64,000 nt of DNA, from positions 1-64,000 of the forward strand of contig JAUCBJ010000916.1 of the NCBI GenBank assembly GCA_032718475.1, in the 5' to 3' direction. The notes below the pieces were generated by a model. That model searched no databases. It was not told the origin of the DNA and was given only the letters and a program-made list of their open reading frames with translations. The position numbers were made by a program, and so were the translations under genes. This document shows, one piece after another, positions 1 through 64,000 of this stretch. The stretch comes from Nemertoderma westbladi (lineage: Eukaryota; Animalia; Xenacoelomorpha). Position 1 is the first letter of the stretch. Each line of letters begins with the position of its first letter.

Positions 1-3000
1 TAAATTACATATAAATCACATACAGTGGATATAAATTATATATAGTAGATTTAAATTACATATAAATCACATACAGTGGATATAAATTATATATAGTAGA
101 TTTAAATTACATATAAATTACATACAGTAGATATAAATTACATACAGTAGATATAAATTACATATAGTAGATATAAATTACATATAAATCACATACAGTA
201 GATATAAATTATATATAAATCACATACAGTAGATATAAATTACATACAGTAGATTTAAATTACATATAAATCACATACAGTGGATATAAATTATATATAG
301 TAGATTTAAATTACATATAAATTACATACAGTAGATATAAATTACATATAGTAGATATAAATTACATATAAATCACATACAGTAGATATAAATTATATAT
401 AAATCACATACAGTAGATATAAATTACATACAGTAGATTTAAATTACATATAAATCACATACAGTAGATATAAATTATATATAAATCACATACAGTAGAT
501 ATAAATTATATACAGTAGATTTAAATTACATATAAATCACATACAGTGGATATAAATTATATACAGTAGATTTAAATTACATATAAATCACATACAGTGG
601 ATATAAATTATATATAGTAGATTTAAAATACATATAAATTACATACAGTAGATTTAAATTACATATAAATCACATACAGTGGATATAAATTATATACAGT
701 AGATTTAAATTACATATAAATCATATACAGTAGATATAAATTACATATAAATCACATACAGTGGATATAAATTATATACAGTAGATTTAAATTACATATA
801 AATCCCATACAGTGGATATAAATTATATATAGTAGATTTAAATTACATATAAATTACATACAGTAGATTTAAATTACATATAAATCACATACAGTGGATA
901 TAAATTATATACAGTAGATTTAAATTACATATAAATCACATACAGTGGATATAAATTATATATAGTAGATTTAAATTACATATAAATCACATACAGTGGA
1001 TATAAATTATATACAGTAGATATAAATTATATATAAATCACATACAGTGGATATAAATTATATACAGTAGATTTAAATTACATATAAATCACATACAGTG
1101 GATATAAATTATATATAGTAGATTTAAATTACATATAAATCACATACAGTGGATATAAATTATATATAGTAGATTTAAATTACATATAAATTACATACAG
1201 TAGATATAAATTACATATAGTAGATATAAATTACATATAAATCACATACAGTGGATATAAATTACATATAAATCACATACAGTGGATATAAATTATATAT
1301 AGTAGATTTAAATTACATATAAATCACATACAGTGGATATAAATTATATATAGTAGATTTAAATTACATATAAATCACATACAGTGGATATAAATTATAT
1401 ATAGTAGATTTAAATTACATATAAATTACATACAGTAGATTTAAATTACATATAAATTACATACAGTAGATATAAATTACATACAGTAGATATAAATTAC
1501 ATATAGTAGATATAAAATACATATAAATCACATACAGTAGATATAAATTATATATAAATCACATACAGTAGATATAAATTACATACAGTAGATTTAAATT
1601 ACATATAAATCATATACAGTGGATATAAATTATATACAGTAGATTTAAATTACATATAAATCACATACAGTGGATATAAATTATATATAGTAGATTTAAA
1701 TTACATATAAATTACATACAGTAGATTTAAATTACATATAAATCACATACAGTGGATATAAATTATATACAGTAGATTTAAATTACATATAAATCATATA
1801 CAGTAGATATAAATTACATATAAATCACATACAGTGGATATAAATAATATACAGTAGATTTAAATTACATATAAATCACATACAGTGGATATAAATTATA
1901 TATAGTAGATTTAAATTACATATAAATCACATACAGTGGATATAAATTATATATAGTAGATTTAAATTACATATAAATTACATACAGTAGATATAAATTA
2001 TATACAGTAGATATAAATTACATATAGTAGATATAAATTACATATAAATCACATACAGTGGATATAAATTACATATAAATCACATACAGTGGATATAAAT
2101 TATATACAGTAGATTTAAATTACATATAAATCACATACAGTGGATATAAATTATATATAGTAGATTTAAATTACATATAAATCACATACAGTGGATATAA
2201 ATTATATATAGTAGATTTAAATTACATATAAATTACATACAGTAGATATAAATTAAATACAGTAGATATAAATTACATATAGTAGATATAAATTACATAT
2301 AAATCACATACAGTAGATATAAATTATATATAAATCATATACAGTAGATATAAATTACATACAGTAGATTTAAATTACATATAAATCACATTCAGTGGAT
2401 ATAAATTATATACAGTAGATTTAAATTACATATAAATCACATACAGTGGATATAAATTATATACAGTAGATTTAAATTACATATAAATTACATACAGCAG
2501 ATATAAATTACATATAAATCACATACAGTAGATATAAATTACATATAAATCACATACAGTGGATATAAATTATATATAGTAGATTTAAATTACATATAAA
2601 TCACATACAGTGGATATAACTTACATATAAATCACATACAGTGGATATAAATTATATACAGTAGATTTAAATTACATATAAATCATATACAGTAGATATA
2701 AATTACATATAAATCACATACAGTGGATATAAATTATATACAGTAGATTTAAATTACATATAAATCCCATACAGTGGATATAAATTATATATAGTAGATT
2801 TAAATTACATATAAATTACATACAGTAGATTTAAATTACATATAAATCACATACAGTGGATATAAATTATATACAGTAGATTTAAATTACATATAAATCA
2901 CATACAGTGGATATAAATTATATATAGTAGATTTAAATTACATATAAATCACATACAGTGGATATAAATTATATACAGTAGATATAAATTATATATAAAT

Positions 3001-6000
3001 CACATACAGTGGATATAAATTATATACAGTAGATTTAAATTACATATAAATCACATACAGTGGATATAAATTATATATAGTAGATTTAAATTACATATAA
3101 ATCATATACAGTGGATATAAATTATATATAGTAGATTTAAATTACATATAAATTACATACAGTAGATATAAATTACATATAGTAGATATAAATTACATAT
3201 AAATCACATACAGTGGATATAAATTACATATAAATCACATACAGTGGATATAAATTATATACAGTAGTTTTAAATTACATATAAATCACATACAGTGGAT
3301 ATAAATTATATATAGTAGATTTAAATTACATATAAATCACATACAGTGGATATAAATTATATATAGTAGATTTAAATTACATATAAATTACATACAGTAG
3401 ATATAAATTACATACAGTAGATATAAATTACATATAGTAGATAAAAATACATATAAATCACATACAGTAGATATAAATTATATATAAATCACATACAGTA
3501 TATATAAATTACATACAGTAGATTTAAATTACATATAAATCACATACAGTGGATATAAATTATATACAGTAGATTTAAATTACATATAAATCACATACAG
3601 TGGATATAAATTATATATAGTAGATTTAAATTACATATAAATTACATACAGTGGATATAAATTATATACAGTAGATTTAAATTACATATAAATCACATAC
3701 AGTGGATATAAATTATATACAGTAGATTTAAATTACATATAAATCATATACAGTAGATATAAATTACATATAAATCACATACAGTGGATATAAATTATAT
3801 ATAGTAGATTTAAATTACATATAAATCACATACAGTGGATATAAATTATATATAGTAGATTTAAATTACATATAAATCACATACAGTGGATATAAATTAT
3901 ATATAGTAGATTTAAATTATATATAAATCACATACAGTGGATATAAATTATATATAATAGATTTAAATTACATATAAATTACATACAGTAAATTTAAATT
4001 ACATATAAATTACATACAGTAGATATAAATTACATACAGTAGATATAAATTACATATAGTAGATATAAAATACATATAAATCACATACAGTAGATATAAA
4101 TTATATATAAATCACATACAGTAGATATAAATTACATACAGTAGATTTAAATTACATATAAATCATATACAGTGGATATAAATTATATACAGTAGATTTA
4201 AATTACATATAAATCACATACAGTGGATATAAATTATATATAGTAGATTTAAATTACATATAAATTACATACAGTAGATTTAAATTACATATAAATCACA
4301 TACAGTGGATATAAATTATATACAGTAGATTTAAATTACATATAAATCATATACAGTAGATATAAATTACATATAAATCACATACAGTGGATATAAATAA
4401 TATACAGTAGATTTAAATTACATATAAATCACATACAGTGGATATAAATTATATATAGTAGATTTAAATTACATATAAATCACATACAGTGGATATAAAT
4501 TATATATAGTAGATTTAAATTACATATAAATTACATACAGTAGATATAAATTACATACAGTAGATATAAATTACATATAGTAGATATAAATTACATATAA
4601 ATCACATACAGTGGATATAAATTACATATAAATCACATACAGTGGATATAAATTATATACAGTAGATTTAAATTACATATAAATCACATACAGTGGATAT
4701 AAATTATATATAGTAGATTTAAATTACATATAAATCACATACAGTGGATATAAATTATATATAGTAGATTTAAATTACATATAAATTACATACAGTAGAT
4801 ATAAATTACATACAGTAGATATAAATTACATATAGTAGATATAAATTACATATAAATCACATACAGTAGATATAAATTATATATAAATCACATACAGTAG
4901 ATATAAATTACATACAGTAGATTTAAATTACATATAAATCACATACAGTGGATATAAATTATATATAGTAGATTTAAATTACATATAAATTACATACAGT
5001 AGATATAAATTACATATAGTAGATATAAATTACATATAAATCACATACAGTAGATATAAATTATATATAAATCACATACAGTAGATATAAATTACATACA
5101 GTAGATTTAAATTACATATAAATCACATACAGTAGATATAAATTATATATAAATCACATACAGTAGATATAAATTATATACAGTAGATTTAAATTACATA
5201 TAAATCACATACAGTGGATATAAATTATATACAGTAGATTTAAATTACATATAAATCACATACAGTGGATATAAATTATATATAGTAGATTTAAAATACA
5301 TATAAATTACATACAGTAGATTTAAATTACATATAAATCACATACAGTGGATATAAATTATATACAGTAGATTTAAATTACATATAAATCATATACAGTA
5401 GATATAAATTACATATAAATCACATACAGTGGATATAAATTATATACAGTAGATTTAAATTACATATAAATCCCATACAGTGGATATAAATTATATATAG
5501 TAGATTTAAATTACATATAAATTACATACAGTAGATTTAAATTACATATAAATCACATACAGTGGATATAAATTATATACAGTAGATTTAAATTACATAT
5601 AAATCACATACAGTGGATATAAATTATATATAGTAGATTTAAATTACATATAAATCACATACAGTGGATATAAATTATATACAGTAGATATAAATTATAT
5701 ATAAATCACATACAGTGGATATAAATTATATACAGTAGATTTAAATTACATATAAATCACATACAGTGGATATAAATTATATATAGTAGATTTAAATTAC
5801 ATATAAATCACATACAGTGGATATAAATTATATATAGTAGATTTAAATTACATATAAATTACATACAGTAGATATAAATTACATATAGTAGATATAAATT
5901 ACATATAAATCACATACAGTGGATATAAATTACATATAAATCACATACAGTGGATATAAATTATATATAGTAGATTTAAATTACATATAAATCACATACA

Positions 6001-9000
6001 GTGGATATAAATTATATATAGTAGATTTAAATTACATATAAATCACATACAGTGGATATAAATTATATATAGTAGATTTAAATTACATATAAATTACATA
6101 CAGTAGATTTAAATTACATATAAATTACATACAGTAGATATAAATTACATACAGTAGATATAAATTACATATAGTAGATATAAAATACATATAAATCACA
6201 TACAGTAGATATAAATTATATATAAATCACATACAGTAGATATAAATTACATACAGTAGATTTAAATTACATATAAATCATATACAGTGGATATAAATTA
6301 TATACAGTAGATTTAAATTACATATAAATCACATACAGTGGATATAAATTATATATAGTAGATTTAAATTACATATAAATTACATACAGTAGATTTAAAT
6401 TACATATAAATCACATACAGTGGATATAAATTATATACAGTAGATTTAAATTACATATAAATCATATACAGTAGATATAAATTACATATAAATCACATAC
6501 AGTGGATATAAATAATATACAGTAGATTTAAATTACATATATATCACATACAGTGGATATAAATTATATATAGTAGATTTAAATTACATATAAATCACAT
6601 ACAGTGGATATAAATTATATATAGTAGATTTAAATTACATATAAATTACATACAGTAGATATAAATTATATACAGTAGATATAAATTACATATAGTAGAT
6701 ATAAATTACATATAAATCACATACAGTGGATATAAATTACATATAAATCACATACAGTGGATATAAATTATATACAGTAGATTTAAATTACATATAAATC
6801 ACATACAGTGGATATAAATTATATATAGTAGATTTAAATTACATATAAATCACATACAGTGGATATAAATTATATATAGTAGATTTAAATTACATATAAA
6901 TTACATACAGTAGATATAAATTAAATACAGTAGATATAAATTACATATAGTAGATATAAATTACATATAAATCACATACAGTAGATATAAATTATATATA
7001 AATCATATACAGTAGATATAAATTACATACAGTAGATTTAAATTACATATAAATCACATTCAGTGGATATAAATTATATACAGTAGATTTAAATTACATA
7101 TAAATCACATACAGTGGATATAAATTATATACAGTAGATTTAAATTACATATAAATTACATACAGCAGATATAAATTACATATAAATCACATACAGTAGA
7201 TATAAATTACATATAAATCACATACAGTGGATATAAATTATATATAGTAGATTTAAATTACATATAAATCACATACAGTGGATATAACTTACATATAAAT
7301 CACATACAGTGGATATAAATTATATACAGTAGATTTAAATTACATATAAATCATATACAGTAGATATAAATTACATATAAATCACATACAGTGGATATAA
7401 ATTATATACAGTAGATTTAAATTACATATAAATCCCATACAGTGGATATAAATTATATATAGTAGATTTAAATTACATATAAATTACATACAGTAGATTT
7501 AAATTACATATAAATCACATACAGTGGATATAAATTATATACAGTAGATTTAAATTACATATAAATCACATACAGTGGATATAAATTATATATAGTAGAT
7601 TTAAATTACATATAAATCACATACAGTGGATATAAATTATATACAGTAGATATAAATTATATATAAATCACATACAGTGGATATAAATTATATACAGTAG
7701 ATTTAAATTACATATAAATCACATACAGTGGATATAAATTATATATAGTAGATATAAATTACATATAAATCACATACAGTGGATATAAATTACATATAAA
7801 TCACATACAGTGGATATAAATTATATACAGTAGTTTTAAATTACATATAAATCACATACAGTGGATATAAATTATATATAGTAGATTTAAATTACATATA
7901 AATCACATACAGTGGATATAAATTATATATAGTAGATTTAAATTACATATAAATTACATACAGTAGATATAAATTACATACAGTAGATATAAATTACATA
8001 TAGTAGATAAAAATACATATAAATCACATACAGTAGATATAAATTATATATAAATCACATACAGTATATATAAATTACATACAGTAGATTTAAATTACAT
8101 ATAAATCACATACAGTGGATATAAATTATATACAGTAGATTTAAATTACATATAAATCACATACAGTGGATATAAATTATATATAGTAGATTTAAATTAC
8201 ATATAAATTACATACAGTGGATATAAATTATATACAGTAGATTTAAATTACATATAAATCACATACAGTGGATATAAATTATATACAGTAGATTTAAATT
8301 ACATATAAATCATATACAGTAGATATAAATTACATATAAATCACATACAGTGGATATAAATTATATATAGTAGATTTAAATTACATATAAATCACATACA
8401 GTGGATATAAATTATATATAGTAGATTTAAATTACATATAAATCACATACAGTGGATATAAATTATATATAGTAGATTTAAATTACATATAAATCACATA
8501 CAGTGGATATAAATTATATATAATAGATTTAAATTACATATAAATTACATACAGTAAATTTAAATTACATATAAATTACATACAGTAGATATAAATTACA
8601 TACAGTAGATATAAATTACATATAGTAGATATAAAATACATATAAATCACATACAGTAGATATAAATTATATATAAATCACATACAGTAGATATAAATTA
8701 CATACAGTAGATTTAAATTACATATAAATCATATACAGTGGATATAAATTATATACAGTAGATTTAAATTACATATAAATCACATACAGTGGATATAAAT
8801 TATATATAGTAGATTTAAATTACATATAAATTACATACAGTAGATTTAAATTACATATAAATCACATACAGTGGATATAAATTATATACAGTAGATTTAA
8901 ATTACATATAAATCATATACAGTAGATATAAATTACATATAAATCACATACAGTGGATATAAATAATATACAGTAGATTTAAATTACATATAAATCACAT

Positions 9001-12000
9001 ACAGTGGATATAAATTATATATAGTAGATTTAAATTACATATAAATCACATACAGTGGATATAAATTATATATAGTAGATTTAAATTACATATAAATTAC
9101 ATACAGTAGATATAAATTACATACAGTAGATATAAATTACATATAGTAGATATAAATTACATATAAATCACATACAGTGGATATAAATTACATATAAATC
9201 ACATACAGTGGATATAAATTATATACAGTAGATTTAAATTACATATAAATCACATACAGTGGATATAAATTATATATAGTAGATTTAAATTACATATAAA
9301 TCACATACAGTGGATATAAATTATATATAGTAGATTTAAATTACATATAAATTACATACAGTAGATATAAATTACATACAGTAGATATAAATTACATATA
9401 GTAGATATAAATTACATATAAATCACATACAGTAGATATAAATTATATATAAATCATATACAGTAGATATAAATTACATACAGTAGATTTAAATTACATA
9501 TAAATCACATTCAGTGGATATAAATTATATACAGTAGATTTAAATTACATATAAATCACATACAGTGGATATAAATTATATACAGTAGATTTAAATTACA
9601 TATAAATTACATACAGCAGATATAAATTACATATAAATCACATACAGTAGATATAAATTACATATAAATCACATACAGTGGATATAAATTATATATAGTA
9701 GATTTAAATTACATATAAATCACATACAGTGGATATAACTTACATATAAATCACATACAGTGGATATAAATTATATACAGTAGATTTAAATTACATATAA
9801 ATCATATACAGTAGATATAAATTACATATAAATCACATACAGTGGATATAAATTATATACAGTAGATTTAAATTACATATAAATCCCATACAGTGGATAT
9901 AAATTATATATAGTAGATTTAAATTACATATAAATTACATACAGTAGATTTAAATTACATATAAATCACATACAGTGGATATAAATTATATACAGTAGAT
10001 TTAAATTACATATAAATCACATACAGTGGATATAAATTATATATAGTAGATTTAAATTACATATAAATCACATACAGTGGATATAAATTATATACAGTAG
10101 ATATAAATTATATATAAATCACATACAGTGGATATAAATTATATACAGTAGATTTAAATTACATATAAATCACATACAGTGGATATAAATTATATATAGT
10201 AGATTTAAATTACATATAAATCATATACAGTGGATATAAATTATATATAGTAGATTTAAATTACATATAAATTACATACAGTAGATATAAATTACATATA
10301 GTAGATATAAATTACATATAAATCACATACAGTGGATATAAATTACATATAAATCACATACAGTGGATATAAATTATATACAGTAGTTTTAAATTACATA
10401 TAAATCACATACAGTGGATATAAATTATATATAGTAGATTTAAATTACATATAAATCACATACAGTGGATATAAATTATATATAGTAGATTTAAATTACA
10501 TATAAATTACATACAGTAGATATAAATTACATACAGTAGATATAAATTACATATAGTAGATAAAAATACATATAAATCACATACAGTAGATATAAATTAT
10601 ATATAAATCACATACAGTATATATAAATTACATACAGTAGATTTAAATTACATATAAATCACATACAGTGGATATAAATTATATACAGTAGATTTAAATT
10701 ACATATAAATCACATACAGTGGATATAAATTATATATAGTAGATTTAAATTACATATAAATTACATACAGTGGATATAAATTATATACAGTAGATTTAAA
10801 TTACATATAAATCACATACAGTGGATATAAATTATATACAGTAGATTTAAATTACATATAAATCATATACAGTAGATATAAATTACATATAAATCACATA
10901 CAGTGGATATAAATTATATATAGTAGATTTAAATTACATATAAATCACATACAGTGGATATAAATTATATATAGTAGATTTAAATTACATATAAATTACA
11001 TACAGTAGATTTAAATTACATATAAATCACATACAGTGGATATAAATTATATACAGTAGATTTAAATTACATATAAATCACATACAGTGGATATAAATTA
11101 TATATAGTAGATTTAAATTACATATAAATCACATACAGTGGATATAAATTATATATAGTAGATTTAAATTACATATAAATTACATACAGTGGATTTAAAT
11201 TATATATAAATCACATACAGTGGATATAAATTATATACAGTAGATTTAAATTACATATAAATCATATACAGTAGATATAAATTACATATAAATCACATAC
11301 AGTGGATATAAATTATATACAGTAGATTTAAATTACATATAAATCACATACAGTAGATATAAATTACATATAAATCACATACAGTGGATATAAATTATAT
11401 ATAGTAGATTTAAATTACATATAAATCACATACAGTGGATATAAATTATATATAGTAGATTTAAATTACATATAAATTACATACAGTAGATTTAAATTAC
11501 ATATAAATCACATACAGTAGATATAAATTATATATAAATCACATACAGTGGATATAAATTATATACAGTAGATTTAAATTACATATAAATCACATACAGT
11601 GGATATAAATTATATATAGTAGATTTAAATTACATATAAATCACATACAGTGGATATAAATTATATACAGTAGATATAAATTATATATAAATCACATACA
11701 GTGGATATAAATTATATACAGTAGATTTAAATTACATATAAATCACAGACAGTGGATATAAATTATATATAGTAGATTTAAATTACATATAAATCACATA
11801 CAGTGGATATAAATTATATATAGTAGATTTAAATTACATATAAATTACATACAGTAGATATAAATTACATATAGTAGATATAAATTACATATAAATCACA
11901 TACAGTAGATTTAAATTACATATAAATCACATTCAGTGGATATAAATTATATACAGTAGATTTAAATTACATATAAATCACATACAGTGGATATAAATTA

Positions 12001-15000
12001 TATATAGTAGATTTAAATTACATATAAATCACATACAGTGGATATAACTTACATATAAATCACATACAGTGGATATAAATTATATACAGTAGATTTAAAT
12101 TACATATAAATCATATACAGTAGATATAAATTACATATAAATCCCATACAGTGGATATAAATTATATATAGTAGATTTAAATTACATATAAATTACATAC
12201 AGTAGATTTAAATTACATATAAATCACATACAGTGGATATAAATTATATACAGTAGATTTAAATTACATATAAATCACATACAGTGGATATAAATTATAT
12301 ATAGTAGATTTAAATTACATATAAATCACATACAGTGGATATAAATTATATACAGTAGATATAAATTATATATAAATCACATACAGTGGATATAAATTAT
12401 ATACAGTAGATTTAAATTACATATAAATCACATACAGTGGATATAAATTATATATAGTAGATTTAAATTATATATAAATCATATACAGTGGATATAAATT
12501 ATATATAGTAGATTTAAATTACATATAAATTACATACAGTAGATATAAATTACATATAGTAGATTTAAATTACATATAAATCACATACAGTGGATATAAA
12601 TTATATATAGTAGATTTAAATTACATATAAATTACATACAGTGGATTTAAATTACATATAAATCACATACAGTAGATATAAATTACATATAAATCACATA
12701 CAGTGGATATAAATTACATATAAATCACATACAGTGGATATAAATTATATATAGTAGATTTAAATTACATATAAATCACATACAGTGGATATAAATTATA
12801 TACAGTAGATTTAAATTACATATAAATCACATACAGTGGATATAAATTATATATAGTAGATTTAAATTACATATAAATTACATACAGTAGATATAAATTA
12901 CATATAAATCACATACAGCGGATATAAATTACATATAAATCACATACAGTGGATATAAATTATATATAGTAGATTTAAATTACATATAAATCACATACAG
13001 TGGATATAAATTATATACAGTAGATTTAAATTACATATAAATCACATACAGTGGATATAAATTATATATAGTAGATTTAAATTACATATAAATTACATAC
13101 AGTAGATTTAAATTACATATAAATCACATACAGTAGATATAAATTATATACAGTAGATTTAAATTACATATAAATCATATACAGTAGATATAAATTACAT
13201 ATAAATCATATACAGTGGATATAAATTATATACAGTAAATTTAAATTACATATAAATCACATACAGTGGATATAAATTATATATAGTAGATTTAAATTAC
13301 ATATAAATCACATACAGTGGATATAAATTATATACAGTAGATTTAAATTACATATAAATCACATACAGTGGATATAAATTATATATAGTAGATTTAAATT
13401 ACATATAAATCACATACAGTGGATATAAATTATATATAGTAGATTTAAATTACATATAAATTACATACAGTGGATATAAATCATATACAGTAGATATAAA
13501 TTACATATAAATCATATACAGTGGATATAAATTATATACAGTAGATTTAAATTACATATAAATCACATACAGTGGATATAAATTATATATAGTAGATTTA
13601 AATTACATATAAATCACATACAGTGGATATAAATTATATATAGTAGATTTAAATTACATATAAATCACATACAGTGGATATAAATTATATATAGTAGATT
13701 TAAATTACATATAAATTATATACAGTAGATTTAAATTACATATAAATCACATACAGTGGATATAAATTATATATAGTAGATTTAAATTACATATAAATCA
13801 CATACAGTGGATATAAATTATATATAGTAGATTTAAATTACATATAAATTACATACAGTGGATTTAAATTACATATAAATCACATACAGTGGATATAAAT
13901 TACATATAAATCACATACAGTAGATATAAATTACATACAGTAGATTTAAATTACATATAAATCACATACAGTGGATATAAATTATATATAGTAGATATAA
14001 ATTACATATAGTAGATATAAATTACATATAAATCACATACAGTAGATATAAATTATATATAGTAGATTTAAATTACATATAAATCACATACAGTGGATAT
14101 AAATTATATACAGTAGATTTAAATAACATATAAATCACATACAGTGGATATAAATTATATATAGTAGATATAAATTACATATAAATCACATACAGTGGAT
14201 ATAAATTACATATAAATCACATACAGTGGATATAAATCATATACAGTAGATATAAATTATATATAAATCACATACAGTAGATATAAATTACATACAGTAG
14301 ATTTAAATTACATATAAATCACATACAGTGGATATAAATTATATATAGTAGATATAAATTATATATAAATCACATACAGTAGATATAAATTACATACAGT
14401 AGATATAAATTACATATAGTAGATATAAATTACATATAAATCACATACAGTAGATATAAATTACATATAAATCACATACAGTGGATATAAATCATATACA
14501 GTAGATATAAATTATATATAAATCACATACAGTAGATATAAATTACATACAGTAGATTTAAATTACATATAAATCACATACAGTGGATATAAATTATATA
14601 CAGTAGATTTAAATTACATATAAATCACATACAGTGGATATAAATTATATACAGTAGATTTAAATTACATATAAATCACATACAGTAGATTTAAATTACA
14701 TATAAATCACATACAGTGGATATAAATTACATATAAATCACATACAGTGGATATAAATTACATATAGTAGATTTAAATTATATATAAATCATATACAGTG
14801 GATATAAATTATATATAGTAGATTTAAATTACATATAAATCACATACAGTAGATTTAAATTACATATAAATCACATACAGTGGATATAAATTATATACAA
14901 TAGATTTAAATTACATATAAATCACATACAGTAGATTTAAATTACATTTAAATCACATACAGTGGATATAAATTATATACAGTAGATTTAAATTACATAT

Positions 15001-16945
15001 AAATCACATACAGTAGATATGAATTACATATAAATCACATACAGTGGATATAAATCATATACAGTAGATATAAATTATATATAAATCACATACAGTAGAT
15101 ATAAATTACATACAGTAGATTTAAATTACATATAAATCACATACAGTGGATATAAATTATATACAGTAGATTTAAATTACATATAAATCACATACAGTGG
15201 ATATAAATTACATATAAATCACATACAGTGGATATAAATCATATACAGTAGATATAAATTATATATAAATCACATACAGTAGATATAAATTACATACAGT
15301 AGATTTAAATTACATATAAATCACATACAGTGGATATAAATTATATACAGTAGATTTAAATTACATATAAATCACATAGTGGATATAAATTATATACAAT
15401 AGATTTAAATTACATATAAATCACATACAGTAGATTTAAATTACATATAAATCACATACAGTGGATATAAATTATATACAGTAGATTTAAATTACATATA
15501 AATCACATACAGTAGATATAAATTACATATAAATCACATACAGTGGATATAAATTACATATAAATCACATACAGTGGATATAAATTATATACAGTAGATT
15601 TAAATTACATATAAATCACATACAGTAGATATAAATTACATATAAATTACATACAGAGGATATAAATTACATATAAATCACATGCAGTGGATATAAATTA
15701 CATACAGTAGATATAAATTACATATAAATCACATACAGTAGATATAAATTACATATAAATTACATACAGTAGATATAAATTACATATAAATCACATACAG
15801 TGGATATTAATTACATACAGTAGATTTAAATTACATATAAATCACATACAGTAGATATAAATTACATACAGTAGATATAAATTACATACAGTAGATATAA
15901 ATTACATATAATTCTCATACAGTGAATATAAATTACATATAAATCACATACAATAGATATAAATTACACATAAATCACATACAGTGGATATAAATTACAT
16001 ACAGTAGATATAAATTACATACAGTAGATATAAATTACATATAAATCACATAAAGTAGATATAAAGTACTTATAAATCACATACAGTGGATATAAATTGC
16101 ATACAGTAGATATAAATTACATATAAATCACATACAGTGGATATAAATTACATATAAATCACATACAGTAGATATAAATCACATACAGTAGATATAAATT
16201 ACATATAAACCACATACAGTGGATATAAATTACATAAAAATTACATACAGTAGATATAAATTACATATAAATCACATACTGTGGATATAAATTACATATA
16301 AATCACATACAGTAGATATAAATCACATACAGTAGATATAAATTATATACAGTAGATATAAATTACATATAAATCACATACAGTGGATATAAATTACATA
16401 TAAATAACATACAGTAGATATAAATTATATATAAATCACATACAGTGGATATAAATTACATATAAATCACATATGGTGGATATAAATTACATACAGTAGA
16501 TATAAATTACATATAAATCACATACAGTGGATATAAATTACATATAAATCACATACAGTAGATATAAATCACATACAGTAGATATAAATTACATATAAAT
16601 CATATACAGTGGATATAACTTACATATAAATCACATACAGTAGATATAAATCACATACAGTAGATATAAATCACATACAGTAGATATAAATTACATATAA
16701 ATCACATACAGTGGATATAAATTACATATAAATTACATACAGTAGATATAAATTACATATAAATCACATACAGTGGATATAAATTAAATATAAATCACAT
16801 ACAGTGGATAAAAATTACATATAAATCAAATACAGTGGATATAAATTACATACAGTGAATATAAATTACATACAGTAGATATAAATCACATACAGTGGAT
16901 ATAAATTACATATAAATCACATACAGTAGATATAAATCACATACA
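1..16945. repeat. AT-rich satellite array built from 11-bp (TATAAATYACA) and 9-bp (TACAGTRGA) words, giving 20-, 31- and 51-bp units
   Basis: Direct periodicity: a 51-bp unit at 1-102 and a 20-bp unit at 121-180. The array runs off the left edge of the window. Confidence 0.97.
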
Positions 16946-18620
16946 ATCTCCCCCGGCGCAACAGGATTGGATCGATTGCGCTGTCGACCATATAGCCACG
17001 GAATTGACAATGGCTCACTGAGCAACTCACTGGCCTCACGGATAATAGCACCAAATCCAATTGGGCGAGGACCCGGTAACTCCGCTGTTTCTCTAAATAG
17101 CTGTAGTTGCTTTACAACATCGTCAACCTAGAATAATATATTTATATTTTATTCCAAAATTGTAACATTACTCAACGCCATTACTATTAACAGCGAGTTG
17201 TTATTTACTACTTTACAACTTTAGTAGAAGCATTTTAAATGTAATTTATATATAGCAGCGGAATTCACAATGGTTCACTGAGCAACTCACTGGCCTCACG
17301 GATAATAGCACCAAATCCAATTGGAAGAGGACCCGGTAACTCCCGCTGTTTCTCTAAATAGCTGTAGTTGCTTTACAACATCGTCAACCTAGAATAATAT
17401 AATATATTTTATTCCAAAATTGTAACATTACTCAACGCCGTTAGTATTAACAGTGTTGCCGTTATTCCCGACACCATGGGGGAAAAACGCCGATGCTGGA
17501 GGCGGAATTTTCAGACCATGGGATTCCGGCCAGTCACCGGATATTGGGAGTGGAGAAGGAGTACTTTCTTAAATGCAAGATTGCGATTGAGAAAACGTTG
17601 CATTGGTTGGATATAATCTTTTAATGTAACTTTCCTACAGTTGAATCTTGATTGAGAATAAGTTGGGCTTCCCCACATCAATATACACCAAATATTCACA
17701 ATAATATACGAACATATAAATTCCTACAGTACATTATTTAATTACCCACTGTTCGCTTTAGATTTTAACCTAACTAATATTCCCCATTTTCCCTCAGTCC
17801 TAGTCTCAGTACCGTAGTGTCGGTGTTGGTCGACCCTGTTGCGTGTCTGTCCCACCCTTCTCGAACCCCGAAGGGATCGGTCATCAGGAAAGCGGTATGG
17901 CTTGGCTAAGGGTCGGTCAAGTTGGTAGACCCGGTTGCGTGTCTGTCCCACCCTTCCCGAACCCCGAAGGGATCGGTCATCAGGAAAGCGGTACAGCTTG
18001 GCTAGGGGTCTGTCGAGTCGGTGGACCCATTTGCGTGTCCGTCCCACCCTTCCCGAACCCCGAAGGGATCGGTCATCAGGAAAGCGGTACGGCTTGGCTA
18101 GGGGTCCGTCAGTTCATCACAGGGACCCAACCACCTAAGCTTTCCGAATCCTTTTCAGGCTCGTAGTCGCTTCGGTAGCCAAGAAGCTGCTCCGAACAGT
18201 CGGTAGGCCAGTGGAGTCCGGTCCTTTGTCTTTCGACCCTGTTGCGTGTCCATCCCACCCTTCCCGAACCCCAAAGGGATCGGTCATCAGGAAAGCGGTA
18301 CGGCTTGGCAAGGGGTCTGTCAGCCCGTCGTGAGTCCCAACTGTTGGTAGTTTTCCGAGTCCTTATTCAGGCTCGTACTAACGCCGGTCGTGGAACCCAC
18401 TCCAGGAAGGCAGTCCTCGTCGAACCCTTCCTCCGTTTAGTCGGTCGACCCATCGCAAGTCCCTGGCGTAGTCAGCAAGCTTTCCGAGTCCTTATTCAGG
18501 CTCGTAATAACTGCCGGTGACCAGGGACCGCTAAGGATCTGTCTGTCGGTTCCCGTCGCAAATCCCTGACACAATCAGCAGACTTTCCGAGTCCTCATTC
18601 AGGCTCGTAATAACTGCTGT
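16946..18620 (-). repeat. GC-rich composite repeat, truncated copy 1 (terminal piece + ~260-bp P units + A unit)
   Basis: Near-identical to 20479-~22311, with the same satellite junction (ataca|atctcccccggcgc). It ends by rejoining the satellite at ctgctgt|agatataaat. Confidence 0.9.
17840..18310 (-). ncRNA. Putative structured RNA: four K-turn/UUCG hairpin units (96-bp period, subfamily A)
   Basis: Minus strand reads TCCT-GAT-GA-C-CGATCCC-TTCG-GGGTTCG-G-GA-AGGG, which matches the K-turn consensus (C-stem, 3-nt bulge, tandem G-A/A-G pairs) with a cUUCGg loop. Folded by eye; there is no expression evidence. Confidence 0.45.
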
Positions 18621-20478
18621 AGATATAAATCACATACAGTGGATATAAATTACATATATATCACATACAGTGGATATAAATCACATACAGTAGATACAAA
18701 TTACATATAAATCATATACAGTAGATATAAATTACATATAAATCACATACAGTGGATATAAATTACATACAGTAGATATAAATTACATATAAATCACATA
18801 CAGTAGATATAAATTACATATAAATTACATACAGTAGATATAAATTACATACAGTAGATATAAATTACATATAAATCACACACAGTGGATATTAATTACA
18901 TACAGTAGATATAAATTACATATAAATCTCATACAGTGAATATAAATTACATACAGTAGATATAAATTACATATAAATCACATACAGTGGATATGAATTA
19001 CATATAAATCACATACAGTGGATATAAATTACATACAGTAGATATAAATTACATACAGTAGATATAAATTACATATAAATCACATAAAGTAGATATAAAG
19101 TACTTATAAATCACATACAGTGGATATAAATGACATACAGTAGATATAAATTACATATAAATCACATACAGTGGATATAAATTACATATAAATCACATAC
19201 AGTAGATATAAATCACATACAGTAGACATAATTCACATACAGTAGATATAAATTACATATAAATCACATACAGTAGATATAAATTACATATAAATCACAC
19301 ACAGTGGATATTAATTACATACAGTGGATATAAATTACATATAAATCACATAAGGTGGATATAAAGTATATACAGTAGATATAAATTACATATAAATTAC
19401 ATACAGTAGATATAAATTACATATAAATCACATACAGTAGATATAAATTATATACAGTAGATATAAATTACATGCAGTGGATATAAATTACATACAGTAG
19501 ATATAAATTACATATAAATCACATACAGTAGATATAAATCACACACAGTAGATATAAATTATATACAGTAGATATAAATTACATATAAATCACATACAGC
19601 AGATATAAATTACATATAAATTACATACAGTAGATATAAATTACATATAAATCACATACAGTGGATATAAATTACATATAAATCACATACGGTGGATATA
19701 AATTACATACAGTAGATATAAATTACACATAAATCACATACCGTGGATATAAATTACATATAAATTACATACAGTAGATATAAATCACATACAGTAGATA
19801 TAAATTACATATAAATCATATACAGTGGATATAAATTACATACAGTAGATATAAATCACATACAGTAGATATAAATTACATATAAATCACATACCGTGGA
19901 TATAAATTACATATAAATTACATACAGTAGATATAAATCACATACAGTAGATATAAATTACATATAAATCATATACAGTGGATATAAATTACATACAGTA
20001 GATATAAATTACACATAAATCACATACCGTGGATATAAATTACATATAAATTACATACAGTAGATATAAATCACATACAGTAGATATAAATTACATATAA
20101 ATCACATACAGTGGATATAAATTACATATAAATCACATACAGTAGATATAAATCACATACAGTAGATATAAATTACATATAAATCACATACAGTGGATAT
20201 AAATTATATATAAATTACATACAGTAGATATAAATTACATATAAATCACATACAGTGGATATAAATTAAATATAAATCACATACAGTGGATATAAATTAC
20301 ATATAAATCAAATACAGTGGATATAAATTACATACAGTGGATATAAATTACATACAGTAGATATAAATCACATACAGTGGATATAAATTACATATAAATC
20401 ACATACAGTAGATATAAATCACATACAGCGGATATAAATTACATATAAATCACATACAGTAGATATAAATCACATACA
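18621..20478. repeat. Second block of the AT-rich satellite
   Basis: Same 9/11-bp words. It shares rare variants with 15.6-16.9 kb, e.g. taaagtagatataaagtactta at ~16051 and ~19085. Confidence 0.97.
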
Positions 20479-21625
20479 ATCTCCCCCGGCGCAACAGGAT
20501 TGGATCGATTGCGCTGTCGACCATATAGCCACGGAATTGACAATGGCTCACTGAGCAACTCACTGGCCTCACGGATAATAGCACCAAATCCAATTGGGCG
20601 AGGACCCGGTAACTCCGCTGTTTCTCTAAATAGCTGTAGTTGCTTTACAACATCGTCAACCTAGAATAATATACTTATATTTTATTCCAAAATTGTAACA
20701 TTACTCAACGCCGTTAGTGTTAACAGCGAGTTGTTATTTACTACTTTACAACTTTAGAAGCATTTTAAATGTAATTTATATATAGCAGCGGAATTGACAA
20801 TGGCTCACTGAGTAACTCACTGGCCTCACGGATAATAGCACCAAATCCAATTGGAAGAGGACCCGGTAACTCCGCTGTTTCTCTAAATAGCTGTAGTTGC
20901 TTTACAACATCGTCAACCTAGAATAATATATTTATATTTTATTCCAAAATTGTAACATTACTCAACGCCGTTAGTATTAACAGCGAGTTGTTATTTACTA
21001 CTTTACAACTTTAGAAGCATTTTAAATGTAATTTATATATAGCAGCGGAATTGACAATGGCTCACTGAGCAACTCACTGGCCTCACGGATAATAGCACCA
21101 AATCCAATTGGAAGAGGACCCGGTAACTCCGCTGTTTCTCTAAATAGCTGTAGTTGCTTTACAACATCGTCAACCTAGAATAATATATTTCTATTTTATT
21201 CCAAAATTGTAACATTACTCAACGCCGTTAGTATTAACAGTGTTGCCATTATTCCCGACACCATGGGGGAAAAACGCCGATGCTGGAGGCGGAATTTTCA
21301 GACCACGGGATTCCGGCCAGTCACCGGATATTGGGAGTGGAGAAGGAGTACTTTCTTAAATGCAAGATTGCGATTGAGAAAACGTTGCATTGGTTGGATA
21401 TAATCTTTTAATGTAACTTTCCTACAGTTGAATCTTGATTGAGAATAAGTTGGGCTTCCCCACATCAATATACACCAAATATTCACAATAATATACGAAC
21501 ATATAAATTCCTACAGTACATTATTTAATTACCCACTGTTCGCTTTAGATTTTAACCTAACTAATATTCCCCATTTTCCCTCGGTCCTAGTCTCAGTACC
21601 GTAGTGTCGGTGTCGGTCGACCCTG

Positions 21626-22005
21626 TTGCGTGTCCGTCCCACCCTTCCCGAACTCCTAAGGGATCGGTCATCAGGAAAGCGGTACGGCTTGGCTAGGGGT
21701 CTGTCGAGTTGGTGGACCCGTTTGCGTGTCCGTCCCACCCTTCCCGAACCCCGAAGGGATCGGTCATCAGGAAAGCGGTACGGCTTGGCTAGGGGTCCGT
21801 CGGTTCAGCACAGGGACCCAACCACCTAAGCTTTCCGAATCCTTTTCAGGCTCGTAGTCGCTTCGGTAGCCGAGAAGCTGCTCCGAACAGTCGGTAGGCC
21901 AGTGGAGTCCGGTCCTTTGTATTTCGACCCCGTTGCGTGTCTGTCCCACCCTTCCCGAACCCCAAAGGGATCGGTCATCAGGAAAGCGGTACAGCTTGGC
22001 AAGGG
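21626..22005 (-). ncRNA. Putative structured RNA: three K-turn hairpin units (subfamily A)
   Basis: Same motif as 17840-18310. Loop variants UUAG and UUUG occur in two copies. Confidence 0.4.
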
Positions 22006-22849
22006 GTCTGTCAGCCCGTTGTGAGTCCCAACTGTTGGTAGTTTTCCGAGTCCTTATTCAGGCTCGTACTAACGCCGGTCGTGGAACCCACTCCAGGAAG
22101 GCAGTCCTCGTCGAAACCTTCCTCCGTTTAGTCAGTCGACCCGTCACAAGTCCCTGGTGTAGTCGGCAAGCTTTCCGAGTCCTTATTCAGGCTCGTAATA
22201 ACTGCCAGTGACCAGGGACCGCTAAGGATCTGTCTGTCGGTTCCCGTCGCAAATCCCTGACACAATCAGCAGACTTTCCGAGTCCTTATTCAGGCTCGTA
22301 ATAACTGCTGTTGGCCAGGGACCGCTAAGGGCAGTCCTTGTCCCTAGGCCTAGCGAGTTACCAAATCCACCTCTACAGGCAGCAGGAAGTTGGCTAGGCC
22401 TAATAGTATTCAGGTAAACCTGAGTACTGCTTGATTTTGCCTCCCACCCTTGGCCCTTATGTTGCCGTTATCCCTACACCAGGGGGGAAAAACGCCGATG
22501 CTGGAGACGTGACTTTACAGACCACCGAGCCCCGGCCAGTCACCGGATATTGATTGTGGAGAAGGAATGTTTTCTGAGATGCAAGTTTGCGGTTGATAAA
22601 AAGCTGCATTAGTTGGATATACTCTTTAATGTAACTTCCTACAGTTGAAACCTGATTAAGAATAATTTTGGGCTTCCCCAAATCAATATACACCAAATAT
22701 TCACAATAATTATACACGATAATATAAATCCCTACTGAATACTGCTTAATTACCCACTGTTCGCTCAGATTTTAGCCTACCTAATGTTCCCCAGATTTTT
22801 CCCTTGGTCCTAGTCTTAGTGCCGTAGTGTCGGTGTCGGTCGACCCTGT

Positions 22850-23625
22850 CGCGTGTCCGTTCCACCCCTCACGAACCCCGAAGGGAACGATCATCGAGAA
22901 CCAGCACGGCTTAGCTAAGGGTCGGTCCAGTCGGTGGACTCTGTCGCGTATCCGTACCGCCCCTCTCGAACCCCGAAGGGATCGGTCATCGAGAACCAGT
23001 ACGGCTTGGCTAGGAGTCTGTCGTGTCGGTGGACCCGTTCGCGTGTCCGTTCCACCCCTCACGAACCCCGAAGGGTTCGATCATCGAGAACCAGAACGGC
23101 TTGGCTAGGGGTCCGTCGGTTCATCGCAGAAACCCAACCACCTAGGCTTTCCGAGTCCCTTTCAGGCTCGTAGTCGCTTCGGCAGCCGAGAAACTGCTCC
23201 GAACAGTCGGTAGGCCAGTAGAGTCTAGTCCTTTGTCTTTCGACCCCGTCGCGTGTCCGTCCCACCCCTCACGAACCCCGAAGGGAACGATCATCAAGAA
23301 CCAGTACGGCTTGGCTAAGGGGTCTGTCGTCGGTTCCCGTCGCAGATCCCCGGTACAAGCAGTCAGCGTTCCGAGTTATTTTCAGTCTCGTAATAGCTGC
23401 CGTTGACCAGAGACCGCTAAGGGCAGTCCTCGTCAAACCCGTCCTGTGGCCAGCCCTTTCGCATGTCCGTCCCACCCCTCGCGAACCCCGAAGGGATTGG
23501 TCATCGAGAACCAGTACGGCTTAGCTCAGGGGGCAGTCGTTAGTCGGCCACCCGTTCGCGTGTCCGCTCCACCCCTCACGAACCCCGAAGGGTTCGATCA
23601 TCGAGAACCAGAACGGCTTGGCTAC
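22850..23625 (-). ncRNA. Putative structured RNA: six K-turn/UUCG hairpin units (subfamily B)
   Basis: Minus strand reads TCTC-GAT-GA-T-CG..CCC-TTCG-GGG..CG-T-GA-GGGG. The K-turn core is kept although the flanking pairs differ from subfamily A. Confidence 0.45.
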
Positions 23626-24129
23626 TAAGGGGCTGTCGTTTCCCTAACTTATATTTATTTCTTATATTTATTTATTTCCTCCAAAATTATAAAATAAAAA
23701 TAACGCCCAATACCCTACAAAATTGATTGCTGGGTTGATTGGTGTGAGCTTCCGCTATAGCATAGCTAGTGTAGTTTTAGCTCACCCCTGCATCTGGAGA
23801 GTTCTAGAATGTTTAAAGTAAATTTAATTATACAGATAGGTGGGTGCGGTGCGGTTGACTGCTGTCGGAATTTTATAAATATTTGTTTTTTCCTGCATGT
23901 AAAAAAATAAATTTGTGGTATGTACAAGACTGCATAGCAAACTGATGATAACCAATAGGGGAGAATGTATATGTAAAGAAAAAAGTATGAAACTATATAT
24001 ATGACGCAAAATATGTAAAGGAAAATATATTTATATAACGCAAGTTGTTGATAACCAATTGGGGAGAATGTATATGAAAAAAGGATAATGAAAAAATATA
24101 TGTATGCTATTGAAATTGAAATGGTTTAA

Positions 24130-27100
24130 TCATATCTGCAGTAAGTGGTATTTTAATTTTTTCTTAAATATCGCCAGGTTTCGACTGTCCCTAATAAGTT
24201 GTGATAATGAGTTCCACAAAAGTGGCCCTTGCATAGATAATGAAAGATGGCGAACATCCAAACGAGCCGGAGGTAAATGATACAGGCCAGAGGAAGCAGA
24301 GCGAGTATTATATGAGTGAACCGAAGAGGCTTTAGTAAAGAGGTAAGCTAGAGGGTGAGATGGATTATTATGGACTTCAAACATGAGTATTAGCACCTGG
24401 TATTTATAGAGGAGATCTAGAGGTAGGATACGTAATTGTTGGTAGATGGGATAGGATGAGGATTGAGAATGATTAAATGTGATACAACGCAATATCTTAT
24501 TGATTTTTATTTTCAAAGGATCTGTGTTTGACTTGTAAGTGCCGCCCCAAACAATCAAGCCATAGAAAATGTAAGGATAAATTAATGTATTAAAAAGCAT
24601 GCGGAGTAACTCTCTAGAAAGTATATGTCGAAGTTTATAGAACAGTCCACCTGTTTTAGAAATTTTTTTAAGTATGTATTTAATGTGCGCCTTAAATGTG
24701 AGTTTATCATCTATAATTATGCCTAAGTATTTTGCAGCGGACGTGTATCTGATGGGTTTGTTGTTGATATTAATTGTTGTGCTTGGTAAGTTGAAATTTT
24801 GCGAGAATGTAAATATGGAGTATTCTGTTTTATCGGTGTTTAAGGTTAATTTATTATCTATCAGCCAATCATTAATTAAATTACTTTCGGTATTTATAGT
24901 ATTAGTTAATCTGGTTATGTTACTATCGTGGAACATGAGAGATGTATCGTCTGCAAACAAAGTGGCAATGAGAGAGGTTGCATTTGGGAGATCATTTATA
25001 TAAAGTAAAAAAAGAATTGGGCCTAGTACCGAACCTTGCGGGATACCACAGGTGATTGAATTGACTAAAGATGACGTAACACCTAATGAAACAAACTGTT
25101 TACGATTGGATAAGTAATCTGAGAAAATCGACAGAGGGGTACCGCGTATACCATATGACTGAAGTTTCTTTATAAGGATGGAGTGGTCAAGAGTATCAAA
25201 TGCCTTACGGAGGTCTATATATACTAAACAAGAGGATTGATGATTATCGAGAGCATTTCGAATTGACTCCACTATATTTATTACTGCATATGATGTGGTG
25301 AATTTTTTCCGGAAGCCGAATTGATTACGCGAAATTACATTGAATTTATTAAGGTATGCTATAAGCTGGTTGTATAAAACTGTTTCGAAAATTTTATGGA
25401 AAACAGGGAGGAGGGAGATTGGACGGTAGTTTGTAGGAAGAAATGGGTTACCACCCTTATAAGCTGGAATGACCTTTGCTAACTTAAGACAATCAGGAAA
25501 ATGCCCTAGTCGTAAACTGAGATTAATCAAGCTACATAAATGAGTAGATATAAATGGGGCCGCAAGCTTTACTAAAGAAATCGGAAAATCGTCATTGGAG
25601 GCGCACTTCTCATCTAATTGTAAAATGATGTAATGAATTTCAGCGGGAGATGTTTCTGAAAGTCCGAAGGAATTGGATTTGGAATGTCTTACATGGCGAG
25701 TAGGACAACGAGAACTTGAAGCAAATTGTGAAGCAAGTTGAGGACCAATGTTGGAAAAGAAATTGTTAAAGGCGTTGGCTATATCAGCTGGATTGGAGAG
25801 AGAAATAATTTCCCTGTCTTTGTCCACGTTTAATCTCTTTGGTGTTGATGTTTTTGCAGAACGGTGTAATAAAGAGTTTAATGTTTTCCAAGTCTTACGC
25901 ATATTATTAGAATTTTTATTGAATTCGGAGTTGTAGTATTGTTTTTCAGCTGCTCTAAGTAGTGTGGTTAATTTATTTCTGTATAATTTATAACGATTAT
26001 GATTTTCAGTTGTGGGTGATTTAGAATATATTGCGTATAATAAGTTTTTCTTTTTTATTCCTAAAATTAGCGATTTTGTGAGCCAAGGTTTCTTTGGAAC
26101 ATCTCGTTTTTGTACAACCACGGAGGGAAGGTTATCCTTGCAAATATTTGTGAAGTCATCATAAAAACTTTCTAGTTTAAGTTTGTCAGGGGTGTTATTA
26201 GCTGAATATCTAAAGGAAAAGTTTCGTACATCATTAGTAAACCTATCTTTATTAAATTGTGAGTAATCGTAAGTGCGCTTTGTATCAGGAGGAAGAAAAA
26301 ACATAGAATAATCAGTTAAAACCATGAAAGTAGGAAGGTGGTCGGTAGTACCAGTTTCTGTTAAAAATACACCAGGTGAGCAAATAGATGAGTGTATATT
26401 ACAAAGGATGTGGTCTATAGTAGATCTAGAATAGGGAGTGATACGAGTATGTTGGTTTATAGTTTGAGTGAAGCCGTTAGAAGATATTGTATTAATATAT
26501 TCACTAGTACGAGGCTTATTTGGTTTAGAAACATCAATATTATAATCACCGGTTATAACAACGTCGTAATTTGTTGAGGCCAATTTGGAAAGTGTATCAT
26601 TAAAACCTTTATTAAAACTATCAAATTCTATTTCGTCTGAGCGATAAATACATCCAATTATTAAGGGCTTATTAGGGTGAGGCCTCGCCACTTCTATCCA
26701 GCAATTTTCAGGGCCGTTGAAATGAAGGTCGGGTCGTATTGATGTTTCTAAATCGGAGCGCGCATAAATAGCCGTGCCTCCTCTGGCTAGTCTCTTACCC
26801 CATTTTCGAAAATCACAGTAAGGTTCCTTAAAACCACGAACGGCAACTTCATTTAATACACTATCTTTAGTTAAAAACGTTTCAGAAAAAGTCAGAATGT
26901 CGAAATTGGCATTCATAGATTCCAAAAAATTTGTTATTGCACATATATTTGCGTTTAAGCTCCTGCAATTTAAATGCATTAATGAAAAATTCGATCTGCT
27001 GTCATTTCCGTAAAATTGGTTATCAAATATTGTTTCATTAAAGTAATCCCCTAGAATCAAATTGCAATTCAAGTTATCGTCAGGATTAATATCACTAAAG

Positions 27101-27420
27101 ATGTTGCCAGCAGCCTGTATGTCTTCACAATTAACTTCACCCGTTTCATTAGAAAATATATCGAGATCGTCATTTTCAACACTACCAAAAGGAAATAGAT
27201 AATGATAACAAAAATTGCACCAGTGTGATAAAATGGTAGTGTCTGAAAAATCGATAGTCTCAAAGAATGAACCACATTGTCGGTGATATTTCTGTTTACA
27301 AAGATTGCAGTTGATAATTAAATCTGAATTTTGAAAAGTTGAAAAACAAAGACCGCACCCAATGCCAACAGCCGTCGTCGCACTACCACTATAATTAGTG
27401 TCTGACGCAATTTGTTGCAT
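24130..27420 (-). CDS. LINE ORF2 (1096 aa): N-terminal PHD-like finger, APE endonuclease, reverse transcriptase
   Basis: PHD pattern CGLC..CNLC..H..C..WCNFC. APE motifs HLNCRSL, SETFL, GDYNID, IDHI, TDH. RT motifs NYRPISLL, QFGFR, DLRKAFD, GIPQGSVLGP, FADD, KYLG. Confidence 0.95.
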   Translation of the reverse strand: MQQIASDTNYSGSATTAVGIGCGLCFSTFQNSDLIINCNLCKQKYHRQCGSFFETIDFSDTTILSHWCNFCYHYLFPFGSVENDDLDIFSNETGEVNCEDIQAAGNIFSDINPDDNLNCNLILGDYFNETIFDNQFYGNDSRSNFSLMHLNCRSLNANICAITNFLESMNANFDILTFSETFLTKDSVLNEVAVRGFKEPYCDFRKWGKRLARGGTAIYARSDLETSIRPDLHFNGPENCWIEVARPHPNKPLIIGCIYRSDEIEFDSFNKGFNDTLSKLASTNYDVVITGDYNIDVSKPNKPRTSEYINTISSNGFTQTINQHTRITPYSRSTIDHILCNIHSSICSPGVFLTETGTTDHLPTFMVLTDYSMFFLPPDTKRTYDYSQFNKDRFTNDVRNFSFRYSANNTPDKLKLESFYDDFTNICKDNLPSVVVQKRDVPKKPWLTKSLILGIKKKNLLYAIYSKSPTTENHNRYKLYRNKLTTLLRAAEKQYYNSEFNKNSNNMRKTWKTLNSLLHRSAKTSTPKRLNVDKDREIISLSNPADIANAFNNFFSNIGPQLASQFASSSRCPTRHVRHSKSNSFGLSETSPAEIHYIILQLDEKCASNDDFPISLVKLAAPFISTHLCSLINLSLRLGHFPDCLKLAKVIPAYKGGNPFLPTNYRPISLLPVFHKIFETVLYNQLIAYLNKFNVISRNQFGFRKKFTTSYAVINIVESIRNALDNHQSSCLVYIDLRKAFDTLDHSILIKKLQSYGIRGTPLSIFSDYLSNRKQFVSLGVTSSLVNSITCGIPQGSVLGPILFLLYINDLPNATSLIATLFADDTSLMFHDSNITRLTNTINTESNLINDWLIDNKLTLNTDKTEYSIFTFSQNFNLPSTTININNKPIRYTSAAKYLGIIIDDKLTFKAHIKYILKKISKTGGLFYKLRHILSRELLRMLFNTLIYPYIFYGLIVWGGTYKSNTDPLKIKINKILRCITFNHSQSSSYPIYQQLRILPLDLLYKYQVLILMFEVHNNPSHPLAYLFTKASSVHSYNTRSASSGLYHLPPARLDVRHLSLSMQGPLLWNSLSQLIRDSRNLAIFKKKLKYHLLQI

Positions 27421-27679
27421 TATACAATGTGTTATGTTGCAATATTTATCTTAAGTGGCCGCTAAAATTCAAATTACATTCCCCAGCAACCAATGTGGTA
27501 TATACCGGTATCTACCTATAATCTATTATAGTATATATCCGGTATAACACATGTCATATATGATACACTAAACGTGGACCAGAATTAAATGTTTTACACG
27601 TAATACGCATTATATACACAAATTACATATTGATGTCCTAAATAAGGTTCTAATATATATATATAGCCCAAACCACCGG

Positions 27680-28400
27680 TATAAAAAGTATTTAGTATAA
27701 TATATCGTGCCCTGAATATATATAAAAAATAGAAATACATAGTTTAAACTTCTATTATATAAAGCCCATACTAACGGTATAACACGTAATAGTACAACAT
27801 ATTGTACCGTGATAGTATAATATATCGTACCCTGAATATATATATATAAAATAGAAATACATAGTTTAAACTTCTATTATATAAAGCCCATACTAACGGT
27901 ATAACACGTAATAGTACAACATATTGTACCGTGATAGTATAATATATCGTACCCTGAATATATATATATAAAATAGAAATACATAGTTTAAACTTCTATT
28001 ATATAAAGCCCATACTAACGGTATAACACGTAATAGTACAACATATTGTACCGTGATAGTATAATATATCGTACCCTGAATATATATATATAAAATAGAA
28101 ATACATAGGTTAAACTTATATTATAGCCCATACTAACGGTATAACACGTAATAGTACAACATATTGTACCGTGATAGTATAATATATCGTACCCTGAATA
28201 TATATATATAAAATAGAAATACATAGGTTAAACTTATATTATAGCCCATACTAACGGTATAACACGTAGGCCTAATAGTACAACATATTGTACCGTGATA
28301 GTATAATATATCGTACCCTGAATATATATATATAAAATAGAAATACATAGGTTAAACTTCTATTATTGCCCATACTAACGGTATAACACCTATTAGTTTA
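27680..28400. repeat. ~118-124-bp tandem repeat (about 6 copies) in the LINE inter-ORF spacer
   Basis: ctaacggt recurs at 27771, 27893, 28015, 28133, 28251 and 28375. Confidence 0.92.
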
Positions 28401-28830
28401 ATATATCACCGATATACTGATATAGGCCCTAGTACATAATGGTACAGTATTGGCATTATATATCGCAGCCCTTCTAGCCTATATTACCAGAAGGTAAAGA
28501 AATAAAAATAAATCAAAAAAAGAAATAATAATAAATCAAGACTTAGCCAATAATAGAAAAATAAACCAAAATGCAACTTCAAATTTTCCGGACTAACAGC
28601 ATATTCACTTGTTACTGTTATATAGGCTCTAATAGTAATGAGTAAGACTACAATAGAAAAATAAATGGACTGACCGACATGCAGATTTATACCAGTATGT
28701 AGAGATTTTAATGTTTGGGGAAAGCATCAACGTCGAAATACAGCTCGGAACATTCATTATAGTAGTATGTTAGCTAAACCCAAGAAATTGGTGGGTCATA
28801 CCAATTTAACAAAAAAACCAGTAAGATAAA

Positions 28831-29580
28831 TTACCTGTTCCTGTTCCCTTCATTGACCATATGGGATGGACTGACTTGGAGGGCACGAATAGCCACGACA
28901 TCAGAATCCGAACATATCTTCTTTGGTATCGATTTCTCCGCGGTGCAAACAAATACAGATCCATTGCGTGTGAAGTAAGAGAATATTAACTTAGCCCGAT
29001 GTAATTCGCGCACGCGGGTAATTAATTTCGAGCCCGTGGGGGTAAGATGTTCCGTAATCGATAAAGGACGCTTCAACTTTTTCTTATTAACCAAGGCAGT
29101 TATACGAGCGCTGTGGCCGTAGAACCGAATAATTAATAGTCGAGGTTTTGGTGGCTCGCTTGTTAAAGAAGACGAATGCGTGGCCGAGGGACCAGTCGGC
29201 TTCGATGTTTTACCTAACCTGTGGTACAAATCAACGTCACTAATCGAGAGGTTTAGAGGGGATAGCACTTCTGAGATAAGCTGATGACGCTCTTCGTCGG
29301 GGCTGACCACCTCTGGAAGGTGATGAACAAGTATGTTGTGGCGTCGTTGATAAGAGGTAAGCTCTTCGTTATCGTGATGGAGTTCCGCCTGTTGTCTCTG
29401 TATTGTTGTATTGGTCTCGGTAATTACTCGATTGTTGGTTTCGAGATTATCCAATCTCGAACAAACTGCAACGATTTCAGATCGTGATTCGCGAACGTCT
29501 TTTATTATGTCAGACTGGCCCTGTTGTAGATCGTCAAGACGGGCGAGGATTTCCTCGCCCACATCTTTCCACGTAGGCAT
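28831..29580 (-). CDS. LINE ORF1 (249 aa): coiled coil plus L1-ORF1p-like RRM/CTD nucleic-acid-binding protein
   Basis: Heptad-rich N-terminus, then motifs RRHNILVHHLPE, HRLGK, PRLLIIRF, ITEHLT and FTRNGSVFV, typical of this ORF1 class. It lies upstream of ORF2 on the same strand. Confidence 0.85.
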   Translation of the reverse strand: MPTWKDVGEEILARLDDLQQGQSDIIKDVRESRSEIVAVCSRLDNLETNNRVITETNTTIQRQQAELHHDNEELTSYQRRHNILVHHLPEVVSPDEERHQLISEVLSPLNLSISDVDLYHRLGKTSKPTGPSATHSSSLTSEPPKPRLLIIRFYGHSARITALVNKKKLKRPLSITEHLTPTGSKLITRVRELHRAKLIFSYFTRNGSVFVCTAEKSIPKKICSDSDVVAIRALQVSPSHMVNEGNRNR

Positions 29581-30553
29581 AACTAGGCCTTTCTGCCTTT
29601 TCCACAGATTCAGCCTACAGAAGTCGAGAAGAGTAGGTCAGTCACTGATTGTAGGTTGATTGGCAGACTACAATTTGAAAATTCCCAGTTCCGGAGGTCC
29701 CACGAATTACTGGTATCAGGCGAGTACAGACTGACAGAGTACTTGATTAAAGTCAGCGTAGAGTGGTTTATGGCTCAGGCAGTGGGCAGGATCATGGCAA
29801 TATGGATGCGCATCTCAATAATTAAAGAGTTCAAAATGGGGCCATTAGGCCTAATTCAATACCGGTATTTGCAACACAACAGCAGACAATCAGAGCACAC
29901 ACATACTGCTGTACTGCTGTACTAACCCACAAACTCACCTTCCCGTCGCAAATCCCTGACACAAGCAGTCAGCGGTCCGAGTTCTTTTCAGTCTCATAAT
30001 AGCTGCTGTTGGCCAGGGACCGCTAAGGGCAGGCTTGTCCTTTAGGCCTGGTGCATTACCAAATCCACCCCTACAGGCAGCAGGAAGTTGGCCAGGGCCT
30101 AATAGTACTCAGGCCAACCTGAATACTGCTTGAATTTTCCATCCCCCCCTGGCCCTTATAACTATGAAATTATTCCCGTACCCTGTAAGTCGCCCCAAAG
30201 TTCGCCCATAAATCGCCCCCAGTTTATTGAATGTGCCCAAAACCCATGGTCCCGCACCCAGTAGTAATATCGGAATAATCAATTTTAATAAAATACAAAA
30301 ATATTCAACTCGCGTTATGGAAAGTTGAAATACCGCGAACAGTCCCCCCCAATGCCTGATTAAGAATAATTTTGGGCTTCCCCAAGTCAATATACACCAA
30401 ATATTCACAATAATTATACACGATAATATAAATCCCTACTGAATACTGCTTAATTACCCACTGTTCGCTCAGATTTTAGCCTACCTAATGTTCCCCAGAT
30501 TTTTCCCTTGGTCCTAGTCTTAGTGCCGTAGTGTCGGTGTCGGTTGACCCTGT

Positions 30554-31330
30554 CGCGTGTCCGTTCCACCCCTCACAAACCCCGAAGGGAACGATCATCG
30601 AGAACCAGCACGGCTTAGCTAAGGGTCGGTCCAGTCGGTGGACTCTGTCGCGTATCCGTACCGCCCCTCTCGAACCCCGAAGGGATCGGTCATCGAGAAC
30701 CAGTACGGCTTGGCTAGGAGTCTGTCGTGTCGGTGGACCCGTTCGCGTGTCCGTTCCACCCCTCACGAACCCCGAAGGGTTCGATCATCGAGAACCAGAA
30801 CGGCTTGGCTAGGGGTCCGTCGGTTCATCGCAGAAACCCAACCACCTAGGCTTTCCGAGTCCCTTTCAGGCTCGTAGTCGCTTCGGCAGCCGAGAAACTG
30901 CTCCGAACGGTCGGTAGGCCAGTAGAGTCTAGTCCTTTGTCTTTCGACCCCGTCGCGTGTCCGTCCCACCCCTCACGAACCCCGAAGGGAACGATCATCA
31001 AGAACCAGTACGGCTTGGCTAAGGGGTCTGTCGTCGGTTCCCGTCGCAGATCCCCGGTACAAGCAGTCAGCGTTCCGAGTTATTTTCAGTCTCGTAATAG
31101 CTGCCATTGACCAGAGACCGCTAAGGGCAGTCCTCGTCAAACCCGTCCTGTGGCCAGCCCTTTCGCATGTCCGTCCCACCCCTCGCGAACCCCGAAGGGA
31201 TCGGTCATCGAGAACCAGTACGGCTTAGCTCAGGGGGCAGTCGTTAGTCGGCCACCCGTTCGCGTGTCCGCTCCACCCCTCACAAACCCCGAAGGGTTCG
31301 ATCATCGAGAACCAGAACGGCTTGGCTACT
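30554..31330 (-). ncRNA. Putative structured RNA: six K-turn/UUCG hairpin units (subfamily B, second unit)
   Basis: Near-identical duplicate of 22850-23625. Confidence 0.45.
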
Positions 31331-32377
31331 AAGGGGCTGTCGTTTCCCGTCGCAAATCCCTGACACAAGCAGTCAGCGGTCCGAGTTCTTTTCAGTCTCG
31401 TAATAGCTGCTGTTGGCCAGGGACCGCTAAGGGCAGTCCTTGTCCTTTAGGCCTGGTGCATTACCAAATCCACCCCTACAGGCAGCAGGAAGTTGGCCAG
31501 GGCCTAATAGTACTCAGGCCAACCTGAATACTGCTTGAATTTTCCATCCCCCCCTGGCCCTTATAACTATGAAATTATTCCCGTACCCTGTAAGTCGCCC
31601 CAAAGTTCGCCCATAAATCGCCCCCAGTTTATTGAATGTGCCCAAAACCCATGGTCCCGCACCCAGTAGTAATATCGGAATAATCAATTTTAATAAAATA
31701 CAAAAATATTCAACTCGCGTTATGGAAAGTTGAAATACCGCGAACACCTTAAATATCTGATATGAGTCCCGTGCCCTGTAAGTCGCCCCAATATTCGCCC
31801 GTAAATCGCCCCCAGTCCATTGAATATACCCAAATTCCATGTTCCCGCACCCAGTACTGATATTGGAATATTCATTATAAATAAATCCCAAAAATATTCA
31901 ACTCGTGTTATGAAAAGTTGAAATACCGCGAACAAACAGCGAGTTGTTATTTACAACTTTACAACTTTAGAAGCATTTTAAATGTAATTTATATATAGCA
32001 GCGGAATTGACAATGGCTCACTGAGCAACTCACTGGCCTCACGGATAATAGCACCAAATCCAATTGGGCGAGGACCCGGTAACTCCGCTGTTTCTCTAAA
32101 TAGCTGTAGTTGCTTTACAACATCGTCAACCTAGAATAATATACTTATATTTTATTCCAAAATTGTAACATTACTCAACGCCGTTAGTGTTAACAGCGAG
32201 TTGTTATTTACTACTTTACAACTTTAGAAGTCAAGACATTAATGCGACCACTATCTCTGTGACTACGCATTGCTAAACCGTTTCTCCCTATAACAAATAT
32301 ATATAAGAAAATTTGAATATTTAAAAACCAATATTATACCTGAAATACTATATTTATTTTGTGATTTTATTTTATCT

Positions 32378-32660
32378 TTAGAGAACTTTTATAAAGTACT
32401 GTTGCACATTCGTTTTAAATGTAAACACAGACTTACCCAGAAATAATATCGATTCGATGATGCCCCTTAGAATAGATTTATTCGACTCAATCTCCAACTT
32501 AGCTGCATTATCTAAGACTGTTGTTATTTCTTGCTCAGGATTTGCCATGATACATGTAAACTCCTCAGGATTGGCTGCAGCGTTAGCGTGATACTGGAGT
32601 TTCTTATGTTCATTAACAACATCCATACGTGCAATTCTTGTGAATGGTTTCTGAATAAAA
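32378..32660 (-). pseudogene. hAT-type transposase fragment (DUF4371/ZMYM1-like region)
   Basis: Peptide EHKKLQYH...IESNKSILRGIIESILFLGK resembles the H..S..H ... N+..L..II..I.FLG+Q segment of these transposases. Recognised from memory, not by search. Confidence 0.55.
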
Positions 32661-33707
32661 ATTTAACAGTTTATAATTTTGGGCTCCAGTACTTGTAATT
32701 TTCATTCTGGGGGACCAGAATGGCACCAAAATTGGGTTTGCATTTACCATAAATATTTATAATAACTAGTTTCATCGTGATCAGCGACCTCGAAAACCCA
32801 CATACGTTCAGAATTATCAAACCCCCAACAATTTTTTTTAGTTTGGCATTTTTTTACTTGCAGGCCTACTTTTCGTCCTGGGGGACCAACATAGCAATAA
32901 AAATTATGGTTGCATTGCTAGAAAATATTTTAACAAGTTTTATCGTGATCAGCGACCTCGAAAACACTTATACCATCAAAATTGTATAATTTTTGAGCCG
33001 AGATCTAAAACATTTAATGAAGTTAAATGCCCCCCCCCCCCCCCCCCCCACCCGTGGGGCAATTACGTTGTAAAAGATAGTCCAGATGGGTTAGTTTGAA
33101 ACTTTTTTTAATATCCTACTTTAATTGGAATCTTTTTTTATACATATGTTTGTGTTTTGTGTTGAAAGTAAAAAATATTAAAGTCCGGAAATTTCTTTGT
33201 TTTAATTTTTCCGTCAGTAAGTCACATCCCACTAAACAACCGTCCCATCCAAGGCATATTACAATATATACTTGGCGTATAGTACGTCTTGGTCCCATCC
33301 CAATCCCACGAACGTCTGAAATCATATCATCAGTGGTAGATCTACAACTGTAGGACTTGGAAGCAAGGGGGGGGGGGGGGGGGTGCACTAATAGACGAAA
33401 GTCTATAGGCTACGGTTATACAGTTATATTTGATTGCGTCGCGGATAAAAGAAAGAAGAAGTTAAAGTTACACATCCATTAATATATATTAATATAATAT
33501 CATACGACAGTTTATAGTAGATCAAAACGGCCTGACGGCCGCATTAAGTATAAAGAATACGTAAAATCAACATATATTTTTTTAATTTATATAACAATAT
33601 CAATAGACATCAATAATCAACAAGATAACAATCAATAGACATTGAACACATAATTTCATTAACAAATATTGCGAAAACAATTTAAATTAATGGCCCATGG
33701 TTAGAAT

Positions 33708-33984
33708 GTCCCATGTGAAGAATACCAGACTTTCTGCCGTTATATTTCACTTTGCAGTTTACCCCATGTGAAGAATACCAGGTTTTCACCAAAACCACAG
33801 GTTACAGAAGGGCCGAATCTAACCAAAACAATAAACGAATTAGTATATGTACAGGTTATAAGACAGCAATAAGCGCTATAAAACACTAAGTAAAGCTACA
33901 TTAAAAAAAATATAAAATCGTCATATATAAAATTATAATAAAAAGTCGACCGAAAAATGAAATCCTGGTATTCATCACATGGGC
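33708..33984. mobile_element. MITE with 9-bp TSD (Mutator-like)
   Basis: TIR cccatgtgaagaataccag / ctggtattcatcacatggg. TSD GGTTAGAAT at 33699-33707 and 33985-33993. Confidence 0.75.
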
Positions 33985-34747
33985 GGTTAGAATAAATAAT
34001 CCATGAACATTCAATGACTCTGAAATGTGTATTCCGTATTAATCAGTCTCTGTATACATTATAATCCAATCTTTTAGGCAACTGGTAGAATTGCACTACT
34101 GTAAATCCAATCGGTGGAATAGATACTCAAATGTGGGCAGTCCGAGTCAACGAAAGCGGTTGGGATATGATAACTCGCGGAGCCTGAATGGCAATCTCGT
34201 GTCTCTACGCTGAATGCTTTCTAGTAAGATAGTTTAACCAACTCTGCTGGCAACTAAACATCGTTCAACGTTCAGTCGTTTCTAACAGCGCTTTGCAGAA
34301 ATACATAAACGACTACGTAGCCATCGCCACTAGTTCCGGTATCATTGTTAGCATTTTGTCGAATCACGCACTCATCCTCAGACCCTGATGACTGCAGGAT
34401 GAGCGTTAACACTAACCGTTGGTAGATTCCTCCTTGACTGTACACCCACTATATGTAACTATCTAACTATATAATATACTAAATATATATATCTTGTATA
34501 TTACAACAAGCGGATCTTGGAACTTCATGAACTAAATTTTGGCATAAATAAACTGGAATAAATCTGTAGTTACATTTTTTGTAAATCCTATTTTCTGGAT
34601 GGCCGTCGAGGTTGGCCCCAATTCCTCAACAACCCAAAAAGTTTCGATAAAAACGTTGTATTTTTTTGGGATAGTGTTTATCAGTTCTGACACTTTATGA
34701 TTTTGTTCCAAATTCAGGTGATCGTTTTATAAGGCCAATGCGTCGCT

Positions 34748-35201
34748 TTGGTGTCGGAGGTTATTGTCTACCTGGTTGAGACGGCGTTGGGTCGCATCGA
34801 TGTTTTGGTGTCGGAGGTTATTGTCTACCTGGTTGAGACGGCGTTGGGTCCCATCGATGTTTTGGTGTCGGAGGTTAATGTCTACCTGGTTGAGACGGCG
34901 TTGGGTCGCATCGATGTTTTGGTGTCGGAGGTTATTGTCTACCTGGTTGAGACGGCGTTGGGTCGCATCGATGTTCTGGTGTTGGAGGTTATTGTCTACC
35001 TGGTTGAGACGGCGTTGGGTCCCATCGATGTTTTGGTGTCGGAGGTTATTGTCTACCTGGTTGAGACGGCGTTGGGTCGCATCGATGTTTTGATGTCGGA
35101 GGTTATTGTCTACCTGGTTGAGACGGCGTTGGGTCGCATCGATGTTTTGGTGTTGGAGGTTATTGTCTACCTGGTTGAGACAGCGTTGGGTCGCATCGAT
35201 G
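34748..35201. repeat. 57-bp minisatellite, about 8 copies, in frame (19 aa)
   Basis: Repeated peptide VSEVIVYLVETALGRIDVL. Confidence 0.95.
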
Positions 35202-35770
35202 TATGTCAACTAGAGGGAACCCACCAGTCGAGGTTACTTAGCGACGGTCTAGACAACCTTCACCTATTGGCTCAGAAAAAGGGTTCATGTTCCACACCAA
35301 GGTTCGTGGGGGGGGGGGGGGGGGGTAGTTGTATTAGCCGATTGATTGCATGCAACATGTTGGTCACCATATTTATTACTTTATCTTCTGCTTTTTACTA
35401 TATTGATTATAAACTACAACCCCTCTAGATTCGGAACAATTACGTCACCATCGAGAGAGCCTTCAGGGATGGAACCTTCCTGCATTTCCCAGAGACTTCA
35501 GCAACCGATTGGGAACCATTTTGATCTCTCATTCCAGAAGAGGTTGTATTGGGTAGACGGGTCTGAGAATTATTTGGCTACAACCGACTACAATGGAAAG
35601 GATTTACAGGTATCTGGTGTAGTGCTAGTCTGATGGTTATATTATGCTGGTGAATAAACCATGGGTGATCTTCCACAAATAACCCTTCCAAACAATTCAC
35701 TTAGGGAATTAATTTTTTATGTTTTTCCATAGGTTCCAACGTCAATACATTTACCTTCCACAGCAACTGG

Positions 35771-36237
35771 AGTGGGGCCCCCGATATACGACTACAACGT
35801 AACTCTAGGAACCCTTGCTCAACCAATCAGTGGGGCCCCCGATATACGACTACAACGTAACTCTAGGAACCCTTGCTCAACCAATCAGTGGGGCCCCCGA
35901 TATACGACTACAACGTAACTCTAGGAACCCTTGCTCAACCAATCAGTGGGGCCCCCGATATACGACTACAACGTAACTCTAGGAACCCTTGCTCAACCAA
36001 TCAGTGGGGCCCCCGATATACGACTACAACGTAACTCTAGGAACCCTTGCTCAACCAATCAGTGGGGCCCCCGATATACGACTACAACGTAACTCTGGGA
36101 ACCCTTGCTCAACCAATCAATGGAGCCCCCGATATACGACTACAACGTAACTCTAGGAACCCTTGCTCAACCAATCAATGGAGCCCCCGATATACGACTA
36201 CAACGTAACTCTAGGAACCCTTGCTCAACCAATCAAT
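35771..36237. repeat. 58-bp minisatellite, about 8 copies
   Basis: agtggggcccccgatatacgac recurs at 35771, 35829 and onward. Confidence 0.95.
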
Positions 36238-36699
36238 GTCAGCATAATCAATACAATACATTATCTCTATCTAGCCGCGTCTCTCTTTGCCAATTATTCT
36301 CTTCAACATTTCCAATATAGCCATTAATTTCACCTGGGCTGCCAGTAACCCTATAAACGGCTCCGCTGTCCAGTTCAGTTTACCGTAGAAACTCATATCA
36401 TCATCATCTTCGCTCACTTCCCCAAAAGGTAGCTGCGTCATATCATTGGCTTAGGGAATCGTTGATTGAGTTGCATTGGCTTGAAAATCGGGCCTTGCTG
36501 ATGTGATAATTACGCGAACTCATACCAACAAATATTACCCAAGATCCTTTATATTGCAAAAAACAAAAAGTTTATTTATGCTTTCGTAGTTCGAAAATAA
36601 GATATTTAATTTTTATTTTTACCCCCGTCAATGTTATTTAAATTGTATAATTGAAAAAAGTATTTTAGGGTTTAAGTATAATTGGTCATAGATGTATAT

Positions 36700-36990
36700 T
36701 GCTTGTCAGTTCGTCCGTCCGTATGTCTGTCTGTCTGTCAGTGACCCACAATTTTAGTTATAAATGTTGGTACAACATCAGGAAATGTTAGTAAATGTGC
36801 TGTTGGCGAGCTGTGTTTTTTGATGTGTTTGTTATTTGTTATACATTTTGTTATATGAACTGTTCTAGGGGTCTTAACCCAAATAACTTATCTTTCATTG
36901 GCGCAATTGTAGCTGCTGACTATTCCCATCACATGCGTACTCGGTTAAATAAACGTATCATTCGAGGTTAAGACCCCTAGATCAGTTCCT
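36700..36990. mobile_element. Non-autonomous DNA element (possibly Helentron-associated): (GTCY)n microsatellite plus 23-bp inverted repeat
   Basis: gtccgtccgtatgtctgtctgtc at ~36713. IR gaactgttctaggggtcttaacc (36857) / ggttaagacccctagatcagttc (ends 36988). Confidence 0.45.
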
Positions 36991-37444
36991 ATGAGGAAAT
37001 ATTAGGACATTTTTTCTTTACATTTTTCCGGAAATTTCCCATTTTATTAATTTTTTATTATAAAGTTTACTTTTAATAGTAAATATTTCGAGAAATATCT
37101 CTCATATTAATTGCATAAAAGATCAATAATAGGATACAACTAAAATTGTGATTGTGACTTTGTCTTTTTATTTCCTTTTGTCAATTTCGTTATTACCGTC
37201 CTTTATATTGAACGCAATTATTTCATAAATTAATACATTTTCCATTTTAACACTTTCACAATTTAATACCTCCTGCTATATATTTTACCAGTTTATACAC
37301 ATTCTGAAAACACATAGGAAAATGCAATTAGAGTAAACACTAGAAACAAGTGATACCTGCTTAGTTGTGTTGCAGTCTGGCAGTGGTTCGGTATCTTGTA
37401 GACTCTTGTGGTTGTAATCGTAAATACGGGTAAAGTATACTTTT

Positions 37445-38985
37445 CTGGAAATTCGGTAACCAAATACTGAAATTAGTAACCGTGGACTGAGATTTGTAAT
37501 TGGGTGCACTAACTGGGTGACAATTTGTAACCTGAAACAGAAATTCGTAACCAAGTACTGAAATTAGTAACATGGGAATGCAATTGGTAACTGGGTGCAC
37601 TAATATGTAACTGGGTGGCAATTTGTAACCTGGTACTCAAATTAGTAACCGGGAACTACAATTTGTAACCTGAAACAGAAATTCGTAACCAAGTACTGAA
37701 ATTAGTAACATGGGAATGAAATTGGTAACTGGGTGCACTAATATGTAACTGGGTGGCAATTTGTAACCTGGTACTCAAATTAGTAACCGGGAACTACAAT
37801 TTGTAACCTGAAACAGAAATTCGTAACCGAGTATTGAAATTAGTAACACGGGAATGAAATTGGTAACTGGGTGCACTAATATGTAACTGGGTGGCAAATT
37901 TTTACCTGTTACTGAAATTGGTGACCGGGAACTCCAATTTGTAACCTGAAACAGAAATTCGTAACCGAGTATTGAAATTAGTAACATGGGAATAAAATTG
38001 GTAACTGGGTGCACTAATATGTAACTGGGTGGCAATTTGTAACCTGGTACTCAAATTAGTAACCGAGAACTACAATTTGTAACCTGAAACAGAAATTCGT
38101 AACCGAGTATTGAAATTAGTAACATGGGAATGAAATTGGTAACTGGGTGTACTAATATGTAACTGGGTAGCAATTTGTAACCTGGTACTCAAATTAGTAA
38201 CCGGGAACTACAATTTGTAACCTGAAACATAAATTCGTAACCGAGTATTGAAATTAGTAACATGGGAATGAAATTGGTAACTGGGTGCACTAATATGTAA
38301 CTGGGTGGCAATTTGTAACCTGGTACTCAAATTAGTAACCGGGAACTACAATTTGTAACCTGAAACAGAAATTCGTAACCGAGTATTGAAATTAGTAACA
38401 TGGGAATGAAATTGGTAACTGGGTGCACTAATATGTAACTGGGTGGCAAATTTTTACCTGTTACTGAAATTGGTGACCGGGAACTCCAATTTGTAACCTG
38501 AAACAGAAATTCGTAACCGAGTATTGAAATTAGTAACATGGGAATGAAATTGGTAACTGGGTGCACTAATATGTAACTGGGTGGCAATTTGTAACCTGGT
38601 ACTCAAATTAGTAACCGGGAACTACAATTTGTAACCTGAAACATAAATTCGTAACCGAGTATTGAAATTAGTAACATGGGAATGTAATTGGTAACTGGGT
38701 GCACTAATATGTAACTGGGTGGCAATTTGTAACCTGGTACTCAAATTAGTAACCGGGAACTACAATTTGTAACCTGAAACAGAAATTCGTAACCGAGTAT
38801 TGAAATTAGTAACATGGGAATGAAATTGGTAACTGGGTGCACTAATATGTAACTGGGTGGCAATTTGTAACCTGTTACTGAAATTGGTGACCGGGAACTC
38901 CAATTTGTAACCTGAAACAGAAATTAGTAACCAAGTACTGAAATTAGTAACATGGGAATGCAATTGGTAACGGTTAGCACTAATC
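37445..38985. repeat. 138-bp tandem repeat (about 11 copies) made of ~20-bp AATTNGTAAC subunits
   Basis: tgtaacctgaaacag at 37526, 37664, 37802 and onward. A related degenerate subunit array is at ~53980-54155. Confidence 0.93.
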
Positions 38986-40715
38986 TACTGTATGTATCGA
39001 CGTGGCAATCTGATACTCATATAAGTACCCAGCAAGTAAAGAGTTTGGCAAGTAAAAAATAATACTTTGCCTATTTTGGCAAGTAAAAAATAATACCTTG
39101 CCTATTTTGGCAAGTTAATGAATGAATTTCTAGTTGGGGTGTGGTGGAACAAATAAATCAATTACCGAAACTTCATGTAACCTTAGGCCTAAACTGTGTA
39201 TAGGAAAAATTTTGAATAGGAATACTATACAAAATGTACTAAATACCGTACTACAATTTATTACAAATATTATGCTTTTTTAGACGCAAATTTTAATATC
39301 TTCTCAATATCTAAGTCATGTCATGGTGGGACGCCAATCCAAATTAAGTGATCTCAAGTGAATTGAGGTCGTGAGGTTTAGTGAAGTGATGTCAAGTGGA
39401 GTCAGGTTAGTTGACTAAGTGATCAGTGACGTCAAGTCAAGTGCCACCATGTCAAGTAACTTCAAGTGATTTCTCTGGAAATGGATTGTTTTCGGCTGGA
39501 ACCCAGTTCAAGAAGCGAACTGGAAAGCTATGGACTCATAGTGGACCCAGTGGTCACAAGTCCCAGATAGACCATATTCTGTTTCGTAGGAAATACAGGA
39601 GCTCTATACAAGACTGTAATGCATTTACACTTTGACCCTTCTCCAGTGATCACCGCCTTATTGTGGCCAAGGTAAGACTTAGTCTGCGTGCTAGCAGAAC
39701 AACGAAATCTGCCTTGCCACGGCATGACTGGTCCTCTCTGTTGCAACAGCCAAGTGTGAGATCCAGCTTCACACTACAGCTGAGCAACAGGTATGAGGCT
39801 CTTGCCTCTGAGGCGGCAGATCACTGTGAGGGCTATACTGCCTTTACAGAAGCAGTTAAGTTAGCAGCTGCAGAAACAGTTCCTGTATACCCTCGAAACA
39901 GGAAAAGGGCCCCCTGGACTGACAACAAAATTCAGAAGTGCCGAAATGACCTTCATAAGGCGCAGAAAGAGTCCCGACTCAAACAGACTACAGCGGCCAA
40001 GAATGCAGTTAAAGCTGCATCTAGGTCCCTGAACAGGCAGTACTCTGTTAATCTACAGGAGCTAATAAACCAACAGGTTGATGCCATCAATGATGCTGAC
40101 GACAGCAGGCAATCATCCCAGGCATGGAAATCGATCAATTTGCTTACTGGGCGGAAAAGCCAACCAACCACCAAGGTTAAGGCTGAATCACCAGCCGATC
40201 GCCTCAATGGTTGGAAAGCCCACTTTGAAAAGCTCCTCAATAATGACAGGGTATTGCCTGATAACTTTATAGAAGTAAAAGTGTCTGAGTCTGTACTCCC
40301 AGATATTCCCATTGGCGATATCTCCTTTGCAGAAGTGAAGGCTGCTGCAAAGAGCATTAAGACCAGTGCCAGTGGAGTAGATGGTGTTCCCCCTGAGGTC
40401 TTTAAAATACCTGAGTGTTTAAAGCTCATCTATCCCATCATAGTAGACATGTACCGAACAACAAGAGTCCCACAAGAAATGAAAACAAATAAGTTGGTGC
40501 CAGTTCCCAAGAAGGGCAACCTAACAATGGTTCTTTTCGGGGAATCTCATTGATCTCGATTGCTGCAAAGCTATACAATAGGATTCTATTAAATCGCATC
40601 AGGGACCCCATTGAGAGACTGCTCCGTGGAAATCAGAATGGGTTCCGTAAAGGTCGTGGGACCATGGAGCCCATTTTGGCACTTAGAAGGATAATTGAAG
40701 AATTATCAAAAAAGA

Positions 40716-41600
40716 TGTAATTGTGTAATTGTTGTAATTGTGCTGGATTACGCAATGAGGACGGCCACAAAGGGTGAAGATCTGGGATTCACACTTCAAG
40801 AACGCAGAAGTAGTAGATATCCGGCAACTACAGTCACAGACACCGACTTTGCGGATGACATCGCCCTGCTCTCTAATACGCTAGCAGATGCACAGCTTCT
40901 ACTAAATAAAGTGGAGAGGGCTGCTATGGAGGTTGGATTGCATATAAATGCTACCAAGACCGAATTCATGACTTTTAATGTTGATGGAAACTTGACAACC
41001 ATTGATAATAATCAACTAAGGAAGGTCGATGACTTCCAGTACCTTGGATCGTGGATAGAGAGTAGCAAAAAGGACATAGAAGTTAGGAAAGCAAAGGCTT
41101 GGGTAGCTCTATCAAAAATGGATACCATCTGGAAATCAGATCTCTCCAGGCACCTGAAGACCAAGTTCTTTCGAGCCACAGTGGAAAGTGTATTTTTATA
41201 CGGGGGTGAGACCTGGACACTGACTAAATCACTTGAACAACGAATTGATGGTTGCTACACAAGACTACTAAGAGCAGCCCTAAACATCAGCTGGAGACAA
41301 CACATGACAAACGCCGAGCTTTATGGTACAATACCTCCAGTATCAACCACACTCCGTGAACGCAGATTAAGATTCAGTGGGCACTGCTGGCGAAGTAAAG
41401 ACGAGGTCATACCAGATCTACTTTTCTGGCAAACAACTCATGGAAAGCGTAGTCGTGGACGACCTGCCATAACATATATAGATCAACTTGAAAGGGATAC
41501 TGAACTTGGGAGAAACGAAATTGCGACAACTATGGAGAATCGGGAAGCCTGGAAGGATCTCATTTCCACTGTCCGAGTTCGCTCGACCTAGTAGTAGTAG
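40716..41600 (+). mobile_element. 5'-truncated RTE-clade retrotransposon (element B) nested in element A
   Basis: Open RT C-terminal half (DTDFADDIAL, FQYLGS, RFSGHCWR, RGRP..T) and a (TAG)n tail. 12-bp TSD TATCAAAAAAGA at 40704-40715 and 41601-41612. Confidence 0.92.
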
Positions 41601-42545
41601 TATCAAAAAAGAAAGACAGGCATCTGGCTGTTATCTTTGTTGACTTCTTCAAGGCATTTGATTCAGTCTCTCGCTCACGTGTTCAGCATACTTTCATTAT
41701 ATGGGATTCCTGATGAAATTATTGCAGCAATCAGATCAGTATACGATGGTTCGACAACATTTGTGTCTACTGTTGACGGTGACACAGAACCATTTGAAGT
41801 GTTATGGGGCGTCCTCCAAGGAGACACACTTGCACCATTCTTGTTCATTATTGTGGTTGACTATGTTCTACGCATGTCCTTAGATCATCATAATGATGAT
41901 GGGGTGATGATAACTCCACCTACTGGCTCCAGAAGTCGAGGAAATCCTGCCAAGTACCTAACTGATCTAGACTTTGCTGATGACTTAGGAGTACTCTCAG
42001 AATCATTAGAGGGAGCCCAGCGGCTCCTTAGCTCATTAGAACATGGTGCTTCTAGTGTTGGTCTTTTTATTAACTCCAGAAAGACCAAAATTCTGACAGT
42101 TAACTTTGAAAGTCCTCAGCAAGTCTCTGATCGGATGAACATAAGCTCAAAGGATGGTATGCTTGAGCATGTGGACGACTTCTGTTACCTGGGATCATGG
42201 ATCCGGAAGTCAGGTGAGGACCTTCGAATACGTAAGGGAAAGGCATGGGCAGCCTTGAATAGGCTTTCCAGGATTTGGAAGTCACCTAGAATTAATCGGA
42301 AACTTAAGGTCCGATTATTTAGAGCTGCAGTAGTTCCAGTACTCCTCTACGGGAGTCCATGCTGGGCTCTAACTGCTGAGGACACCAAATCTCTGGATGG
42401 CACATTCACAAGAATGCTACGCCGGGTACATTGTGTCAAGTACAATGCACACATCTCCAACCAGACACTATATAACATTGGAGGTGTCTCATTGGTTCCC
42501 CCAAGCTTGACACTAGAACAAAATCGCCTCCGCTTTGCAGGACAT

Positions 42546-42696
42546 AAAGGATAACATACAGGACCCCTTGGAAATAAGCTGCAAAGCTTTAGGGGTAATC
42601 CTATATGTTATGTTGGACAATACCTTTATACCGGTACATTGTTTGGTGTATTTGTTATTGTTTTTACATAATGTATAAATAAATCTATCTATCTAT
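42546..42696 (+). mobile_element. Short 3'-end fragment of a LINE/SINE (stem-loop, AATAAA, (TCTA)n tail) inserted in RTE A
   Basis: Duplication GACAT at 42541-42545 and 42697-42701. Removing the insert restores RFAGHCFRREDQPVHNLVLWQP. Confidence 0.75.
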
Positions 42697-43139
42697 GACA
42701 TTGCTTTCGCCGTGAGGACCAGCCAGTGCATAATCTTGTACTTTGGCAGCCTCATGGAGTAAATAAGCATGGTGGACAGCCCATGACTTTCTTGAGACGC
42801 ATCTTAAAGGACACTGGCCTTAAAGATGCGGATGATCTAGCAAATGTCATGGGTGATAGGGAGTTGTGGCGGTGCAATTTTGTTAACAAGCCGGCACAGC
42901 ATTCTTAAAAATGCAGCTGCAATGCAGCATGCCGATCCTAGTAGTAGACTTCAAGTCAAGTGATGTAAAATCAAGGTACATATTGTCAAGCAAGTTACGT
43001 CATTCAAGTAACTTCAAGTCAAGAAAACCAATAACCAATTTCATAAAAATTTCCAGAAGGGCGGAGTATCTATCGAGACACACCTGGAACCTAAAAATGA
43101 TTTTTTTTTTGTATTTTTATTTTTGTGTCTATGATTGAG

Positions 43140-44050
43140 GGTCACTTAATTGCACTAAAAACCAAAAATTGGCACATTTTCGAAGATTATATTAGAAATA
43201 TAATTGATAATTGTTTTAAAAGCCGTTCTCGAGAAAAGGTACATTTATCTCTAAATTTCACGAAAAAGTAAATGCGGAGAAAAACGTATTTAAAGTTATC
43301 AAACCTTCCCGCTAATTTTGTGTAAATCGCGGGAAATTTCAAAAATAACCAAAATATAATAAAATACACCAGCGAACCAAAATTTACGATTTTGGGGTTT
43401 TCGTAGTCGCTGATTTCATTTCTGATATCTGTTTTCATGTTTGATGACATCTGGACTGCCTGTCTTTTTGTCTGTCTGACTGTCTGTCTGTCTGACTGTC
43501 GGTCTCACAGACAAATATAAGTAAACACTCATTACATTACTATAATTTCTGAAATGGGGGTTTTCCTAGTCGCTGATTTCATTTCCGATGTCATTTTTAA
43601 TATAAAAAAATAATAACCAATGGTAGGTGGGATCTGTATGTCTGTATTTATTTAAGTCTCTCTTGACATACAGATCGATGACAGACAAATATACAGGCAT
43701 AATAGACTCCTCCAGGAAAGATAACACCAGAAATGAAATCACAGACCTTAAAAAACCCCACAGTGACATTTTTAGTTAAGTAGTGTGCTTCGTTATGTTA
43801 AATGACAGACAGACCGACAGACAGACAAACAAACTAGATTTACGCAAATTTGAAAACTGACCCCGGAAATGAAATCCTCGACCACGATAACCCATGTCTC
43901 AATACTTTTAGTTAAGTGGTCTACATAATTTTTTGACAAGCAGAAAAAACAGACCTATGTAATAGACACAAAAACACTAAAAACAGACAACTTAAGCTTA
44001 TGATATGATGTTAGGATTTCGATTTCTGAAATCTACGTTAAATTCTGATT
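43140..44050. repeat. Interspersed repeat with CTGT/GACA microsatellite motifs and internal inverted segments; related copy at ~46400-47300
   Basis: Shared strings such as aaaccttcccgc..attttt and gatttcatttc/gaaatgaaatc in both orientations. Ends are not resolved. Confidence 0.5.
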
Positions 44051-44779
44051 TAGAATTAATAAGTTGATAAGTTATTGCCGCCGACTATGCCGTAAGACTA
44101 TGACTCTATAACTATATATAATACTTTATCAGAAGACTGCCTCTGTAAGTAAGCAATCAGTCTGTGATGTGTAACTGCAAGCCTATTTAATCCCAGCTGT
44201 TTCTGTTATTATTTATTCCGTTGCCTTGACAGTGCATCTTAGCAACTAAACGCCTCATGTAATTGTATTGGCTGTTACTGCTTTCTACCTTACCCTCAGC
44301 TTATGTCGAGTCTGTGTAGTGATTTTAGCATCACCCGCTTTAATTCGATATTGGAACATAAGCAGTCTGTAAAGCTAGGCATTCTATTGAGCTAGTGTAA
44401 GCCAGGCAGTCTGCTCTGCTCTGTATAAATTTGCTCCATTTACCCATTTACGTAGCTGTTGCCTAGAGTGAATGGAGTTCATTCACACAAGCTGGTCAGG
44501 GAATACACCGACACCGAATAGACTAGAATTCCTCAAAACAGTACTTTTGGTGGTGTATGTACTTTATACACTTTCGCGGAACACAAATCATCCCTCTCCT
44601 GATATTACACATTTTTTAGTAACATTCCAATTTTCTGACGGGGGGGGGGGGGGGGGGGTAATTACCCCCCAGCAGCTATCAGCAGACAGCTATCAGCTAC
44701 TAGCCAATAGCTACCAGCCGATACAAACTACAGTATATAAATAAATACGATAAAAAAACGATAAAAAAACGATAAAAAC

Positions 44780-46290
44780 GATACAAACTTATTTATTTCA
44801 GGTGAAAACGTAGATAAATTGATATCAAAAAAGAACAATGAAATACATAAATTATATCAATGGATTTCCTTAAATAAATTATTTAAATCTCGATAAAACA
44901 AAATATATTGTGTTCACTATGAAGCCTCATAATTCAAAAAACAAAGGATAGAAATTGATGGGCAAAAAATAAACAATGCTGAAAATACAAAATGTATTGG
45001 TGTCCACCCTAAATCGAATTTCTCATGGCACTTAAATAAACAAAATCTTCGTATAAAAAGTTCGAAAAATGTAGGTGTAATAAATAAGATCAAGCATTTT
45101 GTTTCGATACAAATTAGAAGCTCCTATATAACACATTGGTTGAACCTTGCCAATGTATGCATTACCATTTGGGGTAATTGAAATATGACTGCACTCTAGA
45201 GTTGAAACGGAGACCTATTTTTCTTAATCCCGGTGAACCAGAGACCTACCGAGAGAATTATTTTGGTAAATACCGGAGACCAGAGCCAGAGATCAGAGAC
45301 TTTGCTTATTTTTGTACTTATAATATGGTTATGGCACAAACAGGTACGTATGAACTGATAACTATTTATAGTTGAATTACAGTAAATCTAACTGATTCAA
45401 CCCTTACCTAATGAAAAAAAATAAGCGCAAGCACAGTTTGGGTTAATGTTAATATGTTTACATTAATTTGTTTTGCTACATAGGGATTTTGTTAAATAAA
45501 AAAGGCACTTAATTCACAACTTTTAATGGACTCTAAAAACTTGTTCATTTACGAATATAGTTAGTGCACAGGTCCAGTACTCTACTCGACCCTATTGCAA
45601 GTCTCGTTACGCTCGTTCTCTTCATTTGGTCGCCGTAACTTGTTCATTTACGAATATAGTTAGTGCACAGGTCCAGTACTCTACTCGACCCTATTGCAAG
45701 TCTCGTTACGCTCGTTCTCTTCATTTGGTCGCCGTAATATATAGCCTACAACAAGGTGAAAAGAGCTCTGCCTTTACTTTTACATGTAAACTTTATGGGA
45801 GCTCAAATTAAGCACCCTTATTCTTAAATAAGAACTTATCTTACTTTCTTTAGGAGCAAAATTAACTGAAAATGAAACGTACCTTAAATTAAATAGAAGA
45901 TTACCGGTTGGTTCATTTAGTATGAGCTTAAAAATTGGGTAAAAGTTGCTATGTAATTTTATTGAAGCGGAGTATTGAAAATAGTTAAAACTTAAAGTAA
46001 TTATTTTTATAGTAAAAAAATATTTGTGATAAAATCTTCCATTTTTCATTTTATCTTGTACAAGGAAAATATATATTTTTAATTTGAAAAATCACTGATC
46101 TCTGGGTATAATGTGTGTTTTCAATACACGGGAACCAGAGACCTATCCAGAGTCCAAAAAAACTGCCCGGAGAATCCAGAGAAAAGTGACAGGTCTCTGT
46201 TTCAACTCTACAGCACTCTTAATCCTCTAGTCCGCCTACAAAAGAAAGCTGTCCTCATTATTGAATTAAAACCACACCGACACCCAACAC
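44780..46290 (+). pseudogene. Old LINE (CR1/L2-like) RT C-terminal remnant interrupted by a MITE
   Basis: Broken-frame peptides DKTKYIVF, KNVGVINKIKHFV, ITIWGN and, after the MITE, LNPLVRLQKKAVLII. Confidence 0.6.
45197..46210. mobile_element. hAT-like MITE
   Basis: TIR tagagttgaaacRgagacct at both ends. 8-bp TSD ctgcactc (45189-45196) / cagcactc (46211-46218). Subterminal ccagaga motifs and an internal 99-bp tandem duplication at 45538-45736. Confidence 0.82.
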
Positions 46291-47993
46291 AATAAATTTG
46301 ACAATCAAAGAACCAACACTTCCCCGAATAAACGCCTACCCAATATTAATTTTGAATGTGTCTCAGACGTGGTAGCAGAATAAGTGAAAAAAATTATTTT
46401 GATCACCAGAAATTTTTAAAGTGAAAAATGTTATTTGTAAAAAGTGAAAAAAATCACATATTTTGGCCGTTTTTTGTGATGTAACTTTTTACATTTCTAA
46501 CCTACATGTCTAAATGTGGTACCACCTATAAAGGATTAGTAGAAGAACATATACTGAAAATCTCATGCAATTCGGTCCAGTAGTTCCAGAGAAACAGGTA
46601 CATGAGTGAAAAATAAAAACGAAAAATAAAATTCCGCTAGATAAAGCCATATGTTTAAAGTTTTCAAACCTTCCCGCCATTTTTTGTTAAATGGAGTGAT
46701 AATTCAAATTATATTAAAAAAATTAAGAGTAAATAAAGAATTCTAAACTAAGATTTTCGATATGGGGGTTTTCTGGGGTGGTGTTGCATTTCCGATGTCA
46801 GTTTTAACGTTTGATGAATTCCAGACTGTCAGTCTGTCTGTTTATCAGAAAATCTGTCCGTCTGTCAGTCGAAATTTAGGAAAGGACCTACCCCGCTAAC
46901 ACTTTAGTAAAAGGGGTTTTCCTGGTTGGTGATTCCATTTCTGGGGCCAGTATTCAAATATATTGGCTTTGTGTTGGTCTGTAATACCTGTCGGTCTGTC
47001 CGTCAAAATATAACAGACACACAGACTGCCGGATAGACCATCTAAGAATCCTTTAAACGCTGAAACAGACATCAGAAATGGAATCACAGACCAGGAAAAC
47101 CCCTAACAACATTTTCTGTTGTGTATTTCATTCATTATTTTTGACTGACCGACAGACAGGCCAAAAGACAGACAGAGAGACAGGCCAAAATACAGACAGA
47201 GAAACATGTATTGATCACTATAGCAAAGGTTTTATCAGAGACGTACACCCAACAAACTACAAAAAAAAATAGAATCAGGACATTTAGTTCCTATCTATAC
47301 TGCACCCATGACCTAGTTAATCGCACCAATCAACTCAGTTACCAATTATCCCCACAGACATCTGACCTTAGAACTTTGAACCCACACTGTTGATAAATCA
47401 GTAATACCCACTGTTAGGTCGCTAGGGCATACGCAAACAGTAAAAACAATAATAGATTTTAAAACACAATGCAGTAACGTCGCAGATTGCTCTACATTAA
47501 AGCTTTACATTAATTGCTCTACACTGAATACATTAAACCCTTGGGGAGAATTAAGGTGGGTGGAGTGGAGAATGGCCTGGCCCGTTATGGCCGTTTATGG
47601 GGACGTGATGGTACTTCGGCATTGAACGACAGGGAATTCAATATAATTTGTTTTCTAAAATCCATAACTTTGGCCAAAAGTTAGGTTTTTAGCCTTTAGA
47701 CTCATACCTAATGTTATTCGACCCAAAACAATAAACGAGGCCACTAGATAGTACGTGTCACAGTTTAATTATTGCTGGGAATAAAGATTTATGGTAAGAA
47801 ATGGATTTGCTGTAAATTGAAATAAAAGTACTATATTATGCAGCACCTACGACGCAGGACTGAACTAACGACCACTTGCAGGATCTGTACGTATGTAAAA
47901 ACAATGTAAAATATTGTAAGATCAATGTAAAATAATGTAAAATCAATCTAAAAAAACTTCATTTTATAAGTAAATTGGAAAAACCACTATTTA

Positions 47994-48341
47994 AGACCCG
48001 TGCTCCACTGGTAAGTCTTATGTAGTCTTAGTCAGAATAAATTATGGAACACATTGGTTTCAATGTTAGCGTCTCCACTGGTAAATCGTAAGTGTACGAC
48101 CTATGAGTCGAAAGTGATTATGTCCGATGTTCCATCTTTTGACATATGAATCATGTGTTATATCCGCCAAGATGCTGTGATTGGTTACTTTGGGTAACAA
48201 TATCCAGTAAATGTGAGATGCATCTTATATTTTTTATCAAATTACTTATGACTTGTGTTACCAATGGAGCAAGGAGGCATTCATTTTGACATTCTGACTA
48301 AGACAAAATCTGAAAACGACTTACCAGTAGAGCACGGGCCT
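47994..48341. mobile_element. MITE, possibly PIF/Harbinger-like
   Basis: TIR agacccgtgctccactggtaagtc / gacttaccagtagagcacgggcct, flanked by tta / cta. Confidence 0.7.
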
Positions 48342-48559
48342 CTAGTGATGCATTTCATAAAATATCTTCAGAAGGACAAAGGGTTTAATTAGTTAATGTA
48401 AATTAAGTGGGTTATTAAGATTGTATATGAGTACTACTACAGTTAGTAAGTGGTGTAACAGATGGTGGGACCATTTTCGTTTAATTATTAGGTGAATTTT
48501 TTTGGAAATGTGTTACATACTGGCTGTGAATTTTCCCTCGTTAGATAGGATAGTTAGGT

Positions 48560-48758
48560 TCCACCTTGGTGTAGTGGTTGCATTGAAATCCATCACTCTG
48601 GAGGTCGTGGGTTCGATCCCCGCATGTGGCCCAAGGCAGTTTTTGATTCGGCACGAATGGTTTGAACGGGCTAACCAGGGGGCATCTACTATGCCTTGCA
48701 TCCTTAAATGTTAGAGCTCTAACGGTCGAAGAAAACTTTATTTCTATACTTTTTTTTA
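48560..48758 (+). mobile_element. tRNA-derived SINE
   Basis: Pol III A box TGGTGTAGTGG (48567-48577) and B box GGTTCGATCCC (48610-48620), then a tRNA-unrelated body and a simple-repeat/T-rich tail. No clean cloverleaf. Confidence 0.75.
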
Positions 48759-48959
48759 CAAGAAAGTGTTGAAAATTATCTTAAACTAATTGGTAATAAT
48801 GTTTAAAAAATATATAAATGTTGATAATAATTTAACAAACTAATTGCAACTATCAAACTAGTTAGGTAATTCCGGTCAAATTCCGTCCGGAATTGACCCC
48901 ATTCCGGCCGGAACCGGAATCGGGGAAAAACCGCCGTAGTTAAAGTAGTAGAATGTAGT

Positions 48960-49657
48960 TAGTGTTTGTGTGGATAGAACGCGAGCTGTACAGAGGAGAT
49001 CTACAGTAACTAGTGAAGCTCCTATAACTATAGTCTGTTTGTGTGGATAGAACGCGAGCTGTACAGAGGAGATCTACAGTAACTAGTGAGGCTCCTATAA
49101 CTATAGTCTGTTTGTGTGGATAGAACGCGAGCTGTACAGAGGAGATCTACAGTAACTAGTGAGGCTCCTATAACTATAGTCTGTTTGTGTGGATAGAACG
49201 CGAGCTGTACAGAGGAGATCTACAGTAACTAGTGAAGCTCCTATAACTATAGTCTGTTTGTGTGGATAGAACGCGAGCTGTACAGAGGAGATCTACAGTA
49301 ACTAGTGAGGCTCCTATAACTATAGTCTGTTTGTGTGGATAGAACGCGAGCTGTACGGAGGAGATCTACAGTAACTAGTGAGGCTCCTATAACTATAGTC
49401 TGTTTGTGTGGATAGAACGCGAGCTGTACAGAGGAGATCTACAGTAACTAGTGAAGCTCCTATAACTATAGTCTGTTTGTGTGGATAGAACGCGAGCTGT
49501 ACAGAGGAGATCTACAGTAACTAGTGAAGCTCCTATAACTATAGTCTGTTTGTGTGGATAGAACGCGAGCTGTACAGAGGAGATCTACAGTAACTAGTGA
49601 GGCTCCTATAACTATAGTCTGTTTGTGTGGATAGAACGCGAGCTGTACGGAGGAGAT
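48960..49657. repeat. 73-bp minisatellite, about 9.5 near-identical copies
   Basis: tagtctgtttgtgtgg at 49031, 49104, 49177, 49250, 49323 and onward. Confidence 0.95.
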
Positions 49658-49851
49658 ATATTTGCCTTCTGGAATCGGAACAGGTGAGGGGTTTGCGGTT
49701 TTGGAGTGGGAGTTGCTGTGGTTGTGGTGTATGCTGGGAGGGTTTAACTGACACCTTGGGATCTGGTTTCATTGGTATGTGGTTGGAGTTGGATGTTTTA
49801 TTATGATTAGTGCCATTGCTGGTGGCTGATGATGAGTTGATTATATCAGAT

Positions 49852-51030
49852 GGATCTAGGACACTTCCCCCCCGGACACTTCCCCCCCGGACACTTCCCC
49901 CCCGCCCAAGTAGGACACTTCCCCCCCGGACACTTGCCCCCCGGACACTTCCCCCCCAGTTAAAGTGTTAAAATTAATCTGGGTGCATCAAAGCAATAAA
50001 CAAAAGTTAAAGATGGTTACAGGACAAGTTGTATCTAGACAAGTTTTTTCAAAATTATAAAAGAAACATTTTTTAGTCAAATTTTGTTTGTTTTTCTTTT
50101 AATTCCTTTAATTCTTTTAATTTCTTTTAATTGGGGGCTGCCGCCCCCAAACCCCCGCTTATTTTCTTGGGGGCTGCCGCCCCCAAACCCCCGCTTATTT
50201 TCTTGGGGGTTATCGCCCCCAGACCGCGGCATTTCCCTGAGTGCCCGTGGTGAAAGACTTAAGACCACTTTAAAATAATTAATTCATGTTTGTATCATCA
50301 GATAATAAATTGACTAAGCCTAAAGTAGGAGCTGTATTGAATGTTAACCAATTTAATATATAAATTACTACAATATTATATAATTCAACAAAATCCTATT
50401 AAAAATATTGCAAGTAACCAGGAAATTTAATATGTAGTGTGTATAATATCTATATAGTATGTATAGTAGTAATACGTATACCAATATGTAATGCTGAACA
50501 CAGAATACAGGTCGACGCATGTCGATTTTACCCTGGAGAGGTATAATTTTGATTGCAACAATAATATTAATCCCCATCTGCTACAATTTGAAGAATACTA
50601 TTACATAATACCTATAATTAAAACAATTAATTATTATAATTCTATAGTTAATAAAAACAGTATATCATTCCGGGGATGGAATTTATAGGTCATCTAATAT
50701 AATTAATTGTTTAAAGATTAGTAAACAATACGATGTAATTGCATTGATAAAACCCATAAATAAAACTTGGATATAAAATGTAAAATCGGGATGCAAAAGA
50801 TCACTTTCTGAGCTACGAAAGGAAAATTGGATACAAATTATCTGGATACAAGCGGTCCGTTTACCTTACAAAATGAAAAATACGAATGTGCGAAGTTAAG
50901 AACAGTCGGGGGGAAGTGTCCGCGGGGGGGAAGTGTCTGGGGGGGAAGTGTCCGGGGGGGAAGTGTCCTACTTGAGCGGGGGGGGAACTGTCCGGGGGGG
51001 AAGTGTCCGGGGGGGAAGTGTCCGAACACC
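49852..51030. mobile_element. Foldback-type non-autonomous DNA transposon with modular TIRs (Mutator-like by inference)
   Basis: TIRs are tandem GGACACTTCCCCCCC units, inverted at the right end, with GG...CC termini. Perfect 8-bp TSD TATCAGAT at 49844-49851 and 51031-51038. An internal 34-bp repeat occurs about 3 times at ~50130-50225. Confidence 0.85.
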
Positions 51031-51038
51031 TATCAGAT

Positions 51039-51352
51039 TCGGTTTGGTACCTGATATTTGGATTGGATTGTATGTTCCTTCTGCTAGGCTCAACATGTGG
51101 TGCAGAATTTATTACCTGTTGACTTTGTGGTCTGGTGTCAGGGCAGGTTAGGGTATTGCAGCTGAATAGGGGACTATAGCGGTTCCGTGATTTGAGAATG
51201 GGCTGCTTGTTGTCATCACTACTGGGTTTGGAATATTTCGTTGGCCATTTACCTTTGACTGCGATCCAGGGCCCTCCGATGTCGGGATTGTTCTCGGTCT
51301 GGACGGCCTTGTCCTTTGAGGTATCTAGATTGGTATGGGTTAAATGGTGCAA
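51039..51352 (-). pseudogene. Possible CR1-type ORF1 remnant (continues at ~49660-49850 across the foldback element)
   Basis: Peptide W..VKGK...PILKSRNRYSPL resembles the linker before the esterase domain in CR1-type ORF1 proteins. Weak, motif-level evidence only. Confidence 0.35.
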
Positions 51353-51887
51353 AGGTTGACTAAGGAATAATATTAATAATATTCTGCCAACAGAATTTAT
51401 GATACTGAAGTTGAACAGTTTATGGCATTGTGAAAATAATTGGGAATCGAATTTCCCTCCAGTTCTTTATGTAACAAGGCATTTAATTGAATTTCAACAA
51501 TCAACAACAAAAAACTTTAAACGCATTTAACCCAAAATCAGATTTTCTTTGTTAGCGCCCGTTCTAATGTGACCATCACCAATGATGTGGAATATTCCTT
51601 GTCTTCCAAATAAAATAGCTTTAGTTTACCAAAGCGGTATTAAAGTAGGGGCCTAATTAGTTAAATATTTAAATGATAATATTATTATAGGTGGGTGGCC
51701 TAAGATTGCAGGATTTACAGTATGAAAAACTAAAGTAGAAAACAAGCAATACATCAGTATTGCATGGCCTACTTTTCACTTTCTCAATTCATTGGGAAAA
51801 TTATTTTGGTTTCCTAAACAAAATTTAGATTTCTAAATCTTTCTAACCGTTTAGAAATTTTTCACAGTGTACATTTTGAAAAAAAAC

Positions 51888-51938
<51 letters not shown>

Positions 51939-52316
51939 ATCGAAATTATATTATATTAAAAATTCATGATTATAAATAAGTTGTCTCGGGATTTTGAATA
52001 GACAAATAAAAATGAAATTGTAATAAAAGACAAATGTACCAACTAACCCTAACTAGTAAAAAAAGCTAAAATCAAGCCGGAAATGTCTGAAAGAAACTAC
52101 CTGCGGACAGATACTGAAATACATTAGTCTACAGGTCGGTAACAAAATATTATCTAAAATGTAGGCTACCACTGCAGCACTGGGCCACTGTCTCAAGTCT
52201 AGGAACTTGATATAGCCGGTACCTTTTATATAACGTTAGGGTCCTAAAAATAAGCGTATTCGCGTAATGCAGCTGGCCAGCTGCACCGTGCGGGTGGGAC
52301 AGGGAGCGAGTCACCA

Positions 52317-52362
<46 letters not shown>

Positions 52363-52950
52363 GTGGTAATAACACACAGTGTACATTTCTATGTGCGAAT
52401 TAAATATTCGACGTGCTCTTCACTGGCTGTAGGTCACCTTCCTCATTGAGTACAAGATCGCTCTCCTGACATGGAAGACCCTCAATGATTAGAACTGATT
52501 ATCCCTGTTAGAACTGATTATCCCTAACTACTGAACTACAACCGTTGAATATTGTTTTTTATTTTCAACTTCAAGTGTTTTCAAACTTCAAGTTGGTCTT
52601 TTGACATGCCAAATTATGCCAATACTCATTTTTTTCGACTTTTGGGACATGCAAACAATATTGGTCAAAAAACGTTACAAATTTGATATTCCAAAGCAGT
52701 GGCGACATTAAAATTAGACTTTTAAACTAACTGTGACATTATTATTTGTAAAAAAAAATTCAGAAAAACGACCATCTTGTGCCAAATTACTCTATTTAAA
52801 AATTGATGTTCCCAATTGGGAACACTGGTGAACAAATAGAATATCAAAAATTCGAAAGTAATTGTACTCGATGTATTACTCTAAAAAATAGTTTAAAATT
52901 ACATAATTACATAACATATATGTATTATTTACATAACATATATGTATTAT

Positions 52951-53772
52951 TAGGAACCGAGAGGTTCATTACTGTAAGAATTGCTCGTGGCTGGCTGGCT
53001 GGCCAATCTACAACCAAAACTACTCTAACGATTTTGATGAAATTTCGCAGCGGTTGGCTGACCGGATTCTAAGGTCCATGGCATGATCGGCTACTCCGTC
53101 CATAGCCTCTGGGCTCGAAAAATAGACGTAAACGGAAAAAAAGGAACCGAGAGGTTCATTACTGTAAGAATTGCTCGTGGCTGGCTGGCTGGCTAATCTA
53201 CAGCCAAAACTACTCTAACGATTTTGATGAAATTTTCACAGCAGCTAGATACCGCGATTCTAAGGTCCCTGGCATGATCGGCTACTCCGTCCATAGCCTC
53301 TGGGCTCGAAAAATAGACGTAAACGAAAAAACGCCATAGGCGCAATGGTAAAATAAGACCAATAACAGCTGGTGACGTGATGAAAAATGGCTTATGTAAT
53401 GGATTTCTACACAAGGCTTAGTATAAATCGATGAGGTTGCCAAGATTATTGTACTCACATACACCCATATACTGTTCTGACTCGGGGCGAGCCACTAAGT
53501 GAGCGAAGCCTTAGCATATGGGTGCTATTGGCGAGTTGTCTGTCGTCGTCTGTCGTCGTCGTCTGTCGTCGTCGTAAATTTGTGATCGCTAATAACTCGG
53601 TTATTCCTTGATGAAATTAAACGAAATGTATGTAGTCCGTCAAAAGTTTAGAAAGAATCTGAAGTTTCGTAAAAAAACGAACGAACGTAACGTGGCACAA
53701 GAGGAGTTCTGACTAACGGCAGACAACTCGTTAATGGTTCCCATATGCTAAAGGCTTTGCTCACTTCGTGCT
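52951..53772. mobile_element. Helentron/DINE-like non-autonomous remnants: ~190-bp tandem duplication with (GGCT)n, then a ~28-bp inverted repeat around (GTC)n
   Basis: aggaaccgagaggttc at ~52952 and ~53142. IR aagtgagcgaagccttagcatatggg (~53497) / cccatatgctaaaggctttgctcactt (~53740). Confidence 0.5.
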
Positions 53773-54520
53773 GCGTGAAGACCCCACGAACGTTTACTGT
53801 TAACTGTAGGGTACTATTGATGAACAGAAACTATACTAATAGTTGCAATGTTCAATTAAAAATAACTTAACTATAACTAACTAGCTAACTAACTTTGTTC
53901 ACTACCTTGGTGCAATTTTTTATTATAAATCCTGAACATGTGCAAATTACAGTATTAGTATAGGTAGTGCTGGCTTATACTGGGTGCTCAAATTTCAAAA
54001 AATTGTAACCAGGGACATCAATTCGTGACAAGGTGCTCATATTTTGAACTAAACACATTGATTCGTAATGCGGAAATACAGGTTTGTAACCAGGTATTCA
54101 AATTCGTAATTGGAAATCCAAATACGTAACCAGGCACTCAGATTCGAAACTGGTTTAGATTTGATATCCTGCAAAAAAATAGTTAGCGGCGTATGGCCTG
54201 TCAGTTTGGTTTAACTTCGGTTCCTTCACGGCGTCTTGACGCCGTCTTTAATTGTATTTGTGTCCAGCTATATCAAAAAAGACCAGCTATTGTCCCATTT
54301 GGGAACACTATATGAGAACGTATTTCTGCTCTAAAGCAATATAGTAAAATTTAACCAAATACTGTTGGACTATGGATGTGGGTAGGACGAATGCAATATG
54401 TATAGCTGAAATAAACCTTATTTTGCAATTTTTTGTCCCATTTGGGAACATTGGTAAAATAATTTTTCGCACAAAGTGTTACTTTATTAGGCCAACACTT
54501 TACCAGAACTTCAGCTTATC

Positions 54521-57500
54521 AGTAGGGTGTATAGGCTAGGCTCAGGACGCTAGAATAGGTCTAATGGAGCACAGTAGAGAATGTTGGCTCGGTTCAGGGC
54601 TCGAAAAAAGATCTAATGCTACACAGTAGGGCGTGTTGGCTCGGCTCAGGGCGCGAGAATATATATAATGCAGCGCAGTAGTGCGTGTTGGCTCGGTTCA
54701 GGACTCGAAAATATATCTAATGCAGCGCAGTAGGGCGTGTTGGCTCGGCTCAGGACTCGATAATAGATCTAATGATACGTAGTATGGCTTGTTGGCTCGG
54801 CTCAGGGCACGAGAATAGATCTAATGCAGCGCAGCAGGGCGTGTTGGCTCGGTTCAGGACTCGAAAATAGATCTAATGCAGCGCAGTAGGGCATGTTGGC
54901 TCGGCTCAGGACACGATAATAGATCTAATGCTACGCAGTAGGGCTTGTTGGCTCGGTTCAGGGCGCAAGAATAGATATAATGCAGCGCAGTAGGGCGTGT
55001 TGGATCAGTTCAGGACTCGAAAATAGATCTAATGCAGCGCAGTAGGGCATGCTGGCTCGGTTCAGGACTCGAAAATAGATCTAAGCAGCGCAGTAGGGCA
55101 TGTTGGCTCGGCTCAGGACGCGAGAATAGATCTAATGCAGCGCAGTAGGGCGTGTTGGCTCGGCTCAGGACACGATAATAGATTAATGCTACGCAGTAGG
55201 GCTTGTTGGCTCGGCTCAGGACTCGAAAATAGATCTAATGCAGCGCAGTAGGGCATGTTGGCTCGGCTCAGGACGCTAGAATAGGTCTAATGGAGCACAG
55301 TAGAGAATGTTGGCTCGGTTCAGGGCTCGAAAAAAGATCTAATGCTACACAGTAGGGCGTGTTGGCTCGGCTCAGGGCGCGAGAATATATATAATGCAGC
55401 GCAGTAGTGCGTGTTGGCTCGGTTCAGGACTCGAAAATAGATATAATGGAGCGCAGTAGGGCGTGTTGGCTCGGCTCAGGACACGATAATAGATCTAATG
55501 GAGCTCAGTAGGTCGTTTTGGCTCGGCTCAGGACGCGAGAATAGATCTAATGGAACGCAGTAGGGCGTGTTGGCTCGGCTCAGGACTCGATAATAGATCT
55601 AATGATACGTAGTATGGCTTGTTGGCTCGGCTCAGGGCACGAGAATAGATCTAATGCAGCGCAGCAGGGCGTGTTGGCTCGGTTCAGGACTCGAAAATAG
55701 ATCTAATGCAGCGCAGTAGGGCATGTTGGCTCGGCTCAGGACACGATAATAGATCTAATGCTACGCAGTAGGGCTTGTTGGCTCGGCTCAGGGCGCGAGA
55801 ATAGATATAATGCAGCGCAGTAGGGCGTGTTGGATCAGTTCAGGACTCGAAAATAGATCTAATGCAGCGCAGTAGGGCATGCTGGCTCGGTTCAGGACTC
55901 GAAAATAGATCTAAGCAGCGCAGTAGGGCATGTTGGCTCGGCTCAGGACGCGAGAATAGATCTAATGCAGCGCAGTAGGGCGTGTTGGCTCGGCTCAGGA
56001 CACGATAATAGATTAATGCTACGCAGTAGGGCTTGTTGGCTCGGCTCAGGACTCGAAAATAGATCTAATGCAGCGCAGTAGGGCGTGTTGGCTCGGCTCA
56101 GGACACGATAATAGATCTAATGGAGCTCAGTAGGTCGTTTTGGCTCGGCTCAGGACGCGAGAATAGATCTAATGGAACGCAGTAGGGCATGTTGGCTCGG
56201 CTCAGGACGCTAGAATAGGTCTAATGGAGCACAGTAGAGAATGTTGGCTCGGTTCAGGGCTCGAAAAAAGATCTAATGCTACACAGTAGGGCGTGTTGGC
56301 TCGGCTCAGGGCGCGAGAATATATATAATGCAGCGCAGTAGTGCGTGTTGGCTCGGCTCAGGACTCGAAAATAGATCTAATGCAGCGCAGTAGGGCGTGT
56401 TGGCTCGGTTCAGGACTCGAAAATAGATCTAATGCAGCGCAGTAGGGCATGTTGGCTCGGCTCAGGACACGATAATAGATCTAATGCTACGCAGTAGGGC
56501 TTGTTGGCTCGGCTCAGGGCGCGAGAATAGATATAATGCAGCGCAGTAGGGCGTGTTGGATCAGTTCAGGACTCGAAAATAGATCTAATGCAGCGCAGTA
56601 GGGCATGCTGGCTCGGTTCAGGACTCGAAAATAGATCTAAGCAGCGCAGTAGGGCATGTTGGCTCGGCTCAGGACGCGAGAATAGATCTAATGCAGCGCA
56701 GTAGGGCGTGTTGGCTCGGTTCAGGGCTCGAAAATATATCTAATGCAGCGCAGTAGGGCGTGTTGGCTCGGCTCAGGACACGATAATAGATGTAATGCTA
56801 CGCAGTAGGGCTTGTTGGCTCGGCTCAGGACGCGAGAATAGATATAATGCAGCGCAGTAGGGCGTGTTGGATCAGTTCAGGACGCGAGAATAGATATAAT
56901 GCAGCGCAGTAGGGCGTGTTGGATCAGTTCAGGACGCGAGAATAGATCTAATGCAGCGCAGTAGGGCTTGTTGGCTCAGCTCAGGGCGCGAGAATAGATC
57001 TAATGCAGCGCAGTAGGGCGTGTTGGCTCGGTTCAGGGCTCGAAAATATATCTAATGCAGCGCAGTAGGGCGTGTTGGCTCGGCTCAGGACACGATAATA
57101 GATTAATGCTACGCAGTAGGGCTTGTTGGCTCGGCTCAGGACTCGAAAATAGATCTAATGCAGCGCAGTAGGGCATGTTGGCTCGGCTCAGGACGCGAGA
57201 ATAGATCTAATGCCTCGCAGTAGGGCGTGTTGGCTCGGTTCAGGGCTCGAAAATAGATCTAATGCAGCGCAGTAGGGCATGTTGGCTCGGCTCAGGACGC
57301 GAGAATAGATCTAATGCAGTGCAGTAGGGCGTGTTGGCTCGGTTCAGGACTCGAAAATAGATCTAATGCAGCGCAGTAGGGCATATTGGCTCGGCTCAGG
57401 ACGCGAGAATAGATCTAATGCCTCGCAGTAGGGCGTGTTGGCTCGGTTCAGGGCTCGAAAATAGATCTAATGCAGCGCAGTAGGGCATATTGGCTCGGCT

Positions 57501-57688
57501 CAGGACGCGAGAATAGATCTAATGCAGTGCAGTAGGGCGTGTTGGCTCGGTTCAGGACTCGAAAATAGATATAATGCAGCGCAGTAGAGCATGTTGGCTC
57601 GGCTCAGGACGCGAGAATAGATCTAATGCAGTGCAGTAGGACGTGTTGGATCAGTTCAGGACGCGAGAATAGATCTAAAGGAGCACAG
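54521..57688. repeat. 52-bp satellite, about 60 copies, with higher-order blocks
   Basis: Unit agtagggcgtgttggctcggctcaggacgcgagaatagatctaatgcagcgc. A rare variant, tagaataggtctaatggagcac, is at 54551, 55277 and 56211. Confidence 0.96.
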
Positions 57689-59454
57689 TGTTCCCAAATG
57701 GGACTGACCTGGTGATTATTAGATAAATATAATTTCGACCAAAGCATCTCCCTAAATTGTTTACTAAATCAAATAAAACAAAATCCGTCACCATCGTTTA
57801 CTAATTCAAATCACCCAAAAAACATCACCAGTGTTCCCAAATGGGTCCTTAATGATGGCCCCTAGACCAATAAAATTGTATAAAAGTCAATAAAATTGGA
57901 GTCTGTTTGTCTACTGTCTACTTTTGTGTACTACTTCTTATTTTTGTTATTTTATAAAATATATTGGATTTGCTGTGCTGCCAGTGTTCCCAAATGGGAA
58001 CAGGTCTTTTTTGAGAAAACTAACAGGCGCAATGGAATAATTTTTTTTACAAAGTTTAAGTTGACTCGATTTGAAACGGTTTCGAAAATTTCAACAAATT
58101 TTCTCAGATTTAAAGAGGGTTGGGAAATAGAAGGTTAAACTTACCGTTTAACAATCGACGGCAGATACAATAGAAATAGGAGTACTCAGTAGAGGAGTCC
58201 AGGAATCCAGCATGATCAACACCCATACATACACCCTCAATCAAGCTGCCAAGGTCTAACGAAACGATCCATCAGACAGTCCATAAGCAGATAGGCCCAT
58301 ACACTACTGCACTACAGCTATACCGCAGTACCGGTACCTGTATACGGCATATCGAGGGCCTACTAAAGTATTTAGATTTCTGAATAATCAATGCTGAAGA
58401 ACTTGAGATAAATATTCGCTACCTTACTCAATAAGGGGACGAATCACGGACTTGTGTCAATGTATTGTTATTGTATAGTAACCTCCCTCCAGTGCATCCG
58501 TGGCCATTAGGCATTAGCTCATAATTGGGTGTTCAACAATCCTCACAATACTTTTCCTGGCAAACGTCAATAAGTCTATTGATGTTTACTGGGCTCTACC
58601 TACCTACGTTGGTTACAAGCGCATAAATGGAATGTGTTTAACAATGAAAACTATGTAATGGTGTGTGGTCCAATGTATGTGAATTCCCGTAGCTACATTC
58701 AATGAGAATGTGTCATTATTGCCTGTACAGTATGACTGAATAATAACAATTCTTAAGTGCACATACCGAATGTACTGTATGGCCACCCTTGCTTTGCTAT
58801 AAATATGTCACATCATGTAGAAATATAAACTTCCAAATCTTCTGAGAGATTTAACGCCAGAAACGTTTTGTACGATTATGCGATATCAGATTCAAGGTTA
58901 AATCCAGGATAGAACCAAATCTATATTTACAGCGGTTTACCTGATCAAACGATAAAAGTAACACCCAAACTCATTTAGGTAGAATTAATATTAATGAATG
59001 AAAAAGGCTAGGTGTTGGGTACTTCTCGTCTCTGCGAATTAATAATATTCACAATGTTAAATTATAAATCAAGGGAAATGAACACGTTACAGTTGGTACC
59101 TTATTCTAACCAAAACAATAAACGAAATTCAAAAGACATGTTACATTGAGGCCAAGCTGGAAACAAGTCGTACTTTGTGCGTAATCCCTGGGCTAACGGC
59201 CGGATAAAACTTGACTTTTGCTTTATATTTTACCAACAGAGACAGAGACAGATACCTTTCTTGGTGTGTTCTTCAATGAGACACATTAGTCCCTTTTCTC
59301 TTAATTATTGTGGTGCTATGTGTTGCGGACTGCTCTCCATATTCATAAAGCTGAAGGGGTGGAAATATCTCCACAATCAGGTAACCGTGGGTGCTGGATC
59401 CTGTGTTGGCCACAATGTGAATAGCATAAAGACCAAAAAACCATCAATCGACAA

Positions 59455-60800
59455 TCATCAGCCGACAGCTATCAACCGACAGTTATCAGCCGACAGCTAT
59501 CAACAGACAGCTATCAACTGACAGCTATCAGCCGACAGCTATCAGCAGACAGCTATCAGCCGACAGCCAACAGCTACCAGCCGACAGCCATCAACCGACA
59601 GCTATCAGCCGACAGCTATGAGCACAGCTATCAGCCGACAGCCATCAGCCAACAGCTACCAGCCGACAGCCACCAACCGACAGCTATCAGCCGACAGCTA
59701 TCAACCGATAGCTATCAACTGACAGCTATCAGCCGACAGCTATCAGCAGACAGCTATCAGCCGACAGCCATCAGACAACAGCTACCAGCCGACAGCCATC
59801 AACCGACAGCTATCAGCCGACAGCTATCAGCAGTCAGCTATCAGCAGACAGCCATCAGCTGACAGCTACCTGCCGACAGTCATCAGCCGACAGCTATCAG
59901 CCGGCAGCTATCAACCGACAGCCGACAGCTATCAGCTGACAGCTATCATCCGACAGTCATCAGCCGACAGCTACCAACTGTTAGCTATCAACCGACAGCC
60001 GACAGCTATCAGCCCACAGCTATCAACAGAAAGCTATCAGCCGACAGCTATCAGCCGACAGCTATCCGCCGACAGCTATCAACCGACAGCTATCAACCGA
60101 CATCTATCAGCCGACAGCTATCAACCGACAGCTATCAACCGACAGCTATCAACCGACAGCTATCAGCCGACAGCTATCAACCGACAGCTATCAACCGACA
60201 GCTATCAGCAGACAGCTATCAGCCGACAGCCATCAGCCAACAACTTCCAGCTGACAGCCATCAACCGACAGCTATCAACCGACAGCTATCAACCGACAGC
60301 TATCAACCGACAGCTATCAGCTGACAGCTATCAGCCGACAGCCATCCCAACAGCTACCAGCCGACAGCTACCAACCGACAGCTATCAGCCGACAGCTATC
60401 AACCGATAGCTATCAACTGACAGCTATCAGCCATCAGCCAATAGCTATCAGCCGACAGCTATCAACCGACAGCTATCAGCCGACAGCTATCAAACGACAG
60501 CTATCAGCCGACAGCTATCAACCGACAGCTATCAACCGACAGCTAACAGCCGACAGCTATCAACCGACAGCTATCAACCGACAGCTATCAGCAGACAGCT
60601 ATCAGCCGACAGCCATCAGCCAACAACTTCCAGCCGACAGCCATCAACCGACAGCTATCAACCGACAGCTATCAACCGACAGCTATCAACCGACAGATCA
60701 GCAGACAGCTATCAGCCGACAGCTATCAGCAGACAGCTATCAGCCGACAGCCATCAGCCAACAACTTCCAGCCGACAGCCATCAACCGATAGCTATCAAC
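59455..60800. repeat. 14-bp minisatellite (GACAGCTATCARCC)n
   Basis: Direct periodicity. A short related array is at ~44670-44720. Confidence 0.95.
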
Positions 60801-60803
60801 AAA

Positions 60804-60947
60804 CTGGGCTGGGGGCTGGGGGCTGGGGGCTGGGGGCTGGGGGCTGGGGGCTGGGGGCTGGGGGCTGGGGGCTGGGGGCTGGGGGCTGGGGGCTGGGGGC
60901 TGGGGGCTGGGGGCTGGGGGCCGGGGCCCAGGGGCTGGGGGCTGGGA
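60804..60947. repeat. (GGGGGCT)n G-rich microsatellite
   Basis: About 20 units of 7 bp; G-quadruplex-compatible G5 runs. Confidence 0.95.
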
Positions 60948-61269
60948 GATGCGGGCTGGGAGATGCGAGCTGGTAGATGCGGGCTGGGGGTTGGATCACG
61001 CATCCACAACCACCCACGTCTCGCAATGTCCGTCCTTATGCTGAGGCAGAATCATTCGACTAATCATGTTTATAATATGCATGATGTATTGCAGCTGCAT
61101 TTAATATAATAAATATACATATATAAATACATTTATATTTAAGAATATATATGTGATTGAGTGACTTAGAGCTTGTTTAATTTAGTCGAACATATTAAAA
61201 CTTTAGTTAAACGTGCATATAATTGTATTAATTGTATTTTTCGGTGATTTATTACCCGTAACAGAGAGG

Positions 61270-61397
61270 CTCTGGTAACTGCATATAAAGTTTATACAAG
61301 GCCGATTTTAGAATACGCCAGTTCCGTTTGGAACCCCCACTCAAACAGCAGACCTTATTTAGGGCAAACTGACCGCCTAGAATCAGTGCAAAGATTC
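61270..61397 (+). pseudogene. Short LINE (CR1/Jockey-like) RT C-terminal fragment
   Basis: Peptide YKVYTRPILEYASSVWNPH...DRLESVQRF. Confidence 0.65.
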
Positions 61398-61499
61398 TAA
61401 CCAAAACAATAAACGAAAGTCAATAGACAGGTTACAGTTTTATTTTTGGTTATTTTGCATATACTTTTCAATGGAAAGGGATGAATTTTGAACGCGTCA

Positions 61500-64000
61500 G
61501 TGTCCTATTACATGGGCTGGATCACTCAATCACATACACCCCCGTCACGCCTATCCTATTACAGGGGCTGGATCACTCAATCACATACACCCCTATCACG
61601 CCTATCCTATTACAGGGGCTGGATCACTCAATCACATACACCCCCGTCACGCCTATCCTATTACAGGGGTTGGATCACTCAATCACATACACCCCCGTCA
61701 CGCCTATCCTATTACAGGGGTTGGATCACTCAATCCCATACACCCCCACCACGCATATCCTATTACAGGGGCTGGATCACTCAATCACATACACCCCCGT
61801 CACGCCTATCCTATTACAGGGGTTGGATCACTCAATCACATACACCCCCGTCACGCCTACCCTATTCAGGGGCTGGATCACTCAATCTCATACACCCCCG
61901 TCACGCCTATCCTATTACAGGGGTTGGATCACTCAATCATATACACCCCCGTCACGCCTACCCTATTACAGGGGCTGGATCACTCAAACACATACACCCC
62001 CATCACGCCTATCCTATTACAGGGTCTGGATCACTCAATCACATACACCCCCGTCACGCCTACCCTATTACAGGGGCTGGATCACTCAATCACATATACC
62101 CCGTCACGCCTATCCTATTACAGGGGTTGGATCACTCAATCACATACACCCCCGTCACGCCTACCCTATTACAGGGGCTGGATCACTCAATCACATACAC
62201 CCCCGTCACGCCTGTCCTATTACAGGGGTTGGATCACTCAATCACATACACCCCCGTCACGCCTATCCTATTACAGGGTCTGGATCACTCAATCACATAC
62301 ACCCCCGTCACGCCTATCCTATTACAGGGTCTGGATCACTCAATCACATACACCCCCGTCACGCCTATCCTATTACAGGGGCTGGATAACTCAATCACAT
62401 ACACTCCCGTCACGCCTTTCCTATTACAGGGGTTGGATCACTCAATCACATACACCCCCGTCACGCCTATCCTATTACAGGGGCTGGATCACTCAATCAC
62501 ATACACTCCCGTCACGCCTATCCTGTTACAGGGGGTGGATCACTCAATCACATACACCCCCGTCACGCCTATCCTATTACAGGGGCTGGATCACTCAATC
62601 ACATACACCCCCATCACGCCTATCCTATTACATGGGCTGGATCACTCAATCACATACTCCCCCGTCACGCCTATCCTATTACAGTGGCTGGATCACTCAA
62701 TCACATACACCCCCGTCACCCCTATCCTATTACAGGGGCTGGATCACTCAATCACATACACCCCCGTCACGGCTATCCTATTACAGAGTCTGGATTACTC
62801 AATCACTTACACTCCCGTCACGCATTTCCTATTACAGGGGCTGTATCACTCAATCACATACACCCCCGACACACGCCTATCCTATTACAGGGTCTGGATC
62901 ACTCAATCACATACATCCCGGTCACGCCTATCCTATTACAGGGGCTGGATCACTCAATCACATACACCCCGTCACGCCTATCCTATTACAGGGACTGGAT
63001 CACTCAATCACATACACCCCCGTCACGCCTATCCTATAACAGGGGCTGGATCACTCAATCACATACACCCCCGTCACGCCTACCCTATTACAGGGGATGG
63101 ATCACTCAATCACATACACCCCCGTCACGCCTATCCTATTACAGGGGCTGGATCACTCAATCACATACACCCCCGTCACGCCTATCCTATTACAGGGGAT
63201 GGATCACTCAATCACATACACCCCCATCACGCCTATCCTATTACAGGGGCTGGATTACTCAATCACATACTCCCCCGTCACGCCTATCCTATTACAGGGG
63301 CTGGATCACTCAATCACATACACCCCCGTCACGGCTATCCTATTACAGGGGCTGGATCACTCAATCACATACACCCCCGTCACGCCTATCCTATTACAGG
63401 GGATGGATCACTCAATCGCATACACCCCCGTCACGCCTATCCTATTACAGGGGCTCGATAACTCAATCACACACACCCCCGTCACGGCTATCCTATTACA
63501 GGGGCTGGATCACTCAATCACATACACCCCCGTCACGCCTATTCTATTACAGGGGCTGGATCACTCAATCACATACACCCCCGTCACGCCTATCCTATTA
63601 CAGGGGCTGGATCACTCAATCACATACACCCCCGTCACGCCTATCCTATTACAGGGGCTGGATCACTCAATCACATACACCCCCGTCACGCCTATCCTAT
63701 TACAGGGGCTCGATAACTCAATCACACATACCCCCGTCACGCCTATCCTATTACAGGATCTGGATCACTCAATCACATACACCCCCGTCACGCCTATCCT
63801 TTTACATGGGCTGGATCACTCAATCACATACACCCCCGTCACGCCTATCCAATTACAGGGGCTGGATCACTCATTCACATACACCAACGTCACGGCTATC
63901 CTATTACAGGGGCTGGATCACTCAATCACATACACCCCCGTCACGCCTATCCAATTACAGGGGCTGGATCACTCATTCACATACACCAACGTCACGGCTA
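61500..64000. repeat. 51-bp minisatellite, about 49 copies, running off the window end
   Basis: Unit tacaggggctggatcactcaatcacatacacccccgtcacgcctatcctat; 17-aa periodic ORFs in all + frames. Confidence 0.96.

Follow-up and report, generated by a model that had tools for sequence, protein, structure and literature searches.

The contig of Nemertoderma westbladi analysed here carries, on the minus strand of a non-coding repeat, a series of short hairpins with the sequence features of kink turns (K-turns), which raises the question of what kind of element bears them and what they could do for it. To our knowledge, the export, stabilisation and packaging of unspliced RNA without Rev-like proteins are understood for few LTR retrotransposons. 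The window, that is the whole stretch of DNA that was analysed, comprises 64,000 nucleotides (64 kb).

The repeat that carries the hairpins

All of the hairpins belong to a repeat of 1.4-1.6 kb that is present four times and whose ends read TGTT...AACA. It is very likely, in view of these ends, two 5-bp target duplications and a polypurine-tract (PPT) remnant, that this repeat is the LTR of an abundant LTR retrotransposon. The copies, in two subfamilies (A and B) and with K-turn hairpins and hairpins without a K-turn (N-type), are laid out as follows:

17454..18618, minus strand: LTR A1, truncated by an AT-rich satellite; A2 is a segmental duplicate with identical left flank; 4 K-turn and 4 N-type hairpins
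21236..21240, no strand: target duplication AACAG of LTR A, 5 bp, partner at 31935-31939
21241..22459, minus strand: main part of LTR A2 (3' part of U3, R, U5), minus-strand end GGCAACA, with subfamily B inserted inside
31752..31934, minus strand: first 183 bp of the U3 of LTR A2, split off by insertion B, start TGTTCGCGG
22455..22459, no strand: target duplication CCTTA of insertion B, 5 bp, partner at 31747-31751
22460..23644, minus strand: left part of LTR B1, the 3' LTR of insertion B (U5, R, most of U3), bearing six K-turn hairpins and two of N-type, and a sharp family end at 22460
23645..29944, minus strand: unrelated LINE inserted in B1, with an endonuclease-RT ORF at 24130-27450 and an ORF1-like frame at 28831-29637
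23640-23644 and 29940-29944: target duplication TTCCC of the LINE
29945..30341, minus strand: right part of LTR B1, with the last N-type hairpin, 5' hairpins, GC boxes and the LTR start TGTTCGCGG
30342..30354, minus strand: 13-nt internal remnant CATTGGGGGGGAC, a putative polypurine tract directly before the B1 LTR start
30355..31746, minus strand: LTR B2, the 5' LTR of insertion B (U3 and ~17 nt beyond the putative start), with 6 K-turn and 3 N-type hairpins

TG...CA termini with a short inverted repeat are present (TGTT...AACA at 21241/31934, 22460/30341 and 31746), and the reported integrase end consensus is TGTTRNR...YNYAACA (PMC3601003). The AACAG and CCTTA duplications are exactly 5 bp each in both complete insertions (2/2; chance 1.2e-3 each), and B1 is preceded, 2 nt from its TG, by a G7 tract, the one instance of such a tract. 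B1 and the partial B2 form two near-identical direct repeats inside one target duplication, with 99.3% identity (nine substitutions and one indel in ~1390 bp). At 22460 the contig depth, which is not taken as copy number, rises from ~2,200 to ~25,000, and seven loose-end rows at 22458-22460 reveal many unrelated flanks. Neither gag nor pol nor a complete internal region was seen in the window, where the scanned ORFs were LINE-like; the interior of the element is deleted or absent there. With good confidence, the sense strand of the element can be taken to be the minus strand. An earlier reading made from the sequence alone (hereafter the sequence-only reading) had proposed either a multivalent L7Ae-binding RNA scaffold or a structured non-autonomous retroelement; the retroelement context holds, but a stand-alone or SINE-like non-coding element does not agree with the LTR ends, the two 5-bp duplications and the PPT remnant.

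Several other identities were rejected, including a SINE (neither ARAGORN nor Rfam shows a tRNA-like head), a Helitron or HINE (5-bp duplications, TG...CA ends), a group I intron, a simple satellite, and a splice origin of the junction between B2 and the PPT (CAG/GT in B), the donor of which is not preserved in A.

The place of the hairpins within the LTR depends on the following candidate signals:

21407..21412, minus strand: ATTAAA hexamer resembling a poly(A) signal, conserved in B (22625-22630) and followed by a U-rich stretch
21438..21450, minus strand (B: 22655-22667, 30359-30371): putative transcript start and self-primer, matching the sequence after the LTR end in other copies
21467..21475, minus strand (also 17680, 22685, 30389): TATA-like GTGTATATT, a candidate promoter box ~20-25 nt upstream of the putative start
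31560..31623, minus strand (also 30155-30218; A: 31748-31811): three GC-box-like GGGCGA motifs and TATAAG, upstream of the array

It is fairly likely that the transcript start and the poly(A) site lie near the LTR end, with the array in U3; the TATA-like box, the segment complementary to the primer-binding site (PBS) position and the conserved AUUAAA place it in what would be the 3' tail of the genomic RNA. In A as in B, the flank common to two studies agrees at 12 of 13 letters with a segment that lies ~208 nt before the LTR end. The exact 11-mer of A was reached in 9 of 3000 shuffles and the exact match of B, just 9 nt long, in 219 of 3000, the flank being one consensus of five contigs (agreement 0.69) plus one contig. 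In Tf1 self-priming, the sequence at the PBS position is complementary to an LTR segment (PMC7175516), namely the first ~11 nt of the transcript. A PBS of tRNA type was not seen, nor was any tRNA in the 64-kb window, and Tf1-type self-priming is tentatively suggested. Judged by their sequence, the GGGCGA boxes and TATAAG may act as an enhancer or second promoter.

Nineteen hairpins and their structure

About 19 K-turn hairpins with cUUCGg loops had been counted in the sequence-only reading on the minus strand, in groups of 4+3+6+6, and a scan of the 64-kb window for the 35-nt motif returned exactly 19 copies in these same groups, all on the minus strand:

17855-17889, 17951-17985, 18047-18081 and 18258-18292, minus strand: K-turn cores of LTR A1, from the motif scan
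21642-21676, 21738-21772 and 21949-21983, minus strand: K-turn cores of LTR A2, from the motif scan
22865..23606, minus strand: K-turn cores of LTR B1, with plus-strand starts at 22865, 22960, 23055, 23265, 23475 and 23572
30569..31310, minus strand: K-turn cores of LTR B2, with plus-strand starts at 30569, 30664, 30759, 30969, 31179 and 31276
21833..22303, minus strand: four N-type hairpins of A2, in which an A-N-U-A / G-A-A internal loop replaces the K-turn

A generic K-turn scan of the same window gave 14 matches on the minus strand (13 array units and one unrelated tandem repeat) and none on the plus strand, while a covariance model built from the 19 K-turn units (K units) found the same 19, a match by construction, and no others at E<=1. 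The K-turn forms only the tip of a ~85-nt hairpin. The K-turn consensus proposed from the sequence was borne out, as by sequence 19/19 units have the arrangement of standard k-turns, in which two stems flank a 3-nt bulge and then G.A / A.G pairs; the cUUCGg loop is intact in 16/19. The GAU-GA plus GA core, which had been described as constant, is indeed identical in 19/19, but the invariance of its four G/A bases, taken by themselves, falls short of significance (P=0.11), that of all seven K-turn core bases having P=0.018. Its neighbours had been described as switching between two states in A and B; these changes are compatible with the structure, but the variation is wider, with three states at the -1 pair (C-G 10, U-A 7, U-G 2; n=19) and four at 3b.3n (U.U 8, C.G 6, C.A 3, C.C 2; n=19). 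The 4b.4n pair is C-G in all 16 distinct rows. Since A1 and A2 are segmental duplicates (96-99% identity) and B1 and B2 nearly identical, the 19 copies are not independent and collapse to 10 unit types in two subfamilies, and the hairpin statistics are therefore modest.

The minus strand folds better than the plus strand, in energy and in z, in 16/16 units tested; the earlier view that it is the RNA strand is supported. Of 181 cells of the stems, 135 are Watson-Crick, 31 G-U and 15 other combinations. In the comparison with slid controls, pairing was present in 90.4% of cells and in 30-57% of those of the controls. Stem states common to sister copies include six distinct G-U and no A-C (P=0.016; P1 was omitted from this analysis on account of alignment-register artefacts), in contrast to the stem differences between sister copies, 4/9 of which disrupt pairing. 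The few compensatory changes affect the K-turn -1 pair, P2 and P1 and, between A and B, also the 5' hairpins and U5, each double change amounting to about one event among n=10 unit types, with shuffle counts that are not to be read as probabilities; a pair at columns 4-88 with both sides changed was an alignment-register artefact and was excluded from the count. Selection probably acts on the RNA structure.

One pair of the NC stem is a U.U mismatch in 13/16 distinct rows, and ViennaRNA, in which K-turns are not modelled, favours Watson-Crick pairing in shifted registers that run through the GA bases, a preference clearest in A units. C.G and U.U at 3b.3n, which account for 14/19 K-turns, belong to classes whose folding is poor or partial in the absence of protein (PMC8191799, PMC5689011), whereas the other 5/19 (C.A, C.C) should fold protein-free. 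Folding into real K-turns with a host L7Ae-family protein is slightly favoured.

Fourteen N-type hairpins are interleaved with the K units. Their internal loop reads A-N-U-A / G-A-(A/C) in 14/14 (G-A-A in 12/14, G-A-C in 2/14), with a bulged base that is U in 8, C in 4 and G in 2 (n=14), and is predicted to form a sarcin-ricin-like motif. As in the sarcin-ricin or eukaryotic loop E motif, A-N-U-A stands opposite G-A-A or G-A-C and adjoins a stem; unlike in that motif, the bulged base is G in only 2/14, and non-G bulges are described as rare and less stable (PMC8450098). The N units end in GAAA-like loops, and an internal loop of the K units reads CAAG or UAAG / ACAC. By eye, the basal module of the K units, CCC-UUA-GC / GC-GAC-GGG, is also seen in some N units. 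The CAAG or UAAG / ACAC loop presumably recalls a tetraloop receptor. The K-unit covariance model matched no N units at E<=1, and common ancestry of K and N units is only a possibility.

The suggestion that no described family matches the array was sustained by Rfam, which at E<=5 gave just two chance-level matches (mir-558 and sR36), neither on a K unit, and by literature searches, which found no match to a K-turn array in an LTR. No matches were obtained with a strict pattern in metagenome collections or with a looser one in a viral collection; a looser pattern gave seven single matches in metagenome collections, confined to the motif and with no similarity to the remaining LTR, and a pattern scan of prokaryote genomes gave four single matches. 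A box C/D snoRNA was rejected, as RTGATGA occurs 0 times in A2, B1 and B2 and once in A1, outside the K units, 4b.4n is not G-C in any of the 16 rows, and the sR36 match (E 1.6) is a chance one. SECIS elements have an AUGA/GA core, an 11-12-bp helix II and an apical AA; for the units, with a 7-bp stem, a UUCG loop and no Rfam match, this identity was rejected.

Proposed role and alternative explanations

Tentatively, and at somewhat less than an even chance, the U3 K-turn array may be a repeated RNA signal that binds host K-turn proteins to export, stabilise or package the element RNA. The array would form in the predicted 3' tail of the genomic RNA, within U3, where several copies of a host K-turn-binding protein (Snu13/15.5K or a ribosomal L7Ae-family protein) would dock on it; the docked protein would help to export, stabilise or package the RNA, the step served being the least certain part, and the number of units would be tuned by unequal recombination. 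A wider version is doubtful, according to which K-turns and sarcin-ricin-like loops, both motifs of ribosome/snoRNP type, would make up a modular, copy-number-tunable U3 device that hijacks the K-turn-binding proteins of the host multivalently to route the element RNA, and the many solo LTRs may emit a ~1.1-kb titrating RNA.

An unlikely alternative, though the best of those considered, is that both motifs are architectural and form a compact or dimerising U3 tail that is read by the Gag or RT of the element (packaging, dimerisation, strand transfer), with no host L7Ae-family protein. Such a role accords with the alternation of two recurrent 3D motifs on hairpins of similar length, the N-unit loop being kept in 14/14, with the C-G pairs at 4b.4n in all units and at -1b.-1n in 10/19, which favour ion-induced folding, and with the GAAA-like loops of N units beside a K-unit loop that may resemble a tetraloop receptor; it is opposed by the poorly or partly folding 3b.3n classes of most K-turns and by the short UUCG-closed apical hairpins, which would make the kink mainly a binding surface. 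Less probable again is a second transcription unit in U3, in which the GC boxes and TATAAG would drive a ~1.0-1.25 kb polyadenylated non-coding hairpin RNA from every solo LTR, as a decoy or scaffold for K-turn proteins. In both subfamilies the three GGGCGA motifs and TATAAG (TATTTAAG in A) do immediately precede the first hairpin, the structured region begins ~25-30 nt past the TATAAG box and ATTAAA follows downstream of the array, but the promoter motifs are consensus matches only and the first ~190 bp could be merely an enhancer of the downstream promoter.

Marginally lower still stands the possibility of a DNA-level enhancer or spacer repeat of U3, an ancestral palindrome amplified by slippage in which the K-turn match is incidental. 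In its favour, the loop on the plus strand reads c(GAA)g, which is known as a stable DNA mini-hairpin, and in single-stranded DNA the two strands fold to a similar extent (two units); independent lineages are few, core invariance is weak, and DNA enhancers in the form of tandem repeats are frequent in U3 (PMC3601003). The six-to-zero ratio of G-U to A-C, the minus-strand folding advantage, the compensatory changes and the presence of two different RNA 3D motifs at an equivalent place in two hairpin types argue against this explanation. Identity with, or descent from, hammerhead ribozymes (retrozyme-like, or split-core with a K-turn arm) is very improbable for the units and was rejected, for although A-type K units read CUGAUGA-stem-GAAG and N units have CUGA and GAAA, neither strand of the two B copies contains CUGANGA, the GAAA box is GAAG in A, N units have G8 replaced and no evident stems I/II, Rfam gives no hammerhead match at E<=5, and the insertion marks are of LTR integrase type.

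If the proposed binding of host K-turn proteins is true, the array would represent a new route of host hijacking via the L7Ae family for LTR retrotransposon RNA and, within one RNA, a multivalent K-turn scaffold of natural origin whose folding rules are graded; if binding fails, the element would be an ordinary LTR, unusually structured. The PBS-like match hints at self-priming in an invertebrate-like animal.

Comparison with known systems

As a mobile element, the repeat resembles the LTRs of Ty3/Gypsy (Metaviridae) retrotransposons, in particular of the self-priming Tf1/sushi type, in its TGTT/AACA ends, 5-bp target duplication and PPT before the 3' LTR (PMC3601003, PMC6317226, PMC4600332, PMC7175516), as well as in the signals of TATA and poly(A) type close to its end and in a candidate LTR-complementary sequence at the PBS position. 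It differs in a U3 of 1.2-1.4 kb with 8-9 structured hairpins of ~85-110 nt; the parts of the literature on these LTRs that were consulted describe no K-turn array. As a motif, it shares the 3-nt bulge, tandem G.A/A.G and canonical flanking stems with Kt-7, the 5' stem-loop of U4 snRNA and box C/D (PMC8191799, PMC4382518, PMC5689011), and U.U at 3b.3n, found in 8/19 K-turns, with box C/D. By comparison with standard k-turns as described in these sources, it is multivalent, with 3-6 per LTR, and lies inside a mobile element; by comparison with box C/D, 4b.4n is C-G here and G-C there, and A2, B1 and B2 have no RUGAUGA box.

In its place, the array resembles retroviral transport elements. The RcRE is a 433-nt structured element in the U3 of HERV-K(HML-2) that binds the element's own Rec, and, like the MPMV CTE, the MusD MTE and the MER11 CTE, it is a long structured cis RNA that occupies the 3' end of the genomic RNA, within U3 or adjacent to it; the total length of the array is similar to that of these elements, 0.16-1.4 kb (PMC11379458). 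The likeness to the RcRE is one of place and length, not sequence, and the consulted part of that source describes no K-turn repeats in it (PMC11379458). By analogy, the best reading likens the array to the HERV-K RcRE or a constitutive transport element, as a multivalent element that would recruit L7Ae-family proteins of the host.

The kink-turn copies and the repeat that carries them

The 35-nt motif that a sequence-only reading had proposed as about 19 minus-strand K-turn hairpins was recovered by motif search in 19 copies in the window, in the claimed clusters of 4, 3, 6 and 6; only its minus-strand reading gives a K-turn hairpin. It conforms to the standard k-turn definition as outlined in PMC8191799. 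Between the two subfamilies, A and B, the GAU-GA and GA core was said to be unchanged, and it is constant in 19/19 copies, with cUUCGg kept in 16/19. The neighbouring states named at that time are present together with others: at the -1 pair, 10 copies have C-G and 7 have U-A, with U-G in the other 2, and at 3b.3n, 8 have U.U and 6 have C.G, with C.A in 3 and C.C in 2. Scanning the window for generic K-turns yielded 14 matches on the minus strand (13 array units and one elsewhere) and none on the plus strand, and an Rfam search at E<=5 returned two matches only, both at chance level.

On self-comparison, the array is carried by four copies of one repeat (A1, A2, B1 and B2), which form two subfamilies 83-93% alike by region. 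The apparent A-B tandem is a nested insertion, since DNA contigs across the junction show a sharp family end at 22460 (depth rising from ~2,200 to 25,000), and in other copies what lies left of it runs on into a 188-bp module; the loose contig ends before 22460 are unlike one another. On the plus strand, both elements start with TGTTGCC and finish with CCGCGAACA, and each has a target duplication (chance ~1.2e-3 each):

Element A, 21241-22459 plus 31752-31934: AACAG on both flanks, exactly 5 bp
Element B, 22460-31746: CCTTA on both flanks, exactly 5 bp

The two LTR copies inside B are 9 substitutions and 1 indel apart over ~1390 bp, and the 13 nt between them read CATTGGGGGGGAC on the minus strand, immediately ahead of the TG start. 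PMC3601003 and PMC6317226 describe, as hallmarks of LTR retrotransposons, TG...CA termini, inverted repeats of TGTT/AACA type, 5-bp duplications and a PPT ahead of the 3' LTR. The position of the putative PPT sets the element sense to the minus strand, shared with the K-turns. The retroelement context suspected earlier is supported by the ends, duplications and PPT-like remnant; the carrier is very likely an LTR, not a stand-alone non-coding repeat. The LTRs measure 1402 and 1582 bp; A1 is a segmental duplicate of A2, and a LINE with a 5-bp duplication of its own subsequently interrupted B1. No gag or pol was found in the 64-kb window. Summed contig depth of the repeat in sequencing runs X1 and X3 (2x10^3 to 2x10^5, against ~10^2 in a neighbouring bin) indicates a very abundant family, depth not being equal to copy number.

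Other elements surround these insertions. The full-length-looking LINE at 23645-29944 has an endonuclease-RT frame that stays open for 1106 aa from stop to stop, as well as an ORF1-like frame, and, lying within LTR B1, is younger than insertion B (LTRs 0.7% apart). Between its two ORFs, at 27693-28397, are six ~122-bp tandem units with CCGGTATA/GGTATAAC motifs, possibly a Helentron-type non-autonomous element. The 48-bp end of a 257-bp repeat (21193-21240), of very high contig depth and with many unrelated flanks, is where another abundant mobile element ends, in whose terminal hairpin LTR A inserted; the 257-bp repeats and LTR A segment were duplicated together with an AT-rich satellite of 51-bp period (1-16920 and 18619-20478). 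Pieces of two LINE-like RT frames lie on the plus strand at 39636-42554, with RVT_1 matches in 2/3 frames.

Hairpin anatomy and pairing

The K unit, a hairpin tipped by a K-turn, is ~85 nt long and comprises P1, an internal loop, a 2-bp stem, a 4x4 loop, P2, the C-stem, the K-turn, a 7-bp stem and UUCG. Pairing on this structure holds in 90.4% of 416 cells, against 30-57% with slid partners. Double changes occur in the -1 pair (U-A/C-G), one P1 pair and two P2 pairs (U-A/A-U and C-G/U-A), each representing about one event; a fifth apparent case was an alignment artefact. Where sister copies share a state, 135 cells are Watson-Crick, 31 G-U and 15 of another kind; distinct G-U states number 6 and A-C states 0 (P=0.016; nine sister pairs, 21 base pairs, P1 excluded). 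Of 13 differences between sisters, 9 fall in stems, where 4 disrupt pairing. Minus-strand folding was better in 16/16 units tested (9 K and 7 N, the interleaved hairpins without a K-turn); folded as DNA, the strands were about equal (2 units). More A/B compensatory changes, drawn from 2-3 sequences only, are seen in the 5' hairpins and U5.

The N-type hairpin occurs 14 times in the repeat copies and places A-N-U-A facing G-A-A (12/14) or G-A-C (2/14) at the K-turn site, a loop resembling the sarcin-ricin/loop E motif as presented in PMC8450098, although only 2/14 have G, the usual base, in the bulge. An 886-nt contig of run X6 (record 27, different organism code) aligns to 22236-22917 as a short LTR variant, ~91-95% alike, whose single K unit is joined to the final N unit. 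Together with joints in X1, X3 and X4, some of them possibly mapping artefacts among repeats, this contig suggests LTR variants that carry 1, 2 or 3 K units.

Proposed position within the LTR

A flank following the LTR end was found in two studies (five contigs in X1, agreement 0.69, and one in X3) and, past a 2-nt gap, is complementary to an LTR segment ~208 nt before the end, with 12/13 letters matching at the orthologous place of A and B (exact over 11 nt in A, 9/3000 shuffles, and 9 nt in B, 219/3000). A TATA-like GTGTATATT lies ~20-25 nt upstream of this segment in all four copies, and in both subfamilies ATTAAA, with a U-rich stretch after it, lies ~35-40 nt downstream. We infer a U3 of ~1190-1375 nt, an R of ~60 and a U5 of ~145, a layout that would place the array inside U3, with transcription predicted in the 3' tail of genomic RNA. 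ATTAAA and the putative primer segment (21407-21450) are predicted within one long stem, which could mask the poly(A) signal of the 5' LTR. Read across 30342-30371, insertion B runs from U3 plus ~17 nt of R through the PPT to a full LTR, all within one target duplication; its break, 4 nt past the putative self-primer, fits an origin in reverse transcription from a template without interior.

Candidate functions and precedents

According to PMC8191799, PMC4382518 and PMC5689011, K-turns with a Watson-Crick 3b.3n pair fold poorly without protein, U.U is intermediate, C.A and C.C fold in ions, and K-turns unable to do so still fold upon L7Ae or 15.5K binding. By these rules 14/19 K-turns are predicted to be protein-assisted. 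We tentatively favour, by analogy, a multivalent cis element that may recruit host L7Ae-family proteins, which would serve RNA export, stability or packaging. RNA architecture without protein is rather unlikely given those 14. A separate non-coding RNA made from U3 is unlikely; a second promoter-like cluster ahead of the array (three GGGCGA boxes and TATAAG) would allow such a transcript.

That the array is an incidental DNA repeat seems improbable beside the better minus-strand folding. Some points nevertheless weigh against the favoured reading: U3 repeats are frequently DNA enhancers, as reported in PMC3601003, the 19 K units represent only 10 unit types, one NC-stem position is U.U in 13/16 rows, and energy-only folding favours shifted registers with the GA bases paired. 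As to whether GA mutates as freely as its flanks, finding the four G/A bases constant reaches only P=0.11 (0.018 for seven core bases), because 42/72 columns are invariant in any case. A hammerhead relic is very improbable, CUGANGA being missing from both strands of B and the available text of a permuted-hammerhead paper (PMC10085705) making no mention of kink-turns.

No description of a K-turn array in an LTR was found in a literature search of titles and abstract openings covering few subscription journals, nor relatives in scans of metagenome, viral and prokaryote collections. The tentative preference for an L7Ae-recruiting cis element draws on the 14 K-turns predicted to be protein-assisted and on retroviral RNA transport elements, the closest functional precedent by position being, as described in PMC11379458, the 433-nt RcRE in the U3 of HERV-K, alongside CTEs of 0.16-1.4 kb.
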